From assembly GCA_013388735.1 (NCBI GenBank), contig JACAES010000062.1, forward strand, positions 5,525 through 69,524: DNA of 64,000 nt, in the 5' to 3' direction. The position numbers and the translations under genes were made by a program. Below are positions 1 through 64,000 of the stretch, one piece after another; position 1 is the stretch's first letter, and each line of letters begins with the position of its first letter. A model generated the notes under the pieces. That model did not search any database. It worked only from the letters and a program-made list of their open reading frames with translations, and had not been told where the DNA came from. The stretch comes from Chloroflexota bacterium. GTDB taxonomy: Bacteria > Chloroflexota > Anaerolineae > Aggregatilineales > Phototrophicaceae.

Positions 1-1
1 G

Positions 2-781
2 GTGGCCGCCCGCGCGCGCGCGGCAGGGCTGAAGGTGGTTGACCTGTCCGCCGATCTGCGGCTGGATACGCCAGAAGCCTACCGCCGCTGGTACGGCCAC
101 CCGCACCCGAACCCCGAACTGCTGCCGACACCCTACGGCCTGCCGGAGATCAACCGGGAGCGGCTGCGCGGCCAATCGCTGATCGCCGCGCCCGGCTGTT
201 ACCCCACCACCACCCTGCTCGGCCTGTACCCACTGCTGAAGGCGCACGCCATCGCCGACGAGACGCCGATCATCGTGGACGCCAAATCCGGCGTTTCCGG
301 CGCCGGGCGCGAACCTAAACCGCACCTGCACTTCGTCGAAGTTTTTGGCAACCTGTCGCCCTACAGTCCGGGGCGGTCGCACCGGCACGTCGGCGAAATC
401 GAGCAGGAGATCGCCAAACTGAACGGCCGGGTCGGCCCGCTGATTTTCACGCCGCACCTGCTGCCGGTGGATCGCGGCCTGATGGCGAGCATTTATGTCA
501 CGCTCCAGCCGGACTTCGACAGCGCGAACGCCCAAAGCCTGTACGAAGAAATCTACGACGGCGAGCCGCTGGTGAAGGTGCTGCCGCCCGGCCAGCAGGC
601 CGCGCTCAAACACGTGGTTCGCACCAATCGCGCAGTCATCAGCCTGACGCCGGTCACGCCGCGCTACCTGCACATCACCAGCGTCACGGACAACCTGCGG
701 AAAGGCGCGTCCGGGCAGGCCGTCCAGTGTTTCAACCTGATGTTCGATCTGCCGGAAACGCTGGGGCTAACGCAGCCATGA
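2..781 (+). CDS. argC: N-acetyl-gamma-glutamyl-phosphate reductase (5' truncated by window edge)
   Basis: DLSADLRL, catalytic PGCYPTT, DAKSGVSGAGR and DNLRKGASGQAVQ motifs; first gene of the arg cluster. Confidence 0.95.
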   Translation: MAARARAAGLKVVDLSADLRLDTPEAYRRWYGHPHPNPELLPTPYGLPEINRERLRGQSLIAAPGCYPTTTLLGLYPLLKAHAIADETPIIVDAKSGVSGAGREPKPHLHFVEVFGNLSPYSPGRSHRHVGEIEQEIAKLNGRVGPLIFTPHLLPVDRGLMASIYVTLQPDFDSANAQSLYEEIYDGEPLVKVLPPGQQAALKHVVRTNRAVISLTPVTPRYLHITSVTDNLRKGASGQAVQCFNLMFDLPETLGLTQP

Positions 782-874
782 CCGGCCTGAGTCCAGAATT
801 AGATGCCGCAGCGTTCGACCTGCCGTCGGCGTCGGCGGCCACTGTATTGGTAACTTTATAGAGGAGCGGATAAT

Positions 875-1645
875 ATGGCGCAGCCTGTAGTCATTAAAAT
901 CGGCGGCAACGAAATTGACGACCCGGCTTTTTTGGCCGAACTGGCTCCGGCGGTGAAGGCGGTCGGCGCGCCGGTCGTGATCGTACACGGCGGCGGGCGC
1001 GAGATTTCCGCCATGCAGCAGACGATGGGCATCCAGCCACGCTACCTGGACGGCGTGCGTGTGACCGACGCGCCCTCATTGGCGGTGGTCGAAATGGTGC
1101 TGGGCGGCCTGGTCAACCAGCGCCTGGTGCGTTATCTGATTACCGGCGGCGTGGAGGCGATGGGGCTGCGCGGTCTTGACCGGGGGCTGGTGCGCGCCGA
1201 AAAAATGCCGCATCCGACCGAAGACATGGGCTTCACCGGGCGCGTGACCACCGTTCGCGGCGACGTGCTGCTTGACCTGCTGGCGCGCGGCATCACGCCG
1301 GTAATCGCGCCGGTCTGCCTGGGGGCGGAAAGCGCCCTCAACGTCAACGCCGACCATGTAGCCGGGGCGGTCGCGGCGGCGGTGGGGGCCAGCCGGGCGG
1401 TTTTTCTGACCAACGTCGAGGGCGTGCTGGTGAGCGACCAGCGCGTCGAAACGCTCACGCCGGAGCAGGCCGAAGACCTGATCGCCGGCGGCACGATCTT
1501 CGGCGGCATGATCCCGAAGGTGCGGACGGCGCTGCAAGCCCTGGAAGACGGCGTGCCGGAGACGGTGATTACCAACCTGGCCGGGCTGAAAAGCGGCAGC
1601 GGCACGGTCTTCGCGCATCGCTTCGCCAGCCGTTTGACGGCGTAA
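875..1645 (+). CDS. argB: acetylglutamate kinase
   Basis: VIKIGG, VHGGG, GVRVTD, NVNAD and GGMIPK motifs; AGAGGAG RBS upstream. Confidence 0.95.
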   Translation: MAQPVVIKIGGNEIDDPAFLAELAPAVKAVGAPVVIVHGGGREISAMQQTMGIQPRYLDGVRVTDAPSLAVVEMVLGGLVNQRLVRYLITGGVEAMGLRGLDRGLVRAEKMPHPTEDMGFTGRVTTVRGDVLLDLLARGITPVIAPVCLGAESALNVNADHVAGAVAAAVGASRAVFLTNVEGVLVSDQRVETLTPEQAEDLIAGGTIFGGMIPKVRTALQALEDGVPETVITNLAGLKSGSGTVFAHRFASRLTA

Positions 1646-1647
1646 AG

Positions 1648-1779
1648 CCCTTACCCCCGTCCCCTCTCCCGAACGCGCTACGCGCTGGGAGGGGGGAGAA
1701 ATACAGGCTTTTTGGTTTGGCATCCCCATCGCCCAATCCCGTAGGGACATGTGGAAGAGGGGGAATGAGCGGGTGAGGG
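1648..1779. repeat. pair of REP-like G/C-tract palindromic elements in inverted orientation
   Basis: CCCTTACCCCCGTCCCCTCTCCC..GGGAGGGGGGAG (1648-1698) and a degenerate reverse copy ending GAGGGGGAATGAGCGGGTGAGGG (1724-1779); similar to elements at 13921-14018, 27260-27309 and 37018-37054. Confidence 0.65.
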
Positions 1780-1862
1780 ACAGAGTTCGACAAGATAGCA
1801 CATACATTCTAGCCGCTTTTGCGTTACAATTGAGCCTTCGGGTTCCTGGGTAAGCGGAATGT

Positions 1863-2462
1863 ATGGGCGATATGACGGCAGATTCGCGTGAAAAGGCACT
1901 GGTCGAGGAACTGTACGCGCTCATCCGGTACGTGTACCGCAAAAAGCTGGCCGACGAAATCATCCAGGCATTCGAGGATGCCTTCGCCAGCCGGACGACG
2001 CCGGAAGAACGCATCGCCATCTGCGAGCAGTGGATTGATTTTTACCGGGCGCACCGCTACCGCAAGGCCATGCGGCGGCGGCGGCCTACCAGCCAGGAGC
2101 GGTTAACGCCCTGTTCGGCCTGCGGGTATCCGGTTTCGCACCGGCATCACCTGTGGGACGTGGCGACACACGGCGAAAACCGCGTCACGGTGCAGTTGTG
2201 CGCCAACTGCCACGAACTGCACCACCTGATGTACAACACCCTGGCGCGCGACTCCGAGCGCAGCCGCAAGCTGGTGCTGCACATCCTGGCATCATCGCGC
2301 CTGTCACCGCAGGCCGTCCGGCAAATCCTGGGCTGGTGCCGGGCGATCATGCAGTACGAGGTTAAAAACGGCTGGCTGGAGGCGCATAAAGTCTCCGACC
2401 GCTGGATAGAGGAAAAACTCCATTGGGCGGACTACCTGCGGCAGGCTGAGAGCCGCGTTTGA
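1863..2462 (+). CDS. HNH-motif / zinc-finger endonuclease-like protein
   Basis: CSAC..HRHH..GEN..LCANCHELHH matches a CxxC-HNH-CxxCH arrangement. Confidence 0.65.
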   Translation: MGDMTADSREKALVEELYALIRYVYRKKLADEIIQAFEDAFASRTTPEERIAICEQWIDFYRAHRYRKAMRRRRPTSQERLTPCSACGYPVSHRHHLWDVATHGENRVTVQLCANCHELHHLMYNTLARDSERSRKLVLHILASSRLSPQAVRQILGWCRAIMQYEVKNGWLEAHKVSDRWIEEKLHWADYLRQAESRV

Positions 2463-2483
2463 CTTTGACAAAAGGGGAACACG

Positions 2484-3686
2484 ATGGGCGAAATCCCGAA
2501 CAATCAGCAGATCATCGAGCAGGAACACCTGTACCTGGCGCAGACTTACAAACGCGCCCCATTTGCCCTCATGCACGGCGAAGGCGTGCGCCTGTTCGAC
2601 GCCGACGGCAAAACCTACCTGGACTGGGTGGCCGGCATCGCCGTCAACGCCCTGGGTTACGGCGACCCGGAACTGACGCAGGCCATCAAACAGGGCGTGA
2701 CCAGCGGCCTCATCCACGTCAGCAACCTGTACCACACCGCGCCGCAGGTCGAGCTGGCGCGGATGCTGGTCGAAAGTTCCTTCGCCGACCGGGTGTTTTT
2801 CACCAACAGCGGCACGGAAGCCAATGAAGGCGCGATTAAGTTCGCCCGCAAGGCAGCCTACGAAAAAGGCCGCCCGGACAAACACCAGATCGTCTGTTTC
2901 AGCGGCGCGTTTCATGGCCGGACGATGGGTTCGCTGGCGCTGACGCCGCGCGAAAAATACCAGCAGCCTTTCCAGCCGTTGATGCCCGGCGTGGTGCTGG
3001 CGGAGTTCAACGACCTGGACAGCGCCGCCGCCGCCATCGGCGACAGAACCGCCGCCGTCATCATCGAGCCGGTGCAGGGCGAGGGCGGCATCCACGTGGC
3101 GACCGATGAGTTTTTGCGCGGCCTGCGCGACCTGTGCGACCGGCACGACGCGCTGCTGATCTTCGACGAAATCCAGTGCGGCATGGGGCGCACCGGGACG
3201 CTGTGGGCCTACGAACACAGCGGCGTGTCGCCGGACGTTCTGACCGCCGCCAAACCGCTGGCGGGCGGCCTGCCCATCGGCGCGATTCTGATGACCGAGG
3301 CGGTCGCCGCCGCCATGCACCCCGGCGAACACGGCACGACCTTCGCCGGCGGCCCGCTGGTCACACGCGCCGCACAGGTGGTGCTTAAGCGCGTTAACCA
3401 ACCGGGCTTCCTGCAAAACGTGCGTGAGGTGGGCGCGTACCTGGTCGAGCGCCTGTCGGAAATCAACAGCCCGCTGGTGAAGGACGTGCGCGGGCGCGGC
3501 CTGATGGTTGGCCTGGAATTAACGATTGACGCCGCCGCTGTGATCGAAGCCGGTTACGAACACGGGCTGATCCTGGTCAACGCCGGGCCGAACGTCATCC
3601 GGTTCGTGCCGCCGCTGATCGTCGAGAAAAAACATGTGGACGAACTGGTAGACAAGCTGACCGCGATCCTGGCCGGGATGGTGTAA
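2484..3686 (+). CDS. argD: acetylornithine aminotransferase
   Basis: YLDWVAGIAVNALG, NSGTEANEGAIKFAR, FHGRT, EPVQGEGG, FDEIQCGMGRTG and AKPLAGG (PLP lysine) motifs. Confidence 0.95.
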   Translation: MGEIPNNQQIIEQEHLYLAQTYKRAPFALMHGEGVRLFDADGKTYLDWVAGIAVNALGYGDPELTQAIKQGVTSGLIHVSNLYHTAPQVELARMLVESSFADRVFFTNSGTEANEGAIKFARKAAYEKGRPDKHQIVCFSGAFHGRTMGSLALTPREKYQQPFQPLMPGVVLAEFNDLDSAAAAIGDRTAAVIIEPVQGEGGIHVATDEFLRGLRDLCDRHDALLIFDEIQCGMGRTGTLWAYEHSGVSPDVLTAAKPLAGGLPIGAILMTEAVAAAMHPGEHGTTFAGGPLVTRAAQVVLKRVNQPGFLQNVREVGAYLVERLSEINSPLVKDVRGRGLMVGLELTIDAAAVIEAGYEHGLILVNAGPNVIRFVPPLIVEKKHVDELVDKLTAILAGMV

Positions 3687-3729
3687 CCCGGACATGCAGA
3701 AGCGTATCTGATGACAAGGAGCAGCGGGG

Positions 3730-4953
3730 ATGGTGGACATCTTACCGACAATTGAGGCTGTGCCGGGTTTTAAGGTCGCGGGCGTACACTGCGGCCTCAA
3801 AAAAACCGGCGCGCTCGATTTCGCGCTGGTGGTCAGCGATGCCCCCTGTGCGGCAGCGGGCGTCTTCACCACCAACCGGGTGAAGGCCGCGCCGGTGCTG
3901 GTGGACATGGAACGGCTGAAGACCAATCCTGACCGCATCCGGGCGGTAGCGATTAATGCCGGCTGCGCCAACGCCTGCACCGGGCAGCAGGGGATTGATA
4001 ACGCCCGGCAAACGGCGCGCTGGGTGGCCGAATATATCGGCTGCGGCGAGGATGAAGTGCTGGTCATGTCTACGGGCGTCATCGGCACGCAGCTTCCGAT
4101 GGACAAAATCAGACGCGGCGTCGAACTGGCGGTGGACTCGCTGGACGAAAACCACTGGGAAGCCGCCGCGCGCGCCATCATGACCACCGACACGCGCCCC
4201 AAAATGGCCTCGGCGGCGCTGACGGCGGCTGATGGGCAGCCCTACCGGATGGCCGGAATCGCCAAAGGCGCGGGCATGATCGCGCCCAACATGGCGACTA
4301 TGCTGGGGCTGGTGGTCACAAACGCGCGTTTCCCCGGCCCGCTCCATCCACTGCTGCACGCCGCCGCCGAACAGTCCTTTAACCGGATCGTCGTGGACGG
4401 CGATATGAGTACCAACGATACGGTGCTGCTGCTGGCGAACGGCCAGTCCGGGGCGCGGGAAACGCCGGTCGGCCAGTACCCGGACGCGGTGCGGGCCGTC
4501 AGCCGCAAACTGGCACTGGACATCGTGCGCGACGGCGAAGGCGCGACCAAGTTCATCACCGTTCTCATCACCGGCGCGCCGGACGATGCGGCGGCGCGGC
4601 TGGTCGCCAATACCATCGCCACCTCGGCGCTGGTCAAAACGGCCTTCTTCGGCAGCGACGCCAACTGGGGACGCATCGTGGCGGCGGCGGGGCGCTCCGG
4701 CGTCCCGGTCAATCCCGATCAGATGCGGCTGTGGCTGTTCCCCGGCGAAACCACGACCGGGACGGAAGGCGGCCTGCTGCTGTTCGAGAACGCGATGCCA
4801 ACGGCCTACCGCGAAGAACAGGCCGCCGACATTATGCGTCTGCCGTCGGTCAGCATCCGGCTGGACTGCGGCGCGGGGAACGGCGCGGCGTTGGTGTGGA
4901 CGTGCGACCTGAGCGCCGAATATGTGGCGATCAACGCCGATTATCGTTCGTGA
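3730..4953 (+). CDS. argJ: bifunctional ornithine acetyltransferase / N-acetylglutamate synthase
   Basis: GVFTTN, NAGCANACTG, KGAGMIAPNMATML (autocleavage site), DGDMSTND and DGEGATK motifs. Confidence 0.95.
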   Translation: MVDILPTIEAVPGFKVAGVHCGLKKTGALDFALVVSDAPCAAAGVFTTNRVKAAPVLVDMERLKTNPDRIRAVAINAGCANACTGQQGIDNARQTARWVAEYIGCGEDEVLVMSTGVIGTQLPMDKIRRGVELAVDSLDENHWEAAARAIMTTDTRPKMASAALTAADGQPYRMAGIAKGAGMIAPNMATMLGLVVTNARFPGPLHPLLHAAAEQSFNRIVVDGDMSTNDTVLLLANGQSGARETPVGQYPDAVRAVSRKLALDIVRDGEGATKFITVLITGAPDDAAARLVANTIATSALVKTAFFGSDANWGRIVAAAGRSGVPVNPDQMRLWLFPGETTTGTEGGLLLFENAMPTAYREEQAADIMRLPSVSIRLDCGAGNGAALVWTCDLSAEYVAINADYRS

Positions 4954-5005
4954 TATTCGCGGGTGGGTTTCTAAACCCGCTCTCGCCTGTTTTAAGGGGT
5001 AAGTC

Positions 5006-6121
5006 ATGCAAGGTTGTCTGGCGCTGGAAGACGGCAGCGTGTACGCGGGTCTGGGCTTTGGCGCGGAAGGCGTGCAGACCGGCGAACTGGTTTTTAATAC
5101 CTCCATGACCGGCTACCAGGAAATCCTCACCGACCCGTCCTATCACAAGCAGATCGTCACCATGACCGTGCCGCACGTCGGCAATACCGGCATCAACCCG
5201 GAAGATGTGGAATCCGACCGGGTATGGGTAGCGGGTTTCGTCGTGCGGGCGCTCAGCCCGGTGGTGAGCAACTGGCGCACCCAGGGCGACCTGGACGCCT
5301 ATCTGAAAGCGCAGGGCGTCATCGGCCTCAGCGACGTGCCGACGCGGGCGCTGGTGCGGCATATCCGTAGCCGGGGGGTGATGCGGGCGGCCATCGCGCA
5401 TGGCGAAGCGGCGCAAGACCCGGCGGCGCTGGTCGAACAGGCGCGCCAGTCGCCGGATATGTCCGGCTGGAATCTGGTGGACGACGTGACCTGCGCCGAG
5501 CCATACAACTGGACGGAACGCAGCGACCCGCAGTGGTATCGCAGCCATCGCTACGACCCCGCCGGCCCGCTGGTGGTGGCCTACGATTTTGGCATCAAAC
5601 GAAATATTTTACGCATGATGACCGACCGGGGCCTGCGGGTGCGCGTCGTGCCGGCGCACACACCCGCCGCCGACGTGCTGGCGATGAACCCGGCAGGCGT
5701 GTTCCTCAGCAACGGCCCCGGTGACCCGGCAGCCGTGACCTATGCTATCCAGAACGTGCGCGACCTGCTGGGCAAAACGTCGGTGTTCGGCATCTGTTTG
5801 GGGCATCAAATCCTGGGGCTGGCGCTGGGCGGGCGCACCGAAAAAATGCGCTTCGGGCATCGCGGCGGCAACCAGCCGGTGAAAAATCTGCTCAGCGGCG
5901 TGGTGGAGATCAGCAGCCACAATCACGGCTTCGCCGTCACGCCGGACAGCGACCTGAGCGGCGCGGAAATCACCCACATCAACCTGAACGACAATACGGT
6001 GGAAGGGCTGCGGCATGTCGGGTTAGGCGCGTTCAGCGTGCAGTACCACCCGGAAGCCTCGCCCGGCCCGCACGATTCGCTCTACCTGTTCGACGAGTTC
6101 GTGAGCCGGGTGAAGGCGTAA
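5006..6121 (+). CDS. carA: carbamoyl-phosphate synthase small subunit
   Basis: [29 protein letters not shown] and [10 protein letters not shown] motifs. Confidence 0.95.
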
Positions 6122-6168
6122 TGGATGTATACTGAAATCGCGGATGATGTGCAATGAGGAAATCCAGC

Positions 6169-6393
6169 ATGGCTTTTCAACGCATTACGATTGACCCTCA
6201 GCAGATGGACGGTCTGCCGTGTATTCGCGGCCTGCGTATTCCGGTGGCAGCGATTATAGATATGGTCGCGTCAGGGATGACGAATGAGGATATTCTGAGC
6301 GCCTATCCCGATTTGGAGCCGGATGATATTCGTGAGGCGCTGCAATTTGCGGCGGCGGCAGTGCGTGAGCGCCAGCTGCCGCTGGTGAGTTAA
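6169..6393 (+). CDS. DUF433 family antitoxin
   Basis: RITIDP..MDGLPCIRGLRIPV..I..YP.L...DI.EAL pattern; GAGGA RBS at 6156-6160 favours the 6169 start. Confidence 0.85.
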   Translation: MAFQRITIDPQQMDGLPCIRGLRIPVAAIIDMVASGMTNEDILSAYPDLEPDDIREALQFAAAAVRERQLPLVS

Positions 6394-6394
6394 A

Positions 6395-6769
6395 ATGAAA
6401 TTCCTGGTGGACAATGCTCTGTCGCCCCTGGTGGCTGAAGAACTGCGAAGCGCCGGCCACGATGCCATGCATGTCCGACAATACGAAATGCAGTCCGCGA
6501 CGGATGATCAGATTTTTGAACGCGCCGCCGAGGAAGACCGCATCATCATTTCAGCGGATACCGATTTTGGGCGCATTCTTACGCTGCGGAGCGCCGCTAA
6601 ACCGTCCGTGATCTTGCTACGCTGGCCGGCGCTTCGCCAACCACAAGCGCAAGCACGGATCATCCTGAATAACCTGCCGGGTGTTCATGATGACCTGCAA
6701 CAGGGTTGCGTGGTAGTAATCGAGCAGTCGCGCCTGCGCGTTCGCCCTCTGCCCATAAGGCCGGAATAG
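6395..6769 (+). CDS. DUF5615 / PIN-like toxin (VapC45-like)
   Basis: MKFLVDNALS, DDQIF and IISADTDFG PIN acidic motifs; starts 1 nt after the DUF433 stop. Confidence 0.85.
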   Translation: MKFLVDNALSPLVAEELRSAGHDAMHVRQYEMQSATDDQIFERAAEEDRIIISADTDFGRILTLRSAAKPSVILLRWPALRQPQAQARIILNNLPGVHDDLQQGCVVVIEQSRLRVRPLPIRPE

Positions 6770-6903
6770 ACCGATGCGTACCCGGCGGTTCAAACCCCCT
6801 TTTTGCCCACGCGCGCGAATTCACCGGCTCACGGCGGAACAGACGGCAAATAACGTATAATGAATTTACCGGTCAGGCGATATGGGGATGTTGAAGAAAC
6901 ACC

Positions 6904-7512
6904 ATGACGGCAAGGGAAACCACGCGGATAAACGATCTGCTGGCGGCGCGTCCGATCACAGAAGCGATTGCGGCGGAAGTGCTGGCAACGCCGGGTTACG
7001 AACACCTCGAAATCGTGAACGGCGAGTGGGTCGGCCTGGACAAAAACGAGGAAGAAATGACCACCGGCGAAGAACGCGGCTGGATTGAAGCGTTGTTGAT
7101 CGTTCTCATCGGCGGTTATGTTGTTAAACACAAACTGGGGCGCGTTTACCCCGGCGATGTAACTTTCGTCCTGGACGGCCAACCGGGGAACATTCGCCGC
7201 ATGTGCGAACCGGATGTCGCATTTGTCGCGCTGGAAAACGTCACGCCGACGCAGGGGTTTATCTTCCGCGCGCCTGATCTGGCGATAGAGATTATTTCGC
7301 CCCCGCAAACCTACTCGGCCATGACCGACAAAATTGACGATTATTTCCGTTCTGGCACGCAGCAGGTGTGGCTGGTGCTGCCGGACAAAAAACAGGTCGA
7401 AGTCCATTTCCCGGACAAAAAGCCGGAGAAATACCGCATCGGGCAGTCCATCCCCGGCGGCGATCTCCTGCCCGGCTTCACGCTGGAAGTCGCGCAAGTT
7501 TTTGAAGCCTGA
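6904..7512 (+). CDS. Uma2 family (PD-(D/E)xK) endonuclease
   Basis: EIVNGE, EPDVAFV, PDLAIEIISP, KIDDYF..G...VWLV and DLLPGF motifs. Confidence 0.88.
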   Translation: MTARETTRINDLLAARPITEAIAAEVLATPGYEHLEIVNGEWVGLDKNEEEMTTGEERGWIEALLIVLIGGYVVKHKLGRVYPGDVTFVLDGQPGNIRRMCEPDVAFVALENVTPTQGFIFRAPDLAIEIISPPQTYSAMTDKIDDYFRSGTQQVWLVLPDKKQVEVHFPDKKPEKYRIGQSIPGGDLLPGFTLEVAQVFEA

Positions 7513-7552
7513 ACGCAAACGGGGCGAACCGCCTGCGATCCGCCCCGCTCTG

Positions 7553-7601
7553 ACTCAGCACTCCCTACTCGGCACTCAGCACTCGAACTTCAGCACTTCC
7601 C
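7553..7601 (+). repeat. short tandem heptamer array (consensus ACTCAGC, 7 units)
   Basis: ACTCAGC ACTCCCT ACTCGGC ACTCAGC ACTCGAA CTTCAGC ACTTCCC between two convergent genes. Confidence 0.75.
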
Positions 7602-9461
7602 TTACGCCACATTCTCCTCAGCATGGTGGCCGTTGGCGCTGTGGCCGTTGGCGTGCGCACCGTTGGCGAAGGGGTCGTACTGCTGTTCCAGCGCCTGCCG
7701 GAACTGCGTCGTGTACAGGTTGTAGTAGTGACCCTTCTGGCGCATCAGTTCGGCGTGGCTGCCCATTTCGCTGATGCCGCCGTTTTCGATCACCAGGATA
7801 CGGTCGGCGCGACGAATGGTGGACAGCCGGTGTGCGATCACAAAACTGGTGCTGTTCTTCATCACGTTTTCCATGCCCTGCTGGATGAGCGCCTCGGTCA
7901 GCGTATCTACTGAACTGGTGGCCTCGTCCATGATGAAGATGTCCGGCTGCGCCAGGATGGCCCGCGCCAGGCTGATGAGCTGCTTTTGCCCAACCGAGAG
8001 CAGCACGCCGCCCTCGCCGACCGGCTCATCGTAGCCGCGTTCCAGCGCGGTGATGAACTCGTGCGCACCGGCCAGCCGCGCCGCTTCTTCGATCTCCGCG
8101 TCGGTGGCTTCCAGCCGCCCGTAGCGAATGTTCTCTCGAATCGTGCCGGAAAACAGGTGCGGCGTTTGCAGCACCACGCCCAACCGCGCATGAATGGCGT
8201 GCAGCGTGTATTCAGTGTAGTCGCGGCCATTGATGCGGATAACCCCGGCCTTCGGCTCGTAAAAGCGGCTGAGCAGATTGACGATGGTGCTTTTGCCGCC
8301 GCCGGTCGGGCCGACCAGCGCAATCGTCTCGCCGGCTTTCACCGTCAGATTGAAGTTCGTCAGCACCGGCTTTTCCGGCTGGTAGTAAAACGTCACGTTG
8401 TCGAATTCAATCGTGCCGCGCATGGTGTCCGCCTCGACCGCGCCGGCGCGGTTGACCACTTCCGGCTTCGAGTCCAGCAGCGAGAAAAACCGCTCGGCAG
8501 AAGCGACCGCCTGCTGCATCTCGGCATACACGCGCGCCATCTCCTGCACCGGCCACATCATGAAGGTGATGTAGGCGATGAACGCCTGAATGCCGCCGAC
8601 GGTGATGCCGCCGACCTGCGTTTCCAGGCCGCCGAACCAGACAATCGCGCCGACGGCGACCGCGCTGAGCAGCTGCACCACCGGCAGGAACAGCGCCGAC
8701 AGCCAGGCCGCGCGATAACCTGCGCGGTACATATCGCTGGTCAGGCCGTCGAACTCCTTCAGGTTGGCGGCTTCGCGGTTGAGCGCCTTCACCACCCGCA
8801 CGCCGGTGATGTTTTCGTTGTACGTGCCGGTGATCTTGGAGTTGAGCTTGCGCGCCTTTCGGTACTCGACCAGAATCTTGGTCTTAAACCACACCGCCAC
8901 CACCACCAGCACCGGGATGAGCAGCAGCACCACCAGCGTAAGCTGCCAGTGGATGGTCGCCATAAACACCAGCGCCATGACGATATTCGTCACCGACCAC
9001 ACGATGTCCAGCATGTTCCAGGTGATGAGGTCGGCCATACGTTCGGTATCGGAACTGACGCGCGACATAATCCAGCCGACCGGCGTGCGGTCGAAGTACG
9101 AAAACGACAGGTTTTGCAAGTGGTTAAAGACCTTCTTGCGCAGATCGTACATCACGCGTTGGCCCAGGATGCCGCACAGATAGATGAACGTGAACACCGC
9201 CGCTGCCTGCAAAAAGATCATGGCGGCATAAACGATCATCAGCCCCACCAGGCGGTCGCGGTCGGCGGCCAGGATGCCCTCGTCAATGATGAGTTTGTTC
9301 AGGTAGGTGAAGAAGGCGTCCAGGAACGACACCAGCGCCACCGCCACCACAAAGCCGGCCACCCACTTCCAATGGCGCCGCGCCTGCTGCAAGATGCGGA
9401 TCAGCGTCCCGCCGTTAAACTGCGACGAGAAATCTTCTTCTTCATAGTGGAAGTCCGACAC
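7602..9461 (-). CDS. ABC exporter subunit (TMD+NBD), partner of the upstream half
   Basis: Walker A GPTGGGKS, signature LSVGQKQ, MDEATSSVD and AHRLSTI; GTG start at 9461 with AGGAG RBS. Confidence 0.92.
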   Translation of the reverse strand: MSDFHYEEEDFSSQFNGGTLIRILQQARRHWKWVAGFVVAVALVSFLDAFFTYLNKLIIDEGILAADRDRLVGLMIVYAAMIFLQAAAVFTFIYLCGILGQRVMYDLRKKVFNHLQNLSFSYFDRTPVGWIMSRVSSDTERMADLITWNMLDIVWSVTNIVMALVFMATIHWQLTLVVLLLIPVLVVVAVWFKTKILVEYRKARKLNSKITGTYNENITGVRVVKALNREAANLKEFDGLTSDMYRAGYRAAWLSALFLPVVQLLSAVAVGAIVWFGGLETQVGGITVGGIQAFIAYITFMMWPVQEMARVYAEMQQAVASAERFFSLLDSKPEVVNRAGAVEADTMRGTIEFDNVTFYYQPEKPVLTNFNLTVKAGETIALVGPTGGGKSTIVNLLSRFYEPKAGVIRINGRDYTEYTLHAIHARLGVVLQTPHLFSGTIRENIRYGRLEATDAEIEEAARLAGAHEFITALERGYDEPVGEGGVLLSVGQKQLISLARAILAQPDIFIMDEATSSVDTLTEALIQQGMENVMKNSTSFVIAHRLSTIRRADRILVIENGGISEMGSHAELMRQKGHYYNLYTTQFRQALEQQYDPFANGAHANGHSANGHHAEENVA

Positions 9462-11271
9462 TGGCGATCTCCTTTTCCAGTTCGTCTTCAATACGCGACT
9501 GCAAATCGTAGACGTGACGGTACATGCCGCCCGCCGCCATCAGTTCTTCGTGCGTGCCGCGCTGGATGATGCGGCCTTTATCGAACACCAGGATCAGGTC
9601 GGCGCGCATGACCGTCTGGATGCGGTGGGCGATGACGAATGAGGTGCGGCCCTGCATCAGGCGCAGCAGCGCCTCGCGGATCGAGTCCTCGGTTTCGGCA
9701 TCCACCGACGAGGTGGCGTCATCCAGGATGAGGATGCGCGGGTTTTTGAGCAGCGTGCGCGCCAGCACGACGCGCTGTTTCTGCCCGCCGGAAAGCGTCA
9801 CGCCGCGCTCGCCGACCAGGGTGTTATACCCGTCCGGGAAGGTTTCGATGACCTCATGGATAGCTGCCGCCTGCGCCGCCGCGATCACCTCGTCGTCGGG
9901 AACCTCGCGCCCGACGCCGTAAGTGATGTTTTCGCGGATAGAACGCGAGAACAGAAACGGCTCCTGCTCCACGATGCCGATCTGCCGGCGCAGGTACTGG
10001 CGCGGATAGTCGCGCAGTTCCACGCCGTCAATCGTGATGCTGCCGCTGGTATAGTCGTAAAAACGCGGCAGCAGGCTGACGACCGACGTTTTGCCGGAGC
10101 CGGTCGAACCCAGCAGGGCGACCGTCTGCCCAGGCCGGACGGTGAAGCTGATGCCTTTCAGCACCGGCGCCTCAGGGTCGTACCCGAAGGTCACGTCGTT
10201 AAAGACCACTTCGCCCTTCAGGCTGTCCGCCGGCTGGAACGCGCCTTCGGTCAGCGGTTCGCGCTCCTCGCGGATGACATGCATCACGCGCTCGAACGAC
10301 ACCATGCCGGTAGACATCTGCACGATCAGCCGCCCCAGGTTGCGGATCGGATTGATGATGTTGATGAGCAGCCCGGCATACGCCAGGTACGCGCCCAGCG
10401 TCAGCGTGCCGTCCAGCACCATCACGGCGGCCACCCCGTACCCGACCAGGATTTGCGCGCCGCAAATCACGTCGGTGATCGGCCAGAAGCCGGAATGCAT
10501 CAGCATAAAGCGGCGGCCACGTCGGAACTTTTCGTAGTTGTCGGCCTCGAACTTATCCTGCTCGTACTGCTGACGGGCGAACGCCTTCACCACGCGCACG
10601 CCGCTCAGGTTTTCCTGCAAGGTGGTCGAAAGTTTAGCATCCTGCTGTTCGTACTCGTCCCAGGCTTTCGACACCCGGCGAAAGAAAAACAGCGACATGA
10701 TGACAATCGGCGGGATGACGATCACCGACAGCAGCGCCAGCCCGACATGCAGCGACAGCAGCGCGCCGAAGTTGATGACGAACAGGATGAAAATGCGCCC
10801 GACGCCGATGGCCTGCTCCGAGAAGAAGCGGCGCACGGTATCCACGTCCGCCGTGCAGCGTTGGATGAGTTCACCCGTTTTCATGTTGTCATGATAGGTG
10901 AACGTCAGGTGCTGGATATGGTCGAACATGTAGTTGCGCAGCCGCAGCGCCACGCCTTCGGCGGTCTGCGCCGTCAGCCTGCCGCTTAAAAAGCTGAAGA
11001 AGCCTTGCAGCAGCGCCAGCCCGATGAAGCCCAGCGCCACCGACGGCAGAATCGCGGCCAGGTTGGGCGCTTGCAGCGCCTCGTCCACGAAGTAGCGAAT
11101 GAGCAGAAACGACATCATGCTGAAGACTGACGCCAGACCGAGCGTGGCAACCGCCCCGAAGTAATGCCGGCGAAAGCCGGTCATCATGCGCCAGAAACCG
11201 AGCAGCCGATTATCGGACACGGACTGCTTCAAGTCATATGTATAAGCTTGCGGAAGGGGATTTATGTTCAA
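9442..11271 (-). CDS. ABC exporter subunit (TMD+NBD), multidrug/lipid type IV
   Basis: GSTGSGKT, LSGGQKQR, LDDATSSVD and AHRIQTV; overlaps the partner gene by 20 nt; TTG start with AAGGG RBS. Confidence 0.92.
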   Translation of the reverse strand: MNINPLPQAYTYDLKQSVSDNRLLGFWRMMTGFRRHYFGAVATLGLASVFSMMSFLLIRYFVDEALQAPNLAAILPSVALGFIGLALLQGFFSFLSGRLTAQTAEGVALRLRNYMFDHIQHLTFTYHDNMKTGELIQRCTADVDTVRRFFSEQAIGVGRIFILFVINFGALLSLHVGLALLSVIVIPPIVIMSLFFFRRVSKAWDEYEQQDAKLSTTLQENLSGVRVVKAFARQQYEQDKFEADNYEKFRRGRRFMLMHSGFWPITDVICGAQILVGYGVAAVMVLDGTLTLGAYLAYAGLLINIINPIRNLGRLIVQMSTGMVSFERVMHVIREEREPLTEGAFQPADSLKGEVVFNDVTFGYDPEAPVLKGISFTVRPGQTVALLGSTGSGKTSVVSLLPRFYDYTSGSITIDGVELRDYPRQYLRRQIGIVEQEPFLFSRSIRENITYGVGREVPDDEVIAAAQAAAIHEVIETFPDGYNTLVGERGVTLSGGQKQRVVLARTLLKNPRILILDDATSSVDAETEDSIREALLRLMQGRTSFVIAHRIQTVMRADLILVFDKGRIIQRGTHEELMAAGGMYRHVYDLQSRIEDELEKEIASVGLPL

Positions 11272-11344
11272 GTTCGCACCCTTTCAAGCGAGTCGGGTCA
11301 GCGCCCCGGCGAAACCGCCGGGTAGCCCCCTGGACGGGATGAAG

Positions 11345-11376
11345 ACAAAAGCGAAAACAAGGCAGGGAAAGCTGCC
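11345..11376 (-). terminator. candidate attenuator terminator in the ABC exporter leader
   Basis: minus strand GGCAG-CTTTCC-CTGCC followed by TTGTTTTCGCTTTTGT, immediately after a uORF stop. Confidence 0.4.
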
Positions 11377-11673
11377 GGGTCAAGAGATGATCTGTCGCCT
11401 GATGAAGTTGGACATTCCACAGCCTTTCGTTCTGTTCCGGTCAAAGAGCAAGCACCGCCGCAGCCAGTCATCTAAAGGCCAGAAGAGATCATAACAGGTC
11501 AAACTCGGAATGACAAGCCCCATCCCCGAATAATTCACAAAATTCGGACAAATCGCTTAAACGGGTATAAGGTTTATTGTAACACAAAAACGGCGGAGAT
11601 GAGCCAGTCCATTGACGGAGAGATGGCCTGTACAAGTGAACAGGTGGGACAGGTCAGGCGCGAGGGATGCCGG

Positions 11674-12729
11674 CTAACCACCGGTGGAGCGGAAAAACGC
11701 GATCAGCTCGTACAGCGAGGTATATTTGCTCGTCTGCCCCGCCGCCGTCACGCGCCAGCAGCCCGGCTCGACCGTGACGCGCAGCGGCGTTTCGGTTTTG
11801 TTCTGGACGACGCAGAAGCCTTCCCGCTCCAGGGCGCGAATCGTCCATATCGCGGGAATGCCTTCGCCGATCACGCTCACCACGCCGGATGGCCTGGCCG
11901 GTATGCGAAACGCGCCGGTGTAAGCATCAAAGGCCACACCCTCGGCGCGGAAAGCCGCTTCCAGCGCGCCGCTGAGGACTAAATCTTCCGGCGCGCCCGC
12001 CACCAGCCGCCCACCCTTCGGCATCAGCCAGAGCTGGTCGGCGGAACGCAGCGCCAGGTCAAGATCGTGCGTCGAGAGCAGAATCGCGCGGCGGGTTTCC
12101 CGCGCCAGCCGCCGCAAAAGCTGCATGATCTCGGCGCGGCGCGGCAGGTCGAGGAAGGCGGTCGGTTCGTCCAGCAGCATCACGACGGGTTCCTGCGCCA
12201 GCGCGCGGGCGATCAGGATTTTCTGGCGTTCGCCATCGCTCAGTTCGTCCACCGAACGCGCCGCCAGATCGTCCGCGCCGACGGCGGTGATCGCGCGGCG
12301 GACGGCGGCTTCGTCGTCGGGGGTCAGCCGCCCCGTCCAGTCGGTGTACGGGTAGCGCCCCAGGGCGACCAGTGCGTAAGCGGGCAGAATTCCGACCTCA
12401 ACGCGCTCGGTCAGCACAATGCTCAGACGCCGCGCCATCTCGCGCGGGGACAGGTCGCGCAGGTCGTCGCCCATCAGCCACACCTGCCCGGCCAGCGGCG
12501 GCTGCATCCCGGCCAGCGTCCGCATCAGCGTGGACTTTCCCGCGCCGTTCGGGCCGATCAGGCACACCAGTTCGCCGGCTTTAAGCGCAACCTGTATATC
12601 CTCGGCCACCACGCGGGACGGGCGGCGCGGCTGCCGGTAGCCGATGGACAGACGCTGCGTGCTGAGCGCCGGGTGCTGAGACAGTGCCGAGTTAGAGGGG
12701 ATGAAGGCGGAGGGCGGATTCGGTTTCAC
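11674..12729 (-). CDS. btuD: cobalamin ABC transporter ATP-binding subunit
   Basis: GPNGAGKS, LSDGERQK and LDEPTAFLD; in an operon behind a B12 riboswitch. Confidence 0.85.
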   Translation of the reverse strand: MKPNPPSAFIPSNSALSQHPALSTQRLSIGYRQPRRPSRVVAEDIQVALKAGELVCLIGPNGAGKSTLMRTLAGMQPPLAGQVWLMGDDLRDLSPREMARRLSIVLTERVEVGILPAYALVALGRYPYTDWTGRLTPDDEAAVRRAITAVGADDLAARSVDELSDGERQKILIARALAQEPVVMLLDEPTAFLDLPRRAEIMQLLRRLARETRRAILLSTHDLDLALRSADQLWLMPKGGRLVAGAPEDLVLSGALEAAFRAEGVAFDAYTGAFRIPARPSGVVSVIGEGIPAIWTIRALEREGFCVVQNKTETPLRVTVEPGCWRVTAAGQTSKYTSLYELIAFFRSTGG

Positions 12730-12732
12730 CGG

Positions 12733-13842
12733 TTATCCGCCAAATGAGACTTGCAGCGAACGGCGGCGCAGGATGATCCAGATGACGACTGGCGCGCCGA
12801 TTAAGGCGGTGACGGCGTTCAGCGGCAGCGTCACCTGGCTGCCCGGCACCTGGGCGACCAGATCGGCCAGCAGCGCGACGATGCCGCCCAGCAGCGCCGA
12901 CGCCGGGATGAGCGTCCCGTGATCGGACGTGCCCAAAATCCCCCGGCACAGGTGCGGCACGGCGATGCCGAGAAAACCTATCGGGCCGCAGAAGGCCGTC
13001 ACCGCGCCCGCCAGCAGCGCCGTGCTGGCGACGATGCCGGCACGGATGCGCCGCACGTTCACGCCCATGCTGCGCGCGTAGGCTTCGCCCAGCAGCAGCG
13101 CGTTGAGCGGTTTGATAAGCAGAAACGCGCCCCCAAGACCAAGCAAAATCGCCGGCGCGAAAACCGGCATCTGCCCCCAGGTGACGCCGCCAAAACTGCC
13201 GAACGTCCAGTTGAGGTAAATCTGCACCCGGTCGGCCAGGCTGAAGTACACCAGCAGGCTGACCAGCGCGCCGGTCGTGTAGCCGAACATCAGGCCCAGG
13301 ATCAGCAGCGTGACGACGCTCTGCACCCGCCGTGCCACCACCAGCACCAGCGCCAGCACCACCGCCGCGCCCAGGCTGGCCGCCGCCGCCAGCCTAAAAT
13401 CGCCGAACAGCCCCAGCCCGGCCACCAGCACCGAACCGGTCGTCCCGGCGCTCATCACCACCAGCGCCACCCCCAGACTGGCCCCGGAACTGATGCCCAG
13501 CACGTAGGGATCGGCCAGTGGATTGCGGAAAAGTGTCTGCATCTGCGCCCCGCCGACGGCCAGCGCCGCCCCCGCCAGCAGCGCCGTGAGCGCCTTCGGC
13601 AGCCGGAAGTTCAGCACAATCGTTTCCCAGGTGGCGCGGGAGGCCTGCCCACCGGTGAGGATGGTCACGATTTCGCCCAGCGGAATATTGACCGACCCCA
13701 CCGCCAGGCTAAGCAGAAACGCGCCCAGCAGCCCCGCCGCCAGCGCCAGTAAAAGCAGCCGCCGCATCCCCAGCCGCAAATGAACGTCCTGTAAAGAGGC
13801 CGCCTGTTCCAGCGCATACGGTTTTATTTCAGCTTCCTGCAT
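12733..13842 (-). CDS. btuC: cobalamin ABC transporter permease (FecCD/BtuC family)
   Basis: RLPKALTA, LFRNPLADPYVLGISSGASLG, GEAYARSMGV and GFLGIAVPH motifs. Confidence 0.87.
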   Translation of the reverse strand: MQEAEIKPYALEQAASLQDVHLRLGMRRLLLLALAAGLLGAFLLSLAVGSVNIPLGEIVTILTGGQASRATWETIVLNFRLPKALTALLAGAALAVGGAQMQTLFRNPLADPYVLGISSGASLGVALVVMSAGTTGSVLVAGLGLFGDFRLAAAASLGAAVVLALVLVVARRVQSVVTLLILGLMFGYTTGALVSLLVYFSLADRVQIYLNWTFGSFGGVTWGQMPVFAPAILLGLGGAFLLIKPLNALLLGEAYARSMGVNVRRIRAGIVASTALLAGAVTAFCGPIGFLGIAVPHLCRGILGTSDHGTLIPASALLGGIVALLADLVAQVPGSQVTLPLNAVTALIGAPVVIWIILRRRSLQVSFGG

Positions 13843-13920
13843 AACATCGTCCGGCTATTTCTTGTACGGGGGCAAGCCGGAAAGCCCGCCCCCGGTTTCT
13901 GTGGTCATTCGTAATGCTTT

Positions 13921-14018
13921 TCACCCCGTCCCCTCACCGAATTCAACGAGGGGTGAAAAACGCGCCCGTCGCTCCCCGCTCCCCTGAATTCGGGGGAGCG
14001 GGGTTGGGGGTGAGGGGG
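13921..14018. repeat. two REP-like palindromes with GAATTC loops
   Basis: CACCCCGTCCCCTC-accGAATTCaac-GAGGGGTG and GCTCCCCGCTCCCC-TGAATTC-GGGGGAGCGGGG-TTGGGGGTGAGGGG. Confidence 0.7.
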
Positions 14019-14029
14019 TTTGTACTACG

Positions 14030-15217
14030 CTATCCCCCTGCCGGGACAAGCTGTTTGTAAAAATACAGCTCATGTTCGGGCAGCAGATCGGGATGCAGAA
14101 TGTGAATCAGATCGGCCAGGATGATATCCGGGTTGGCTACCCCGGTTTCGTAATAATCGCTGCCGCCATTGGCGTTCTGGCGCGCGTTGTTAGTGTATAC
14201 GTTCCCGTTCTGCACGGCGGCAAACTCGGCAAACCGCTCATCCGCCGCCAACAGGTCATCCAGCGTCGTCTGGAAGGTGTTCACCCAGAAATCGGCATCA
14301 ACAGCGCGATCAAGCACCGTCTCCCAGTCCAGGAACAGGCTGCCGGTGGATTCGTCGTCCGCCCACAGGTAAGCCGCGCCCGCGTCGGCCAACAGCTGCG
14401 CCAGGTAGCTGCGCCCGCCCGGCAAAAACCAGGTGTCGCCAAAGGGCGTGTTCGCCAGGACGGTTGGCTTGTCTGCCGCGCCGGCGGCCAGCGCCGCCAA
14501 TTCCTGGTAGCGCGCCTCAACGCCGGCGAAGGTTTCCTCGGCCAGTGCCTCGGTATTAAAAAACAGGGCGATGAACTTGCCCCATTCCGCCTGGCCGAGC
14601 GGCGAGGTATCCAGAAAATCGGCATTGACGACTACCGGCAGACCGGCCTGTTCCAGCACTGGCAGGTTGGTATCGTCGGCGCTGAACCGCTGCATCAGCA
14701 CCAGATCGGGTTCGAGGTCTACCAGCGCCTCGACGTTGGGGGCTGTGCCGCTGCCGCCGCCGCCGATCTCGGTTATATCGCCGGCTTCAAAGGCCGCCAG
14801 CACCTCCGGGCTGCTGGTATACAGGGGCGTATCTATGGCAACCAGCCGGTCAAGCAGCCCCTGCGATACAATATGCGGCAGGAACGAGGTGGACATGCTG
14901 ACGAACCGCGCGCTTGGCACTTCGATCACCGGCGTCTCGCCGTAACCGTCCGGCACAGGTGTGCCGCACTGGACGAGCAGGTATTGCAGCGGCGCGTCCG
15001 CGCCCTGCCAGGGCAGCAGCACCGTCACCAGCTTGTAATGGTTGAAGTACTCGACGCTGAAACCCTGGGCATACTCGACGGTGACTTTATCGGGGAAATA
15101 ATCCACGCCGGGGTCAAACGACTCGACGCACGCGGCGGTCAGATTGGCTTCCTGCGCGCCGACAACCGGGACGACCAGGAACGCGGCCAGCAGCACAAAC
15201 AACAAACGGAATTTCAT
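14030..15217 (-). CDS. btuF: cobalamin ABC transporter substrate-binding protein
   Basis: signal peptide MKFRLLFVLLAAFLVVPVVGA with GAGGAGG RBS; class III SBP motifs (VEALVDLEPDLV, PLGQAEW, PDIILADLI); riboswitch upstream. Confidence 0.87.
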   Translation of the reverse strand: MKFRLLFVLLAAFLVVPVVGAQEANLTAACVESFDPGVDYFPDKVTVEYAQGFSVEYFNHYKLVTVLLPWQGADAPLQYLLVQCGTPVPDGYGETPVIEVPSARFVSMSTSFLPHIVSQGLLDRLVAIDTPLYTSSPEVLAAFEAGDITEIGGGGSGTAPNVEALVDLEPDLVLMQRFSADDTNLPVLEQAGLPVVVNADFLDTSPLGQAEWGKFIALFFNTEALAEETFAGVEARYQELAALAAGAADKPTVLANTPFGDTWFLPGGRSYLAQLLADAGAAYLWADDESTGSLFLDWETVLDRAVDADFWVNTFQTTLDDLLAADERFAEFAAVQNGNVYTNNARQNANGGSDYYETGVANPDIILADLIHILHPDLLPEHELYFYKQLVPAGG

Positions 15218-15311
15218 TTTAAGCCTCCTCGGTGCGAGATACGAGCTTTGCCGCCAGCAGCACCCTCGCGCCGAGACAACTGGCCGTACTCTGCCCGCGA
15301 ACCCGGCGGCC

Positions 15312-15336
15312 AAACAAAAACCCGCCGGGCGGCGGG
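15312..15336 (-). terminator. intrinsic terminator of the riboswitch expression platform
   Basis: minus strand CCCGCC-GCCC-GGCGGG followed by TTTTTGTTT, about 95 nt before the btuF start. Confidence 0.75.
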
Positions 15337-15399
15337 GAGCAGGTTGCATAAAATTCCATGCCCGACCCCCTTTGTCCACGAAGGTGGTACTCAAGCGGT

Positions 15400-15530
15400 G
15401 ACGAAGGCGGGCATTCGGGCTTCTCCGGCTCGAACCAGAGTTACCGCTGCGGGACAGCGCCGGACTTTCACCGGCTTCCCCCATTATGCGCCTCGCATCC
15501 GGGCGGCAGGCGCACCCTCATCAAGCTCTT
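15400..15530 (-). ncRNA. cobalamin (B12) riboswitch
   Basis: minus strand AGGGTGCG..ATAATGGGGGAAGCCGGTGAAAGTCCGGCGCTGTCCCGCAGCGGTAA..AGCCCGAATGCCCGCC carries the hallmark GGGAA, GGTG-AA-TCC, CTGTCCCGCA and AGCC.GA..C.GCC elements. Confidence 0.93.
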
Positions 15531-15590
15531 ATGTTGACGATACAATGAGCCTAACACGCTCATCGCCAAATGTCAATCAAACGAATGGCA

Positions 15591-16040
15591 TTAAAACAGC
15601 GGCAGCTGGCCGCCGTCGGGCCGGGTTTTGAGCGGGCGCGGCGGCAGCAGACCGCGCGCCTTCAGCCAGTTCGCGTCCGGGCCGTCCCAACCCAGGCGCT
15701 GCAGGCTCACGCGCCCGTTTTTATCGAAGGTCGCGCCCTCGCGCTCCAGGCGCGCGCGCTGTTCGGCGGCGGCGCGGCTGCCTTCCGGCAGGCTGATGCC
15801 GCCCTGCCCGTTGACGACCCGCTGCCAGGGGATATCCGGCGCATCGGCAGCGGAAACGGCGTTCAGCGCCTTGCCCACCCACACCGGCGCGAGGCGTGCA
15901 TAATCATCCAGGTCTACGCCCTGCGGCGGCGGAATCATCGAGGCGATCTGCCCGTAGGTGCTGACCACGCCGGACGGAATCTGGCGCACGATGTCCCAGA
16001 CGATGCGGCTGTAGGCTTCAGGATCGGGCGGGGTTAACAT
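15591..16040 (-). CDS. alkyltransferase-like protein (Atl/YbaZ, MGMT family)
   Basis: VRQIPSGVVSTYGQIA and IPWQRVVN (Trp in place of the catalytic Cys), Q..RLE.EG. Confidence 0.85.
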   Translation of the reverse strand: MLTPPDPEAYSRIVWDIVRQIPSGVVSTYGQIASMIPPPQGVDLDDYARLAPVWVGKALNAVSAADAPDIPWQRVVNGQGGISLPEGSRAAAEQRARLEREGATFDKNGRVSLQRLGWDGPDANWLKARGLLPPRPLKTRPDGGQLPLF

Positions 16041-16083
16041 GCTGTTCGTGTCTCCCTTCTGTCCAGGCGCAGTTTCATCACGC

Positions 16084-16111
16084 CTAATGACTATAGACTA
16101 ATGACTAACGC
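16084..16111 (+). repeat. short tandem heptamer array (CTAATGA, 4 units)
   Basis: CTAATGA CTATAGA CTAATGA CTAACGC in the intergenic gap. Confidence 0.6.
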
Positions 16112-16116
16112 CTGCA

Positions 16117-18753
16117 TCATCGCACCTGGATTCCGGTCGCCAGCGTCACGGCATCCTGTCCGGGCTGAATTTCGATACGCCGCCCCGACGCCGCATCGTA
16201 CAATCCGGTGATCAGCGCCGCCGGGCCGGGCGCGGCATCGGCGTGGAACTTCAGCCGATGCGCGTCGAGCAGGTATTCGCCGGGACGCCAGCCGGTCGTC
16301 GGGCGGCTGCCGGCAGCCGGCAGCGAGTCGCTCTGGGCGATCACGCGGCCATCAACACCGACGAGCTGCACAAAAACGGTATAACTGCGCTCGGCGGCCT
16401 GCCCTGCCCGCCAGACCAGCGTCACCGGCACGTCCCGGCTGCGATCAAACGAATCGCCGCCCAGGGTGAAGCCCGCCAGCGTCCCCACGCCGGGGAATTC
16501 TGCCCCGACCGCCGTATCAAATTCCGGCGCGTCGTACAGCGCCGGCACAACTTCGACCATGTACGACGCCAGCGCGCGGCCATCCGGCAGCAGCAGCCGG
16601 GCTTCTCCGGCCTTTGCGTCCGCCGGGACGAGGACTTCGCGCCAATCAAGAACTACGTCTGAAGCCCGTCTCTCTGCGGCGTTGGGGGTGAATGCCGAAC
16701 TGACCACCTGCCACCCATCGCCTGCCAGCGTTACATCGGGCAGCGCGCCCTGCCCTGACCACAGCAGCGCCAGCCGCAGGACGCCGCCGTTTTGGAGTGT
16801 GCCGCCGGTCTGGTCGTGCGCCAGCAGGCGCAGGCCATCCAGCGCCCAATCCGTCGTGACCGGCAGCCCATGGTCGCGGTTCACCCGCGCCCAGTCCGCG
16901 CCCGGCACAATTTCCCACACGCCTAACGGCAGGTCGAGAACGGCGCGCGCGCCCGGCAAGGGCGACAGATCATAACCGGACGGCCTGGCCTGTTCGTCGT
17001 ACAGCCGCAGCAGCACCGGATACTGACCCGCCGGCGCGCCATAAGGCAGCCGCAGCAGCGGGTAAGCCGCCAGCGTCGAACCCGCCGGCAGCGCCGAACC
17101 GGTGCGCTGGGCGGCATCGGCGAAAATCGCGTCGGCGCGCGCCACTTCCCAGCCCAGACCGTTCTGGACGATGATCGCAGCCTTGAGATTCACGGCCATA
17201 TCCTGCGCCAGCGTGATCTCCACCGGCAGGCACAGGGCGCGATCGGCGGTCGCCGATGGCAGGCCGCCAACAGCCACCACACGCGCCAGGTCGGAAACCG
17301 CTTCAAATGGGCGTAATTTCGGCAGATCGAGCGTCGGCGCGCGGTAAAGCTGACTGCTCATGCCGTAAACCGTGAACGTCTCCGGCGGGCTGGTCGTGCC
17401 ATTCGCCAGCAGGCAGCCCATCAAACCGCGATAATCGGCGCGCTGCGTGTACCAGATGTTGAGCGCCACGTCGCCGCCTTCCGGCAGCAGCGGCACCACG
17501 GCATCCAGGTCGCCGCCTTCCGGCAGCGTCACGCGCCGCGCCTTCACGCCCAGCCGTTTCCAGTAGTACCACAGGTCGTAGCGGTCGGCATAAGACCAGG
17601 CCAGCACAGTATCGCGCCCGGTCAGCGTATCGGCGTAATACTGCACCATGCCGCGCGCGTCGTCGTGCTGGTAGGCCGGGTCGGTGGTGACGAAAAAGCC
17701 GGCGGCCACAAACGCGGCCAGGAAAAACCCGGCAGCCGGCGCCGCCCATCGCAGCCGCAGCCGTCCCAACCCCGCGCCGATGGCGACCAGCAGAAGCGGC
17801 GTTATCATCACCAGATAGCGCCCGTGCAGCTCGTTCCCCAGGACGACCAGCCCCAGCAGCAGGCCGCCGGTCAGCAGCGCCACGTGGCCGACCAGCCAGC
17901 GGGCGGCGGGTCTGCGCCAGGGGATCAGCAGCAGCGCCAGCCCCAGCAGGACGGCGGCCAGCGCCGAAACCGGCGTTTCCTGCCCGACCAGACTCCACGA
18001 ACCCGCCCACAGCGATTCCCACATGCGGGCGAGCAGCGTTACATCTAGGGACGGCGCGCTCATCACGGCGCTGTTGGCCTCTTGCAGCAGCAGAAAACGG
18101 GTGATGAACCAGGGCAGCCACAATAGGCCGACGGCCACCTGCCCGGCCAGCCAGGGCCGCCAGTCCGGGCGGCGACGTAAGAGCCAGGCCAGCAGCGCGG
18201 CGGCATTCAGCCACAGGACGGCCACCGGGCCGGTATTGTGCGTATACAGCAGCGCCAGTTCGGCAAGCCACAGAACCGCCCATGCACACCGCGCCCGGCG
18301 TTGTTCCAGCAGTCGGTGAAAGGCCAGCGCCGCCGCCGTCACCAGGACGGCCAGCAGTGTATACATGCGCGCTTCCTGCGACGCCCACCACAGCAGCGGC
18401 GAAAACGCCGCCAGAAACGCCGACCAGACCCCGGCGCGCGCGTCGAACAGGCGGCGGCCAAACTGGTAAACCAGCGGCATCACCAGCAGGCCGGCCAGCG
18501 CCGAGAACCACCGTAGGGCGAAAGTGCTATCGCCGAAACCGCGTACCGCCGTATTTAATAGAAGATAGTACAGGGGGGGATTGGTCGGGTCGGCTTCGAC
18601 CACCGCCGCCGGCGTCGGCTGAACTGCCGCGTAGGCCGACCAGCCTTCATCAAACCAGACACTTTGCGTTTGAATGTGGTATAAACGCGCTGCCGCTGCC
18701 AGGAAAATCAGCGCGATCAGCAGCCAGACAGGACGCGACAGGCGCAGGTGCAT
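16117..18753 (-). CDS. GT-C fold glycosyltransferase (GT39/ArnT-PMT-like) with C-terminal beta-sandwich repeats
   Basis: WFDEG, NPPLYY, LRWFSA and QEARMY motifs, many TM segments; C-terminal LAGF..VTLVW..YTVFVQL..D..P..W.PGE domain. Confidence 0.85.
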   Translation of the reverse strand: MHLRLSRPVWLLIALIFLAAAARLYHIQTQSVWFDEGWSAYAAVQPTPAAVVEADPTNPPLYYLLLNTAVRGFGDSTFALRWFSALAGLLVMPLVYQFGRRLFDARAGVWSAFLAAFSPLLWWASQEARMYTLLAVLVTAAALAFHRLLEQRRARCAWAVLWLAELALLYTHNTGPVAVLWLNAAALLAWLLRRRPDWRPWLAGQVAVGLLWLPWFITRFLLLQEANSAVMSAPSLDVTLLARMWESLWAGSWSLVGQETPVSALAAVLLGLALLLIPWRRPAARWLVGHVALLTGGLLLGLVVLGNELHGRYLVMITPLLLVAIGAGLGRLRLRWAAPAAGFFLAAFVAAGFFVTTDPAYQHDDARGMVQYYADTLTGRDTVLAWSYADRYDLWYYWKRLGVKARRVTLPEGGDLDAVVPLLPEGGDVALNIWYTQRADYRGLMGCLLANGTTSPPETFTVYGMSSQLYRAPTLDLPKLRPFEAVSDLARVVAVGGLPSATADRALCLPVEITLAQDMAVNLKAAIIVQNGLGWEVARADAIFADAAQRTGSALPAGSTLAAYPLLRLPYGAPAGQYPVLLRLYDEQARPSGYDLSPLPGARAVLDLPLGVWEIVPGADWARVNRDHGLPVTTDWALDGLRLLAHDQTGGTLQNGGVLRLALLWSGQGALPDVTLAGDGWQVVSSAFTPNAAERRASDVVLDWREVLVPADAKAGEARLLLPDGRALASYMVEVVPALYDAPEFDTAVGAEFPGVGTLAGFTLGGDSFDRSRDVPVTLVWRAGQAAERSYTVFVQLVGVDGRVIAQSDSLPAAGSRPTTGWRPGEYLLDAHRLKFHADAAPGPAALITGLYDAASGRRIEIQPGQDAVTLATGIQVR

Positions 18754-18871
18754 GGGGGCGCTCTATAACAAAACCCGTTCACCATCGGGGACGGCAGGCA
18801 CTATACTTGCATCAAGCCTCTACAACACAGTAGAATAGTACCATAAATCTCATCCTACCAGGCAAACCGGC

Positions 18872-19900
18872 ATGACTGACCAACCGGATAAGCAGTTCAA
18901 CAAACCAACATCCCCAGCAGACAAAGCTGAACAGCCGGATACAAAGCCGGCTGTGGATAAAAAACCGGACGAAGCCGCCACCGGCGCGGCGCAGGCCGGC
19001 AAACCGCCTGAAGCAGCGCAAACGTCCGCCGAAGCTGCGGAGAAAAAACAGCCCGCCAACGGCGGCGAACCGGCGCGCCCGCCGGCTGCGTCAGCGCCCA
19101 GGACTGAAAGTCCCGCCCTGCAAGCAAAAAAGCCGGACGCCGACAAAAACGAGGCGAAGCCTGCCGGGAACGACGCGAAACCGGTCGAAAAAACCGACGC
19201 GAAACCGGCTGCCGACCAGGCCGAACCCGCGCCCCAGACCGAAAAGTCGGCCGGCAAACCGCCTGCCGAGGAAACCGCTGCCGGTATTTCGACCGCGCCG
19301 GTCACTGATGCGCTGGCAGCCCCGGCCAAACCGGCGGCCTCTGCCGGGATCATCTGCCCCAGTTGCAGCCATCGCAACCGCCCCGGCCTGCTGCTGTGTG
19401 AAAACTGTGGCACGAACCTGATGACCGGCAAGCAGACTCAGGTCGGCACACGCGACCTGAAACGCGAACAGGAAACCGCCGACCAGGAAGGCGCGCGCCT
19501 GCTGGATACCGGCCAGACCAAAGCGATTGAGAGCGCGGGCGGCAGCGCCTTCACCGAAAACATGGTGCTGCGCGTGGAAATCGAAGGCGCGGCCATGCCG
19601 ATGCTGGTTTATCCCAAAGCTGAAATTATCCTGGGACGGCGCGACCCAAACACCGGCGCGATGCCTGACGTGGATTTAACGGCCTATGCCGGCTACCGCA
19701 TGGGCGTCAGCCGCCGCCATGCCGCCATTCGTTTCCAGGATCGGCAGCTTAACCTGTCCGACCTGGGCAGCAGCAATGGCACATTCCTGAACGGCACGCG
19801 CCTGAACGCGCACCGGCCTTACCAACTGCGCGACGGCGACGAAATTCGCCTGGGGCAAATGGTCTTACGCTTGTTCTTTCAGGCTTCCGGTCGCAAATAG
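18872..19900 (+). CDS. FHA domain protein with double zinc ribbon and low-complexity N-terminus
   Basis: CPSC..CENC; LGRRD, GVSRRHA and DLGSSNGTFLNG FHA motifs. Confidence 0.9.
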   Translation: MTDQPDKQFNKPTSPADKAEQPDTKPAVDKKPDEAATGAAQAGKPPEAAQTSAEAAEKKQPANGGEPARPPAASAPRTESPALQAKKPDADKNEAKPAGNDAKPVEKTDAKPAADQAEPAPQTEKSAGKPPAEETAAGISTAPVTDALAAPAKPAASAGIICPSCSHRNRPGLLLCENCGTNLMTGKQTQVGTRDLKREQETADQEGARLLDTGQTKAIESAGGSAFTENMVLRVEIEGAAMPMLVYPKAEIILGRRDPNTGAMPDVDLTAYAGYRMGVSRRHAAIRFQDRQLNLSDLGSSNGTFLNGTRLNAHRPYQLRDGDEIRLGQMVLRLFFQASGRK

Positions 19901-19914
19901 CCGCTGCGAACGCG

Positions 19915-20316
19915 CTAATAACCCAGAATTTCCGCCACTTCGGAGGCGGCTTTTTTGGTGGCAAACAGGACGTGCGCCATGCGGGCCTGCTTTTGCACCA
20001 GCACGGCCAGCGACGCCCGCCCGGCCGGGTACACCACCATCACCCCTTCTTCGCCTTCCATCAGCAGCCGCTCCAGGTCGCCCTGCGCCAGACGCCCCAG
20101 CGTCCGCTCGGCCAGGCCGATCAGCGTGGCAGACATAGCGGCCACCTGTGGGCTGCTGGTCGGATTCTTGTGTGGGTTTTCGTCGTCTCCCGGCGGGAAG
20201 GCCGCCACCAGCAGGCCGTCAATATTAACGATGACGGTCGCCTTGATTCCCTCAACCGCGTAATGCAGCGTTTTGAGCGCGTCTTCCAACCGTTTTTCGC
20301 GTGTTTCCTGAGCCAT
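19915..20316 (-). CDS. Roadblock/LC7 (MglB-like) domain protein
   Basis: GIKATVIVNIDGLLVA, VAAMSATLIGLAER and G.LERLLMEGEEG pattern; GAGG RBS before the 20316 ATG. Confidence 0.85.
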   Translation of the reverse strand: MAQETREKRLEDALKTLHYAVEGIKATVIVNIDGLLVAAFPPGDDENPHKNPTSSPQVAAMSATLIGLAERTLGRLAQGDLERLLMEGEEGVMVVYPAGRASLAVLVQKQARMAHVLFATKKAASEVAEILGY

Positions 20317-20418
20317 AGCCTCGCTCGAACCCTCTCTGGTGCGTGCGGGTGCATTGATTGACCACCCCACACAGTATAACCAAAAGCCTCTGTCGCCTCA
20401 ACCGGGGCTACAGCCTTT

Positions 20419-21171
20419 TCAACGACCGCGCGCCCGACTCATTTCTTCCGCAAACTGCGCCAGCAGATAGCGTTCATCTTCGGTCAGATTGGCCCTCAGC
20501 AGCAAATCCGGGCGGTTAAGCCAGGTGCGGCGCAATCCCTGCTCCCGCCGCCAGCGCAGAATTTTACCATGATCGCCCTGCTGAAGAATACCGGGGACTT
20601 CCAGCCCCCGGAACACCGGCGGACGGGTGTAGTGCGGCCCTTCCAGGATTCCGTCGGCGTGGCTGTCCTCATCGGCAGCCCAGCAGGCCCCCAGCACGCC
20701 GGGGATGTGCCGCACCACCGCGTCAATCACCACCATCGCGGCCAGCTCGCCGCCGGTCAGCACATAGTCCCCGATGCTGATTTCGTCGGTGATAACCAGA
20801 TCCCGCACCCGGTCGTCTATGCCTTAGTAGCGCCCGCATACCAGCGCCAGGCGCGGGTAAGCCGCCAGTTCCTTCGCTATCCGGTGAGAAAACACGCGCC
20901 CCTGCGGCGTCATCAGGATGACCGGCGTCCCCGGCGGCGCGTCTGCCAGCACATGTTCAACCGCGCTGACGACCGGCTCGGCTTTCATAATCATGCCGCC
21001 GCCGCCGCCATATGGGATGTCATCGGCGGCGCGGTGTTTGTCGGTGCAAAAATCGCGGATGTCGTGCAGCCGCAGTTCCAGCAGGCCGCGATCACGCGCC
21101 TTCCACAGCATACTTTCGGTCATCGGCCCCTGGAACATGGCCGGGAACAGGGTCAGGACATCAATTAACAT
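20419..21171 (-). pseudogene. trmD: tRNA (guanine37-N1)-methyltransferase interrupted by an in-frame TAA at codon 116 (or a sequence error)
   Basis: [73 protein letters not shown]; TAA at 20824-20826 with the same frame on both sides. Confidence 0.88.
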
Positions 21172-21321
21172 GGCAGCGCGGCCTCCGTTCATCATGCCCA
21201 CTGACTCCATTGTAGCTTGCATCCGCGCCGACTGAACAGGATAATAGTCGTGTTTAAGATGAAACGCGGGAAACAATAACGCTTGACGACAAATTCTCCT
21301 CATTAAACGAGACGAAAGCCG

Positions 21322-21681
21322 ATGAAAACCAACATTTATACCATCTGGGTCAAAACCGGCGAAGCACCCCTGGGCGGGACGGACTCGAACGTCTTCATCC
21401 AGCTTTTTGGGACGAACGGGCGCACCGAAGTGCTGCACCTGCCCCCGGAGGACATCTTCGCCTTTGAGTCCGGCAGTACAGACCGTTTCATCCTGGAAGT
21501 GCCAGACCTGGGCGACCTGACGCGCTGCTGCATCGGGCAGGACGCCAGCGCCGACTCCGGCTGGTACGTGGAAACGGTGCGCGTCAAGGACGACGAAACC
21601 GACCGCGAATGGCTGTTCAGCTTCAATCAGTGGCTTGGTCGGGAAGAGTCGGGGCGGCTGTCGGCGTGCGTCGAGTGTTAA
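21322..21681 (+). CDS. stand-alone PLAT/LH2 domain protein
   Basis: YTIWVKTG..GGTDSNVFIQLFG..G..FESGSTDRF..DLGDL..IGQD..GWYVETVRV..F.FNQWL matches the PLAT consensus. Confidence 0.82.
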   Translation: MKTNIYTIWVKTGEAPLGGTDSNVFIQLFGTNGRTEVLHLPPEDIFAFESGSTDRFILEVPDLGDLTRCCIGQDASADSGWYVETVRVKDDETDREWLFSFNQWLGREESGRLSACVEC

Positions 21682-22070
21682 TTTTCCTGGCCGCGCTGCT
21701 GCCGGGCGCGTGCAATTTGCAGCAAGGCACGCCAACGCCCGTGCCGACGCCGGATGCGCCGCAGGTCGAGTTTCGTTTTCCGGTCAACGGCAGCACCATC
21801 CTGGAAGGCGCGGAACTGACCATCGAACTGCTGGCGACCGACCCCGGCAGCGGGGTGGCGCGGGTCGAACTGCTGGTAGACGACGTATTCTACCGCGACG
21901 GCAAGCCGGAAGTCAGCCCATCGGTGCCGACCTTCACCGTCACGATGAACTGGCTGGCGCAGGGCGTGGGACCCCACGCCATGACGGCGCTAGCCTATCG
22001 CCTGGACGGCGTTTCCAGCGCGCCGGAGACGATCATTATCGAGGTGCTGCCCAACAGCGGCACACCCTGA
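21666..22070 (+). CDS. putative lipoprotein with bacterial Ig-like domain
   Basis: VRRVLIFLAALLPGAC lipobox-like signal, PTPVPTP linker, F.FP.NGS..ATD..SGVARVELLVD Ig-like pattern; start codon uncertain. Confidence 0.65.
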   Translation: MRRVLIFLAALLPGACNLQQGTPTPVPTPDAPQVEFRFPVNGSTILEGAELTIELLATDPGSGVARVELLVDDVFYRDGKPEVSPSVPTFTVTMNWLAQGVGPHAMTALAYRLDGVSSAPETIIIEVLPNSGTP

Positions 22071-22080
22071 GGAGCAAGCC

Positions 22081-22464
22081 TTGACCGTTTATTTGCAGCG
22101 CCTCAAAGTCGCGCCCAACCCGGAAGCCCTGACGCCCGGCGAAGCGCGTTATGTTCATGACCACTTCGACGCTTATGCCGGGGAAGTCATCGTCAATCGC
22201 CAACCGATTCCCTGGGACGCAGTTGAAACCGTCGAAGTGGCGCGCGCGGCGCGGGCGACCGGGCCGGCAGGCTGGGTAGTGCGTCATCTGGTGCATGGCA
22301 ACGAACGGTTTCACGTCGGCCTTTATTTCGGAACGCAGGAAGCCGTGCTGCCGAACGTCACCCTGAACGTCGCCCGCTATATCGTCCAGGCCGTCGCCTA
22401 TCATGCCCCGTCCCCGGTCGCTTACAAAGGCCCGGACGGGTTTTCGCCGCTGAAGGAAACCTGA
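22081..22464 (+). CDS. hypothetical protein
   Basis: tightly spaced in the operon (10 nt after the previous stop), GGAG RBS, TTG start. Confidence 0.65.
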   Translation: MTVYLQRLKVAPNPEALTPGEARYVHDHFDAYAGEVIVNRQPIPWDAVETVEVARAARATGPAGWVVRHLVHGNERFHVGLYFGTQEAVLPNVTLNVARYIVQAVAYHAPSPVAYKGPDGFSPLKET

Positions 22465-22467
22465 ACG

Positions 22468-23676
22468 ATGAGCTGGATTCTGCGCGGGCTGCTGGCGCTG
22501 GCGGCGGGCTGCGCGGCGGCTGCGCCCGAACCGGCGGTCGGCTGGCCGGCCGTCACGGTCGGGCAGGCGGAACAGAGCGCCGCGCCGGCGCTGTGGGCAG
22601 ACGCGGAAGGCGTGATGCTGGCCTGGGTCGGCGCCGACGAAACCGGCATCCACCAGGACGCCCGCACGATTATCCCCGGCGGCTTGACGGCGGCGGTCGT
22701 TTTGCCGCTGCCGCCAACGCGCCCTTACGGCCAGCAGCTTTCTGCGGCAGCGGGCAGCGACCGGCATTTGTTATGGCTGGATGCCGACGCTGAGGGGCAA
22801 AACCGGCTCTACGCGGCGGTCATTACCGGCGCGCTGGCGGTCAAACGCGGGCCGACGCCGGTTTCCGCGCAGATCACCCGACGCTACGCCATCCTGCCCA
22901 ACGGCGACGGCACGCTGTGGGTGGTTTCTGGCGGCGGACTGGCGGCTGAACCCGGCCTGTACGCCCACTTTCTTGACCCGGCGGGACGCCCGCGACAGGA
23001 AAACCCCGCGCCCATCGTCACCAACGCCGACTGGCCGTCCTTCATTCAATGGGGTGATGGCGCGGCTGAACTGTTCTGGCGGCAGCCTTCGGACGGGACG
23101 GTGAAACACGCGCCTTTTGCTGTTGAAACCGGGACGCTCGGCAGCCCGGCACCGCTGACTACCCTCAACCTCGCAGCAGGCGACCGGCTGGATAACCTGA
23201 GCGCCGCCCGCGACCACACGCACGGCTACCTGTTCGCCAACATCACCCACGCCGACGGCGAGCGCGAAACCCGGTTCGCCGGCGGTGAGGCCGGCGCGGC
23301 AGACTGGGGCGAAATGCGGCGGCTTGGCATTGCGGTGACAACAGACCACACCTTCGCGGTCAGCTTCAACGCCGGGGCGGTGATGGCCGCCGGGACGGGC
23401 GCGCGGTGGTTAAGCCTAGCCGCGCCGGCGGCGGGCGACTTCGAGAGCCTGCCGGTAGCGGTCATGGCCGGCGACGACCTGGGAATCGTCTACTTCCAGG
23501 GCGGCCAACCTGCCGGTTTTCAGATCATCGCGCCGGACGCGAACCTGATCGGCACGCCGGCACTCCAGGCCGACCGGGAGCGTTTTCTCTATCTGGCCTG
23601 GGCGCAGCCCACCGCCGCCGGCACTGCCGCGCTGCGCCTGGCATCCCTGCGGCTGGCCGGGTGGCTGCCGGGCTGA
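22468..23676 (+). CDS. hypothetical secreted beta-rich protein
   Basis: N-terminal signal-like segment; alternating beta-strand pattern with recurring LAW/LLW motifs; starts 3 nt after the previous stop. Confidence 0.65.
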   Translation: MSWILRGLLALAAGCAAAAPEPAVGWPAVTVGQAEQSAAPALWADAEGVMLAWVGADETGIHQDARTIIPGGLTAAVVLPLPPTRPYGQQLSAAAGSDRHLLWLDADAEGQNRLYAAVITGALAVKRGPTPVSAQITRRYAILPNGDGTLWVVSGGGLAAEPGLYAHFLDPAGRPRQENPAPIVTNADWPSFIQWGDGAAELFWRQPSDGTVKHAPFAVETGTLGSPAPLTTLNLAAGDRLDNLSAARDHTHGYLFANITHADGERETRFAGGEAGAADWGEMRRLGIAVTTDHTFAVSFNAGAVMAAGTGARWLSLAAPAAGDFESLPVAVMAGDDLGIVYFQGGQPAGFQIIAPDANLIGTPALQADRERFLYLAWAQPTAAGTAALRLASLRLAGWLPG

Positions 23677-23699
23677 ATATCCGCTATATGAGCAGTGAA

Positions 23700-23715
23700 T
23701 AAGGTTTTATTAAGA
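23700..23715 (+). promoter_or_regulatory. 11-bp-period direct repeat TAAGG-N6-TAAGA upstream of the GT39-GT2 operon
   Basis: TAAGGTTTTATTAAGA in an AT-rich gap; 12/16 identical to the site at 60919. Confidence 0.4.
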
Positions 23716-23878
23716 AAAAGCTCATAAAGCTTCTCAGAAAATCATTACCTCACTAAAATAATTCAAGAACCTTTTCTAACCCACTTCATTTTCACTCAAT
23801 CTATAACCTTCACAAAGGTTCACCTAACGCTTTGAAAGGCATCTGTAAGGACTGGCGTACTAGGATACGTTTTGTTAA

Positions 23879-25426
23879 ATGCGGCAGGAAACTATGACGA
23901 CCATCGCACAGGCGAAGTTTCAGGCAATACCCCAGGTGCAGTCCCGCATCAGTCTCCAAATGGGACTGGCTGTGCTGCTGTTGGGACTCACGTTCGCCGT
24001 GCGAATCACAAACCTGAACTACAATACCTTGTTTGTGGACGAGGCGATTTACGCCACCATCGGGCAGGAAATCCTGGCGGGCGAGGACTTGCAGGCGGCC
24101 TCCACCTGGATGTTTGGGTCGTATTTTTACCCTGCGGCGGCAGCCATCAGCAGCAATACAGCCGGCATCATCGGGCTGCGCGCCTTGAGTGCCATCCTCA
24201 GCACGACGGCGGCGGTGTTCGTTTTCCTCACCACGCGGCGGCTGTTCGGGATGCAACCCGCGCTCTGGGCGCTGCTGCTCTTCGGCCTGTCCGGGGCCAG
24301 CATCAGCGTTGGGCAGTTCGCCACCTACGATGTGATGGGGCTGCCGTTCCTGGCGATTGCGCTGTACGGCATCGTTTCTGCCGCGCTCACCCGTCACCAG
24401 ACAGCCTTTCTGATCGGGGCAGGCCTGGCCTTCACACTGTCGTTTCTGGGCAAATACATCGCCCTGCTCTACCTGCCGACGCTGGTGTATCTCGGTTTCG
24501 TGATGTTCATCGCCCAGCGAAAACCCATCCGCCCGCTGGCAACCCGGTTTCTGGCGGTGATCGGCCTGATACTGGGCGCTTATGTGCTGTACTTCCTGGC
24601 CGACCTGGGCGAAGTATTCAGCGGCAAACACTCGACCGATGTGGTTGATCGGCTTATCATCCTGCGCGCGATTCTCGAAGAAAACGGGCCGGCTATCCTG
24701 GCTGCCAGCATCGGCGCGTTTTTTATCCCCCGCCGGCTGCTGGGGAACTTCCCCGGCTGGCGCGGGCGTGCGCTGACGGTCGTGGCCGTTCTGGGTGTCG
24801 TGATGGCGGCGCTGGCGCTGCCCGCCTACCATCTGGTTTCATCGAACGTGCGCGCGCTGGAAAAACACGTCGTTTATGCCCTCATCTTCCTGGCGCCCCT
24901 GGCCGGGAACGGCATCGCGGCGCTGGTGGCACGTTTTCAGCACAGTGAACGCCAGCGCGTTTTCAGCGCGATTTTGACCATCGCGGCATTGGTCTGGTTC
25001 ACCAACTTTTCGCTCGACCGCAACTGGAGTTTTCAGAACGGCTGGCCGAACTTCAACAGCTCCATCGAATACCTGCGTGAGAAGGGACTCAGCCCGGATG
25101 ATCTGGTGCTGGCGTCTGGCTCGGCCATCTACGAATACGCATTCGGCTTCGACATCTGGAGCAGTCGCAGAGTCTGGTACAACACCTGGTACATGAAATA
25201 CAAAGACATTGAAGGCGTAGATGCCATGATACTGGCAATCCAGGAACACGCCGTAGATTTTGTCGTCCTGGATGATTATTACACGCCGGAGATGAATCCA
25301 GTTCTGGAGCCGGTTCTGGAAGCTGCGGGATACCGGCAGGATTTTCAGCACCTCGAAGAGCTTGGCAACGGTGATCTAATTCGAATTCGCGTATTTCTGC
25401 CACCAGTAGAAAGCGTGCAGCAATGA
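23879..25426 (+). CDS. GT-C fold glycosyltransferase (GT39/ArnT-like)
   Basis: LFVDEAIY, YFYP, LRALSA and FATYD motifs, multiple TM segments; alternative start at 23894. Confidence 0.82.
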   Translation: MRQETMTTIAQAKFQAIPQVQSRISLQMGLAVLLLGLTFAVRITNLNYNTLFVDEAIYATIGQEILAGEDLQAASTWMFGSYFYPAAAAISSNTAGIIGLRALSAILSTTAAVFVFLTTRRLFGMQPALWALLLFGLSGASISVGQFATYDVMGLPFLAIALYGIVSAALTRHQTAFLIGAGLAFTLSFLGKYIALLYLPTLVYLGFVMFIAQRKPIRPLATRFLAVIGLILGAYVLYFLADLGEVFSGKHSTDVVDRLIILRAILEENGPAILAASIGAFFIPRRLLGNFPGWRGRALTVVAVLGVVMAALALPAYHLVSSNVRALEKHVVYALIFLAPLAGNGIAALVARFQHSERQRVFSAILTIAALVWFTNFSLDRNWSFQNGWPNFNSSIEYLREKGLSPDDLVLASGSAIYEYAFGFDIWSSRRVWYNTWYMKYKDIEGVDAMILAIQEHAVDFVVLDDYYTPEMNPVLEPVLEAAGYRQDFQHLEELGNGDLIRIRVFLPPVESVQQ

Positions 25427-27168
25427 TACAACTGATACGCAAACATCCCCTGATGACAGTCGCGGTGATCGTCATCGTGGTCGCAAATTTCTTTTTGCAG
25501 CGATATTTAAACACGCTGGTGTGGCCGTACCTGTGGCCGCGCCCGGCGATCTTCATCCTGATAGCACTGTTCGCGCTGGCGATCTGGTTCCCCAGGTTTT
25601 TTTCCGGCACATGGGCGCTGCGCATCAGCGGCCTGTGGATGGTCTTCATCGGTGAAAGTTACCTGCTGCACAGCTTCGAGGTGCTGGTCACGCAGTTTTC
25701 CCCGGTTGCGCTCATTCACTTCCTGGGCATCGCCGGCACCTACTCGGTGATGGTCATCAGCTACATCAACCAGGCCCTGCCCAAAGATGACCGAGAAGCG
25801 CCCGACCTGCCGGACGACCTGCCGTATGTGGCGGCGGTTATCCCGACCTACGGCGAGCCGGTGGACATCCTGGAAGAAACCGCCCTGTCGCTGAAGGAAC
25901 TCGACTACCCGCAGGACAGGCTGTATATCTTCATCTCCGACGACGGCCACCGGGAAGAAGTGCAGCGCATGGCCGAGTATCACGGCATCGGCTACAACCC
26001 CGGCGCACGCAAGGACGCCAAAGCCGGCAACCTCAACTCGGCTCTGCAACACCTGGACGAGTTTTTCCCGCAGGCTACACTGATTTTGACCCAGGACGCC
26101 GATGAGGTCATTGACTCCAGCTTTCTGAGAAAAACGGTCGGCTACTTCACCGACCCGGAAATCGCCTTCGTGCAGACGCCCAAAGAAGCGATTGCCCCGC
26201 CCGGCGACCCCTTCGGCGTGCGCGACCGCATCTTCTACGACGTGATTCAGCCGGGGCGCAACGGCAGCGGCGCAGCCTTCTCATGCGGCAGCGGCGTGCT
26301 GTGGCGCATCAAGGCGGTCAAGTCCATCGGCGGTTATGCTACCTGGAACGTGGTGGAAGACCTGACCACCTCGTATTTCCTGCACTGCGCGGGCTGGCGC
26401 TCTGCCTACCACAACGAAGTGCTGACACTTGGCCTGGCCCCGGACGATCTGCCGGGGCTGCTGAAACAGCGCGGCACCTGGGCGGTGGATACCTGGCGGC
26501 TGTTTCTGTTCAAGAACCCCCTGGTCATGCCGGGGCTAAAACCGCGTCAGCGGTTACAGTACCTTGAGCTGGGGCTGTTTTACATCACCTCGACATTTTT
26601 CATGCCGCTGCTGATGCTCACGCCGCTGATCTCGCTGCTGACGGGCCAGTTCGTGCCGATTGAAGGTTCGGCGCTGTTCCCCTGGCTGGTCATCAGCGTG
26701 CTGTATTATGCGTCGCTGGCGCGCGGCTTCCACGAATTCTTCAAGCGCATGTGGCAGTACTGGGTCGGCCACTGCCCCACCTATGCCAAAGCGTTCTGGA
26801 TCGCCATCCGCTCGAAGAACAAAAAACCCAGCTACAAGGTGACACGCAAGACGCGGCAGGCCGGCTTCTACGGGAAGATGATCTGGCCGCAGTACCTCTA
26901 TCTGGCAGTCGGGATTGTCGCCATCGTCAACGCGCTGTTTTTCATGCCGACCGTTGACCTGGGCGCGCGGCTGACCAACATCGGCATCCTGCTGTTTTTC
27001 ATGTACATGGTCAGCGGCATCGTGGAAGCGTCGCTGTACGGCGTGCAGTTCATCGCGCCGCGCCAGGCGCTGGTCAAAATGCGTCGGCGGCTCGCCTATA
27101 CATTTGCCGGGCTGCGCGGCGTCCGCGTCGGCGGCGACTCGGTGCAGTACCCCAGCGGCGCGGACTAA
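25423..27168 (+). CDS. processive GT2 glycosyltransferase, cellulose-synthase (BcsA)-like, no PilZ domain
   Basis: IPTYGEP, SDDG, AKAGNLN, QDAD, QTP, FSCGSG, VED and QRGTW (QxxRW variant); N- and C-terminal TM helices. Confidence 0.85.
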   Translation: MIQLIRKHPLMTVAVIVIVVANFFLQRYLNTLVWPYLWPRPAIFILIALFALAIWFPRFFSGTWALRISGLWMVFIGESYLLHSFEVLVTQFSPVALIHFLGIAGTYSVMVISYINQALPKDDREAPDLPDDLPYVAAVIPTYGEPVDILEETALSLKELDYPQDRLYIFISDDGHREEVQRMAEYHGIGYNPGARKDAKAGNLNSALQHLDEFFPQATLILTQDADEVIDSSFLRKTVGYFTDPEIAFVQTPKEAIAPPGDPFGVRDRIFYDVIQPGRNGSGAAFSCGSGVLWRIKAVKSIGGYATWNVVEDLTTSYFLHCAGWRSAYHNEVLTLGLAPDDLPGLLKQRGTWAVDTWRLFLFKNPLVMPGLKPRQRLQYLELGLFYITSTFFMPLLMLTPLISLLTGQFVPIEGSALFPWLVISVLYYASLARGFHEFFKRMWQYWVGHCPTYAKAFWIAIRSKNKKPSYKVTRKTRQAGFYGKMIWPQYLYLAVGIVAIVNALFFMPTVDLGARLTNIGILLFFMYMVSGIVEASLYGVQFIAPRQALVKMRRRLAYTFAGLRGVRVGGDSVQYPSGAD

Positions 27169-27201
27169 CGACCGGCCCGCCGGGGCATCTGGTTTGCATG
27201 A

Positions 27202-27231
27202 GAGCGGGCGCAAATGCCCGCTCATTTGTTT
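27202..27231 (+). terminator. intrinsic terminator after the GT2 gene
   Basis: GAGCGGGC-GCAAAT-GCCCGCTC followed by ATTTGTTT. Confidence 0.65.
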
Positions 27232-27259
27232 GCAGCAGAACAGGCATCGCCGATTTTCA

Positions 27260-27309
27260 GCCCTTTTCGCCTGAATTTGGGAGGGAAGGGTTGGGATGGG
27301 ATGAGAGGG
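27260..27309. repeat. degenerate REP-like element
   Basis: TGAATTTGGGAGGGAAGGGTTGGGATGGG resembles TGAATTCGGGGGAGCGGGGTTGGGGGTGAGG at 13985. Confidence 0.45.
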
Positions 27310-27318
27310 TCTATCCGC

Positions 27319-28227
27319 TTACCCCGGACGGAAGAACACGCGGTACGAACTGATGGCCTGGTCGCCACCCTCGGTCACACACGGCGCGGCCACCAACGGC
27401 TGCGTAGTTGGGTCGGAGCGCCCCGGCATTTCGACGGTGTACCCCTTGCCCGCCTCCATCTGGAAATCGGCATAACCGGGGCCGCGTTCCGGCTTTAAAC
27501 CGGTGAAGAACGTATCCTCACCTTCGTCCCAGCGCACGCGCGCGGCCTGTCCCGGCACACCCTGACCGTTCGAGTCCTGCACGAAAACCTCGATCAACCC
27601 GGAACTGTCCAGCGCGCAAAACGTGTTGATGGCCGCCACGATGTAATCACTCTGCGGCTGCGCGGTGGGCGCGATCACACGCGGCGGCGTCGGCGAAGGC
27701 CGCAGCGTGGTTTCCGGCGTGGGGGTTTTGCTGGCCGGGGGCAGCGGTGTGGGCGTGGGCAGGTCAATCACCACCTGCGGCGTGGCCTGGTCTTCAAACG
27801 GAATCAGCGAATCGGCACAGCCGGAGCGCCCTTGCAGCCGGTAAAACTGCATCAGGCTGCGAATGGCGCGCAGACCGCTGCTGGTGCTGGCATAGCCGGT
27901 GGTTGCCAGATCGCAGGCCACGTCGGCCACTTCCTGAATCGGGTCTGCCTGCGGGCGCAGCTCGACCAGCCGTTGAATGGCGCGATCCAGATTGCTGTCA
28001 TAAGCAAAACCGAGCGCCACGCCAACGATGTACTGGGCGCGGTCGGACGGCTGAAGCTGCCAGGGTTCGGTATCGTATTCGACGCGGGTATCCAATACCC
28101 AGGCATAAAACAGCCCCGCGCCGATGCCCAGCGCCACACCGATCAGCAGGCCGATCCACGACAGCTCGCGGCGCGGTCGACGGTATTTGCTGCGACGGGA
28201 AAGACCTTCCGTTTTGTAATCGTCCAT
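27319..28227 (-). CDS. hypothetical membrane-anchored protein with Pro/Thr linker and C-terminal beta domain
   Basis: single TM WIGLLIGVALGIGAGLFYAW, PTPTP linker; N-terminal domain paralogous to the upstream gene. Confidence 0.75.
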   Translation of the reverse strand: MDDYKTEGLSRRSKYRRPRRELSWIGLLIGVALGIGAGLFYAWVLDTRVEYDTEPWQLQPSDRAQYIVGVALGFAYDSNLDRAIQRLVELRPQADPIQEVADVACDLATTGYASTSSGLRAIRSLMQFYRLQGRSGCADSLIPFEDQATPQVVIDLPTPTPLPPASKTPTPETTLRPSPTPPRVIAPTAQPQSDYIVAAINTFCALDSSGLIEVFVQDSNGQGVPGQAARVRWDEGEDTFFTGLKPERGPGYADFQMEAGKGYTVEMPGRSDPTTQPLVAAPCVTEGGDQAISSYRVFFRPG

Positions 28228-28605
28228 CTAGCCTCCCGTCCCGCTGATCTGCCGGTAAGGCTGCATGATGGGCGTCAGCCGCCCCAGGCTTTCGGACAGA
28301 GCCACCAGCACGCTGATGTCATCGGCGTTCTGCGAATTGCTGATGTACCGCTCGGTGACTTCCTGCACGAAGGCCGGGATATTGGCTACCCCCAGCAGGC
28401 GCAGGCGTTCGACCGCCCCACCCAGGTCGCCGTCCTTAACATAACCGGAAGCGACCATCACGATAAAGTCGTCTTTGTAACGCTGCGACAGGCTGCTGGC
28501 GGGGCTGTCCACGAACTCCACCGGAAAGCGCACCCACCCCAGATACAGGCCGATGCCCAGGCCGACGACCAGACCAAGTATGAGAGAAACCAGGAAACGA
28601 AGCAT
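28228..28605 (-). CDS. hypothetical membrane-anchored protein, paralog of the N-terminal domain of the next gene
   Basis: GLGIGLYLGW..VEFVD..L..YKDDFIVMVA.GY..DGDL..A.ERL; its TAG directly abuts the next ATG. Confidence 0.75.
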   Translation of the reverse strand: MLRFLVSLILGLVVGLGIGLYLGWVRFPVEFVDSPASSLSQRYKDDFIVMVASGYVKDGDLGGAVERLRLLGVANIPAFVQEVTERYISNSQNADDISVLVALSESLGRLTPIMQPYRQISGTGG

Positions 28606-28869
28606 AACATCCTTCGGGTGCGTTGTAGTCCAGACTCACTATTATACCGCGCCCTGAATCGGCGCGAGTCCTGGCTGGGGAGCCGGGACTCGCAACGAGG
28701 AAAAAGCGCGTCGTCATTCCGGTATGACGGTTACTCCAAAGACCGCTGCCAGGGGCAAAAAGTTTGGATTTTGCCGCCACTCTCATGCAATACTCATCCA
28801 GACTGCCGGGAGCGGCGGTTTGGTGTTATGCTTGGCCGGTTGAAATACAACCAATCAGGAGCAGACACG

Positions 28870-30024
28870 ATGGCTTTTGAATTCGCCACTGCCGGACAGA
28901 TCGTGTTCGGCGCGGGCGCCATGCGCGAAGCCGGCCCGCTGGCCGCCCGGATGGGCAAACATGTGCTGGTCGTCACCACCGACACGCCGGAGCGCGCCGC
29001 CGGGCTGTTCGGGATTCTCCAGGCTGCCGGCCTGACCTACGACGTATTCCCGATTCTGGAAGAACCGACCGTCGAACGCATTCAGGAAGGCGTGGCGCTG
29101 GCGCGCGCGGCGGGCTGCGACGTGGTAATCGGCATCGGCGGCGGCAGCGTGATGGACGCCGGCAAAGCCATCGCCGCGCTCGTAACCAATCCCGGCAGCC
29201 CGCTGGACTACCTGGAAGTGATCGGCGCGGGCAAGCCCCTGAGCAACCCACCGCTGCCGTGTATCGCCATCCCGACCACCGCCGGAACGGGCGCGGAAGT
29301 CACCCGCAACGCCGTGCTGGCCTCGACCGAACACCGCGTCAAGGTCAGTCTGCGCAGCCCGCTGATGCTGCCGCGCGCGGCGCTGATAGACCCTGAACTG
29401 ACCCACACCGTGCCGCCCGGTGTCACCGCCAGCACCGGCATGGACGCGCTGACCCAATGCCTGGAACCGTTCGTCTCTCATGCCGCCAGCCCGCTGACCG
29501 ACCCCCTGTGCGCCGACGGTATGAAACGCGCCGCCCGTTCGCTGCGCCGCGCCTATGAAAACGGCAGCGACGCCGACGCCCGCGCCGATATGGCGCTGGT
29601 CAGCCTGTTCGGCGGGCTGGCGCTGGCGAACGCCAGACTGGGCGCAGTGCATGGTTTCGCCGGGCCGCTGGGCGGCATGTATCCCATTCCGCATGGCGTC
29701 GCCTGCGCCGCGCTGCTGCCGCATGTCATGGAGGCCAACATTCGCGCGCTGAAGACGCGCCAGCCAGACAGCCCCTCGCTGCGCCGCTACGATGAGGTGG
29801 CGCGTATCCTGACCGGGCGCGCGGACGCCGCCGCCGAAGATGGCGCGGCCTGGGCGCGTGACCTGGGCGCGGCGCTGGCGATCCCGCCGCTGTCTGCCTT
29901 TGGCATCCAGGCAGACCATTTTCCCGAAATCGTGGATAAATCGGCGCGCGCCAGCAGCATGAAGGGCAACCCGATCACGCTGACGCCGGACGAACTGACC
30001 GCCATCCTGACGGCGGCGCTGTAG
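28870..30024 (+). CDS. iron-containing alcohol dehydrogenase
   Basis: GIGGGSVMDAGKA, IPTTAGTGAEVT, GMDALTQ and GAVHG..HG motifs; CAGGAG RBS. Confidence 0.92.
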   Translation: MAFEFATAGQIVFGAGAMREAGPLAARMGKHVLVVTTDTPERAAGLFGILQAAGLTYDVFPILEEPTVERIQEGVALARAAGCDVVIGIGGGSVMDAGKAIAALVTNPGSPLDYLEVIGAGKPLSNPPLPCIAIPTTAGTGAEVTRNAVLASTEHRVKVSLRSPLMLPRAALIDPELTHTVPPGVTASTGMDALTQCLEPFVSHAASPLTDPLCADGMKRAARSLRRAYENGSDADARADMALVSLFGGLALANARLGAVHGFAGPLGGMYPIPHGVACAALLPHVMEANIRALKTRQPDSPSLRRYDEVARILTGRADAAAEDGAAWARDLGAALAIPPLSAFGIQADHFPEIVDKSARASSMKGNPITLTPDELTAILTAAL

Positions 30025-30046
30025 CCGGCAACGCGCGAGGCCACCC

Positions 30047-30808
30047 TTACACCGGCGGCCAGGGGTAGTTCGGGCCGCTGCCCGGCTGCGGATAGCGCCG
30101 CGTCCGCAGCAGATGCCGCACGCGCCCCTGGAATGCGCGAATCTCTGCACCGGACAGCAGGTCTTTAAGCGCCCGCCGGTAGGCGTGTTCGGGGTCTTCC
30201 AGCTTGCTGCACAACCGGTCAAGGTCGGCCAGCAGGTTATCCGGCACCGGCTGGTCGGCAAAATCCCAGATCACCGTCCGCAGTTTATGCTGGCTGTGGA
30301 AGGTAATGCCGTGATCTATGCCCCACAGATGCCCCTGGTTATCCACCAGGCAGTGACCCCCTTTGCGGTCGGCATTGTTGACCAGGTAATCGAAGGCCGC
30401 CATCACGCGCAGTTGGGGAATCATGCTCGGTTCAAAGGAGAAATAATTCAGTTCCGGGTCGTGTTCGATGTAAAACTGCACCGACCCCAGCCCACGCGGC
30501 CCTTCCCGCAGCACCGTCGGCGGCACAAGCTGCCAGCCCAACTCCTGCGAAGTGAGGAAGGCCGCCACTTCCCGGTAACACAGCGTGCCTTCCGGGAAGT
30601 CCCACAGCGGGCGTTCGCCACGCTGCGGTTTATAAACCGACGGCAGCGTAACATCCTCAAAGGCAACCGAGATGAGGAACGTGTAGTTGGAGCTGTAGCG
30701 CATCAGGCCGTGTTCGGCCTGGACAACACCTTTTTCCAGCACCTCGACGACCCGTTCCAACGTGATCGGCCTGGAAGGTGGTTTTTGTGGCGTTTCGTGT
30801 TCGCTCAT
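30047..30808 (-). CDS. SCO1664 family protein (PI3/4-kinase-like fold)
   Basis: SNYTFL, VYKP.RGERPLWDFP.GTL..REVAA, NNADRKGGH and IDHG motifs. Confidence 0.88.
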   Translation of the reverse strand: MSEHETPQKPPSRPITLERVVEVLEKGVVQAEHGLMRYSSNYTFLISVAFEDVTLPSVYKPQRGERPLWDFPEGTLCYREVAAFLTSQELGWQLVPPTVLREGPRGLGSVQFYIEHDPELNYFSFEPSMIPQLRVMAAFDYLVNNADRKGGHCLVDNQGHLWGIDHGITFHSQHKLRTVIWDFADQPVPDNLLADLDRLCSKLEDPEHAYRRALKDLLSGAEIRAFQGRVRHLLRTRRYPQPGSGPNYPWPPV

Positions 30809-30828
30809 CGAAAAATCTCAGCCGGACG

Positions 30829-31332
30829 CTACGTCCAATAATAAATCAATCGTCCGTTCTGTTTGGGGTCGGGGCGGCCCGCGCTCACCACGTCCAGGGC
30901 GTGGCGGCTAAGCAGCCGCATCTGTTCCCGGCTGCACCACATTCGCACCACCCTCGGCTCAATCAGGCTGGGGTCGGCTTCCTCATCCACGACCACCGCT
31001 TCCTGGGCCACCAGCACGACCATATCGCGGTCTTCGTCATAACCCAGCCCCATCTGCGCCACCCGGAAGATCGGCTCGATGGGTTCGCGCAAATCCATAT
31101 CCACACCTGCGGGTTCGGATTCTGGTTCGGCAGACGGATAGCGTTTGTCCAGATCATCAAGCATTTCGCCAATCGCTTCACTCAGGGCCCAGGCCTGCTC
31201 TTTTTCGATGATAAGGGAAACCAGTTGTTTGCCCTGGCCGCCCTGCAAATGAAAAATGCGCTGGCCTTTGGGACCAATCGTGCCAACCGTAATAAAATCC
31301 ACAGGATTTAATTCAATTTGTTGACCAGGCAT
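30829..31332 (-). CDS. DUF3090 family protein
   Basis: FITVGTIGPKGQRIFHLQ, EKEQAWAL and LREPIEPIFRVAQMGLGYD; lies between the phosphomutase and SCO1664 genes. Confidence 0.85.
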   Translation of the reverse strand: MPGQQIELNPVDFITVGTIGPKGQRIFHLQGGQGKQLVSLIIEKEQAWALSEAIGEMLDDLDKRYPSAEPESEPAGVDMDLREPIEPIFRVAQMGLGYDEDRDMVVLVAQEAVVVDEEADPSLIEPRVVRMWCSREQMRLLSRHALDVVSAGRPDPKQNGRLIYYWT

Positions 31333-31358
31333 GGCTCGCCTTTATCGTAAATCGCCGC

Positions 31359-32006
31359 TCAAACAACTTCCGGTTTCGCCTGGCTGCGCTCGCGCTCCAT
31401 TTGCAGCACATGAGAAATATCGTTCATCGTCGCTACATATGGACGCCCATAACCCAGCGAAAGCGCGCTGATCGAAGCCGGGGAAACCACAATCCGCTGG
31501 AAGGCATCCAGGTGCATCCCCAGGTAGTGCGCCAGGATCATTTTAATCAGATCGGCATGGGAAACAATCACCACCATATCGTGCGGGTGTGCCGCCGCCA
31601 GTTCTTCAACCGCGTTGACGGCGCGTTCCTGGACGCCGCGCATCGTTTCGCCGTTGGGGAAGCTGGCGCGCGAAGGGTAGTGCTGCACGACATGCCACAT
31701 CTTGCGCTGGGTCAGCTTGCTGATCTCCTGGCCTTCCCAATCGCCATACCGCACCTCCCCGATGCCGGCATGATGCCGGATGGTCAGGTGGGGATGGTGT
31801 TTCTGAATCGCCTGCGCCGTTTCCATCGTGCGCTCCAGCGGGCTGGAATACAGGTGCTGGATGGGCGCGTCGGCCAGCCGCCGGCCCAGAACTTCTGCCT
31901 GCGCCATCCCCTCTTCGTTCAGATGGACGCCAGGAGTCCAGCCGGCCAGTTTGCCCGTCTTTACATAATCGTTTACCGCATGTCGAATGAGCAGGATGTG
32001 AGTCAT
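31359..32006 (-). CDS. histidine phosphatase (MSMEG_4193-like putative phosphomutase)
   Basis: LIRHA, SSPLERTMETA, EVRYGDWEG and VSHADLIK motifs. Confidence 0.88.
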   Translation of the reverse strand: MTHILLIRHAVNDYVKTGKLAGWTPGVHLNEEGMAQAEVLGRRLADAPIQHLYSSPLERTMETAQAIQKHHPHLTIRHHAGIGEVRYGDWEGQEISKLTQRKMWHVVQHYPSRASFPNGETMRGVQERAVNAVEELAAAHPHDMVVIVSHADLIKMILAHYLGMHLDAFQRIVVSPASISALSLGYGRPYVATMNDISHVLQMERERSQAKPEVV

Positions 32007-32188
32007 GGATGCCTTTTATCACCGTCTGCGCTTACATGCGATGATAGCATATCCGCCCGTTAATTGCATATCAGAGCTTGATGAGCCGACCACCCCGCGC
32101 CAAAACCGGCGGGTGAGTAGTACGGACAAACGGGAAATGCTACACTAAACTGGGTTTTTTCTGGTCTCGAAAGGATCGGCAGAATTTT

Positions 32189-33148
32189 ATGACGACGTTG
32201 ATTACGGGCGGGGCGGGATTCATCGGCAGCCAGCTTGCCGCGCGCCTGCTGCAACAGGGGCAGCCGGTCGTAATTCTGGACAACTTTGACGACTATTACG
32301 ACCCGGCCATCAAACGCGCCAACGTGGCAGCCTTAGGGTCAGCGCCGGTCGTGATCGAAGGTGACGTGCGTGACCGCGCCCTGGTTGAGCAGATTTTCGA
32401 CCGGCACGGCATCACCCGTATCGCCCACATGGCGGCGCTGGCTGGCGTGCGGAACTCGGTCGAACAGGGGCCGCTGTACGCCGAGGTGAACACGGTCGGC
32501 AGCACCAACCTGATGGACATCGCCCGGCAGCGCGGCCTGCAAATATTCATCCAGGCGTCCACCTCGTCGGTCTACGGGCAGGCTAAACACATACCGTTTT
32601 CGGAAGACGACGCGCCGGACTTCCCGCTCGCGCCCTACCCCGCCAGCAAACGCGCCGCCGAATTGTTCGGCTACACCTATCACCGGCTGTTCGGCCTCAA
32701 CGTCACCGTGCTGCGTTTTTTCAACGTCTACGGCCCGTCGGGCCGCCCGGACATGATGCCGATCAAAGTCATCCAGTCCATCCTCAACGATGCGGTCATC
32801 ACCGTTTACGATGAAGGCCGCCTGGAACGCGACTGGACGTACATTGACGACATCATAGACGGCGTGGCGGCGGCGCTGGAACGCCCGATGGGCTACCAGG
32901 TCATCAACCTGGGCTGCGGCTCGCCCATCCCGCTGACCGAATTTATCCACCTGTACGAGAAGCTGATCGGCAAAAAAGCCCTCACCCGCCCTGCCCCCGC
33001 CCCCGCCAGCGAGCCGCGCGTGACCTACTGCGACAATTCCCGCGCCCGCGCGCTGCTGGACTTCGAGCCGAAAATACGAATCGAAGAAGGGCTGGCACGC
33101 ACCTGGGAATGGTATCGCCGTTATCACGGCCTTCTCACCGGTTTTTAA
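32189..33148 (+). CDS. NAD-dependent nucleotide-sugar epimerase (UDP-glucuronate 4-epimerase-like)
   Basis: TGGAGFIG, HMAALAGVR, ASTSSVYG, YPASK, LRFFNVYGP.GRPDM and RDWTYIDD. Confidence 0.9.
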   Translation: MTTLITGGAGFIGSQLAARLLQQGQPVVILDNFDDYYDPAIKRANVAALGSAPVVIEGDVRDRALVEQIFDRHGITRIAHMAALAGVRNSVEQGPLYAEVNTVGSTNLMDIARQRGLQIFIQASTSSVYGQAKHIPFSEDDAPDFPLAPYPASKRAAELFGYTYHRLFGLNVTVLRFFNVYGPSGRPDMMPIKVIQSILNDAVITVYDEGRLERDWTYIDDIIDGVAAALERPMGYQVINLGCGSPIPLTEFIHLYEKLIGKKALTRPAPAPASEPRVTYCDNSRARALLDFEPKIRIEEGLARTWEWYRRYHGLLTGF

Positions 33149-33243
33149 TGTTTAATCCTGCAACGACTGTTTATTCCGCCGCTGTATCATGGCGATTTTG
33201 GCATATAATAGGACGCATATTCTGTCTGTTTTAGGGTTGAGGG

Positions 33244-33828
33244 ATGGATATTGGGATCATCGCGGACATTCATGGAGACTATGCCGCGTTAACAACCGCT
33301 TTAGACCGCCTGGACAATTTTCATCGGGTTGAGAACATTCTGTGCGCGGGGGATTTAATCGGGCGTGGGCCGGAGCAGGATCAGGTTGTCAGCCTGATTC
33401 GCCGCCGCGGGATCATCACCGTCAAGGGCAACCATGACGAATGGAGCCACAGCCTGTCGCGCGAGAATGCGCTCTTCCTGGATGACCTGCCGATCAACTG
33501 GCAGGGGCAGTTCGGGGGCTGCAAGGTGTTTATGTGTCATGGCAAACCGGGCAATAACCTCTGGGGGCTGTACCGCGATCACGTCTCCGACACGCTGCTG
33601 AACATGATGCTCGGCTCACTGGAGGCGGATATTCTGATCGTCGGCCATACCCATGTGCCGATGTATATCCGGGTCGCCAACGGCTGCGTCATCAATCCAG
33701 GGTCGCTGTATACGTTCAATAGTATGCGGGTTTCCTCCCATACTTACGGCGTGCTGCACCTGCCGGATATGACTTTCGACCTGTACGACCTAACCGCCGA
33801 ACCGATACAACCGGTGGAGACGCCATGA
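33244..33828 (+). CDS. metallophosphoesterase (YfcE/MJ0936-like)
   Basis: ADIHG, AGDLIG, KGNHD, CHG, GHTH and NPGS motifs. Confidence 0.9.
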   Translation: MDIGIIADIHGDYAALTTALDRLDNFHRVENILCAGDLIGRGPEQDQVVSLIRRRGIITVKGNHDEWSHSLSRENALFLDDLPINWQGQFGGCKVFMCHGKPGNNLWGLYRDHVSDTLLNMMLGSLEADILIVGHTHVPMYIRVANGCVINPGSLYTFNSMRVSSHTYGVLHLPDMTFDLYDLTAEPIQPVETP

Positions 33829-34619
33829 GCGAAAAACCGTCCGCGCCAACCGAACATTACACGCGCGAATACTTCGAGAAGTGGAATTACGCCGACCGCG
33901 GGCTGGGCAAATTCAGCATGTACTGGTTTGCCCGGCGGTATTATGCCGCGCTGGTGCGGCGTTACGCCCCGCCGGAACGCCCGCGTTTGCAGCCGTCCGC
34001 CGCCAAAGGTGGCCCCGCGCCGGAACGCGCCCTGCTGGAGATCGGCTGCGGACTGGGGCATCTGCTGGGACTGTTGCAGGACGACTTCCGCTGCACCGGC
34101 ATTGACCTGATTGATTACAGCATCGAACAGACCCGCCGGAACGCGCCCAAAGCCTGCGCCATCCAGATGAGCGCCGACGACCTGAGCGCCTTCGGTGACG
34201 GCACGTTCAGCGTGGTGGTGGCGCTGCACCTGGTCGAACACCTGCCCGACCCGCCGCAGACGATACGCGAAGTCAGCCGCATCCTCGAACCGGGCGGCCT
34301 GTGGCTGTTCGCCACCCCGCACCCGGACTACAGCCTGCGCCGCTTTAAAGACCGCGACAATGACGCCATCGGCAAGGACAAGACTCATATCAACGTCCAC
34401 CCCCCGGCCACCTGGCGCGCCTGGTGCGAAGCCGCCGGGCTGAAGATGCTGCGCCACTTCGGTGACGGCCTGTGGGATGTGCCATACCTGCCGCTCATCC
34501 CCAAAGCCGTGCAGTTCGGGCTGTTCGGCCTGCCGGCGCTGGTGCAGGTGGTCACGCGGACGACCTTCACCCCGCTCGCCCTGGGCGTGAACCAGATCGG
34601 CATTGCGCGGAAACTGTAG
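33825..34619 (+). CDS. class I SAM-dependent methyltransferase
   Basis: LEIGCGLG, GID, LHLVEHL and LEPGG motifs; ATGA overlap with the previous gene. Confidence 0.88.
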   Translation: MSEKPSAPTEHYTREYFEKWNYADRGLGKFSMYWFARRYYAALVRRYAPPERPRLQPSAAKGGPAPERALLEIGCGLGHLLGLLQDDFRCTGIDLIDYSIEQTRRNAPKACAIQMSADDLSAFGDGTFSVVVALHLVEHLPDPPQTIREVSRILEPGGLWLFATPHPDYSLRRFKDRDNDAIGKDKTHINVHPPATWRAWCEAAGLKMLRHFGDGLWDVPYLPLIPKAVQFGLFGLPALVQVVTRTTFTPLALGVNQIGIARKL

Positions 34620-34644
34620 CGAACCCCATCCCCCGGCAAACCAA

Positions 34645-35151
34645 TCAGAACTCGCCCGCCGCCCAGGCATGGACGAGGCGTTCGGTCGGCAGGAAGGCCA
34701 GCGGCGGCAGATCGTCCCGCCCAAACCAGGCGACCGCTTCGGCATCGTCGGCGGCCAGCGCCGCGCCGCCGGTCACACCGGCATCGTAAGCGATCACAAT
34801 ATCCGCCAGGCCGCCATCGTCCGGGGTGTGAAAAACGTCCAGCAGGCGGTTGATCTGCACCAGAAGCGCGGTTTCTTCTTCGACTTCACGGCTGGCGGCA
34901 GCGCGCGGGTCTTCGCCGGCGTCCACAAAACCGCCCGGCAGTGTCCAGAAGCCTTTTTTCGGCTCGTTGGCGCGTTTGACCAGCAGCACCCGGTCGGCCT
35001 GCATGACCAGCACCACTACCGCCACTTTCGGGTCAAAATACACGGTATGTCCGCAGGCCGGGCAGACCGGGCGTAACGCCCCATCACGCCGGCGCTGTTC
35101 CAGGCGCGCCCCGCACAGCGGGCAGAAGTTGGCCGCGCGCGGGACGCTCAT
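34645..35151 (-). CDS. NUDIX hydrolase with N-terminal zinc ribbon
   Basis: FCPLCG..CPACG; Nudix box GGFVDAGEDPRAAASREVEEET. Confidence 0.9.
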   Translation of the reverse strand: MSVPRAANFCPLCGARLEQRRRDGALRPVCPACGHTVYFDPKVAVVVLVMQADRVLLVKRANEPKKGFWTLPGGFVDAGEDPRAAASREVEEETALLVQINRLLDVFHTPDDGGLADIVIAYDAGVTGGAALAADDAEAVAWFGRDDLPPLAFLPTERLVHAWAAGEF

Positions 35152-36074
35152 GACCGCCTGCGTATCACGGTCGTCACCAGCGCCAGCGCCAGCAGCACGC
35201 CGCCGGCTGCCAACAGCACAACCGCTAGCGCATCGGACGCGGGCGGCGCGGCTTGTGGCGGCACGGGCGTGGGCATGGGCGAAGGTGTTAAAGTGGGCGT
35301 AGGCGGCGGCGTCCCGGTCAGCGTGGCCGACGCGCCCGGCGGCGGTGTGAACTGGGCGGCTGACGGTTGAGGCAGAAACGCCGGTGGCTGCGCGGGCGTC
35401 CCGGTCAGGCGGTCGTCCGACAGGTCTTCGGCCTGCGCGCCGACTACGCGCCCCACCGTTCCGGTCGGCAGCGCGGCGTTTTCCTGAGCAACCTCCGGCA
35501 GCGCCCCCGCCGGGGCCGGCGTCAGCATGGCATCTGCCGGGGCAGCCTGATCTTCCCCCTGAAGCGCGGAATCCTGGACAGCGCTGGCAGCGGCTTCGGC
35601 AAATTCGAGCGCCATCCCGGCAAGCGGCGTGGCGGCGATCAGCGTGGCCGTCATGTTCTGTCTGGCGGTTTCCTGCTCGGCGGGCATGGTCATCTGCAAG
35701 GCGACCGCCGGTTCGTCTGCCACCTGCAACGGGGCATTCATCGGGCCGCCGCGCGACAGCAGCACCACCAGCCCCAGGCCGACCAGCAGAGTCGCGGCAG
35801 CGGCGCTGATGGCGCTGAAAGCCGCCGTCGTGGGCAGGAACAGCAGCCGGGGCGGGCGCGCCATCTGCGCGGTCAGCGTAAAATCGCGCGGGGCTTTGAT
35901 CGGCGGCAGACCGCGTATCAGGGCGACCGTCGCCCGCAGTGCTTCCAGTTCGCGCCGCAGCGCCGGTTCGTCGCGCAGGCGCGCTTCCAGCGCCAGACGT
36001 TCTGCTTCGTCCAAATCGCCGTCCAGATAGGCGGAAAGCTGTTCATAGTCGTGATGGGTCAAGTCGCGCGCCAT
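35148..36074 (-). CDS. anti-sigma factor (ZAS-like N-domain lacking Cys), two predicted TM segments
   Basis: LSAYLDGDL..E...LE.RL..EP.LRREL; directly downstream of the ECF sigma gene. Confidence 0.78.
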   Translation of the reverse strand: MARDLTHHDYEQLSAYLDGDLDEAERLALEARLRDEPALRRELEALRATVALIRGLPPIKAPRDFTLTAQMARPPRLLFLPTTAAFSAISAAAATLLVGLGLVVLLSRGGPMNAPLQVADEPAVALQMTMPAEQETARQNMTATLIAATPLAGMALEFAEAAASAVQDSALQGEDQAAPADAMLTPAPAGALPEVAQENAALPTGTVGRVVGAQAEDLSDDRLTGTPAQPPAFLPQPSAAQFTPPPGASATLTGTPPPTPTLTPSPMPTPVPPQAAPPASDALAVVLLAAGGVLLALALVTTVIRRRS

Positions 36075-36092
36075 GATGATCCGAAAATTACG

Positions 36093-36707
36093 TTATTCGC
36101 GTTCACTGTTAAGACGATAAACCGCCGGCAAAAGTTCCTGAACGGCCTGCAAACAGGCGCGCACACCCGCCCGCGCCCGGCTGAGGCGGGATTTGACCGT
36201 CCCCAGGTTGACCCCGGCGCTGTCGGCGATCTCCTGGTAGCTCAGGCCCTCGATGTCGCTCAGCACCAGCACCAGCCGTTGGTCGGCCTGGAGCGCCTGG
36301 ATGCAGCGTTCAATCGCCCGGCGCAGTTCGGCCTGCTGCGCCGCCTGTTCCGGGCTGGGTGTATCGGCGGGCAGGGGCGGGCCGTCGTCGGCTTCCGCGC
36401 CGGGCATGTCACCGAACAGGGTGGCCGGTCGGCGCTTGCGGCGGCGCAGTTCATCGTAGCAGGCGTTGGTGGCGATACGAAACACCCAGGCGCGGAAACT
36501 GCCGCCCCGGTAGTCGCGCAGGTGGCGGTAAGCGGTGATGAAAGTCTCCTGTGCCACGTCGGCGGCAGCAGCCGGTTCGCCCAGGATGCGATAGGCCAGC
36601 GCATACACGCCATCCTGGTAGTGCAGCACCAGCGCGTTGAAGGCTTCCAGATCGCCGCGCCGCGCGGCCTGAATGAACGCCGGTTCGTTTTCGAGACGGC
36701 TCGCCAT
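36093..36707 (-). CDS. ECF RNA polymerase sigma factor
   Basis: GDLEAFNALV, ADVAQETF, FRAWVFRIATN, EGLSYQEIA and GTVKSRLSRAR. Confidence 0.92.
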   Translation of the reverse strand: MASRLENEPAFIQAARRGDLEAFNALVLHYQDGVYALAYRILGEPAAAADVAQETFITAYRHLRDYRGGSFRAWVFRIATNACYDELRRRKRRPATLFGDMPGAEADDGPPLPADTPSPEQAAQQAELRRAIERCIQALQADQRLVLVLSDIEGLSYQEIADSAGVNLGTVKSRLSRARAGVRACLQAVQELLPAVYRLNSERE

Positions 36708-36735
36708 TGACAATCCCGCCGAAAAATTCTACTAT
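36707..36735 (+). promoter_or_regulatory. sigma70-type promoter of tRNA-Leu
   Basis: TTGACA-N17-TACTAT, overlapping the start codon of the divergent sigma gene. Confidence 0.65.
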
Positions 36736-36788
36736 AAAGTAGGATAGTGCTTCTTAGCTGTATATAAACTAAGTAGCAAATCTATCAC

Positions 36789-36872
36789 GCCGATGTGGTG
36801 GAATGGCTTACACGATCGCCTCAAAAGCGATTGGGCTTCACGCCCATGTGGGTTCGACTCCCACCATCGGCA
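36789..36872 (+). tRNA. tRNA-Leu (anticodon CAA), CCA not encoded
   Basis: acceptor GCCGATG/CATCGGC plus A73, anticodon arm ATCGC-CTCAAAA-GCGAT, long variable arm TGGGC-TTCAC-GCCCA, T arm GTGGG-TTCGACT-CCCAC. Confidence 0.95.
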
Positions 36873-36880
36873 CGCCGGAA

Positions 36881-36909
36881 AGTCAGGTTAAGCCTGACTT
36901 TTCCTTTTC
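36881..36909 (+). terminator. intrinsic terminator after tRNA-Leu
   Basis: AGTCAGG-TTAAG-CCTGACT followed by TTTCCTTTT. Confidence 0.75.
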
Positions 36910-37017
36910 CTAACTCTATCGGGCAGTGTATCCCTTCCGCCCCGGAAAATCAACCGCGCCGCTTAAATCGCTTCAAAAGCATTCCGGTCAATCAACATAG
37001 CCGTGACGGTGATCAGA

Positions 37018-37054
37018 CCCCCTCTAAATCTCCCCCGAATTCGGGGGAGACTTT
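37018..37054. repeat. REP-like element with a 22-nt perfect palindrome
   Basis: CCCCCTCTAAA-TCTCCCCCGAATTCGGGGGAGA-CTTT; palindrome at 37029-37050. Confidence 0.75.
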
Positions 37055-37219
37055 GCTGCCGGCGTGATTAAGCCGCCCTGAATTCGGCGACCTGAATGGG
37101 GACGCCTGTCCCCTGAGGGGAGGGGTCAAAAGGCGAAAGTCCGCTTATTGCGACGAAGTATCTTGGTGCGATTGCCCAGCTTAACAGAACACCCCCCTTC
37201 ATCCGCCGCAAACCGGCGT

Positions 37220-37253
37220 TATAATAAAACGGTTGACCGAAAGCAAGCGAAAG
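37220..37253 (+). promoter_or_regulatory. -10 box plus DeoR-type tandem operator (CGAAAG-N4-CGAAAG)
   Basis: TATAAT at 37220-37225; repeats at 37238-37243 and 37248-37253, with the same geometry as the site at 41862-41895. Confidence 0.6.
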
Positions 37254-37266
37254 AGAACAAATCATC

Positions 37267-37938
37267 ATGGATCAATCCGTAAATAACATGCGCGCCCGCA
37301 TCGCTCAATTGGGGGCGTGGCTGTATGACCGCCACCTGACCGACGCCGCCGGGGGTAACATCAGCGCCCTGGTGGGCGACAAGGTGTGCATCACGCCGCG
37401 TTACAGCGGCAGCAAACGCCAGTGGCAGCTTACGCCGGACGATGTGCTGGTGACCGACCTGGAGATGAACGTCCTCGAAGGCGCGGGGCAGATTTCCCGC
37501 GAGGCCAAAGCGCACTTCAGCCTGTACAAAGCTTTCGGCCACGTCGGCACCAGTGTCATCCACGCCCACCCGCGCAACCTGCTGGTGTTCGCCGCTCTTT
37601 CTCAACCCATGCCGCCGGTGCTGGAAGCCACCCGCAAATTCGGTATGACGCCGGTAGTAGGTTACGCCCCGGCGCACAGCAAAACGTTGGCCGATAACAT
37701 CGTCGAGTCGGTGCGCGGGCGGGAAGAACGCATCAAAGTGCAGGCCGTCGGCACGATTGCGCCCTGGCACGGCCTGTTCGTGATGGGCAAAGACCTGGAC
37801 GCGGCTTTCGACGCGGTGGAACGTTTCGACACCAACGCTTATATCATCCTGATGGCGCGGCTGATGGGCGGCGCTGAAGCCCTCGAAGCACAGCGCCAGT
37901 TGATGGACACGACCATCGCCAACTTCAAAGAAGCCTGA
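37267..37938 (+). CDS. class II aldolase/adducin family protein
   Basis: GGNIS, SRE..AH, IHAHP and WHG; all three Zn-ligand histidines present. Confidence 0.88.
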   Translation: MDQSVNNMRARIAQLGAWLYDRHLTDAAGGNISALVGDKVCITPRYSGSKRQWQLTPDDVLVTDLEMNVLEGAGQISREAKAHFSLYKAFGHVGTSVIHAHPRNLLVFAALSQPMPPVLEATRKFGMTPVVGYAPAHSKTLADNIVESVRGREERIKVQAVGTIAPWHGLFVMGKDLDAAFDAVERFDTNAYIILMARLMGGAEALEAQRQLMDTTIANFKEA

Positions 37939-37940
37939 GC

Positions 37941-38876
37941 ATGATCGTCACCGTCACCGCCAATACCACCCTGGACTACACGCTGTTCGTGCCGCAGTTC
38001 GAGATGAACCGCACCATGCGCGCCACCGGCACGACCTACAGCATGGGCGGCAAACCGACCGACGCCTCGTGGATTCTGGGCGAGATCGGCATCCCCAGCT
38101 TGGCGCTGGGTTTCGCCGCCGGACACAGCGGCGCGCGCGCCAAAGCCATGTTAGAGGCGCGCGGCGTCACCACCGATTTTATCGAAGTCGGCGGGGAAAC
38201 GCGCATCAATGTCGTCATCATCTCGGAAGACAACAAGGGACATTCCACCATCACCACCTCGTCGCTGGAAATTGAGGAGCAGCACATCAACGCCCTGCGC
38301 GAAAAATTCCTGGCGGCGCTGGACGGCGCTTCCTGCGTCATCCTCGGCGGCACCCTGCCGCGTATGATGCGGCCTGAGTTTTATACCGAGTTCGTGGCGC
38401 TGGGGCGCGAACGCGGCCTGCCGGTGATCTTCGACGCCGACGAGCCGAACCTGAGCGCGGGGCTGCAATCCCGGCCGGCCTATATCAAACCCAACCGCGA
38501 CGAACTTTCCCGGCTGACCGGCCAACCGGTGCAGTCGGTGGACGACGCCTACCGGGCCGGGCGGGACATCTTCGAGCGCACCGGCGTCTGCCCGATTATC
38601 ACCCTGGGCGGCGACGGCGCGCTGGCGGTGCTGCCCGACCGCGCCTACCGCATCCCGCCGCTGGCGGTGGATGTCGTCAGCCCGGCGGGGGCCGGTGACG
38701 CGGTGCTGGCCGGGCTGGCCGCGTCCATCGAGCGCGGACAGCCGATTGAGGAAGGGCTGCGGCTGGGCGTCGCCGCCGCGACCGCCGTCTGTCTGATGCC
38801 CGGCACGGCAGACTGCCGCCGGGCGGACGTGGAGCGTTTTCTGCCATTGGTGGAGCTGCTGCCCTATCCAGGGTAA
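37941..38876 (+). CDS. 1-phosphofructokinase/tagatose-6-phosphate kinase family (PfkB) kinase
   Basis: VTVTANTTLD, GGK, GETRINV, IKPNRDEL, TLGGDGA and AGAGDA motifs. Confidence 0.9.
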   Translation: MIVTVTANTTLDYTLFVPQFEMNRTMRATGTTYSMGGKPTDASWILGEIGIPSLALGFAAGHSGARAKAMLEARGVTTDFIEVGGETRINVVIISEDNKGHSTITTSSLEIEEQHINALREKFLAALDGASCVILGGTLPRMMRPEFYTEFVALGRERGLPVIFDADEPNLSAGLQSRPAYIKPNRDELSRLTGQPVQSVDDAYRAGRDIFERTGVCPIITLGGDGALAVLPDRAYRIPPLAVDVVSPAGAGDAVLAGLAASIERGQPIEEGLRLGVAAATAVCLMPGTADCRRADVERFLPLVELLPYPG

Positions 38877-38881
38877 TCATC

Positions 38882-38960
38882 AACACAGAGGCTCAAAGGC
38901 ACAGAGGCCCAAAGCACTTGCTCTGTGTCTCTGCGCCTCTGAGTCTTCGTGTTATGCTTT
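38882..38960 (+). repeat. CACAGAG/CTCTGTG palindromic repeat, copy 1
   Basis: shares AACACAGAGGCTC, TTGCTCTGTG, GCCTCTGAG and GTGTTAYGCTTT with the copy at 39632. Confidence 0.8.
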
Positions 38961-38973
38961 TATACAATCAGGG

Positions 38974-39648
38974 ATGAAAAACATGCCGATTGAAGCGGTG
39001 ATTTTTGACATGGACGGCGTGCTGGTGGACAGCGAACCCTACTGGCTGGCATCGCGCGAGGAGTTCGCCCGCGACCTGGGCAAAGAATGGACGGACGCCG
39101 ACCAGCGGCTGGCGATGGGACGCAACACGATTGAATGGGCGCAGGTGATGCGCGAGCGCCTAAACCTCGACTGGCCGGTCGAAACCGTGATGGCCGACGT
39201 GATCCGCCGGGTGAAACTGCACTACGATGAGCGAATGCCGCTGCGTCCTGGCGCGCTGGAAGCCGCGCATCTGGCGGCGAAACACTTCCGCGTGGCGCTG
39301 GCCTCAGGGTCGCCCACCGAAATCATCAACCATGTGCTGCGGTTAACCGGCCTCGATCAGATTTTCGAGACGGTCGTTTATGGCGACGACATGCCCAACG
39401 GCAAACCCGCGCCGGACATCTACCTGGAGACGCTGCGGCGGCTGGGCGTTCCCGCCGAACGCGCTGCCGGCATCGAGGACTCCGGCAACGGCATCCGGTC
39501 GCTGCACAATGCCGGCATGTGGATTATCGCCGCGCCCAGCCCGGACTTCCCACTCGCGCCGGAAGTGGCGGCGCTGGCGCACCGGCAGATCACCTCGTTG
39601 GAAGATTTTTCGGTGGAGCTGGTACAAAACATAACACAGAGGCTCTAA
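38974..39648 (+). CDS. HAD superfamily sugar-phosphate phosphatase
   Basis: FDMDGVLVDSE, ASGS, GKPAPDIY and IEDSGNG motifs. Confidence 0.9.
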   Translation: MKNMPIEAVIFDMDGVLVDSEPYWLASREEFARDLGKEWTDADQRLAMGRNTIEWAQVMRERLNLDWPVETVMADVIRRVKLHYDERMPLRPGALEAAHLAAKHFRVALASGSPTEIINHVLRLTGLDQIFETVVYGDDMPNGKPAPDIYLETLRRLGVPAERAAGIEDSGNGIRSLHNAGMWIIAAPSPDFPLAPEVAALAHRQITSLEDFSVELVQNITQRL

Positions 39649-39710
39649 GGCCGGGAGATACAGAGAAGCTTTTTTGCTCTGTGCCTCTGAGACTCTGTGT
39701 TACGCTTTTT
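39632..39710 (+). repeat. CACAGAG/CTCTGTG palindromic repeat, copy 2
   Basis: perfect inverted ends TAACACAGAG (39632-39641) and CTCTGTGTTA (39693-39702); overlaps the HAD stop codon. Confidence 0.8.
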
Positions 39711-39713
39711 CGA

Positions 39714-40928
39714 CTACCCGATTGCGCCGCCGGTCGTCGTGGCGAGTCCGCGTTCGTCGGCCACTTTTTGGGCATAACCATCGGCGCGGTAGGCCGCGAT
39801 AGGATCAAGCGGCAGTCCTTTTTCCTCGCGCACCTGCATCAGCAGCGGGCGCACGTCGGTCTGAAAGGCATCTACCAGCACGCCATGCGCGCCCAGCACG
39901 TCCCCGGCCAGCTGGCGCTCGCGCAGCGTTTTAAAGTCCACGATCAGGGCTTTGGCATAGGCCGTCTGGCAGTTCAGCACGCTCACCAGCATAGCCTCCA
40001 GCTTCGGCTCGATGTTGTGACTCTGGTCAATCATGTAGGCCACGTCGCGCGCGGCGTCACCCGCCGCCACCAGTTCGACGTAAATTTCAAACAGTTCAAA
40101 CGGGTTGTTCGTCCCGACGATCAGATCGTCATCGGCATAACGGCGCGCATTGAGGTGGAAGCCGCCCAGCCGCCCCTCGTCCAGCAAGAAGGCCACGATA
40201 TGGGCGATATTCGTCCCCTGGGCATGGTGGCCGGTATCCACCAGCACATGCGCCTGCGGGCCGAGTTTAAGCGCGGTGGCATAGGCCATGCCCCAGTCGG
40301 CCAGGTCGGTATGGTAAAAAGCCGGTTCGAAGAATTTGTATTCGATCAACATGCGCGACCCGGCGGGTAAATGCGGGTACACCTGCCGGAGCGCGTCCTC
40401 CATGCGGTGCTTGCGCTCGCGGATGCTGTCCTGCCCGGCATAGTTGGTGCCGTCGGCGAACCACAGACTGAGCAGGCCGCTGTTCACCTTATCCATAATC
40501 TCGCAGCATTCGACCATGTGGGCGATGGCTTCCTCGCGCACGCTGGCGGACGGGTGCGTGATGCTGCCCAGTTTGTACTGGTCGTCCTGGAACAGGTTCG
40601 GGTTGACCGCGCCGATTTTGATGCCCCGATCTGCCGCGTACTGCTGCATGGCATCGTAATCATCCACTTTGTCCCAGGGGATATGAATGGCGATGGAGGG
40701 GGCGATGCCGGATAGTTTGTGAATGTAAGCGGCGTCGTCTATCCGCTCCCAGGTGTTGCGCGCCGCGCCCGGCCAGGCGAAAACCTTAAAGCGCGTGCCG
40801 CCGTTGCCGTATCCCCAGGACGGCGTTTCGATGTGCTGCTCTTTCAGTTTCGCTTTTACCGCCTCGACATCCACGTTCTGCTGCGCCAGGCGTTCGGCCA
40901 GACGCGCGTAGTCGGCCTTAAAATCCAT
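39714..40928 (-). CDS. rhaI: L-rhamnose isomerase (RhaI/RhaA' type)
   Basis: [47 protein letters not shown] and IDQSH motifs. Confidence 0.92.
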
Positions 40929-40977
40929 GAAAACTTTATCCTTTGCTGAAAAATCAGTACAATAGAGGCAAGTTTTG

Positions 40978-41021
40978 GTTTCATTATCCTTCAGTTTATG
41001 TCTAAGCGAAAGTGATGTCAA
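40978..41021 (-). promoter_or_regulatory. rhaI promoter with DeoR-type repeats
   Basis: minus strand TTGACA-N17-TAAACT (41021-40993), overlapped and followed by TGAAGG-N4-TGAAAC; CGAAAG also on the plus strand at 41007. Confidence 0.6.
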
Positions 41022-41023
41022 GC

Positions 41024-41809
41024 ATGACGGAGCCACTGTTCCTCGAAGAACGACGGCGCAGCATCCTGGAACTGCTGAAGCAGCATGGGCGCGTGTCGGT
41101 CAACGCGCTCAGCGAAAAACTCAATGTCAGCACGGTGACAATCCGCCAGGATTTGCGGGCGCTGGAAGAAGAAGGCCTGCTGGAACGCACCTACGGCGGC
41201 GCGGTGCTGCGTTCGTCGCCGCCCCCGGTGGCGGAGCTCTCGTTTGAAACGCGGCGGGAAAAATACCGCGCCGAAAAAGACGCCATCGGCCAGGCGGCGG
41301 CGGCGCTGGTGCAGGACGGTTTTGGCATCGCGCTGGATGCCAGTTCGACCGCCTACGCCATCACGCCCTACCTCAAACGTTTCGACAGCCTGACGGTCGT
41401 CACCAACAGCCTGATCGTCGCCCAGCAGTTTTTGCACACGCCGCGCATCCGGGTGCTGCTGCCCGCCGGACGGCTGCGGCGCGACTCGATTTCGGTGGTC
41501 GGCAACGCTGCCAGCCTGCCGGACATCAATCTGAACATCGGCTTTTTCGGGGCGCGCGGCCTGTCGCCGGAAGCCGGCGCGACCGAGATCAGCCAGGAAG
41601 AAGCCGAGATGAAACGCGCCATCATCGCGCGCTGCATTGCGACGGTGCTGGTGGTGGACGGCAGTAAATGGGGGCAGGTCGCGCCTTATACCTTCATAGA
41701 CGCGAACGACATCACCCGCATCATCACCAGCGACAACGCCCCCCTGGAGGCGTTCGCGCCGTTTCAGGCCAGGGGCGCGACCGTAGATATGGTGAGTGTG
41801 GCAGAATAG
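41024..41809 (+). CDS. rhaR: DeoR/GlpR family transcriptional regulator (putative rhamnose repressor)
   Basis: [15 protein letters not shown]...VTIRQDL..L..RTYGGA; EKDAIG, LDASST and VVTNS. Confidence 0.88.
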
Positions 41810-41838
41810 ACGCCGCCTTTTGCGTTTTTTTCCCAGAG

Positions 41839-41895
41839 TTGACAAAGCTCTGGCGACGCGATATAAATTAGATAGACAATGAAAGAAAACGAAAC
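41839..41895 (+). promoter_or_regulatory. rha operon promoter with tandem operator
   Basis: TTGACA-N17-TATAAA (41839-41867) followed by TGAAAG-N4-CGAAAC (41880-41895). Confidence 0.7.
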
Positions 41896-41962
41896 GATTT
41901 AACAATCGGCTGTGCTGAATTTGTGGTTGAGCTTTTTTTGAAAAACATGGATTATTAAGGAA

Positions 41963-43942
41963 ATGCCGCAGAACTTATGGGACCCCCAAGAGGCCAACCA
42001 CCTGCTCAACCTGGACGGGTTAGTATACCGAAGCAGGTTGTCCGGTCGTGATAATGCCAGCCTCTACCGCTTTGAGGGCAGCACCAGCGCCAGGCTCAAC
42101 CGCACCGATCATATGGGGCGTGATACCCGCCTGCTGGCGGTGAAGGCTTGCGGCCCGGAGCAAACGGCCATCACCGAAAGCGATTTTGCGCTGCTGCGCC
42201 TGGACGAAATCGAGCCGCTGTTCGAGCGCGAAACGATGACCGACGCCGAAGTGGTCGTCTATCTGTCGCGCACGGTCTTCGAACCCGGACGCCCGCGCCC
42301 CGGCCTTGAAACGCTGCTGCACGCCTTCATCCCCCATCCGCACATTGACTACACCCGCCCGGACGCAATCCTCAGTCTGGCCTGCGCCCCGGACGCCGAA
42401 CGGCTGGTGAGCGCCGTCTATGGAACGCGGCTGGCTTTCGTGCCGTACCAACGTCCCGGTTTCGCTCTCGGCCAACTGGTCGGGCGGCTGATGCGGCAAA
42501 ACCCATCGCTCGAAGGTTTCATCCTAGGCAAAAACGGCCTGCTGACCTGGGGCGATGATGCCAGAACGTGTTACGAAAAAACCATCGCCATCATTCAGGA
42601 AGCCGAAACTTACGTCCAGGCGCGGCGCGGCGGTATACAGGTTTTCGGCGCGCCGCGCTTCCCGGCCATCAGCGCCGCCGAACGGCAGGAAATCCTAACA
42701 CAAACGCTGCCGGTCTTGCGGGGCGCGCTGTCCGGCGGCAGCGGCGTCATCCTGAGTTATGACGACAGCGAAGCGGCGCTGGAACTGGCGAGCGGCGCAG
42801 CAGCCGCGACGATCGGCCGGCAGGGCGCGCCCTGCCCCGAATATGCAAAACATCTCCGACGCCTGCCGCTGTGCGTGGACTGGAAACCGGCGGACGGCCT
42901 GCCGGCGCTGCATCAGAAACTGCGCGACGGCCTCAGCGACCCCGCGCCGCGTATCGTCATCATCCCCGGTCTGGGGCTGGTGTGCGCCGGGACGGATGCC
43001 CGCAGCGCCGATCAAAATTGCCGGCTTTTCCGACAGACGATTAACATCATGGGCGGCAGCCTAGCGCTGGGCGGCTTCGAGGGGCTGACCGAAACAGAAG
43101 CTCTCGACCTGGAGCACGAAACGCGGCCCACCCCGACCGGCGAACTGGAAGGCCGGGTGGCGCTGATTACCGGCGGCACCAGCGGCATCGGCCAGGCCGC
43201 CGCCTACCGGCTGGCGCAGGACGGCGCGCATGTCGTCATCCTGGGCCGCAGCCGCGAGCGGGGCGAAGCCATCGCCGCCGACATCAACCGGCGGCACGGC
43301 CACCGCCGCGCCCTGATGATCGAGGCCGATATGCGCGACGAAGCGGCGGTCGAAGCGGCTTTCCGGCAGACGGTTTTAACCTGCGGCGGCCTGGACATCC
43401 TGGTGAACAACGCCGGCAGCGCTGGCGGCGCGCCGGTCGAAGATACCACGCTGGAGATGTGGCAGCACAATCTGGACGTTCTCGCCACCGGCTACTTTTT
43501 AGCCGCGCGCGCCGCCTTCCGGGTGATGAAAGCGCAGGGGACGGGCGGGGCGATGGTGTTCGTCGCCAGCAAAAACAGCATTGCGGCCGGCAAGGGCGCA
43601 GCTGCCTACAGCGCAGCCAAAGCTGCCGAAGTGCATCTGGCGCGCTGCCTGGCGGAAGAAGGCGGCGCTTACGGCATCCGCGTCAATTCGGTGCTGCCGG
43701 ACGCGGTGATTCGCGGCAGCGGCATCTGGGACAGTGCCTGGAAGGAAGCCCGCGCCAGACAGTATGGCATCGCGGTAGATGACCTGTACGAGTTTTACCG
43801 CAAGCGCAACACACTCAAGGTGGAAATTCTGCCGGAGGACATCGCCGAAGCGATTGTTTTTCTGGCCGGGCCGCGCAGCGCCAAAACGACGGCGGCCATA
43901 TTGACGGTAGATGGTGGTGTGCCAACTGCCTACGTGCGGTAA
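41963..43942 (+). CDS. RhaEW-type aldolase/short-chain dehydrogenase fusion with a degenerate aldolase domain
   Basis: N-domain follows the RhaE pattern (NLWD, LVYRS, ETLLHAF) but lacks the metal histidines; SDR domain TGGTSGIG, NNAG, SKNS, YSAAK and VNSVLPDAV intact. Confidence 0.88.
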   Translation: MPQNLWDPQEANHLLNLDGLVYRSRLSGRDNASLYRFEGSTSARLNRTDHMGRDTRLLAVKACGPEQTAITESDFALLRLDEIEPLFERETMTDAEVVVYLSRTVFEPGRPRPGLETLLHAFIPHPHIDYTRPDAILSLACAPDAERLVSAVYGTRLAFVPYQRPGFALGQLVGRLMRQNPSLEGFILGKNGLLTWGDDARTCYEKTIAIIQEAETYVQARRGGIQVFGAPRFPAISAAERQEILTQTLPVLRGALSGGSGVILSYDDSEAALELASGAAAATIGRQGAPCPEYAKHLRRLPLCVDWKPADGLPALHQKLRDGLSDPAPRIVIIPGLGLVCAGTDARSADQNCRLFRQTINIMGGSLALGGFEGLTETEALDLEHETRPTPTGELEGRVALITGGTSGIGQAAAYRLAQDGAHVVILGRSRERGEAIAADINRRHGHRRALMIEADMRDEAAVEAAFRQTVLTCGGLDILVNNAGSAGGAPVEDTTLEMWQHNLDVLATGYFLAARAAFRVMKAQGTGGAMVFVASKNSIAAGKGAAAYSAAKAAEVHLARCLAEEGGAYGIRVNSVLPDAVIRGSGIWDSAWKEARARQYGIAVDDLYEFYRKRNTLKVEILPEDIAEAIVFLAGPRSAKTTAAILTVDGGVPTAYVR

Positions 43943-43992
43943 AATCAGGCGTCAAAATATCGGCTTGAACGCAAAATAGGGTTTATTCCGAA

Positions 43993-45432
43993 ATGGCTTC
44001 AAAACATGTTATCGCGGTTGATATGGGCGCAGAGTCCGGGCGGGTGATGCGGGTCAGCCTGGACGGCGACCGCCTGAACATTGAAGAAATTCACCGTTTT
44101 CCCAGCGTGTCCGTCACCGTTCACGGCACGCTGTACTGGGACGTGCTGCGCATGTGGCACGAAATTACCACCGGCATCCGAATGGCCGCCCCCGGCGCGG
44201 CTTCAATTGGCGTGGATACCTGGGGCGTGGACTTCGGCCTGCTCGACCGCGACGGCAATCTGCTGGCGAATCCGGTTCATTACCGGGATAACCGCACCGA
44301 CGGCATGATGGACTGGGTGTTCGAGCGCGTGCCGCGCCGTGAAGTATTCGAGCGCACCGGGATTCAGTTCCTTCAGCTCAACACACTCTACCAGATCGCC
44401 AGCCTGGTGAAAGCCAAAAGCCCGGTGCTGGAAAACGCCGCCTATTTCCTGATCCTGCCTGACCTGTTCAATTACTGGTTGAGCGGCGTCAAAGCCAGCG
44501 AGTTCACCATCGCCACCACCACCCAGTTCTATAGCCCGCACAGCGGCGGCTGGGATACCGACCTGCTGGCGAAAATCGGCGCGCCCACCCACATCCTGCC
44601 GGAGATTGTGCCATCGGGGACGAAACTGGGTGAATACAACGGCATCCCGGTCATCGCCCCGGCCTGCCACGATACCGGCAGCGCCGTCGCCGCCGTGCCG
44701 ACCACCACCACCAACTACGCCTATCTCAGCAGCGGCACCTGGAGCCTGCTGGGGCTGGAGCTGGACAGGCCGGTCATCAACGACGCCGCCTACGCGGCCA
44801 ACGTCACCAACGAAGGCGGGGTGGGCGGCAAGTTCCGTTTCCTGCGCAATATCACCGGCTTATGGCTGATCCAGCAGAGCCGCCAGGTATGGCAGGAACA
44901 AACCGGCAAACTGTACGAACACGCCGAACTGGCCGAACTGGCGCAGGCCGCCGCGCCGTTCCGGTCGCTGTTCGACCCCGATCATAAGGATTTCCTGACC
45001 CCCGGCGACATGCCCGCCCGCCTGCGCGCCCTGTGCCAGCGCACCGGCGAGCCGCAGCCGGAAACGCCGGGTCAGACCGCGCGGGCGATTTACGAAAGCC
45101 TGGCGTTTAAATATCGCTATTATCTCGAAAAGCTGGCGGACGTTTCCGGCCAGCGCGTAGACCGGCTGCACATCATCGGCGGCGGTTCGCGCAATGTTCT
45201 GTTGTGCCAGATGGTCGCCAACGCCATCGGTCGCCCGGTAGTGGCCGGGCCGGCGGAGGCGACTGCCCTGGGTAACGCGCTGGTGCAGTTTATCGCCCTG
45301 GGCGAATTCGCCGACCTGGCGCAGGCGCGCGAGCTGCTGAGCCGCAGCGCCGAAACCACCACCTACGAACCTGTCGCTACCGCCGACTGGGACGCACAGT
45401 ACGCGCGTTTCCAATCGCTGCTGGTTGAGTGA
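43993..45432 (+). CDS. rhaB: rhamnulokinase
   Basis: AVDMGAESGR, IGVDTWGVDFGL, PVHYRD, HDTGSAV, LSSGTWSLLG, TNEGG and GGGSRN motifs. Confidence 0.93.
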   Translation: MASKHVIAVDMGAESGRVMRVSLDGDRLNIEEIHRFPSVSVTVHGTLYWDVLRMWHEITTGIRMAAPGAASIGVDTWGVDFGLLDRDGNLLANPVHYRDNRTDGMMDWVFERVPRREVFERTGIQFLQLNTLYQIASLVKAKSPVLENAAYFLILPDLFNYWLSGVKASEFTIATTTQFYSPHSGGWDTDLLAKIGAPTHILPEIVPSGTKLGEYNGIPVIAPACHDTGSAVAAVPTTTTNYAYLSSGTWSLLGLELDRPVINDAAYAANVTNEGGVGGKFRFLRNITGLWLIQQSRQVWQEQTGKLYEHAELAELAQAAAPFRSLFDPDHKDFLTPGDMPARLRALCQRTGEPQPETPGQTARAIYESLAFKYRYYLEKLADVSGQRVDRLHIIGGGSRNVLLCQMVANAIGRPVVAGPAEATALGNALVQFIALGEFADLAQARELLSRSAETTTYEPVATADWDAQYARFQSLLVE

Positions 45433-45458
45433 AAAGTTTTTAAGGGAGGGAGTCCATC

Positions 45459-46682
45459 ATGGCGCTGCGTTTGCGATGGCCGACCCAATATCCGCTGATC
45501 CGGCAGCCGTTCGGCGTTAACTGGACGGGCGACCCGGACTTTTACGCCCGCGCCGGTCTGTCCGGCCACGAAGGACTGGACATCGAAGCGCCGGAAGGCA
45601 GCGAAGTGTACGCCTGCGCCGATGGCGTGGTGTCGCGCATTTCGCTGGACGGCGATAACAGCCCGGACGAAAAACCCTACGGCAATCAGATTCGTATCAC
45701 GCACCCCGCCGAAGGCGACGACGCCCCATACACCACCACTTACGGCCACTTGCAGCGCGTGCGGGACGGCCTGCAGGTCGGCAGCCGCGTGCTGGCCGGG
45801 GAACTGATCGCTTATGCCGGCAGCACCGGCAGGTCGCACGGCGGCGGCCATTTACATCTGATGCTCAAAAAGCGCGGCGCCAGCGCCTCCGGCGAAACGC
45901 CCTTCCCCAAAGACATCATAGACCCGACGCCGTTTCTGGAGCCGCTGGTCTTCAGCGCCCAGTTTACGACCGGCGGCAGACCAGGCACTCCTGCACCCGC
46001 GCCTGCGCCCACCCCGCCCCGGCTGGGGCCACCGCCCCTGCCGAAAGCCTTTAACGGGCGCTACCGCCTTCAGTCCAACGAGGCGCAGTTCCGCGCGCGC
46101 TGGGGTTGGGTTTCGCTGGTGGAGGGTAAACGCTACCTGAACGTGATCGCCACCGCCAACGCGCCGTACAGCAGCCCGCAGCAGCGCAAGGACGCCCACA
46201 GCGTCTTGCTGATCGAAAACGCCATTAGTTACCTGAACCCGAAGGACGAACCCAACGGCACGCCGCGCTACTGGCCGTTCAGGGGACAGTCTTACTTCTG
46301 CAATATTTTCGTCGGCGACGTAACCCGCCTGCTGCACTGCGAAGTCCCCAATAACCCGGCCATGACCACCGTCGGGCAGGTATTGAACTGGCTGCAAACG
46401 TCCGGCCCGGCGGCGGGCTGGCGGCGCGCCAAAGACGGCAAGGAAGCGCAGGACTGGGCCAACACCGGGCGCGTGGCGGTTATGCTGTGGCAGCAGGGTA
46501 AAACCAGCGACCATTCGGCACTGGTGAGGCCGGGCAAAGGTTTTGTGGATTCGAAAGGTTTCTTCTGGCCGCGCGTGGCGCAGGCCGGCGCCGTCGTCAC
46601 CGGCGATGGCGATTCTTACGTGACGTTTCGCGGCAGTTCAGATAAGCCGCGCGACCGGATATTCTGGTTTTTACACGATTAG
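45459..46682 (+). CDS. M23 metallopeptidase fused by a Pro-rich linker to a CHAP-like Cys/His domain
   Basis: HEGLD (HxxxD), YGHL and HLH for M23; PAPAPAPTPP linker; FCNIFV..DHSALVRP..AQAG in the C-domain; no signal peptide visible. Confidence 0.8.
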   Translation: MALRLRWPTQYPLIRQPFGVNWTGDPDFYARAGLSGHEGLDIEAPEGSEVYACADGVVSRISLDGDNSPDEKPYGNQIRITHPAEGDDAPYTTTYGHLQRVRDGLQVGSRVLAGELIAYAGSTGRSHGGGHLHLMLKKRGASASGETPFPKDIIDPTPFLEPLVFSAQFTTGGRPGTPAPAPAPTPPRLGPPPLPKAFNGRYRLQSNEAQFRARWGWVSLVEGKRYLNVIATANAPYSSPQQRKDAHSVLLIENAISYLNPKDEPNGTPRYWPFRGQSYFCNIFVGDVTRLLHCEVPNNPAMTTVGQVLNWLQTSGPAAGWRRAKDGKEAQDWANTGRVAVMLWQQGKTSDHSALVRPGKGFVDSKGFFWPRVAQAGAVVTGDGDSYVTFRGSSDKPRDRIFWFLHD

Positions 46683-46749
46683 GGCTGGGCGGCCAGCAGC
46701 GAGGTCGGCGGCAGGCATCAAGCTATAGGCCGGCAGAAAGCATCGGTAA

Positions 46750-48306
46750 ATGGGCGCAACTCTTGAACTTGAAGGCATCAACAAGCAGTTCCCCGGCGTG
46801 AAGGCACTCGACAACGTGCGCTTTGATATGGCGGCGGGTGAAGTCCACGCCCTGCTGGGCGAAAACGGCGCGGGTAAATCCACGCTGATTAAAATCATCT
46901 CCGGCGTTTACAGACCGGACGGCGGCACGATCCGGTTGGACGGCGAAACGGTGCTGTTCAACACCCCGCGCGAGGCACAGCAGCGCGGCATTGCCACCAT
47001 CTACCAGGAACTCAGCCTGTACCCGGAACTGACGGTGGCGGAAAACATCTTCATGGGACACGCCCCACGCCGCAAGGTCGGGCCGGTGGACGTGCTGGAC
47101 TGGAAAGCCGCCAATACCAAAGCCCAGGAAATCCTGACCTCGCTGCATATCCACACCCTGGATGTGCGGCGCAAGGTAGGCACCCTGACGGTCGGCAACC
47201 GGCAGCGCGTGGAGATCGCCAAGGCGCTGTCGCTGAATGCGCGCATCCTCATCATGGACGAACCGACTGCCGCCCTGACCGAGGCCGACGTGGAGCAGTT
47301 GTTCAGCATTGTGCGGCTGCTGCGGGAGCGCGGCGTGGGCATCATCTACATCAGCCACCGTTTGCACGAAGTTTTTGAACTGGCCGACCGCGTGACCGTG
47401 CTGCGCGACGGGCAGTATGTCGGCACCAAGCTGGTCAGCGAAACCAGCGAAAACGACCTGGTAAGCATGATGGTCGGGCGCACGATTGACAACCTGTTCC
47501 CCAAGCTGGATACCGAAATCGGCAAACCGGTGCTGGAAGTCCGCAACCTGTACCGCCGACCGATGACACGCGGCGTCAGCTTCCAGCTTCGCGCCGGGGA
47601 AATCGTCGGCCTGGCCGGGCTGGTCGGCGCCGGCCGCAGCGAAGTGGCACAGGTGATCTTCGGCATCAACCCGGCGGAAAGCGGCGAAATCCTGATTGAC
47701 GGCCAGCCGGTGACGATCAAACACCCCGGCCAGGCCATGAATCACGGCATCGCCTACGTGCCGGAAGATCGCGGCACACAGGGATTGGTGCGGCAGATGC
47801 GCATCCGCGAGAACGTTTCGATGTCGGTGCTGCGGGCCATCCGCGCCGGCATATTCATCAACCGGCGCGAGGAGCGCAGCCTGGCGACCGGCATGATTAA
47901 ACAGCTTAACATCCGCGCCTACAGCGCCGAGCAGGTGGTCAACAAACTCTCCGGCGGCAACCAGCAGAAGGTCGTGGTCGGCAAATGGCTGGCGAGCAAA
48001 CCGCGCATCCTGATTATGGACGAGCCGACGCGCGGCATTGACGTGGGCGCAAAAGCAGAGATTCACCGCCTGATGAGCGAACTGGCAAAGGAAGGGCTGG
48101 CGGTGCTGATGATTTCCAGCGAACTGCCGGAAATCCTGGGCATGAGCGACCGCATCCTGGTGATGCGCGGCGGGCAGGTGGTGGCGGAATATTCGCGCGC
48201 GGAAGCCACCCAGGAACGCATCGCCGCCGCCATGATGAGTGAAACCGCCGGAAATGGCGCGCCGGAGTCGGAAACCGTAATGATAGATGAAAGCGAAACA
48301 GCATGA
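46750..48306 (+). CDS. sugar ABC transporter ATP-binding protein (RhaT-like)
   Basis: GENGAGKSTL, two NBDs, LSGGNQQK and DEPTRGIDVGAK. Confidence 0.93.
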   Translation: MGATLELEGINKQFPGVKALDNVRFDMAAGEVHALLGENGAGKSTLIKIISGVYRPDGGTIRLDGETVLFNTPREAQQRGIATIYQELSLYPELTVAENIFMGHAPRRKVGPVDVLDWKAANTKAQEILTSLHIHTLDVRRKVGTLTVGNRQRVEIAKALSLNARILIMDEPTAALTEADVEQLFSIVRLLRERGVGIIYISHRLHEVFELADRVTVLRDGQYVGTKLVSETSENDLVSMMVGRTIDNLFPKLDTEIGKPVLEVRNLYRRPMTRGVSFQLRAGEIVGLAGLVGAGRSEVAQVIFGINPAESGEILIDGQPVTIKHPGQAMNHGIAYVPEDRGTQGLVRQMRIRENVSMSVLRAIRAGIFINRREERSLATGMIKQLNIRAYSAEQVVNKLSGGNQQKVVVGKWLASKPRILIMDEPTRGIDVGAKAEIHRLMSELAKEGLAVLMISSELPEILGMSDRILVMRGGQVVAEYSRAEATQERIAAAMMSETAGNGAPESETVMIDESETA

Positions 48307-49310
48307 CAGCAACAACCGTTTCAGCCGCCCGGCAGTCCTCCCCAGGCTGGCTCAAAAACCTTCGGACGCTGGTCAGCGGGCAGGAAGGCGCGCTGACGCT
48401 GAGCCTGGTGCTGCTGGTGATCGTGGTCGGCACGGCCAACCCACGCTTCCTGGCCCAGCAGAACATCTCCGATATTCTGCTCAACAGTTCGTATATCGCC
48501 GTCGCCGCCATCGGCATGAGCGCGGTCATCATCTCCGGCAACATTGATATTTCGGTCGGCGCGATGATCGGCGTGCTGGCGACCATCAGCGGGCAGCTTT
48601 CCATCGTGCCGGGGATGCCGATATGGATTTCGTGGCTCGTGCCGCTGATCGTCGGCCCGCTGATCGGCGCAGTGACGGGTTTTCTGGTGGCGTATTTGCG
48701 CATCCCCTCTATCGTGGTTTCGCTGGGTATGATGAGCATCCTCAAGGGCGGCCTGATTCTGGCGACCGGCGGGGTGTGGATTTACAACATGCCGCCGGAA
48801 TATAAGCTGGCGCAGCAAAGTTTCCTCGGCCTGCCCGTGCCGGTCTATTTTATGCTCGTACTGACCATCCTGGCGGCGCTGTGGATGCGTTATTCCCCCT
48901 CCGGGCGCGCCATTTACGCCGTCGGCGGCAACAAAGAGGCCGCCCTGCTCTCCGGCATTTCGTCGCGCACAGTGCTGATGCGGGTGTTTATGTTCAACGG
49001 CCTGATGGTCGGCATCTCCAGCGTGCTGTTTGCCACCCAGTTCAGTTCGATTCAATCCACCGTTCCAAACGGGCTGGAACTGACCATCATCACGTCGGCG
49101 GTTGTCGGGGGTGTTAGCATCCTGGGCGGCACGGGTACGGTCATCGGCGCAACGCTGGCGACCATCCTGCTGCGGGCCATCGGCAACGGCATGATTTTTA
49201 TTAACGTTTCGGCCTACTGGCTGCAAGCGGTACAAGGCACGCTCATCCTGGTGACGGTGCTGATTGACCTGCTGCGCCGGCGCCGCCAGGCCGCGCAAAT
49301 TCGAGGGTAA
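48303..49310 (+). CDS. sugar ABC transporter permease (RhaP-like)
   Basis: IDISVG, IPSIVVSLG, GRAIYAVGGN and ELTIITSAVVGGVSILGG. Confidence 0.92.
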   Translation: MTATTVSAARQSSPGWLKNLRTLVSGQEGALTLSLVLLVIVVGTANPRFLAQQNISDILLNSSYIAVAAIGMSAVIISGNIDISVGAMIGVLATISGQLSIVPGMPIWISWLVPLIVGPLIGAVTGFLVAYLRIPSIVVSLGMMSILKGGLILATGGVWIYNMPPEYKLAQQSFLGLPVPVYFMLVLTILAALWMRYSPSGRAIYAVGGNKEAALLSGISSRTVLMRVFMFNGLMVGISSVLFATQFSSIQSTVPNGLELTIITSAVVGGVSILGGTGTVIGATLATILLRAIGNGMIFINVSAYWLQAVQGTLILVTVLIDLLRRRRQAAQIRG

Positions 49311-49315
49311 ACATC

Positions 49316-50320
49316 ATGGCAGTCACCGAAAGATCATCGCAACTGACCAAACAGTCCAACCCCATCGTCAGCCGTTTGCGGGCCGTTGTGTTGAGTAAAG
49401 AAGGCATCCTGTTTCTGATTATGATTGCGGCGATGTTTATTCTGTCGCTGCTGACCGACAAGTTCCTGACCACCAACAACCTGCTCAACCAGCTTCGTCT
49501 GGTGACGGAAATCGGGCTGATGGCGCTGCCGATGACCTTTATCATCATCACCGGCGGCATTGACCTGTCGGTCGGCTCGATCTTCGGCCTCAGCGCCATC
49601 GTCATGGGCTTCCTCTGGCAGGATTCCGGCTGGCCGCTGGAGCTTGCCATCATCATGTGTATAGTGGTAGGGACGATAGCCGGATTCATAAACGGCCTGT
49701 TTATCGTCCGGGTGGGCGTGCCGCCGCTCATCATGACGCTGGCGACACTGGCGCTGTACCGGGGCATGGCGCTGGGCGTCAGCGAGGCGCGTTCCGCGCG
49801 CGGTTTCCCGGACTGGTTTTTTGACCTGGGGCAACGGCAGTTCCTCGGCATCCCATCGCAGCTATGGATTTTGCTGATCGCGGCCATCATGGTCGGCATC
49901 ATACTGGCGCGGACGCCCTTCGGGCGCGGCATCTATGCCATGGGCAACAACGAACTGGCTGCGCGTTTTTCCGGCATTCCGGTCAGGCTGTACAAACTCG
50001 TCATTTATACCTTTTCGGGTTTTATGGCCGGGCTGGCGGGTTATATCTTCACCTCGCGCATCAGCACCACGCGCGCGGACATGGGTACAGGGCTGGAACT
50101 GGACGTGATCGCCGCCGTCGTGCTGGGAGGAACGAGCATCAACGGCGGCAGCGGCAGCATCGTCGGCACGATGATCGGCCTGATCCTGATTCAACTTCTC
50201 AAAAACGGGCTGCTGTTGGGCGGGGTCAAGGGCGACGCGACCATCGTCATCATCGGCGCGATTCTGATTCTGGCGATCCTCATCAACAACCTGGTGCAGC
50301 GCCGCACCGGCGGGGACTAA
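49316..50320 (+). CDS. sugar ABC transporter permease (RhaQ-like)
   Basis: GGIDLSVGS, VPPLIMTL, GRGIYAMGNN and ELDVIAAVVLGG. Confidence 0.92.
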   Translation: MAVTERSSQLTKQSNPIVSRLRAVVLSKEGILFLIMIAAMFILSLLTDKFLTTNNLLNQLRLVTEIGLMALPMTFIIITGGIDLSVGSIFGLSAIVMGFLWQDSGWPLELAIIMCIVVGTIAGFINGLFIVRVGVPPLIMTLATLALYRGMALGVSEARSARGFPDWFFDLGQRQFLGIPSQLWILLIAAIMVGIILARTPFGRGIYAMGNNELAARFSGIPVRLYKLVIYTFSGFMAGLAGYIFTSRISTTRADMGTGLELDVIAAVVLGGTSINGGSGSIVGTMIGLILIQLLKNGLLLGGVKGDATIVIIGAILILAILINNLVQRRTGGD

Positions 50321-50466
50321 GGCGGCGGCAGACAGGGGCGCAGACGCCACGCCTGCTTGCCAAAACCTGGGAAATGAGGTAAGCTAAGTACTGACTTTTG
50401 GAAATAGCATGGTAATTTTTCCATGTTATTCTACTTAGTGTATCAAAAAGTTAAGGAGGATTCCGT

Positions 50467-51672
50467 ATGTCTAAGAAAGTGTTTGCAGCCGTTTTAATGG
50501 TCGCCCTGGTGCTGTCGGTGGCGCTCGTGCCTGCCGTCGCGCAGGATGAGGAGCGGTGGGTCGGCGCGGATGACCTGCCGGTTTCGCCGCTGGAATGTCC
50601 TGAGGACGCTCCTGGCGCGGCGATGACGGAAGAACCGATGGAAGAGCCGGAAATGGCGGCGCTGGAATACAACGGCGGTCAACCCGTTAATGCGCCCGAC
50701 CTGGCCGGCCAGGAAATCGTCCTGGTGGATGTGCCGAAGCTGATCGGCATCGGTTACTTCAACGCCACGTCGCTGGGTATGCAGCAGGCTGCCGAAGAAC
50801 TGGGCAATGTCAAGGTGACGACCGACGGCCCGACCCAGGGTGACATCGTGCAGCAGGTGGCCTTCATCGAGCAGTACATCACTCAGGGCGTGAACGGCAT
50901 TCTGTTCGCCGCCAACGACCCGGTGGGCATTTCGCCCGTGCTGCGCCGCGCGCTGGAATCCGGCATTCACGTGGTTGGTTATGATGCCAACAGCGAGCCG
51001 GACGCCCGCGAGTGGTTCGTGAACCAGGCCGAGTTTAACGGCATCGCCAAAGCCAAGATTGACAGCATGGTGGCGGAAATCGGGCCGGAAGGTTCGTTCG
51101 CCATCGTCACCAGCTCCTTCACCGCCCCCAACCAGTCGCGCTGGATTTCGGAAATGTGGGCCTACGCCCAGAAATGCTACCCCGATCTGAAGTGGCTGGA
51201 GACGGTTGAGTCGGCTGAAGATCAGAACCTGGCCTTCCAGCAGACCCAGACGCTGCTGAACAAATACGGCCCCGACATGGACGGCGTCTTCGGTATGTCG
51301 AGTGTGGCGTTCCCCGGCGCGGCTGACGCAGTAGCGCAGGCCGGCCTGTGTTCGCCCGATGACGCCGCCGCCGATGTGGCCGCGCCCGATGAAGAATCGG
51401 CTGTCGCCATCGTCGGCCTCAGCACCCCCAACCAGATGCGCCCGTTTGTCGAGAACGGCTGCGTCGAGTCGGTCGTGCTGTGGAACCCGGTTGACCTGGG
51501 TTATGCCGCCGTGTACGTGATGCGCGCGGTCGTGGACGGCACGCTGACGCCCGAATCGACCGAGGTCGAGGCGGGACGTCTGGGTACGCTGCAAGTTGTC
51601 AACGGCAGCGAAATCCTGCTTGGGCCGCCCTTCGTCTATACGCAGGATAACATCGCAGACTTCGACTTTTAG
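50467..51672 (+). CDS. sugar ABC transporter substrate-binding protein (RhaS/LsrB family)
   Basis: signal peptide; PKLIGIGYF, DGPT, NQSRW, VGLSTPNQMRPFV and LWNP. Confidence 0.9.
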   Translation: MSKKVFAAVLMVALVLSVALVPAVAQDEERWVGADDLPVSPLECPEDAPGAAMTEEPMEEPEMAALEYNGGQPVNAPDLAGQEIVLVDVPKLIGIGYFNATSLGMQQAAEELGNVKVTTDGPTQGDIVQQVAFIEQYITQGVNGILFAANDPVGISPVLRRALESGIHVVGYDANSEPDAREWFVNQAEFNGIAKAKIDSMVAEIGPEGSFAIVTSSFTAPNQSRWISEMWAYAQKCYPDLKWLETVESAEDQNLAFQQTQTLLNKYGPDMDGVFGMSSVAFPGAADAVAQAGLCSPDDAAADVAAPDEESAVAIVGLSTPNQMRPFVENGCVESVVLWNPVDLGYAAVYVMRAVVDGTLTPESTEVEAGRLGTLQVVNGSEILLGPPFVYTQDNIADFDF

Positions 51673-51688
51673 TTCTAAGCCAGATATT

Positions 51689-51712
51689 GGGGGCGTGGTT
51701 CGCCGCGCCCCC
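51689..51712 (+). other. 10-bp GC hairpin without U-tract (mRNA stabiliser candidate)
   Basis: GGGGGCGTGG-TTCG-CCGCGCCCCC immediately after the SBP stop. Confidence 0.6.
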
Positions 51713-51767
51713 AGGCTGCTCCCCCCAGCAAAACTTGATGCATGAACATAAGCAAGAAAGCAGCACT

Positions 51768-52526
51768 ATGAGCGAAGCACCTACCCCACTGGTTGAACTC
51801 ACCCGCACCCTCGGCCAGCCACACCTCGATTATGTGATTATCGGCGAGGGCAACACCTCCTGCCGCGCCGACGATGAGTCGTTCTGGGTCAAAGCCAGCG
51901 GCCAGCAGATGCACAACATCTCGCCGGCTGGATTCGTGCAGGTGCGCTTCGATCCCATCCTCGCCATGCTGGATAAATCGCCCGGCGACCTGGCCGCGCA
52001 GAAAGCCGTCATGCAGGCAGCCAAAGTAGACCCGTCCGTGACCTTGCAGCCCTCGGTGGAAGTGAGCTTCCATGCCATGCTGCTGCGCGAGTGCGGCGTC
52101 TCGTACATCGGCCACACCCATGCGATGGCCGTCAACCGGATTATGTGCAGCCCGCGCGCGGCAGACTTTGCCAGCAAGCGTATGTTCCCCGATGAAGCCG
52201 TATTATGCGGCCCGGAATCGGTCTTTCTGCCCTATGTAGACCCCGGCCTGCCGCTGGCAGTGGCGATGCGCCAGCAGGTGCGCGCCTATCTGGACACATG
52301 GGGCGACGCGCCAAAGGTCATCCTGATGGCGAATCATGGGGTGATCGCCCTGGGGCAGACGCCCACCGAAGTTCTGAACGTCATGGCGATGTGCGTCAAA
52401 GCCGCGCACATCTTCATCGGCGCGTGTGTCGCCGGCGGGCCGGTCTTCATGGAGCCGTCCGAAGTGCTGCACATCTGCCGCAGACCGGACGAAATCTACC
52501 GGCGGCAGCAGTTCGTCGCGCGTTAA
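51768..52526 (+). CDS. class II aldolase, candidate L-rhamnulose-1-phosphate aldolase
   Basis: GEGNTS, VKASG, PSVEVSFH, GHTH and NHG all intact; last gene of the rha operon. Confidence 0.82.
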   Translation: MSEAPTPLVELTRTLGQPHLDYVIIGEGNTSCRADDESFWVKASGQQMHNISPAGFVQVRFDPILAMLDKSPGDLAAQKAVMQAAKVDPSVTLQPSVEVSFHAMLLRECGVSYIGHTHAMAVNRIMCSPRAADFASKRMFPDEAVLCGPESVFLPYVDPGLPLAVAMRQQVRAYLDTWGDAPKVILMANHGVIALGQTPTEVLNVMAMCVKAAHIFIGACVAGGPVFMEPSEVLHICRRPDEIYRRQQFVAR

Positions 52527-52643
52527 ACTGGTCTTATTCCCCCCTTGACCGCCGCACACGGTTGGAACAAGATAAGTTTCAGGTATCCGTTTCTGGCTGC
52601 CGGTGGCTTCGATTATCTTGCAGGTATGGGTAACGAAACGATC

Positions 52644-53222
52644 ATGAAAATCGGCGTGCTGGCGCTGCAAGGCGCATTCATCGAACATCTTAAAACGCTG
52701 CGGACACTGGGCGTCCAGGCCGCAGAAGTCCGCCTGCCGGACGACCTAGAAGGGCTGGACGGCCTCATCATCCCCGGCGGGGAAAGCACCACCATCGGCA
52801 AGCTGGCGGTGGAATACGGGCTGATCGAACCGCTGCGCCGTTTTGCCCGGCAAAACCCCACCTGGGGAACCTGCGCCGGGATGATCTTCCTGGCGAAAGA
52901 CATCGGCCACGACCGGCAGCCGATCCTGGGATTGATGGACATCACCGTCAGCCGCAACGCCTTCGGGCGGCAGATAGACAGCTTTGAAGTAGACCTGCCG
53001 ATTGCCGTCCTGGGCGACGCCCCCTTCCATGCCGTCTTCATCCGCGCCCCGGTAGTGACGGCGGTGCGCGGCAGCGCGCAGGTTCTGGCGCGTCTGGAAG
53101 ACGGGCAGATCGTGGCCGTACAGGAAGGCCACTGGCTGGCGACCGCTTTCCATCCAGAGCTGACCGCTGACAGCCGGCTGCACCAGTTTTTCATCCGTCT
53201 GGTCGGCGAAAAAGGCGCGTAA
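52644..53222 (+). CDS. pdxT: pyridoxal 5'-phosphate synthase glutaminase subunit
   Basis: IGVLALQG, IPGGESTT, GTCAG, RNAFGRQ, VFIRAP and FHPEL. Confidence 0.95.
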   Translation: MKIGVLALQGAFIEHLKTLRTLGVQAAEVRLPDDLEGLDGLIIPGGESTTIGKLAVEYGLIEPLRRFARQNPTWGTCAGMIFLAKDIGHDRQPILGLMDITVSRNAFGRQIDSFEVDLPIAVLGDAPFHAVFIRAPVVTAVRGSAQVLARLEDGQIVAVQEGHWLATAFHPELTADSRLHQFFIRLVGEKGA

Positions 53223-53313
53223 AAAGCCTTGATTTTGCCGTTCACAATTGCCGATAACGTGCTACAATACGCCCGCATTAATGGATAATGGCCCAGCATG
53301 TGGCGAGGTACGC

Positions 53314-53604
53314 ATGAGCATTTATGATGCGTTGATGTTGAGTCAAAACGGCAGTCCCTACGAAGACGAAGACCTGGAAGCCGACGAAGACCTGGACTTC
53401 GAGGACGAAGAACTGGAAGAAGTCGAGTTCGAGGACGAAGAGATTCTCGAAGAAGAAGAAATCGAAGAAGATGACGATTTCCTCGACGACGACGGCTACG
53501 ACATCTCCGAATTCGAGGACGACGACTACCTGTATGACGACGACGACGATCTGCTTGACGACGAGGAAGACGAAGACTTCTACGAAGACGAGGAAGATTA
53601 TTAG
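53314..53604 (+). CDS. small hyper-acidic, probably disordered protein
   Basis: GAGGT RBS; extended -10 TGcTACAAT at 53262-53270; 56 of 96 residues are D/E by my count, no K/R/H. Confidence 0.8.
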   Translation: MSIYDALMLSQNGSPYEDEDLEADEDLDFEDEELEEVEFEDEEILEEEEIEEDDDFLDDDGYDISEFEDDDYLYDDDDDLLDDEEDEDFYEDEEDY

Positions 53605-53733
53605 GCCGCGATAGGCCGCTGGCAAAACAGCACGCTGTTGCTGCGGTCGCCGTCCAGGGGCGAAGGGTCATCCTCTTCGGCGACCATTTTTGATTCTGCG
53701 CTTCAAATGGGCTGCTTCCCGGCTTATTTTCAT

Positions 53734-53771
53734 TTAGGTATTTGTTAGTTAGCCCCTCTAGATTATACAAT
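53734..53771 (+). promoter_or_regulatory. direct repeat TTAGG-N6-TTAGT over the -35 position, plus -10 TACAAT, for the EPS operon
   Basis: repeats at 53734-53738 and 53745-53749; TACAAT at 53766-53771. Confidence 0.5.
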
Positions 53772-53810
53772 AGACTCATCGTCGGCTGCGTTTAGCGAGG
53801 TATCGGCGTT

Positions 53811-55817
53811 GTGAAGCAAGCATCTTCCCCTGTGACTGCGGTCTTCAGGCTACTGCTTAAGTGGTGGTGGCTGATCGCGCTATCGGTCGCACTCGGCGCC
53901 GGCGTCGGGTTCTTCATCCGTACTCAGCAGCCGAATATCTATTTTGCCAAAACCACCATTCTCTTCGGCCAGAACCTCGGCAGCGCCACAACGGCTACCG
54001 GGGGATCGCTGACACAGCTTACCGACATGATTACCATTTACTCCGGCCTTGTGCGGCGGCCTACCATCCTGGAGCCGGTGATTGATGACCTGGGGCTGGG
54101 CGTCAGCGTGGACACCCTGAACGGCATCATGGCCGTCAACCAGGTAGAAGACCTGCCGCTGCTGGAAATCGTGGTCGCGGATACCCGCCCCGACCGCGCC
54201 GCCGACATCGCTAACCGGGTGGCGCAGGAACTTATCAACCAGAGTCCCACCGAACAGATTTCCCAGGAGACCGAGTTCAAGCGCGAGCAGCTCCGCAGTC
54301 TGCAATCGCAGATCGAAGAACTGCAAAACGCCTACGACGCCAACATCGCTAACGGGGCAAACCTCACCTCCGCATTTGCCATCGCCCAGAATTTACAGGA
54401 GCGCGCCGGCATCCTGGAGAACCTGCAAGGGCTGCGAAGTCTGTACGCCGAAATGAGCGCCGGGCTGGCCGACCAGACCAATCTGATGCGCATCTTTGAA
54501 TTCGCCGATCCCGAAACCGCGCCCCTGGTCACCAGTTCGATCATTGGGGTGGTGCTGGCCGGGGCTGCCGGCCTGCTGCTGTCAGTAGCGACCATCGTCA
54601 TGATCGCGTATTTCGACGACCGACTGCTGTGGCAGGAAGGCATGGAAACCATCCAGGGCGTCAGGGTGCTGGGGCCGCTGGGGGTTGTTCCGCGCAGCAA
54701 ACTGCCGCTGTACGTGGTGACGATGCCGGATGCTATCGAAAGCGAAGTGCTGCGGCAGCTGCGCGCCAAGCTGGTGCTGGCCGCCGGCGGCGATGTGCCG
54801 AAAATGGTCACAGTCACCAGCTACGACTCCGGCGACGGCAAAACCATCACGTCTTCCAACCTGGCGCTGGTGTTCGCCCATGCCGGTCTGCGGACGCTGT
54901 TGGTGGATGGCGACATTCGCAAGGGCGACCTGCACGAACTGTTCCGCCTGCCCAACGTGATGGGGCTTTCCGACATCCTTGCCAGCCGCGAAGAGATCGG
55001 CGTACTGGCTTCGCGGGCGCTGCTTGACAGCGGTTATGACCACCTGACCATCCTCACATCGGGGCGTTCCAACGCCGACCCGGCGGCGCTTTTAAGCTCC
55101 ACGCGTTTTACCCGGCTGATCACGCGGCTAAAAACCCAGTTCGATGTCATCGTCATGGATTCCGTGCCGACTATCGGCGGGCCGGATTCGGCCTTTATGG
55201 CGGAAATCAGCGATGGCGTGCTGATTATCGTGGACTCGCGCCGCACGACCGAAAAAGCCCTCAAGCGCACCTTGCAGGCGCTCCAGCAGGCGCGCCGGGC
55301 GAACATCTTCGGCGTGGCCTTCAACCGGGTACATTTGCAGGCGACGGCTTCCCACAACCAGCCCTACTACCGGCGCACACTGTCGTTAAGCCCGGAACGG
55401 CTGAACCGCGAATTGGTCAGCGCCAGCAAACGCCGGTTTGGTCTCAATCGCCATATCATCACCGATAAACAGGGCGAGCGCATGTATTCCTTGAAGGCGT
55501 GCGCCATTCACCTGGGTATCACGGTCGAAACCGTCCAGAACTGGGTCAAAACCGGCTACCTGAATACGGTGCGCGTGGGACGCCGCCGCTGGGTGCGGGA
55601 AAGCGAAATTCAACTGCTGCTGGAACGCCTGCCGCGCAACCCGGTCAGCCTGGACGGCCAGGACGATCACCTGCCGGAAGTCAACGGCCTGAAGGCTTCT
55701 CCTGAACCGTCGCTGCCGGCCCTCCTGCGGGACCAGCGGGACGCGCTGCTGGACTACATGCGCGACCCGCAGCCGCTCGAAAAAGCCGACGACGAACCCG
55801 ATACCCCGGCCAGTTAG
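53811..55817 (+). CDS. Wzc-type polysaccharide co-polymerase / BY-kinase with C-terminal excisionase-like HTH
   Basis: two TMs flanking a coiled-coil loop; Walker A GDGKT, A' VDGD, B VIVMD; HTH YSLKACAIHLGITVETVQNWVKTGYL..VRVGRRRWV. Confidence 0.85.
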   Translation: MKQASSPVTAVFRLLLKWWWLIALSVALGAGVGFFIRTQQPNIYFAKTTILFGQNLGSATTATGGSLTQLTDMITIYSGLVRRPTILEPVIDDLGLGVSVDTLNGIMAVNQVEDLPLLEIVVADTRPDRAADIANRVAQELINQSPTEQISQETEFKREQLRSLQSQIEELQNAYDANIANGANLTSAFAIAQNLQERAGILENLQGLRSLYAEMSAGLADQTNLMRIFEFADPETAPLVTSSIIGVVLAGAAGLLLSVATIVMIAYFDDRLLWQEGMETIQGVRVLGPLGVVPRSKLPLYVVTMPDAIESEVLRQLRAKLVLAAGGDVPKMVTVTSYDSGDGKTITSSNLALVFAHAGLRTLLVDGDIRKGDLHELFRLPNVMGLSDILASREEIGVLASRALLDSGYDHLTILTSGRSNADPAALLSSTRFTRLITRLKTQFDVIVMDSVPTIGGPDSAFMAEISDGVLIIVDSRRTTEKALKRTLQALQQARRANIFGVAFNRVHLQATASHNQPYYRRTLSLSPERLNRELVSASKRRFGLNRHIITDKQGERMYSLKACAIHLGITVETVQNWVKTGYLNTVRVGRRRWVRESEIQLLLERLPRNPVSLDGQDDHLPEVNGLKASPEPSLPALLRDQRDALLDYMRDPQPLEKADDEPDTPAS

Positions 55818-55838
55818 TCAGGATTTGAGACGCTAACC

Positions 55839-57293
55839 ATGCTGGTTTCGTTATTTGGTCGAAGAACGCTGATCGGCAAGCTGCGCTATTATTTTCTGGA
55901 ACGCCACTACAGCCAGACAATTCGCTATGGATTGATCTTCCTGTGCCTGGCGCTGACGCTGGCTTCGACGGTGTTGTTTCGCGGCGTGATCTTCGTCGGC
56001 ACAGATTTCCTGCCGGGGCTGATCCCGGTGCTGGCTTTCGTGGGGCTGGCGGCGGTGGTGGTGCTTTATAACCATCTGGAAATGGCGCTCCTGCTGGTCG
56101 TCGTCGTTTCGACCCTGCTGGCCGATGGCATCGGCACCGGCACCGGGACAAAAATCACCTTCACTTTTTTGCTGGCTATTCTGGTGGCCGGCCTGTGGTT
56201 ATTTCGGTTGGTAGTCGTTGATCGCCATATCACCCTGCGCCCATCGCCGGCGAACGCTCCCGCCATCATCTTCATTATAACGGTGGTCATCTCGACCGTC
56301 TGGAGTACGGTGTTCGTAGATCAGGAAGTCAGTTATCTGCTGAATGACAAGTTGTTCCCCCGCCTGATGACGGCGGCGGTACTGATTATCTCGCCGCTGA
56401 CCATGCTGATCTTCGCCAGAGAAGTGAAATCCATCCGAAGCATCCGGTTTATCATCTGGTGGTTCATCCTTGTGGGAACAATTTTTGGCGCTTACCGGCT
56501 TGCTTTCAACAACCTGCCTGCACCTTTGAACATGCGCGGGCAGTTCCCCACCTGGGTGGGTGTGCTGGCAATCGGGCAGATGCTTTTTAACACCCGGCTG
56601 CACCCGGTGTTGCGGCTGTTCCTGGGTGTCGTCGGTGGTGTCTGGTTTTACATCACCATCGGGCTGGGCATCAGCTGGTTAAGCGGGTGGGTGCCGCTGA
56701 CATTCACCTTCGGTATCCTGCTGCTGCTGTACTCGCGCAAGCTAACCGCCCTGGCGATGGTCGGTCTGCTGATCTTCTTGCTCCTGAACACCCAGTTGGT
56801 GGATGAAATCGTCGGCGCCGAAACCAACGAATCCGGCGATACCCGGACGGAAGCCTGGGAACGCGCGCTGAACATTTATGATGACCACTTTCTGTTCGGT
56901 ACCGGCCCGGCGGGTTATGCCTTCTACTTCGCCACCTATCTGGGGCCGGTTGGGTTTTCTCATAACAACTACATTGACATCATCTCTCAGACCGGCCTGC
57001 CGGGATTTCTCGCCTTTGTAGCCATCTGGGTTGGGATTGCGGTTGTTTCGGTACGAACCTGTTTTATCGTGCCGAAGGGAGGCTTTGAGCAGGCCGCCGC
57101 CTATGCGCTCCTGGCGGCCAATCTATCCACCTTCATTACGATGGCGTTGGGCGACTGGGTGACGCCGTTTACCTACACGCAGGGGCTGGGGGGTATAGAC
57201 TATACGATTTGGGCGTGGATTCTGGGTGGGCTGACGATTGCGTTCCACCACATTCTGCGATCCCGTCAGAGCGGCGAGGCAGTATCAACATGA
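55839..57293 (+). CDS. O-antigen ligase / Wzy polymerase family protein
   Basis: about 12 TMs, R..AW..AL, FGTGPAGY and SHNNY loop. Confidence 0.82.
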   Translation: MLVSLFGRRTLIGKLRYYFLERHYSQTIRYGLIFLCLALTLASTVLFRGVIFVGTDFLPGLIPVLAFVGLAAVVVLYNHLEMALLLVVVVSTLLADGIGTGTGTKITFTFLLAILVAGLWLFRLVVVDRHITLRPSPANAPAIIFIITVVISTVWSTVFVDQEVSYLLNDKLFPRLMTAAVLIISPLTMLIFAREVKSIRSIRFIIWWFILVGTIFGAYRLAFNNLPAPLNMRGQFPTWVGVLAIGQMLFNTRLHPVLRLFLGVVGGVWFYITIGLGISWLSGWVPLTFTFGILLLLYSRKLTALAMVGLLIFLLLNTQLVDEIVGAETNESGDTRTEAWERALNIYDDHFLFGTGPAGYAFYFATYLGPVGFSHNNYIDIISQTGLPGFLAFVAIWVGIAVVSVRTCFIVPKGGFEQAAAYALLAANLSTFITMALGDWVTPFTYTQGLGGIDYTIWAWILGGLTIAFHHILRSRQSGEAVST

Positions 57294-58831
57294 AGCGCAT
57301 CGGCATTGTTATTCTGATCTTGTTAGGCGTTATTCCGCCCCTGACCGCGCAGGGGCAGCAGCCATCTGAAACAACCTGGTCATCCCCGCTCTTTCTGGGT
57401 ACCGGCTGGTGGCAGAGTGTGACGATAGACCAGGAAGGGCGTCTGCACGTGGCCTGGTACGGTGGGCTTGAACTCGACGACGGCCTGTCCCATGACATCC
57501 TGGCCTATACCAACCGCGCCCCCGACGGCACATGGACTCCCCTGAACGATGTCATCTACACCGGCGACGGCGGTTATACAGTTCGCAATGCTCTGGCCGT
57601 CACCAGTGACGGCATTCTGCACACGGTCTTTCGAGCCGTCACCAAACACCAGTACAGCCGCGCCCCCGCCCGCGCCGCCGACCAGGCCGGACTGTGGCAA
57701 GCGCCGCTCGACCTGAATGACGGCGGTTATTATATTGATCTGACAGTCGGCGAGGGTGATGTGCTGCATCTGCTGTACAGCGGCGGCCTGGGCGCAATCA
57801 GCCGGGGGCAAACCATCAACTATGCGGAACTTAGCCCGTGCGCCTTCTGCAATGATATGTTCTACCGCCGTTCAGATGATGGCGGGAGAAGCTGGAGCGC
57901 GCCCTACCCGCTCTCATTTGAAGCCGAAACCGGCTCTGACCGCATGGATATTTTTGAAGGGCAGACCGGAAACCTGTACGCTGTCTGGGACGAGGGATAC
58001 GACTGGTATGCCGGGCGCGGCGCGGCGCTCGATGTGCGCGTAGCCTATTCGCTGGACAGCGGCCTCACCTGGTCAGAGCCGATTATCCTGGACGGCGGCG
58101 GGTTCGCCGATCGAAAGCCGATTCAGATCGCGGGGGTCGAACTGATGGATGGGTCGCTGATGGTCGTATGGCGCTACTCCACCGATTTCGACCGTAACAT
58201 TTACTACCAGATCACCGGCGACCTGGGGGAAACCTGGACACAGCCACAGCCGATTCCCGGTTTTGTCACGCGCAGCATCCTGGATACCCCGCTGGACGAT
58301 TACGAGCTGGTGATTGACCGCCTGGGCAACGTGTCGCTGTTCGCCACCGGCCAGCCTAACGCGCAGGCCCGGTTGAACGCAGCCCTGTACCATGTTCAGT
58401 ATCGCAATGGCAACTGGCTTGCCCCACAGCGCCTGTTTTACCTGCGCGAAGAACGGCCTGAGTGGCCGAAAGCTGCCGTCGGGCCGGACAACACCCTGCA
58501 CCTGACGTTTTTTACACGCGGCCTGCGCGAAGACGCCAGAAGCCTGTCCGAAGACACCGGCTTCCGCATGTATTACATGAACCTGCCGGGCCGGCTGCCC
58601 TCGACTGCCCAGGCGTTCAGGCCGACCGAAACACCGCGCCCCACACCAACCATCGTTCAGGACCTGCCGCCGACCACAACCCCTTTCCCAACCGAACAGC
58701 CGATCACCGAAATTGTTCAGTTGACGACAACGGACAATTACGCTTCGCAGATTGTGCTGGGCGGTTTGTTCGCTGCCGGGCTGCTGTGCGCCATCATCCT
58801 GGCCGCTGTCCGGTTCATCGGTCGGAAATGA
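57290..58831 (+). CDS. secreted BNR/Asp-box beta-propeller (sialidase-like) with C-terminal membrane anchor
   Basis: Asp boxes RSDDGGRSW, YSLDSGLTW and ITGDLGETW; signal peptide; Pro/Thr linker; C-terminal TM plus basic tail. Confidence 0.75.
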   Translation: MKRIGIVILILLGVIPPLTAQGQQPSETTWSSPLFLGTGWWQSVTIDQEGRLHVAWYGGLELDDGLSHDILAYTNRAPDGTWTPLNDVIYTGDGGYTVRNALAVTSDGILHTVFRAVTKHQYSRAPARAADQAGLWQAPLDLNDGGYYIDLTVGEGDVLHLLYSGGLGAISRGQTINYAELSPCAFCNDMFYRRSDDGGRSWSAPYPLSFEAETGSDRMDIFEGQTGNLYAVWDEGYDWYAGRGAALDVRVAYSLDSGLTWSEPIILDGGGFADRKPIQIAGVELMDGSLMVVWRYSTDFDRNIYYQITGDLGETWTQPQPIPGFVTRSILDTPLDDYELVIDRLGNVSLFATGQPNAQARLNAALYHVQYRNGNWLAPQRLFYLREERPEWPKAAVGPDNTLHLTFFTRGLREDARSLSEDTGFRMYYMNLPGRLPSTAQAFRPTETPRPTPTIVQDLPPTTTPFPTEQPITEIVQLTTTDNYASQIVLGGLFAAGLLCAIILAAVRFIGRK

Positions 58832-58911
58832 TGGGTTTTAGCCCATCGTAAGGGTATACCGGGTAGAGTTCAAGGCGTATCCCTGATCTTATAATGGAGG
58901 ATGCGCCGGAT

Positions 58912-60888
58912 ATGACGCAGGCGCTCAACGCAAAAACGATCTGGGCTTTCATCAGGGAAGCCAGCTTCACAATCACGCCGCATCCGGTCAAACGGCGTGA
59001 TTGGTTCGTCCTGGCATTCATCCTCATCGTCGGCGCTGTGCCGCGTTTCGCCTATCCCGAAGCCATTGACTGGAGCAAAGACCATTCCGATATGGCGATG
59101 ATGGCGCAGGACATCGTGGACGGCAAAGGCATTCCGCTGGTCGGGCAGCCCTCATCGGCGGTCATTCCCCATTCGCCGTTTTATATTTATATCCTGGTGC
59201 CGCCCTACGCCTTGACCGATGACCCGGTCATCGTCACCATGTTCATTACCGCGCTCGATCTGGTCGCCATAGGGCTGCTGTGGTTTCTGGCCTTCCGTTA
59301 CTTCGGCCCGGCTGCGGCGCTGGCCGCCGGGCTGGCCTACGCCGCGAATCCCTGGGCGATTGGTTTCAGCCGCACCATCTGGTCAGGCGATCATCGTGTC
59401 CCGCTGCTGCTGCTGGCGGTGCTGCTGGGTTTTTATGGCTTTCTGGAAGGGAAACGGTGGGCGCAAATCCTGTGCCTGCCCATCCTGCTGATCGCCCTGC
59501 AAGTCCATTTTGCGGCCTGGGCGCTGCTGCCGGTATACCTGTGGCTGGTCTGGGCGGGGCGCGCCCGCACCACCCGGCGAACGCTGCTGATAAGCGTGAT
59601 CCTGGGCATTCTGGTGATCCTGCCCTTCACCATCGGCACGATCCAAACGCTGACTTCCGATACCCGACTGGTGACGGATTTCCAGGGGCAGGATCGGGAA
59701 CTTTCCATCCGCAATCTCGCTAAACCCTGGGGGCAGGTGGTGTGGCTGGCGACCGGGCTGGGATCGGAACAGTACGCAGCGCGCGAAACCGCCGCCGAAC
59801 TGATGGCAGAAATCAACCTGCCGGTGTTCCTGTGGGTTCTGCTGGGCGCGGCGGTGGCTGCCGGTTTAATCGGCATCTGGAAATACGCGCCGCCGCCGGT
59901 CGGCATCTTCGTGCTGCTGTGGGCGTTCCTGCCGCCGCTGGTTTTTACGATACCGATTGTGGACGTGTACCCGCACTACTTCATACCGAGCATCCCCGTT
60001 TACAGCCTGCTGGCCGGCATCGGCATCCGCCGGATGATAGAGGCGCTGAACGCCCGGCTGCCGGCTGCCAGGGCGGTCGTCGGGGCGCTGTTTGCGATCA
60101 TCTTCCTCACACAGATTTTGTTCAACAACGCCCTGACGGTTTATGCCGATACCCACTTCACGGCAGGACAGTTCGGCTCCGGCACGCCCATGCACTATAT
60201 GAAGAATGTAGCCGCCGAATTACAGCAGCATGAGGATATTGTGGTCATCGCCAGTGACGACTGGCTGGATTTCAGCCGCACCGGCTCCTGGATGTGGGCG
60301 CCTTTCCTGCGCGATACAGCGGCCTGTCTGCGCGACATCCGTCCCGGCCAGAATGTCGCCGTCTTCCCCGACGGTCCGTTCGCGGCGACCTTCGCCCCGC
60401 GCGTCCCGGCAGCGCCGGTACTCGACGCCCTGTATCGGGCAGGGACGCCGACCGACATCCCGCTCAGGCCGGGCGAAGGTATCTACAGCATTTACAACTT
60501 TGCGCAGGCCCCAGCCTGGAACGGGCCGGAACTGACGCCGGTCACGCCGGCGCGCTTCGAAAACGGCGTCACCCTGACCGGCTACCACCTCAGCAGCGAG
60601 CAGATCACCCTGGAATGGAACCTGCCGGAAAAAAGCAAAACCAACTATCAGTATTGGATCGAAGCCCTGGATGCCGACGGGCAGTCGTTGGGCCGCCTAG
60701 AAGCCGACTTCTGGCCCGGCATCAACTGGTGCGCGGGCGACCGGCTGCTGACCTGGGCGGACGCCGGCATCTCCGCCGATCTGGACACGCTGCGGATCGG
60801 GCTGCAAGCCGCCGGGGCGGATACGCCGCTGAACATCCTTGACCAATCCGGGCAGACCGCGGGCAGCAGCGTGGACATCCGGCCATGA
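58912..60888 (+). CDS. GT-C fold glycosyltransferase (ArnT-like) with C-terminal beta-sandwich
   Basis: PLVGQPSS, HSPFYIY, AANPWAIGFSRTIW and YPHYFI; GGAGG RBS at 58896 favours the 58912 start. Confidence 0.8.
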   Translation: MTQALNAKTIWAFIREASFTITPHPVKRRDWFVLAFILIVGAVPRFAYPEAIDWSKDHSDMAMMAQDIVDGKGIPLVGQPSSAVIPHSPFYIYILVPPYALTDDPVIVTMFITALDLVAIGLLWFLAFRYFGPAAALAAGLAYAANPWAIGFSRTIWSGDHRVPLLLLAVLLGFYGFLEGKRWAQILCLPILLIALQVHFAAWALLPVYLWLVWAGRARTTRRTLLISVILGILVILPFTIGTIQTLTSDTRLVTDFQGQDRELSIRNLAKPWGQVVWLATGLGSEQYAARETAAELMAEINLPVFLWVLLGAAVAAGLIGIWKYAPPPVGIFVLLWAFLPPLVFTIPIVDVYPHYFIPSIPVYSLLAGIGIRRMIEALNARLPAARAVVGALFAIIFLTQILFNNALTVYADTHFTAGQFGSGTPMHYMKNVAAELQQHEDIVVIASDDWLDFSRTGSWMWAPFLRDTAACLRDIRPGQNVAVFPDGPFAATFAPRVPAAPVLDALYRAGTPTDIPLRPGEGIYSIYNFAQAPAWNGPELTPVTPARFENGVTLTGYHLSSEQITLEWNLPEKSKTNYQYWIEALDADGQSLGRLEADFWPGINWCAGDRLLTWADAGISADLDTLRIGLQAAGADTPLNILDQSGQTAGSSVDIRP

Positions 60889-60918
60889 TTTTAGGCCGCC
60901 TGCGCGCCGCCGCAAACG

Positions 60919-60959
60919 TTAGGTTTTTGTAAGGGCTTTTCGCTACGCTTCTTTATAAT
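60919..60959 (+). promoter_or_regulatory. direct repeat TTAGG-N6-TAAGG at the -35 region, plus -10 TATAAT
   Basis: repeats at 60919-60923 and 60930-60934; TATAAT at 60954-60959; 13/16 identical to the 53734 site. Confidence 0.5.
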
Positions 60960-60989
60960 TCCCATAACAATCAGAACGGGCAATCCACT

Positions 60990-61421
60990 ATGGCTGTACT
61001 GAAAACCGACCAACCCTTCACCGTTTCGGAAAAACCCAAAACCAGCGCCAACCTGCAAGCGTTGGGGCTGGTGCTGGCGAGTGTGGCCTTTGGCGCGGTC
61101 GGCCAGCTTGTCCTTAAGGCCGCCATGAACAGCCTGGGGGAACTTCAGCTTTCGCTGGAAACGCTGCTGGCGATGGCGACCAGCCCGCTGCTGCTGGTGG
61201 GCGTTGCCATCTTCGCCATCAGTACGCTGCTGTGGCTGCTGGCGCTGATAAAAGCCGATCTCAGCTTCGCCTATCCCTTTCTGAGCCTGACGTATATCGC
61301 CGTCCTCATCGGCGGCGCGGTGCTGTTCCACGAGCAGGTGACGTTTGACCGGGTGTTGGGTTTCGCGGTGATCGTCACCGGCGTGTGGATCGTCGCGCGC
61401 AGCGAAAAGCGGTCGGCCTGA
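60990..61421 (+). CDS. EamA/SMR-type small transporter (ArnE/ArnF-like flippase)
   Basis: four TMs, GQLVLK, DLSFAYPFLSL and LFHEQVT. Confidence 0.82.
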   Translation: MAVLKTDQPFTVSEKPKTSANLQALGLVLASVAFGAVGQLVLKAAMNSLGELQLSLETLLAMATSPLLLVGVAIFAISTLLWLLALIKADLSFAYPFLSLTYIAVLIGGAVLFHEQVTFDRVLGFAVIVTGVWIVARSEKRSA

Positions 61422-61422
61422 A

Positions 61423-62739
61423 ATGCGTATCGGAATTATCGGCGGCGGTTTGATGGGTATCGCCCTGGCTTACTTTTTGACGGAAGCCGGGGAACAGGTG
61501 ACCGTCCTGGAGCAGAGTGATAAGCTGGGCGGGCTGAACGGCCAGCTTAGCTTTGGCGATGGGCTGGCGGTCGCGCGTTACCAGCACGCCATCCTGCCCA
61601 ATGATGAAACCACACGCCGCCTGTGCGCCCACCTGGGGTTGGAAAACGAACTGGTTTTTGATGATGTCAAAACCGGCTTCATCCACGATAACCGGCTTTA
61701 CCCGATGTCCACCCTGCTGGACTTTTTATCGTTTGCCCCGCTCAGTTTCGGCAGCCGCCTTCAACTGGGCAGTATGCTGGTGCGGGCGCGCCGCTACCGC
61801 GACTGGCAGGCACTCGACCGGCTGCCCGTTAAAAACTGGTTGGTGAAGATGAGCGGCCAGGAAGCCTTCGAGCGCATCTGGCAGCCGCTGCTGGAAACCA
61901 AATTTGACGGCGCTTACGAAACCATCCCGGCCACTTACGTGTGGGCCTGGCTGAACCGGATGCTGGCCGTCCGCCGTATCCCTCACTTCAAAAGCCGCGT
62001 GGGCTACCTGCGGCGCGGGCATCATTCGCTCATTCAGGCGTTGGCGGACGACTTCACTGCGCGCGGCGGCCAGGTGGAAACCCAGGTGCGCGTGCGCGAA
62101 ATCGTCGTCGGGAACGGGCGCGTTCAGCAGGTTCGCACGCATAACGGCCTGCTGGAATTCGACGCCGTTGTGGCGGCGGTCGCTACCCCGGTTTTCGCGC
62201 GGCTCATGCCCGGCGCGGATACCGCCTATCTGGAACAGTTAAGCCGCGAGAAGTACCTCGGCCTGATCTGCCCGGTGATGGTGCTGGACAGGCCGCTTTC
62301 CGGCTACTGGACGCTGAACCTGACCGACCCGAACAGCCCGTTTTCCAGCATCATCGAAACGCCGCACCCGGAACAGGACGGATACCACATCGTTTATCTG
62401 CCCCGTTACACCGCGCCGGATAACGACTGGATGGGCGTTTCTGACGACGACATCCGGGAAGCCTGGCTATCGCATCTGCGGCAGGTTTTCCCGCAGATGC
62501 ACGGCAAAGACCCGCTCTATTTTTCGGTCAGTCGGTCGCGCTATGTCGAGCCGGTCTATTCGATTCATGACACCGACAAGATTGCGCCGGTGCAGACGCC
62601 CTACCAGGGGTTGTATCTGGCGAATACCGGCCAGGTCTACCCGCAGCTTCCGTCCAGTGAGGCGGTTATCGTCCAGGCGCAGCGGGTCAGTCAGATGATT
62701 CACCGGCAGCGGCTTGTGCCTGCCGCCGTCTTGAGTTAA
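61423..62739 (+). CDS. FAD/NAD(P)-dependent oxidoreductase (amine oxidase / protoporphyrinogen oxidase fold)
   Basis: IGIIGGGLMG Rossmann motif, E....LGG and YQHAI; a family often found in glycan clusters. Confidence 0.82.
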   Translation: MRIGIIGGGLMGIALAYFLTEAGEQVTVLEQSDKLGGLNGQLSFGDGLAVARYQHAILPNDETTRRLCAHLGLENELVFDDVKTGFIHDNRLYPMSTLLDFLSFAPLSFGSRLQLGSMLVRARRYRDWQALDRLPVKNWLVKMSGQEAFERIWQPLLETKFDGAYETIPATYVWAWLNRMLAVRRIPHFKSRVGYLRRGHHSLIQALADDFTARGGQVETQVRVREIVVGNGRVQQVRTHNGLLEFDAVVAAVATPVFARLMPGADTAYLEQLSREKYLGLICPVMVLDRPLSGYWTLNLTDPNSPFSSIIETPHPEQDGYHIVYLPRYTAPDNDWMGVSDDDIREAWLSHLRQVFPQMHGKDPLYFSVSRSRYVEPVYSIHDTDKIAPVQTPYQGLYLANTGQVYPQLPSSEAVIVQAQRVSQMIHRQRLVPAAVLS

Positions 62740-62773
62740 ACCCGATCAGGAGGGAACGGGCTTCCCTTCGCCA

Positions 62774-63997
62774 ATGAATAGACAGAAAACCATGCGCGTT
62801 CTTTTGCTCACTCAGGTTCTACCTTACCCCCCGGACAGCGGGCCGAAGGTCAAAACCTACTACGTCCTCAAATACCTGGCGCAGCAGCACGATGTCACCC
62901 TGGTGTCGTTTGTGCGGGACAGCGATAAACCCGAATACATTCGCCACCTGGAAAGTCTGTGCGAGCGCGTCGTCACCGTGCCGATGAGCCGTTCGCCCGT
63001 CCGTGACCTGGGCTTCCTATTCAAAAGCCTGACCGGCGGCCAGCCCTGGATGATGCTGCGCGACGAGCGCCCGGAGATGCGCGCCGCCCTGCGCGACCTG
63101 GCGGCCACGACGCACTTCGACGTGGTACATGCCGATCAGCTCAACATGGGGCAGTACGCCCTGCCCTTCACCGGCAGCCGCAAGGTACTCGACCTGCACA
63201 ACGCCCTGTGGGTGCTGTACAAACGGCTGGCCGAAACCTTGCCGCCGACCAAACCGATGAAATATATCCTACTGCGGGACTGGCGGCTGCTGAGGCGTTA
63301 CGAGGGCGCGCTGTGCCGCGCTTTCGATGCCGTGACCGCCGTCAGCCAGGAGGACCGCGCCGCGCTGATCGAGGCCGGCGCGCGCGACGACATCGCGGTG
63401 ATCCCCATCGCCATAGACACCGACGAGCAGGCTTTCATCCAGCGGCAGCCTTCCGGGCCGCACATCGTCCACATCGGCACCATGTACTGGCCGCCCAACA
63501 TTGACGGCATCACCTGGTTCCTGGACGAAATTTACCCGCGCATCAAACAGCAGGTGCCGGATGTTCGCTGCACGCTGATCGGCGCGCGGCCCCCGGCCAG
63601 CATCGTGGAACGCAGCCAGCGCGACCCCTCGCTGACCGTCACCGGCTACGTCGAAGACCCGCTACCCTATCTGCGCGACTCCAGCATGATGATCGTGCCG
63701 CTGCGCGCCGGCGGCGGGATGCGCGTCAAAATCCTCAACGCGCTCTCGCAGGGCATCCCGATGGTCAGCACTACCGTCGGCTGCGAAGGCATCGCCGTCG
63801 AAAACGACCGGGATATCCTGATCGCCGACGCGCCGCAGCCGTTCGCCGCCGCCTGCGTTCGCCTGCTGGCGGACGCAGACCTGAACGCCCGCATCACCCG
63901 CGCCGGACGCCAGACCGCCGAACAGCAGTACGACTACCGACAGGCCTGCCGCCCGCTGGATGCCATCTACGCGCCGGAAGCCCGTCAGCAGGTATAA
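62774..63997 (+). CDS. glycosyltransferase family 4 (GT-B)
   Basis: PYPPDSG, DLHN, MYWPPNIDG, PLRAGGGMRVKILNAL and GCEG. Confidence 0.9.
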   Translation: MNRQKTMRVLLLTQVLPYPPDSGPKVKTYYVLKYLAQQHDVTLVSFVRDSDKPEYIRHLESLCERVVTVPMSRSPVRDLGFLFKSLTGGQPWMMLRDERPEMRAALRDLAATTHFDVVHADQLNMGQYALPFTGSRKVLDLHNALWVLYKRLAETLPPTKPMKYILLRDWRLLRRYEGALCRAFDAVTAVSQEDRAALIEAGARDDIAVIPIAIDTDEQAFIQRQPSGPHIVHIGTMYWPPNIDGITWFLDEIYPRIKQQVPDVRCTLIGARPPASIVERSQRDPSLTVTGYVEDPLPYLRDSSMMIVPLRAGGGMRVKILNALSQGIPMVSTTVGCEGIAVENDRDILIADAPQPFAAACVRLLADADLNARITRAGRQTAEQQYDYRQACRPLDAIYAPEARQQV

Positions 63998-64000
63998 AGC

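Follow-up and report, generated by a model that had tools for sequence, protein, structure and literature searches.

We propose that the gene at positions 41963-43942 of the window (the whole 64,000-nt stretch of DNA that was analysed) encodes a descendant of the aldolase/SDR fusion RhaEW in which only the RhaW half still works, as an SDR of NADP type, while the aldolase half is eroding and its reaction would be replaced in trans. We assign this reading a probability of about 0.6.

A rhaEW-type gene in a rhamnose locus

The gene, its parts, its control region and its neighbours are as follows.

41963-43942, plus strand: rhaEW-type gene encoding an aldolase/SDR fusion of 659 aa
41963-42631, plus strand: degenerate RhaE (class II aldolase) domain, residues 1-223 (motif losses, raised dN/dS)
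42632-43138, plus strand: degenerate middle region (linker), residues 224-392 (deletions, many conserved positions changed)
43139-43942, plus strand: SDR (RhaW) domain, residues 393-659 and stop codon (adh_short match, low dN/dS)
41839-41867, plus strand: promoter-like TTGACA (41839-41844), 17-nt spacer and TATAAA (41862-41867), read from the sequence upstream of rhaEW
41880-41894, plus strand: tandem TGAAA-N5-CGAAA repeat resembling a RhaR (DeoR-type) operator (motif match)
37238-37252: RhaR-like operator of the aldolase-PfkB-HAD operon (motif match)
39714-40928, minus strand: L-rhamnose isomerase RhaI (TIGR02635, 597 bits, cut-off 531; the likely start gives 404 aa)
41024-41809, plus strand: DeoR-family regulator, RhaR candidate (family match, synteny)
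43993-45432, plus strand: rhamnulokinase RhaB (TIGR02627, 471 bits; synteny)
46750-51672, plus strand: rhamnose-type ABC transporter with ATPase, two permeases and RhaS-like binding protein (TIGR02637 RhaS, 220 bits)
51768-52526, plus strand: stand-alone RhaE-like class II aldolase of 252 aa, last gene of the rha transporter operon (Aldolase_II, 70 bits)
37267-37938, plus strand: second intact class II aldolase, FucA/AraD-like, 223 aa, first gene of the aldolase-PfkB-HAD operon

The protein has the architecture by which we recognized RhaEW, an Aldolase_II domain fused to a C-terminal classical SDR in a chain of about 660-700 aa: Pfam places PF00596 (Aldolase_II, 45 bits) at residues 38-217 and PF00106 (adh_short, 157 bits) at residues 398-582. 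It matches TIGR02632 (RhaD_aldol-ADH) with 639 bits (cut-off 568) and is 55-63% identical to intact Chloroflexota RhaEW. Its closest and best-scoring sub-model is NF006190, with 801 bits, under the cut-off of 1014, and PGAP labels one ortholog as a generic SDR.

The gene is flanked by rhaI, deoR, rhaB and the rhaS-type ABC genes and is preceded by a tandem (T/C)GAAA operator; the RhaI genes of relatives likewise code for 404 aa. Both promoter hexamers are kept in two sister lineages and are recognisable in the intact relatives L006 and L007, and a consensus promoter scanner did not flag 41839-41867 because the -10 hexamer ends in A. The TGAAA-N5-CGAAA element has three matches in the 64 kb, against 0.14 expected, and precedes rhaEW both in aldolase-dead and in intact relatives. 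The copy at 41880-41894 agrees with the RhaR operator of C. aurantiacus, a TCGAAA tandem repeat with a period of 10-11 bp that was demonstrated by EMSA (PMC3870299). A match at 19176 falls within an ORF and was discarded as probably due to chance. Judged from these surroundings, the gene still belongs to the rhamnose regulon. Its sequence words were shared with none of the three metatranscriptome runs of the same study, all of them tiny.

Loss of the catalytic residues of the aldolase domain

The first-pass annotation had described the aldolase domain as catalytically dead and the SDR half as intact. The motifs that it quoted are present where it placed them: FEGSTS starts at 42071, KACG occupies residues 61-64, HIDYTRPD lies at 42341-42364 and KNG at 42530-42538. 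The positions concerned are listed here.

42350-42352, plus strand: former Zn-ligand position, now Y130 (aligned to His)
42356-42358, plus strand: former Zn-ligand position, now R132 (aligned to His)
42533-42535, plus strand: former Zn-ligand position, now N191 (aligned to His)
42074-42088, plus strand: phosphate loop, GGNTS changed to EGSTS (alignment to intact relatives)

The Zn site of these enzymes is formed by three histidines, equivalent to H141/H143/H212 of RhaD and H92/H94/H155 of FucA, which are conserved across all RhaE (Rodionova et al. 2013, PMC3870299). The loss of all three is borne out, as Y130, R132 and N191 of the window protein face H/H/H in 117 of 117 close intact relatives. 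The equivalences with FucA (E116 with E73, H130/H132 with H92/H94, H191 with H155) were obtained by searching PDB sequences, including the FucA entry 4c24, with a RhaE profile; this replaced an hhalign comparison of the profile with the single E. coli FucA sequence, which gave a probability of 0.2%.

Among the best 120 homologs, G38, N40, Q113, S114, I115, H132 and H191 are retained in 117, the only deviants being the window protein and its two nearest relatives. H130 is lost in the window protein only, so that the sister lineages lack two of the three Zn ligands. The substitutions G38E, N40S, S63C and S114G occur at positions unchanged in 117-119 of the other 119 best homologs. The phosphate site, taken as GGNTS, KASG and the Ser preceding the catalytic Glu, is likewise disrupted: QSIE has become PGLE, with loss of the serine motif, and N40S also falls at a phosphate-site position. 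G64, E116, H120, H127, D129 and K190 are retained. As counted in this alignment, the losses are far beyond chance, and catalysis by the aldolase domain has almost certainly been abolished.

Several features had not been noted in the first-pass annotation, namely two in-frame deletions, the loss of the phosphate-site serine, changes across residues 1-392 and a change at the SDR cofactor site.

Deletions in the middle region

The two deletions, both found by alignment to relatives, fall in the linker.

42937/42938, plus strand: 21-aa deletion after residue 325
43117/43118, plus strand: 8-aa deletion (WPLELYKL) after residue 385

Both segments are invariant in intact relatives and absent throughout the clade described below, and the window protein lacks the Y..Y.YF...GD segment together with the WPLELYKL tail. 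Sequence and profile comparison identifies this tail as the homolog of RPDEIYRR, the invariant tail of the stand-alone aldolases; the linker, which ends in an aldolase-like element, is counted here as part of the aldolase module. All indels of the clade variants are in frame, including a further 1-aa deletion in the GGNTS loop of three variants from two lineages (P0003, P0247 and P0242) and an extra 3-aa deletion in P0003.

Relaxed constraint across a small clade

The loss of aldolase residues is common to a small clade of Anaerolineae of hot-spring, anammox and wastewater origin, which comprises three lineages with ten sequence variants, and is not a private accident of a single genome. Searching JGI metagenome contigs with the N-domain and middle region as query yielded no additional members. 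Similar, independent degeneration is seen in about 10 of 106 family representatives.

Taking as conserved those positions that are at least 97% conserved in intact relatives, we found changes in the window protein at 30 of 105 positions in the N-domain, 37 of 73 in the middle region and 12 of 101 in the SDR, while intact relatives have on average less than one conserved position changed. Values of dN/dS were derived from pairwise Nei-Gojobori counts rather than from a phylogenetic model because only three lineages are involved, and the intact control pair has a similar dS. They amount to 0.26-0.42 in the clade against 0.028 in the control pair for the N-domain, 0.42-0.49 against 0.15 for the middle region and 0.11-0.14 against 0.048 for the SDR. 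The N-domain and middle region together give 0.34-0.44 (bootstrap CI 0.23-0.58), which is below 1 (p<=2e-7), 3-4 times the value of the SDR half and about 10 times that of the intact N-domain; pooled neighbour genes give 0.05-0.11. Within one 90% cluster, 28 of the 392 columns of these two regions vary, against 2 of 267 in the SDR (p=3.5e-5), and former catalytic or conserved sites differ between strains (H132 to R, Y or C; E116K; G64R; G39S).

Previously, the changes had been described as several targeted substitutions, a wording at odds with their spread over the conserved positions of N-domain and linker, with a dN/dS about 10-fold above that of the intact pair and with catalytic positions that differ among near-identical strains. 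The pattern reads as relaxed constraint with erosion still under way, and no redesigned site. The absence of frameshifts had also been taken as a sign of N-domain function; a frameshift or stop would, however, abolish the downstream SDR as well, and that SDR is under purifying selection; the N-terminal frame stays open because this SDR needs to be translated. The suggested dN/dS comparison of the N-domain gave a mixed answer, relaxed with respect to intact relatives, yet clearly below 1. In simulations with 237 random substitutions, at least one stop arose in 99.6% of cases. An internal start giving an SDR-only protein was considered and rejected, since no internal Met is conserved (M363 is peculiar to the window) and the upstream frame is stop-free against neutral expectation.

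The SDR half and its predicted cofactor

The description of the SDR half as intact holds for its catalytic motifs: TGGTSGIG, NNAG and YSAAK are present, and the first two, with S536, Y549 and K553, are invariant. It does not hold for the NAD-determining Asp after beta2, replaced by Gly-Arg throughout the clade.

43244-43252, plus strand: cofactor determinant G428-R429-S430 (alignment to intact relatives)

Every member of the clade carries the substitutions D428G, I429R and N430S/R, at positions where D, I and N are found in 117, 116 and 115 of 117 intact relatives, and Asp at position 428 is also present in all other full-length representatives checked. At the level of sequence, the window protein lacks the NAD-type Asp of RhaEW and instead has the NADP(H) signature, with no Asp or Glu ending beta2 and an Arg next to it (G428-R429). 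The closest solved sequences for its SDR segment are of FabG and malonyl-CoA reductase types (VVILGRSRERG aligns with VIITGTSGERA of 2p68 and VVITGRNAEK of 8hi4), whereas those for an intact relative are NAD+ enzymes. The G37-R38 pair of Lactobacillus R-ADH is likewise an NADP(H)-type SDR signature. Because Asp-Ile-Asn has become Gly-Arg-Ser, the SDR cofactor rule for residues after beta2, a sequence rule with exceptions (Kavanagh 2008, PMC2792337), predicts that the SDR half uses NADP(H) instead of NAD+, the cofactor of Ca_RhaEW.

A candidate replacement aldolase

The best NCBIfam matches of the 252-aa aldolase at 51768-52526 are the aldolase halves of fusion models. Among 120 of its homologs, GEGNTS, KASG, SVE, HTH, NHG and RPDEIYRR vary little or not at all, and none of 78 conserved positions is changed in the window copy, with dN/dS of 0.02-0.10. 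The gene has the same operon position in all three aldolase-dead lineages and in intact relatives. At six further Chloroflexota loci the gene order is DeoR-RhaB-ABC-aldolase and RhaEW is absent within 10 kb; at a seventh, the stand-alone aldolase directly adjoins rhaB. From this gene context, it is likely that the enzyme supplies rhamnulose-1-P cleavage, within a census that covered contigs, so that another aldolase could lie elsewhere in the genomes. The protein is also found together with a fully intact RhaEW in relatives, and its native substrate may differ from rhamnulose-1-P. The intact aldolase at 37267-37938 is an alternative, less likely candidate. Recent gain of the 252-aa aldolase as a trigger for the degeneration was rejected, as the gene already belonged to the operon ancestrally and occurs together with intact RhaEW.

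Fate of the aldolase module

In the reading that we favour, the aldolase module would have lost its metal ligands, phosphate site and conserved C-terminal tail in the common ancestor of the clade, and the N-domain and linker that compose it would since then have been under strongly relaxed, although not absent, constraint. The module would now be a translated N-terminal appendage, kept in frame as ribosomes must pass through it to make the SDR, with a residual constraint that probably reflects folding, solubility or oligomer packing. Rhamnulose-1-phosphate would be cleaved in trans by the 51768-52526 aldolase, as the gene context suggests, and the SDR half would still handle L-lactaldehyde, with NADP(H) if the cofactor rule applies. 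Given a dN/dS below 1 for the N-domain and middle region, the term appendage may understate a selected role.

More tentatively, and with doubt on our part, aldolase loss and cofactor change could be a single rewiring that produced an uncoupled NADP(H) lactaldehyde oxidoreductase, aldolase-dead fusions being a recurrent and unrecognised class. If so, the enzyme might work as a reductase with 1,2-propanediol as its product or, as a dehydrogenase, generate NADPH; its eroding residues 1-392 would persist solely as a platform for assembly, and the about 10 of 106 representatives now annotated as 'bifunctional aldolase/dehydrogenase' would belong to such a class.

We consider it unlikely that the dead domain is retained for a non-catalytic job, as scaffold of the SDR tetramer, as dock for the stand-alone aldolase with hand-over of lactaldehyde, or as metabolite sensor. 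The dN/dS clearly below 1 agrees with such a role, as does the presence of the domain in all ten variants of the three lineages, but selection against a misfolded translated leader could alone give this value, no new conserved motif has appeared in the N-domain, formerly invariant positions are still changing even among near-identical strains, and in-frame deletions continue (P0003, P0247, P0242). AlphaFold still predicts the aldolase fold, mostly with pLDDT above 80 (85.7 for the window protein and 89.4 for the intact P0004, with similar folds; the window protein has lower-confidence stretches at residues 24-37, 65-67 and 384-391); intact relatives dominate the underlying alignment, which makes this evidence weak. 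Foldseek comparison of the full predicted model with the PDB returned SDR matches only, and no RhaEW structure on which to map the changes. The aldolase and dehydrogenase activities of Ca_RhaEW are functionally coupled, which also speaks for a retained role. The sugar-phosphate sensor, one of the functions that the first-pass annotation had proposed for a pseudo-enzyme domain, is made unlikely by the additional loss of the residues that bind phosphate. A residual structural role in folding or oligomerisation is possible because dN/dS is clearly below 1; the catalytic loss on which that proposal was built stands, and its pseudo-enzyme interpretation is only partly supported.

That the gene as a whole is a pseudogene in decay, or results from an artefact of sequencing or assembly, is highly improbable. 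The score under the NF006190 cut-off and the PGAP label would fit this, but purifying selection acts on the SDR half as it does on the neighbouring genes, the promoter and operator have been conserved, and the ten variants are intact ORFs without the stop that about 99.6% of neutral simulations yield; their origin in independent samples and assemblies led us to reject an artefact. We give scarcely any credence to an aldolase domain still catalytic through other ligands or metal-independent chemistry, with for example R132 replacing the metal charge, for although the window protein still has E116, H120, H127, D129 and K190, the substitutes vary (R, Y or C at 132, Y or H at 130, E116K in one strain), neither the phosphate site nor the C-terminal tail has survived and constraint is relaxed about 10-fold.

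Comparison with known systems

The eroding fusion proposed here resembles RhaEW/YuxG (PMC3870299; TIGR02632) in its two-domain architecture, length class, rhaI and deoR-rhaEW-rhaB-ABC locus, RhaR-type operator, SDR catalytic motifs and the SDR part C-terminal to them. It differs in having lost all three Zn histidines, its phosphate-site residues and two linker segments that are otherwise invariant, in the roughly 10 times faster evolution of its N-domain and middle region, and in the replacement of the beta2 Asp by Gly-Arg. Its N-domain is homologous to the stand-alone RhaE-like aldolases of the 252-aa family (E=1e-31 with PDB 3m4r, an 'uncharacterized protein'; E=3.6e-17 by profile comparison), which share with the RhaE family the motifs GGNTS, KASG, S-x-E, H-T-H and x-H-G and a P-x-E-[IL]-Y tail; every one of these motifs is kept in the stand-alone enzymes and lost in the fused domain. 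The SDR resembles NADP(H) enzymes such as FabG and the SDR domains of malonyl-CoA reductase in its non-acidic beta2 end with a basic residue beside it, whereas the rest of the domain is RhaW-like and the cofactor use is a prediction.

The adducin head domain (Pfam PF00596) is a conserved, non-catalytic class II aldolase fold without metal ligands that has an established structural role. The window domain is likewise a metal-ligand-free aldolase fold inside a larger protein, but it is eroding and has no evident new role, and beta-adducin gave only a marginal profile match (E=1.7).

RhaEW is automatically annotated as bifunctional in thousands of genomes, and this clade indicates that the aldolase half can die within the rhamnose regulon, in which case pathway reconstructions based on names would credit the wrong gene with the aldolase step. 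The clade would also be a natural experiment on the fate of a fused enzyme module once a paralog makes it redundant, and bears on the possible retuning of SDR cofactor use by three substitutions and on whether RhaW needs RhaE structurally; the aldolase turnover of Ca_RhaEW is reported to depend on NAD+, which hints at coupling. Finally, the 252-aa aldolase, widespread in Chloroflexota rha operons, emerges as an uncharacterised candidate rhamnulose-1-P aldolase.

Loss of the aldolase site in a RhaEW-type fusion protein

The fusion protein is most likely a RhaW-only enzyme carrying a vestigial, still-translated RhaE module, with a stand-alone paralog probably backing up the aldolase step.

41963-43942, + strand: ORF of the RhaEW-type fusion, 659 aa

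By NCBIfam the protein is a member of the RhaEW family (TIGR02632, 639 bits, cut-off 568). On NF006190, the best sub-model, it scores only 801, short of the required 1014, in a match broken into two. Pfam returned a strong adh_short match (157 bits, residues 398-582) and a weak Aldolase_II match (45 bits, residues 38-217). Every motif quoted in the first-pass annotation, which proposed a dead aldolase domain, was recovered at its assigned coordinates. Loss of the Zn ligands at all three positions was confirmed using the 120 best database homologs and a profile of RhaE domains and stand-alone relatives aligned to solved FucA structures (E116 = E73, H130/H132 = H92/H94, H191 = H155). Among these homologs, G38, N40, Q113, S114, I115, H132 and H191 are kept in 117, proteins of about 687 aa (667-735), and H130 in 119. 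Rodionova et al. (2013, PMC3870299) likewise describe the three histidines as common to every RhaE. The only deviating sequences are the window protein and its sister lineages P0002 (79% identical) and P0003 (80%), which have lost two of the three ligand positions (132 and 191); identity falls to 60% at the next match. No full-length RhaEW structure has been solved; the best PDB relative of the N-domain is the stand-alone protein 3m4r, which has H-S-H and KHG where the window protein has Y-T-R and KNG.

The same annotation regarded the substitutions as targeted, which was not borne out, the damage extending beyond a few catalytic residues. Of the positions with at least 97% conservation among those 117 intact relatives, 30/105 in the N-domain, 37/73 in the middle region and 12/101 in the SDR are changed in the window protein, as compared with a mean below one per region in intact proteins. 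Two in-frame deletions, of 21 aa after residue 325 and of 8 aa (WPLELYKL) after residue 385, are common to the clade and remove segments invariant in intact proteins. In their C-terminal third, stand-alone aldolases are homologous to the end of the middle region (profile-profile hhalign, E=3.3e-5), and WPLELYKL is the counterpart of their invariant RPDEIYRR tail. The middle region, without a Pfam domain, ends in a second, degenerate copy of this class II aldolase third (residues ~316-416 in intact relatives, P0004 numbering; window 42900-43140), where the P-x-E-[IL]-Y tail common to stand-alone aldolases is conserved. Apparently, this copy has no prior description.

Selection on the two halves

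Pairwise dN/dS (Nei-Gojobori) between the window and the related loci L001 and L004, with an intact control pair
Twelve neighbour genes (91-99% aa identity): 0.02-0.17; pooled, 0.05-0.11
Fusion gene, whole length: 0.27-0.33
N-domain: 0.26-0.42
Middle region: 0.42-0.49
N-domain plus middle: 0.34-0.44 (bootstrap CI 0.23-0.58)
SDR half: 0.11-0.14
Intact pair L006/L032 (dS 0.26): N-domain 0.028, middle region 0.15, SDR 0.048

According to the control pair, the aldolase domain is the most constrained part of intact enzymes; in the clade, constraint on the N-domain is relaxed about 10-fold. The value for N-domain plus middle is below 1 (p<=2e-7) and above that of the SDR (bootstrap P<=0.006). Erosion of the aldolase half continues at shallow depth, the 90% cluster of P0002 having 28/392 variable columns in N-domain plus middle and 2/267 in the SDR (Fisher p=3.5e-5). 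Variants seen were E116K, G64R, R110C, G39S and D144G; position 132 is R, Y or C by lineage, and position 38 is E, D or deleted. The pattern is one of relaxed constraint, not redesign. The earlier interpretation is partly supported: the aldolase domain is almost certainly dead, but the substitutions do not look targeted.

The absence of frameshifts had been taken as a sign of a retained pseudo-enzyme. All indels are indeed in frame, and the frame is selected, as 237 random substitutions (as many as separate the window from L001 in N-domain plus middle) introduced a stop in 99.6% of neutral simulations; the simplest reason, however, is the need to translate the SDR further along this ORF. The fusion gene has no conserved internal start.

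Cofactor site of the SDR half

The SDR half, previously described as intact, does retain its catalytic motifs, but it carries changes at its cofactor site. Hardly any change is seen in its C-terminal part (from about residue 576, LPDAV...). One or more clade members depart from the intact relatives at fourteen SDR positions that at least 90% of the latter conserve, and five of the fourteen (A406T, D428G, I429R, N430S/R, T458R) are grouped on the adenosine side of the cofactor site. In SDRs, NAD(H) use is specified by an acidic residue at the end of beta2, NADP(H) use by a basic one in the loop after it (Kavanagh et al. 2008, PMC2792337). Asp stands at the end of beta2 in 117/117 intact relatives and, without exception, in the other full-length representatives checked. 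For the cofactor segment, the best matches of the intact relative are NAD+ enzymes (3-hydroxybutyrate, butanediol and 15-hydroxyprostaglandin dehydrogenases), those of the window protein FabG (VIITGTSGERA) and malonyl-CoA reductase (VVITGRNAEK). Together with D428G/I429R and the rule for SDRs, these latter matches lead us to predict a switch to NADP(H).

Candidate replacement aldolases and regulation

51768-52526: RhaE-like stand-alone aldolase, 252 aa, 26% identical to the RhaE domain
37267: FucA-like aldolase, 223 aa, H-x-H and HG motifs intact

The motifs of the 252-aa aldolase, whose NCBIfam matches are fusion models only, are all invariant or nearly so in 120 homologs; 0/78 conserved positions are changed in the window copy and dN/dS is 0.02-0.10. 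A new acquisition was ruled out, since the closest intact relative, L006, has the same operon and aldolase, as do L007, L017, L020 and L030. Six other Chloroflexota loci (L018, L019, L024, L025, L026, L031) have DeoR-RhaB-ABC-aldolase without RhaEW within 10 kb, and at a seventh, L023, the aldolase directly adjoins rhaB. Such RhaEW-less operons come from Phototrophicaceae and other Chloroflexota. Kinase, transporter and aldolase form a minimal catabolic module, which argues that the 252-aa protein cleaves the kinase product; it would then make the fused RhaE domain redundant and permit its loss. Its coexistence with intact RhaEW leaves room for a native substrate other than rhamnulose-1-P. The family (>3500 database matches; JGI label 'RhaD (predicted bifunctional...)') looks like an uncharacterised rhamnulose-1-P aldolase type. 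The 223-aa protein is a second candidate for the aldolase step.

The fusion gene is preceded by TTGACA-17-TATAAA and by a TGAAA-N5-CGAAA tandem; dead and intact relatives alike conserve both, and the gene thus still looks like a member of the rhamnose regulon. The tandem element matches the TCGAAA tandem operator of Chloroflexus aurantiacus RhaR, shown by EMSA (PMC3870299), and the motif occurs 3 times in the 64 kb (0.14 expected). A second copy, CGAAA-N5-CGAAA (37238-37252), follows a TATAAT box just upstream of 37267-39648, where the genes for the 223-aa aldolase, PfkB and HAD form an operon; both L001 and L004 conserve this copy. The operon may be part of the regulon. A HAD homolog precedes deoR in several other Chloroflexota rha loci.

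Degeneration elsewhere in the family

The best 150 matches of a sensitive search against 1.84 billion cluster representatives included 106 full-length fusion proteins, 98 of which keep H-H-H. About 10 (P0262, P0276, P0280, P0294, P0299, P0305, P0357, P0375, P0377, P0382) lack the Zn histidines and phosphate motifs, some being possibly poor metagenomic gene calls. They fall in different NCBIfam sub-models, all far below cut-off, which makes them look like independent degenerations; aldolase death may be recurrent in the family. The NAD-type Asp is kept in 10/10, the Gly-Arg change being confined to the window's clade. The P0375 gene adjoins a DeoC-family (class I aldolase type) gene (L035), and that of P0299 another SDR gene (L034). 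No paper describing an aldolase-dead RhaEW was found; the enzyme is a variant within a known family. The clade offers a dated, well-controlled example of one module dying within a fusion enzyme, and is a warning for annotation. Public records label its members inconsistently (P0241, the CFX8 ortholog; P0243) as 'SDR family NAD(P)-dependent oxidoreductase', 'putative oxidoreductase YuxG' or 'rhamnulose-1-phosphate aldolase/alcohol dehydrogenase'.

Clade and gene order

P0002 and P0003 are encoded in Anaerolineae MAGs (AMX57; CFX8 and others), hot-spring metagenome runs contain the window's own sequence, and a cluster look-up gave ten distinct variants in the clade. Gene order is the same in all three aldolase-dead lineages:

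First part: class II aldolase (223 aa), PfkB, HAD, rhaI (-), deoR, fusion gene
Second part: rhaB, M23 peptidase, rhamnose-type ABC transporter, 252-aa class II aldolase, pdxT

In all three, the M23-family peptidase gene (45459-46682) separates rhaB from the ABC ATPase gene. The operons of the intact relatives L006 and L007, syntenic in other respects, lack it, and it looks like a clade-specific insertion into the rha operon. The longest ORFs of rhaI (440 aa, 39714-41036, -) and deoR (265 aa, 41012-41809, +) overlap head-to-head; gene calls in relatives (404 and 261 aa) point to 40928 and 41024 as the start positions, leaving a 95-bp divergent promoter region with one CGAAAG element inside. Upstream of the operon with the 223-aa aldolase is a tRNA gene (36789-36872; Rfam RF00005, 59 bits).

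Follow-up and report, generated by a model that had tools for sequence, protein, structure and literature searches.

Can a BY-kinase carry a DNA-binding domain of its own and, if so, which DNA might it address? This question is raised by the gene wzc-HTH, which is located at 53811-55817 of the window, i.e. the whole stretch of 64,000 nucleotides that was analyzed; this gene and all features given below lie on the + strand. BY-kinases have a master regulatory role in the assembly of capsules and exopolysaccharides. The routes by which their phosphorylation cycle acts on gene expression are known just for separate substrate proteins. The initial annotation had described the gene as a Wzc-type kinase fused to an excisionase-like helix-turn-helix (HTH) domain, a fusion not known to it as characterized. 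This agrees with the literature, in which no paper on a BY-kinase/HTH fusion was found.

The open reading frame was confirmed as claimed. It starts with GTG and encodes 668 amino acids, which combine co-polymerase, BY-kinase and winged HTH in a single polypeptide. The GDGKT motif begins at 54831 (G341), the pair Y519-Y520 is located at 55365-55370, and the HTH segment at 55482-55625 corresponds to M558 to E605. From the N-terminus onwards, a Wzz-type co-polymerase precedes the BY-kinase and its short Tyr cluster. A basic linker then leads to a winged HTH (Xis/BldC/MerR type), and a second, variable linker leads to a conserved terminal helix with an acidic tail behind it. Transmembrane helix 1 (53859-53927; approximately residues 17-39, WWWLIALSVALGAGVGFF) was modeled by AF2 as a helix of residues 19-39 with pLDDT >90, and the Pfam Wzz match covers residues 11-94. 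The extracytoplasmic PCP (Wzz-like) domain (53928-54539; residues 40-243), for which the NCBIfam match TIGR01006 was obtained, is formed by long antiparallel helices in the AF2 model. It is followed by transmembrane helix 2 (54540-54614; residues 244-268), also an AF2 helix. Two transmembrane helices around a Wzz-like extracytoplasmic domain, fused to a kinase, represent the PCP-2a layout, as seen with Pfam, AF2 and Foldseek, and the full model matched full-length Wzc in Foldseek with an E-value of 5.9e-26. The product is best explained as a PCP-2a-type polysaccharide co-polymerase and tyrosine autokinase heading a Wzy-dependent exopolysaccharide cluster.

The BY-kinase domain (54708-55340; residues 300-510) scored 128.5 bits with the BY-kinase model TIGR01007 of NCBIfam (cutoff 108) and contains the motifs ExxRxxR (312-318), Walker A (337-345), Walker A' (363-372) and Walker B (446-453). 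Among 119 homologues, S337, G343 and K344 of Walker A (S337-YDSGDGK344-T) are invariant, as are the numbered D and R residues of Walker A' (LLVD366-G-D368-I-R370, within VDGDIRKG) and Walker B (VIVMD450). In the ExxRxxR oligomerization motif (E312-VL-R315-QL-R318), which lies in the N-terminal helix of the kinase, R318 is invariant, and E312 and R315 are conserved in at least 90% of these proteins. Judged by its motifs, the kinase is predicted to be catalytically complete. In Foldseek, the domain was aligned to CapA1B1 (4jlv) with a TM score of 0.94 and an rmsd of 1.9 Å at 29% identity, and models of MinD and the ParA family matched it weakly.

The Tyr cluster H515-N-Q-P-Y519-Y520 (55353-55370) is located in a disordered segment with pLDDT <50 over residues 511-524. 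Its earlier description as being reduced to one YY pair holds for the window protein with its His at position 515, but not for the family, which shows a conserved Y-x3-Y-Y pattern with the consensus Y-N-Q-P-Y-Y. Of the 119 homologues, all have Y519, 118 have Y520, and 108 have Tyr at position 515. Instead of being placed at the extreme C-terminus as is typical of BY-kinases, this cluster of only two to three Tyr residues is internal, since approximately 150 residues separate it from the C-terminus.

Such an extension could in principle be an artifact of assembly or sequencing, in which a stop codon was overlooked or two genes were joined by a frameshift, and the initial annotation had named a stop-codon error in the reads as a way in which its reading could fail. 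This explanation is hardly credible. In the same hot-spring metagenome, the gene is found again, identical and without indels, on an independent contig of 17 kb (depth 15.7), and more than 119 homologues with 44-86% identity as well as a 35% identical sister clade maintain the same frame through the HTH. The extension is not a sequencing error, because the architecture is conserved: it is kept as a whole in 119 full-length homologues, none of which ends after the YY pair, and proteins from 41 species-level Chloroflexota genomes (Anaerolineae/Aggregatilineales) align out to approximately residue 650-666. The sister clade, a second and larger group of Chloroflexota with at least 268 clusters, has the same order of kinase, Tyr cluster and HTH_17. 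Kinase and HTH are therefore truly fused, and any rarity of this combination that the initial annotation may have implied did not hold up in the survey across Chloroflexota which it had proposed, as the architecture is widespread in this phylum.

The Tyr cluster is connected to the HTH by a basic linker (55371-55472; residues 521-554) with a net charge of +6 (family mean +4) and a conserved SPExLxxE helix. The winged HTH itself (55473-55637; residues 555-609) is of the Xis/BldC/MerR (HTH_17) type with the topology beta-beta-alpha-alpha-beta-beta-alpha; with pLDDT values of 92-94, AF2 placed strands at residues 557-560, 587-589 and 592-596 and helices at residues 561-568, 572-581 and 597-606. 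The best domain models for this C-terminal domain were Pfam HTH_17 (PF12728) and TIGR01764 ('excise'). The HTH_17 search suggested earlier gave 27.6 bits for the isolated C-terminus and 24.7 bits in the whole protein at a gathering score of 27, and HTH_17 matches were obtained in 19 of 20 family members (best E-value 1.9e-9); TIGR01764 reached 20.5 bits (cutoff 28.8). Profile matches to the PDB were found for Pukovnik Xis (3.1e-4), BldC (1.4e-3) and RacA (3.7e-3). Foldseek returned a probability of 1.00 for Xis, BldC and RdfS, with a TM score of 0.77 for BldC (31% identity) and an rmsd of 0.9 Å over 47 columns for Xis; the E-values were all ≥5e-3 because the domain is small. The confident AF2 model, the Foldseek hits and the PDB profile matches all bear out a winged HTH fold of the Xis/BldC type. 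In the sister clade the HTH is canonical, with up to 45.9 bits and a recognition helix of the form T-x-[KR]-R-W.

Behind the HTH, a gap-rich variable linker modeled with low confidence (55638-55712; residues 610-634) leads to the terminal amphipathic helix LPxLLRxQRxALLxY (55713-55763; residues 635-651), for which AF2 gave pLDDT values from the 50s to the low 70s. L639 (91%), R643 (99%), A645 (97%) and L647 (100%) are conserved in this helix, which is confined to the clade of the window protein. The variable acidic C-terminal tail (55764-55814) has a net charge of -5. The layout of classical MerR regulators, with a long coiled-coil dimerization helix and an effector-binding region immediately behind the winged HTH, is not found here, as helix 597-606 is followed by the variable low-confidence linker of approximately 28 residues and then by the 17-residue helix; the models MerR and MerR_1 match weakly in 3 and 7 of 20 family members, respectively. 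Also, the BldC family model NF033787 (HTH_BldC) gave 12.9 bits at a cutoff of 77, and the domain is fused rather than free. It is BldC-like in fold and possibly in binding mode, but it is not a member of the BldC family.

A winged HTH does not have to bind DNA, and it could serve as a protein-interaction or autoregulatory module for docking of a substrate, a phosphatase, the glycosyltransferases or a neighboring kinase subunit. The borderline HTH_17 score in the window clade and the conserved helix 635-651 behind the HTH would fit this explanation. It is considered unlikely on account of the nearest solved folds, i.e. BldC, Pukovnik Xis, RdfS, RacA and the MerR-family protein NmlR, which all belong to DNA-binding proteins, and on account of the conserved residues for DNA backbone and wing contacts. 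The equivalents of the phosphate, kink and wing contacts of BldC are T574 (72%), W578 (99%), K/R580 (67%), R/K588 (96%) and R592 (89%). Moreover, a loss of DNA binding would hardly fit the canonical HTH of the sister clade. We therefore infer a DNA-binding function for the domain.

DNA binding could also occur without operator specificity, so that the HTH would tether the assembly machine to the nucleoid, similar to RacA, which anchors the chromosome, or DNA would act as a scaffold or activator of kinase trans-phosphorylation, as for the DNA-activated kinase YabT. This would be in line with RacA being among the closest folds and sequence matches and with the basic character of linker and wing; the domain has a net charge of +4 to +5, and on average domain and preceding linker carry a net charge of +4 each. 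The position of the base-reading Arg30 of BldC is mostly E, N or D in the window clade, so that the base-reading positions are variable or acidic, and this counts against the recognition of an operator. Some ParA-type ATPases use DNA as a matrix, and the kinase belongs to the MinD/ParA P-loop group. For a membrane kinase activated by DNA, there is a precedent (PMC6333020). Nevertheless, non-specific binding appears improbable to us: the residues of the recognition helix are kept within subclades and do not drift freely, and neither the cluster-specific repeat nor its co-variation with a wing residue, both described below, would be explained, the repeats being left to another regulator.

The initial annotation had further considered that translation from the internal ATG at 55482 might also yield a free HTH protein. 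In the extreme case, the HTH would be produced on its own in this way and the fusion would be incidental. This in-frame ATG is preceded by a weak purine-rich stretch. Among the 119 homologues, 94 have Leu and 7 have Met at this position. At the codon level, 24 of 36 loci have a non-start codon, 8 have TTG and 4 have ATG. A start at 55482 would also delete the conserved first strand and the turn at G555, and stand-alone versions of the domain were not seen except for fragments at contig ends. Because of this lack of conservation of the internal ATG, we consider a free HTH protein very unlikely.

The genes downstream of wzc-HTH point to polysaccharide synthesis. A Wzy_C-family membrane protein (polymerase or ligase; Pfam Wzy_C 2.6e-15) is encoded at 55839-57293, only 22 nt downstream, and its gene adjoins wzc-HTH also in the related loci L001, L002 and L003. 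The only RNA match was a 223-nt contig from a related soil organism, which spans the junction of the wzc 3' end and wzy and is too short for mapping transcripts. The conserved third gene (57209-58831) codes for a BNR-repeat protein (sialidase-like beta-propeller; Pfam BNR_2), and its true start is probably located downstream of 57293. A polytopic membrane protein of 664 amino acids with a weak PMT_2-like match (58894-60888) lies between the BNR gene and a second repeat site; its gene was not seen at the same position in L001 and L002, the two related loci with gene calls. Past this site, a small EamA-like membrane protein (60990-61421; below the Pfam threshold), a FAD amine-oxidase-like oxidoreductase (61423-62739), which is a conserved cluster member also found in L001 and L002, and a GT4 glycosyltransferase (62774-63997) are encoded. 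In related loci, this GT4 gene is followed by a second GT4 gene and then by a Bac_transf initiating transferase. The LMW-PTP (Wzb) signature C.GN.CRS, searched as a crude regular expression, had no match in the window and in 46 related loci with flanks of ±10 kb, and no Wza-type outer-membrane partner was present among the annotated cluster genes. The conserved block that extends from wzc to Bac_transf showed no DNA-binding domain besides this HTH.

Site 1, a candidate operator, is located at 53733-53750, 77 nt upstream of the start codon. It is a direct repeat, TTTAGG-tatt-TGTTAGTT, of the unit (G/T)TTAG(G/T) with a period of 11 bp, or (G/T)TTAGG-N5-GTTAG(G/T) overall. The strict pattern matched once in the window (0.07 expected) and once per locus in 22 loci, always upstream of wzc-HTH; the relaxed pattern is present at this position in 28 of 38 loci. 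A promoter scan revealed the sigma-70-like promoter TTGTTA-18-TACAAT (53742-53771), the -35 hexamer of which is located inside repeat 2 of site 1. The -10 block TAGAyTGTAcAAT is conserved across loci. A search of 53200-61500 with Rfam (E-values up to 1) gave no match, so that the conserved element upstream of the gene corresponds to no known RNA motif. Site 2 (60918-60934), GTTAGG-ttttt-GTAAGG with the family consensus GTTAGGctTTTGTtAGGC, lies ahead of the second sub-operon. Its offset is +7.1 kb in the window and approximately +5.0 to +5.2 kb in other loci. Its detection in just 11 of 34 loci counts against its role as an operator; in these loci, it keeps its relative position and is always on the + strand. 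In 1.57 Mb of related loci, TTAGG-N4-[TG]GT[TA]A[GT] had 39 matches, 28 of them at 64-95 nt upstream of wzc-HTH and 11 at the second promoter, and 0 outside these two cluster promoters. Of the three regions that had been named for binding assays, those at 53734 and 60919 contain the repeat, whereas the AT-rich region at 23700 has no match.

The repeat co-varies with the protein. In all 10 motif-negative loci, which form two separate clades, wing residue 593, which corresponds to Arg48 in BldC, is acidic (D or E), and neither residue occurs at this position in any of the 28 motif-positive loci. According to a neighbor-joining tree, this co-variation represents just two evolutionary events, in each of which a lineage without the repeat acquired an acidic wing residue; this limits its weight for the operator. 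In the motif-negative subclade, no shared 9-mer variant motif was present, only scattered TGTTAG units, and the TTAGG repeat is absent in the sister clade (loci L047 and L048).

Direct repeats with an 11-bp period overlapping the -35 region have the classic site geometry of OmpR/PhoB-type response regulators. Because of this pho-box-like geometry, the docking function of the HTH discussed above could be combined with repeats that are bound by an unlinked OmpR-type regulator or an alternative sigma factor. In the sister clade, an OmpR-type regulator gene is located immediately upstream of wzc-HTH, which also speaks against the operator. However, the search of the 64-kb window yielded no OmpR-type regulator, and most loci of the window clade do not have one next to them; one could be encoded elsewhere in the genome.

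Our tentative preference, to which we give not quite an even chance, is that wzc-HTH is a membrane-tethered one-protein regulator that would couple the oligomer and phosphorylation state of its kinase to transcription of its own cluster. The one-component idea of the initial annotation has circumstantial support in the cluster-specific repeat at 53734 and 60919 that co-varies with the wing residue. The likeliest target of the winged HTH would be (G/T)TTAGG-N5-GTTAG(G/T) with its 11-bp period, and since this repeat overlaps the promoter of wzc-HTH itself at the -35 region and recurs at the second cluster promoter, the cluster could be self-regulated. Octamers of Wzc are held together by the Tyr tail in the active site of the neighbor, and phosphorylation leads to dissociation (PMC8285477). 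In wzc-HTH, the BY-kinase may likewise alternate between an unphosphorylated ring and phosphorylated monomers, and phospho-Tyr would place negative charge approximately 35 residues upstream of the HTH. Because of this cycle, the local number of HTH domains and their charge environment would change with the kinase state. Operator occupancy could thereby track the state of polysaccharide assembly and exert feedback, positive or negative, on the cluster. More specifically, HTH domains clustered in the unphosphorylated ring might bind the 11-bp repeats cooperatively, and autophosphorylation and/or ring disassembly might free the DNA; this version is rather doubtful. Counted against a membrane-tethered regulator are the reach of a membrane-anchored protein, which extends just to membrane-near DNA, and the two to three Tyr residues available, as loss of the octamer takes about four phosphotyrosines in E. 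coli Wzc (PMC8285477).

Among known systems, Wzc and other PCP-2a proteins (E. coli K30/K-12; PDB 7NHR, 9R62) share with wzc-HTH the two transmembrane helices around a Wzz-like domain, the P-loop kinase motifs, the disordered Tyr segment directly after the kinase, and the location in a Wzy-dependent polysaccharide cluster. In contrast to Wzc with its 5-7 Tyr residues, wzc-HTH has an internal cluster of 2-3, a short extracytoplasmic domain, and approximately 150 additional residues comprising linker, winged HTH, conserved helix and acidic tail. The closest kinase-domain fold is that of the Firmicute PCP-2b systems CapAB/EpsAB, which also have a compact extracytoplasmic domain. In B. subtilis, exopolysaccharide is sensed through EpsA, and EpsB exerts feedback on the synthesis of this polymer (PMC4117945), the same logic as proposed for wzc-HTH. 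However, the membrane and kinase parts of CapAB/EpsAB are separate proteins, and feedback acts via phosphorylation of a glycosyltransferase, not via a DNA-binding domain.

For the HTH, BldC of Streptomyces (PDB 6AMA/6AMK), which belongs to a family of minimal winged HTH proteins resembling MerR, is the best structural match, with a shared alpha1-alpha2-beta1-beta2-alpha3 topology, Thr/Trp/Lys backbone contacts and a basic wing. Domains of the BldC type line up head to tail when bound to direct repeats (PMC5859096), which fits the candidate direct-repeat site of wzc-HTH. Differences are that BldC is a free cytoplasmic protein of 68 residues, while the domain in wzc-HTH is fused, that its base-reading residues Arg30 and Lys26 are replaced by E/N/D and a variable residue, and that its repeat period is 9-10 bp compared to 11 bp at the candidate sites. 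Among the excisionases and RDFs (Pukovnik Xis gp37, 4J2N; RdfS, 8DGL), Pukovnik Xis is the best sequence-profile match (E-value 3.1e-4), but wzc-HTH has no integrase or mobile-element context and its domain is fused to a membrane kinase.

The membrane-bound one-component transcription regulators ToxR, CadC and TcpP each consist of one membrane-spanning polypeptide, with an extracytoplasmic domain for sensing and a winged-helix domain for DNA binding in the cytoplasm. Their likeness to wzc-HTH is a functional analogy alone: their DNA-binding domain is N-terminal and of the OmpR type, they have a single transmembrane helix, and they lack a kinase, whereas wzc-HTH has two transmembrane helices and a C-terminal domain of the MerR/Xis type behind an autokinase. 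The activity of BY-kinases has been tied to DNA binding or transcription for PtkA, which phosphorylates FatR (PMC3814354), and for Etk, which phosphorylates RpoH (PMC4007543). In both cases the regulator is a separate substrate that is phosphorylated in trans, while wzc-HTH carries the DNA-binding domain in the kinase polypeptide. If this domain acts as proposed, a kinase with a built-in DNA-binding domain would connect polymer assembly at the membrane with transcription by the shortest possible route and would represent a new class of membrane-tethered regulator. If the ring indeed serves as the binding platform, the polymerization state would be read directly as transcription, and wzc-HTH would be the first BY-kinase to act as a transcription factor itself. 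The architecture occurs in hundreds of Chloroflexota protein clusters from filamentous organisms of hot springs, activated sludge and anammox reactors, and may therefore represent a general control of matrix and sheath polysaccharides in these bacteria.

The gene wzc-HTH is one open reading frame of 668 codons with a GTG start (window 53811-55817, + strand). All positions given for it in the initial annotation were correct, namely GDGKT from 54831, the pair Y519-Y520 at 55365-55370 and the HTH-like segment M558-E605 at 55482-55625. Pfam matches were obtained for Wzz (residues 11-94), AAA_31/CbiA (residues 331-523) and HTH_17 (residues 567-606), the latter with 24.7 bits for the full protein, slightly below the gathering score of 27, and with 27.6 bits when the C-terminal 148 residues were scanned by themselves; this C-terminal scan matched HTH_17 in 19 of 20 family members. 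The kinase was matched by the NCBIfam model TIGR01007 above its cutoff (128.5 bits). An AF2 model (alignment of 119 sequences, mean pLDDT 85.4) comprises transmembrane helices at residues 19-39 and 244-268, a helical extracytoplasmic domain, a P-loop kinase domain, a disordered segment bearing the tyrosines (residues 511-524), a short helix (528-537), a winged HTH of the order beta-beta-alpha-alpha-beta-beta-alpha (549-606; pLDDT 92-94), a low-confidence linker and a terminal helix (635-651). With Foldseek, the full model matched the cryo-EM structure of Wzc (E 5.9e-26) and the kinase domain matched CapA1B1 (TM 0.94, rmsd 1.9 A), while the folds nearest to the isolated C-terminal model were BldC (TM 0.77), Xis of mycobacteriophage Pukovnik (rmsd 0.9 A), RdfS, RacA and the MerR-family protein NmlR. 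A C-terminal sequence profile recovered the same structures (Xis 3.1e-4, BldC 1.4e-3, RacA 3.7e-3). The HTH fold initially proposed for the C-terminus is thus borne out by profile matches, model and fold comparison.

An assembly or sequencing artefact as the origin of the extension was refuted, since a second, independent 17-kb contig of the same hot-spring metagenome (depth 15.7) carries the whole gene identically with 0 indels and the reading frame is kept in homologues. A protein search yielded 207 relatives; the 120 listed have 632-683 aa, a query coverage of 88-100% and an identity of 44-100%. Among 43 related loci in species-representative genomes, 41 belong to the wzc-HTH family and match to about residue 650-666, i.e. 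they run on past the YY pair through the HTH. Forty of these 41 are labelled Chloroflexota (Anaerolineae, Aggregatilineales or 'Phototrophicaceae'), and the nearest loci are those of Anaerolineae bacterium CFX8 (85%) and AMX57 (86%). The remaining locus, L027 (JAPUDW010000011.1), lies on a contig of a MAG labelled Bacteroidetes, which is probably a binning error.

In an exhaustive HMMER search with a C-terminal profile, the full C-terminal module (linker, HTH and terminal helix) was found only in the wzc-HTH family. The 11 matches at E <=1e-30 were 3 full-length family representatives, 7 short proteins of 115-288 aa, apparently fragments from contig ends, and 1 unrelated multi-HTH repeat protein. 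The same search surfaced P0251, which has the same domain order and 35% identity to wzc-HTH across residues 11-604, and by a search with P0251 a second, larger clade of at least 268 clusters (585-715 aa) from Chloroflexota MAGs was obtained. In this sister clade, 1-6 tyrosines (mostly 2-4) are followed by a basic linker, a canonical HTH_17 and soon by the protein end; PF12728 is present in nearly all of the 120 clusters among the matches listed. Judged from the sequences, the order of kinase, tyrosine cluster and HTH is an old and common Chloroflexota architecture, and since two clades share it, it is not peculiar to the window. Databases name these proteins only 'polysaccharide biosynthesis tyrosine autokinase' or 'capsular exopolysaccharide synthesis family protein', and full-text literature searches turned up no account of a BY-kinase joined to a DNA-binding domain, in agreement with the initial annotation. 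The fusion is common in one phylum and annotated by domain, but uncharacterised.

Walker A (S337, G343, K344), Walker A' (D366, D368, R370), Walker B (D450) and the ExxRxxR motif (E312, R315, R318) are invariant or conserved to >=90% in 119 homologues, so the kinase, described as complete from the beginning, is predicted to be intact. The same motifs rule out a pseudokinase of the EcpK type (PMC12004946). The reduction to one YY pair noted before holds for the window protein, which has His at position 515, but not for the family, where the cluster is a conserved Y-x3-Y-Y (Y519 100%, Y520 99%, Tyr515 91%). It is internal, with about 150 residues coming after it, unlike the cluster of every characterised BY-kinase known to us. 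A free HTH protein made from the internal ATG at 55482 is disfavoured and this idea was dropped: residue 558 is Leu in 94 and Met in only 7 of 119 homologues, and of the corresponding codons at 36 loci, 4 are ATG, 8 are TTG and the other 24 are not start codons, which argues against conservation of a separately translated HTH. Together with the artefact, this reading retains a small probability; about a tenth is left for readings other than those discussed here.

An alignment of related loci revealed a conserved upstream element, TTTAGG-N4-TGTTAGTT followed by TAGAyTGTAcAAT. Its direct repeat (site 1, window 53733-53750) lies 77 nt ahead of the wzc-HTH start codon, and the -35 hexamer of a TTGTTA-18-TACAAT promoter overlaps its second half. 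The relaxed form TTAGG-N4-[TG]GT[TA]A[GT] occurred 39 times in 1.57 Mb (both strands, 38 non-redundant loci), always on the coding strand: 28 occurrences are 64-95 nt upstream of wzc-HTH, 11 are in the promoter region of a second sub-operon (site 2, window 60919; consensus GTTAGGctTTTGTtAGGC), and none was found outside those two positions. Of three regions named initially as possible targets, 53734 and 60919 thus carry the repeat, while none is present near 23700, and this site was dropped. The unit (G/T)TTAG(G/T) recurs with a period of 11 bp, one helical turn, and winged HTH proteins of the BldC type form head-to-tail multimers on direct repeats (PMC5859096).

In a neighbour-joining tree, the 10 loci without the repeat fall into two distinct clades, and the sister of each is a motif-positive locus. 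Wing position 593, equivalent to the minor-groove contact Arg48 of BldC, is Asp or Glu in all 10 of them and acidic in 0 of 28 motif-positive loci. This co-variation, representing two evolutionary events, is suggestive, not proof. Residues equivalent to the backbone and kink contacts of BldC and the wing are conserved (T574 72%, W578 99%, K/R580 67%, R/K588 96%, R592 89%), and the net charge averages +4 for the HTH domain and +4 for the preceding linker. The base-reading positions of BldC differ, with mostly E, N or D at position 577, which is expected if the target sequence differs, yet is also a caution. Non-specific DNA binding, whether by a tether like RacA or by a DNA-activated kinase like YabT, is an unlikely reading; the RacA-like fold and the basic charge are to be weighed against the confinement of the repeat to two positions. 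Most members of the larger subclade lacking the motif encode a ~930-aa hybrid histidine kinase (NIT-HAMP-HisKA-HATPase-REC-REC) just upstream of wzc-HTH (L024/L025/L028/L029/L040/L041, ~6.1-9.2 kb, e.g. L025 6445-9234); it was not seen upstream in motif-positive loci.

Direct repeats of 11 bp over a -35 region fit the site geometry of OmpR/PhoB-type regulators equally well, in which case the HTH would be a protein-interaction module. In the sister clade, 1-2 OmpR-type response-regulator genes are located upstream of the BY-kinase-HTH_17 gene, immediately adjacent in L047 (543-1247) and L049 (8152-8961) and several genes away in L048 (2883-4381). An HMM from these regulators detected no OmpR-type regulator in the 64-kb window, and no other DNA-binding domain was seen within the conserved cluster block; we consider this explanation improbable. 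The distribution suggests two-layer control in the sister clade and a window clade without the second layer.

The conserved cluster starts with wzc-HTH, followed by genes for a Wzy_C membrane protein, a BNR-repeat protein, a small EamA-like membrane protein, an FAD amine-oxidase-like enzyme and a GT4 glycosyltransferase; related loci go on with another GT4 and a Bac_transf initiating transferase. A 223-nt soil metatranscriptome contig (run X4; 95-99% identical) covers the wzc 3' end-wzy junction (window 55713-55927), a weak hint at co-transcription in a close relative. The listed BNR ORF (TTG at 57209) overlaps the Wzy_C gene end by 85 nt (window 57209-57293); its true start is probably an in-frame codon farther downstream. 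In the window, the BNR gene is separated from site 2 by a gene (58894-60888, +) for a polytopic membrane protein of 664 aa that shows weak PMT_2-like similarity. The gene calls of two related loci show just a 150-aa ORF (L001) or no ORF (L002) there, and therefore site 2 is at +7.1 kb in the window versus ~+5.1 kb elsewhere. No LMW-PTP signature was detected in the window or in related loci. Directly upstream of the wzc-HTH promoter is a small, conserved and extremely acidic ORF of ~90-97 aa (window 53311-53604, +; also L004 9451-9804 and L001 9562-9837) with the motif DDDGYDISEFEDDDYLYD, a C-terminal YEDEEDY and no Pfam match; L002 has a small Cys-rich ORF in its place. With tyrosines amid acidic residues, the product of this small acidic ORF could be a substrate of the kinase, and with its charge a DNA mimic for the basic HTH. 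Farther upstream (window 41963-53222) are genes for a fused class II aldolase / short-chain dehydrogenase, an FGGY sugar kinase, an M23 peptidase, a sugar ABC transporter (ATPase, two permeases, binding protein), a class II aldolase and PdxT, a set whose association with the polysaccharide cluster is not maintained from locus to locus.

The initial interpretation is hence partly supported, having gained a specific candidate operator and lost the free HTH and the 23700 site. That wzc-HTH binds this operator and exerts feedback on its own cluster is our tentative reading, to which we give somewhat less than an even chance. In an oligomer, several HTH domains would be brought together at the cytoplasmic face. 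Phosphorylation would put two to three phosphotyrosines beside the basic linker and might disrupt the oligomer; either effect should alter cooperative occupancy of the two-repeat operator. Activation is predicted to be slightly more likely than repression, given the weak -35 hexamer, the 18-bp spacer and the position of the repeat over the -35 region. Genes of membrane proteins are held close to the membrane during expression, which makes a membrane-bound regulator of its own operon plausible. Unphosphorylated Wzc is an octamer joined through its tyrosine tails, each of which lies in the active site of the neighbour, and progressive phosphorylation dissolves the ring (PMC8285477); in wzc-HTH, the chain runs past the tyrosine cluster through ~35 basic residues into the HTH. 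In B. subtilis, the polymer is sensed extracellularly by EpsAB and thereby influences its own synthesis (PMC4117945); the logic proposed for wzc-HTH is similar, but the readout would be transcriptional and within one polypeptide.
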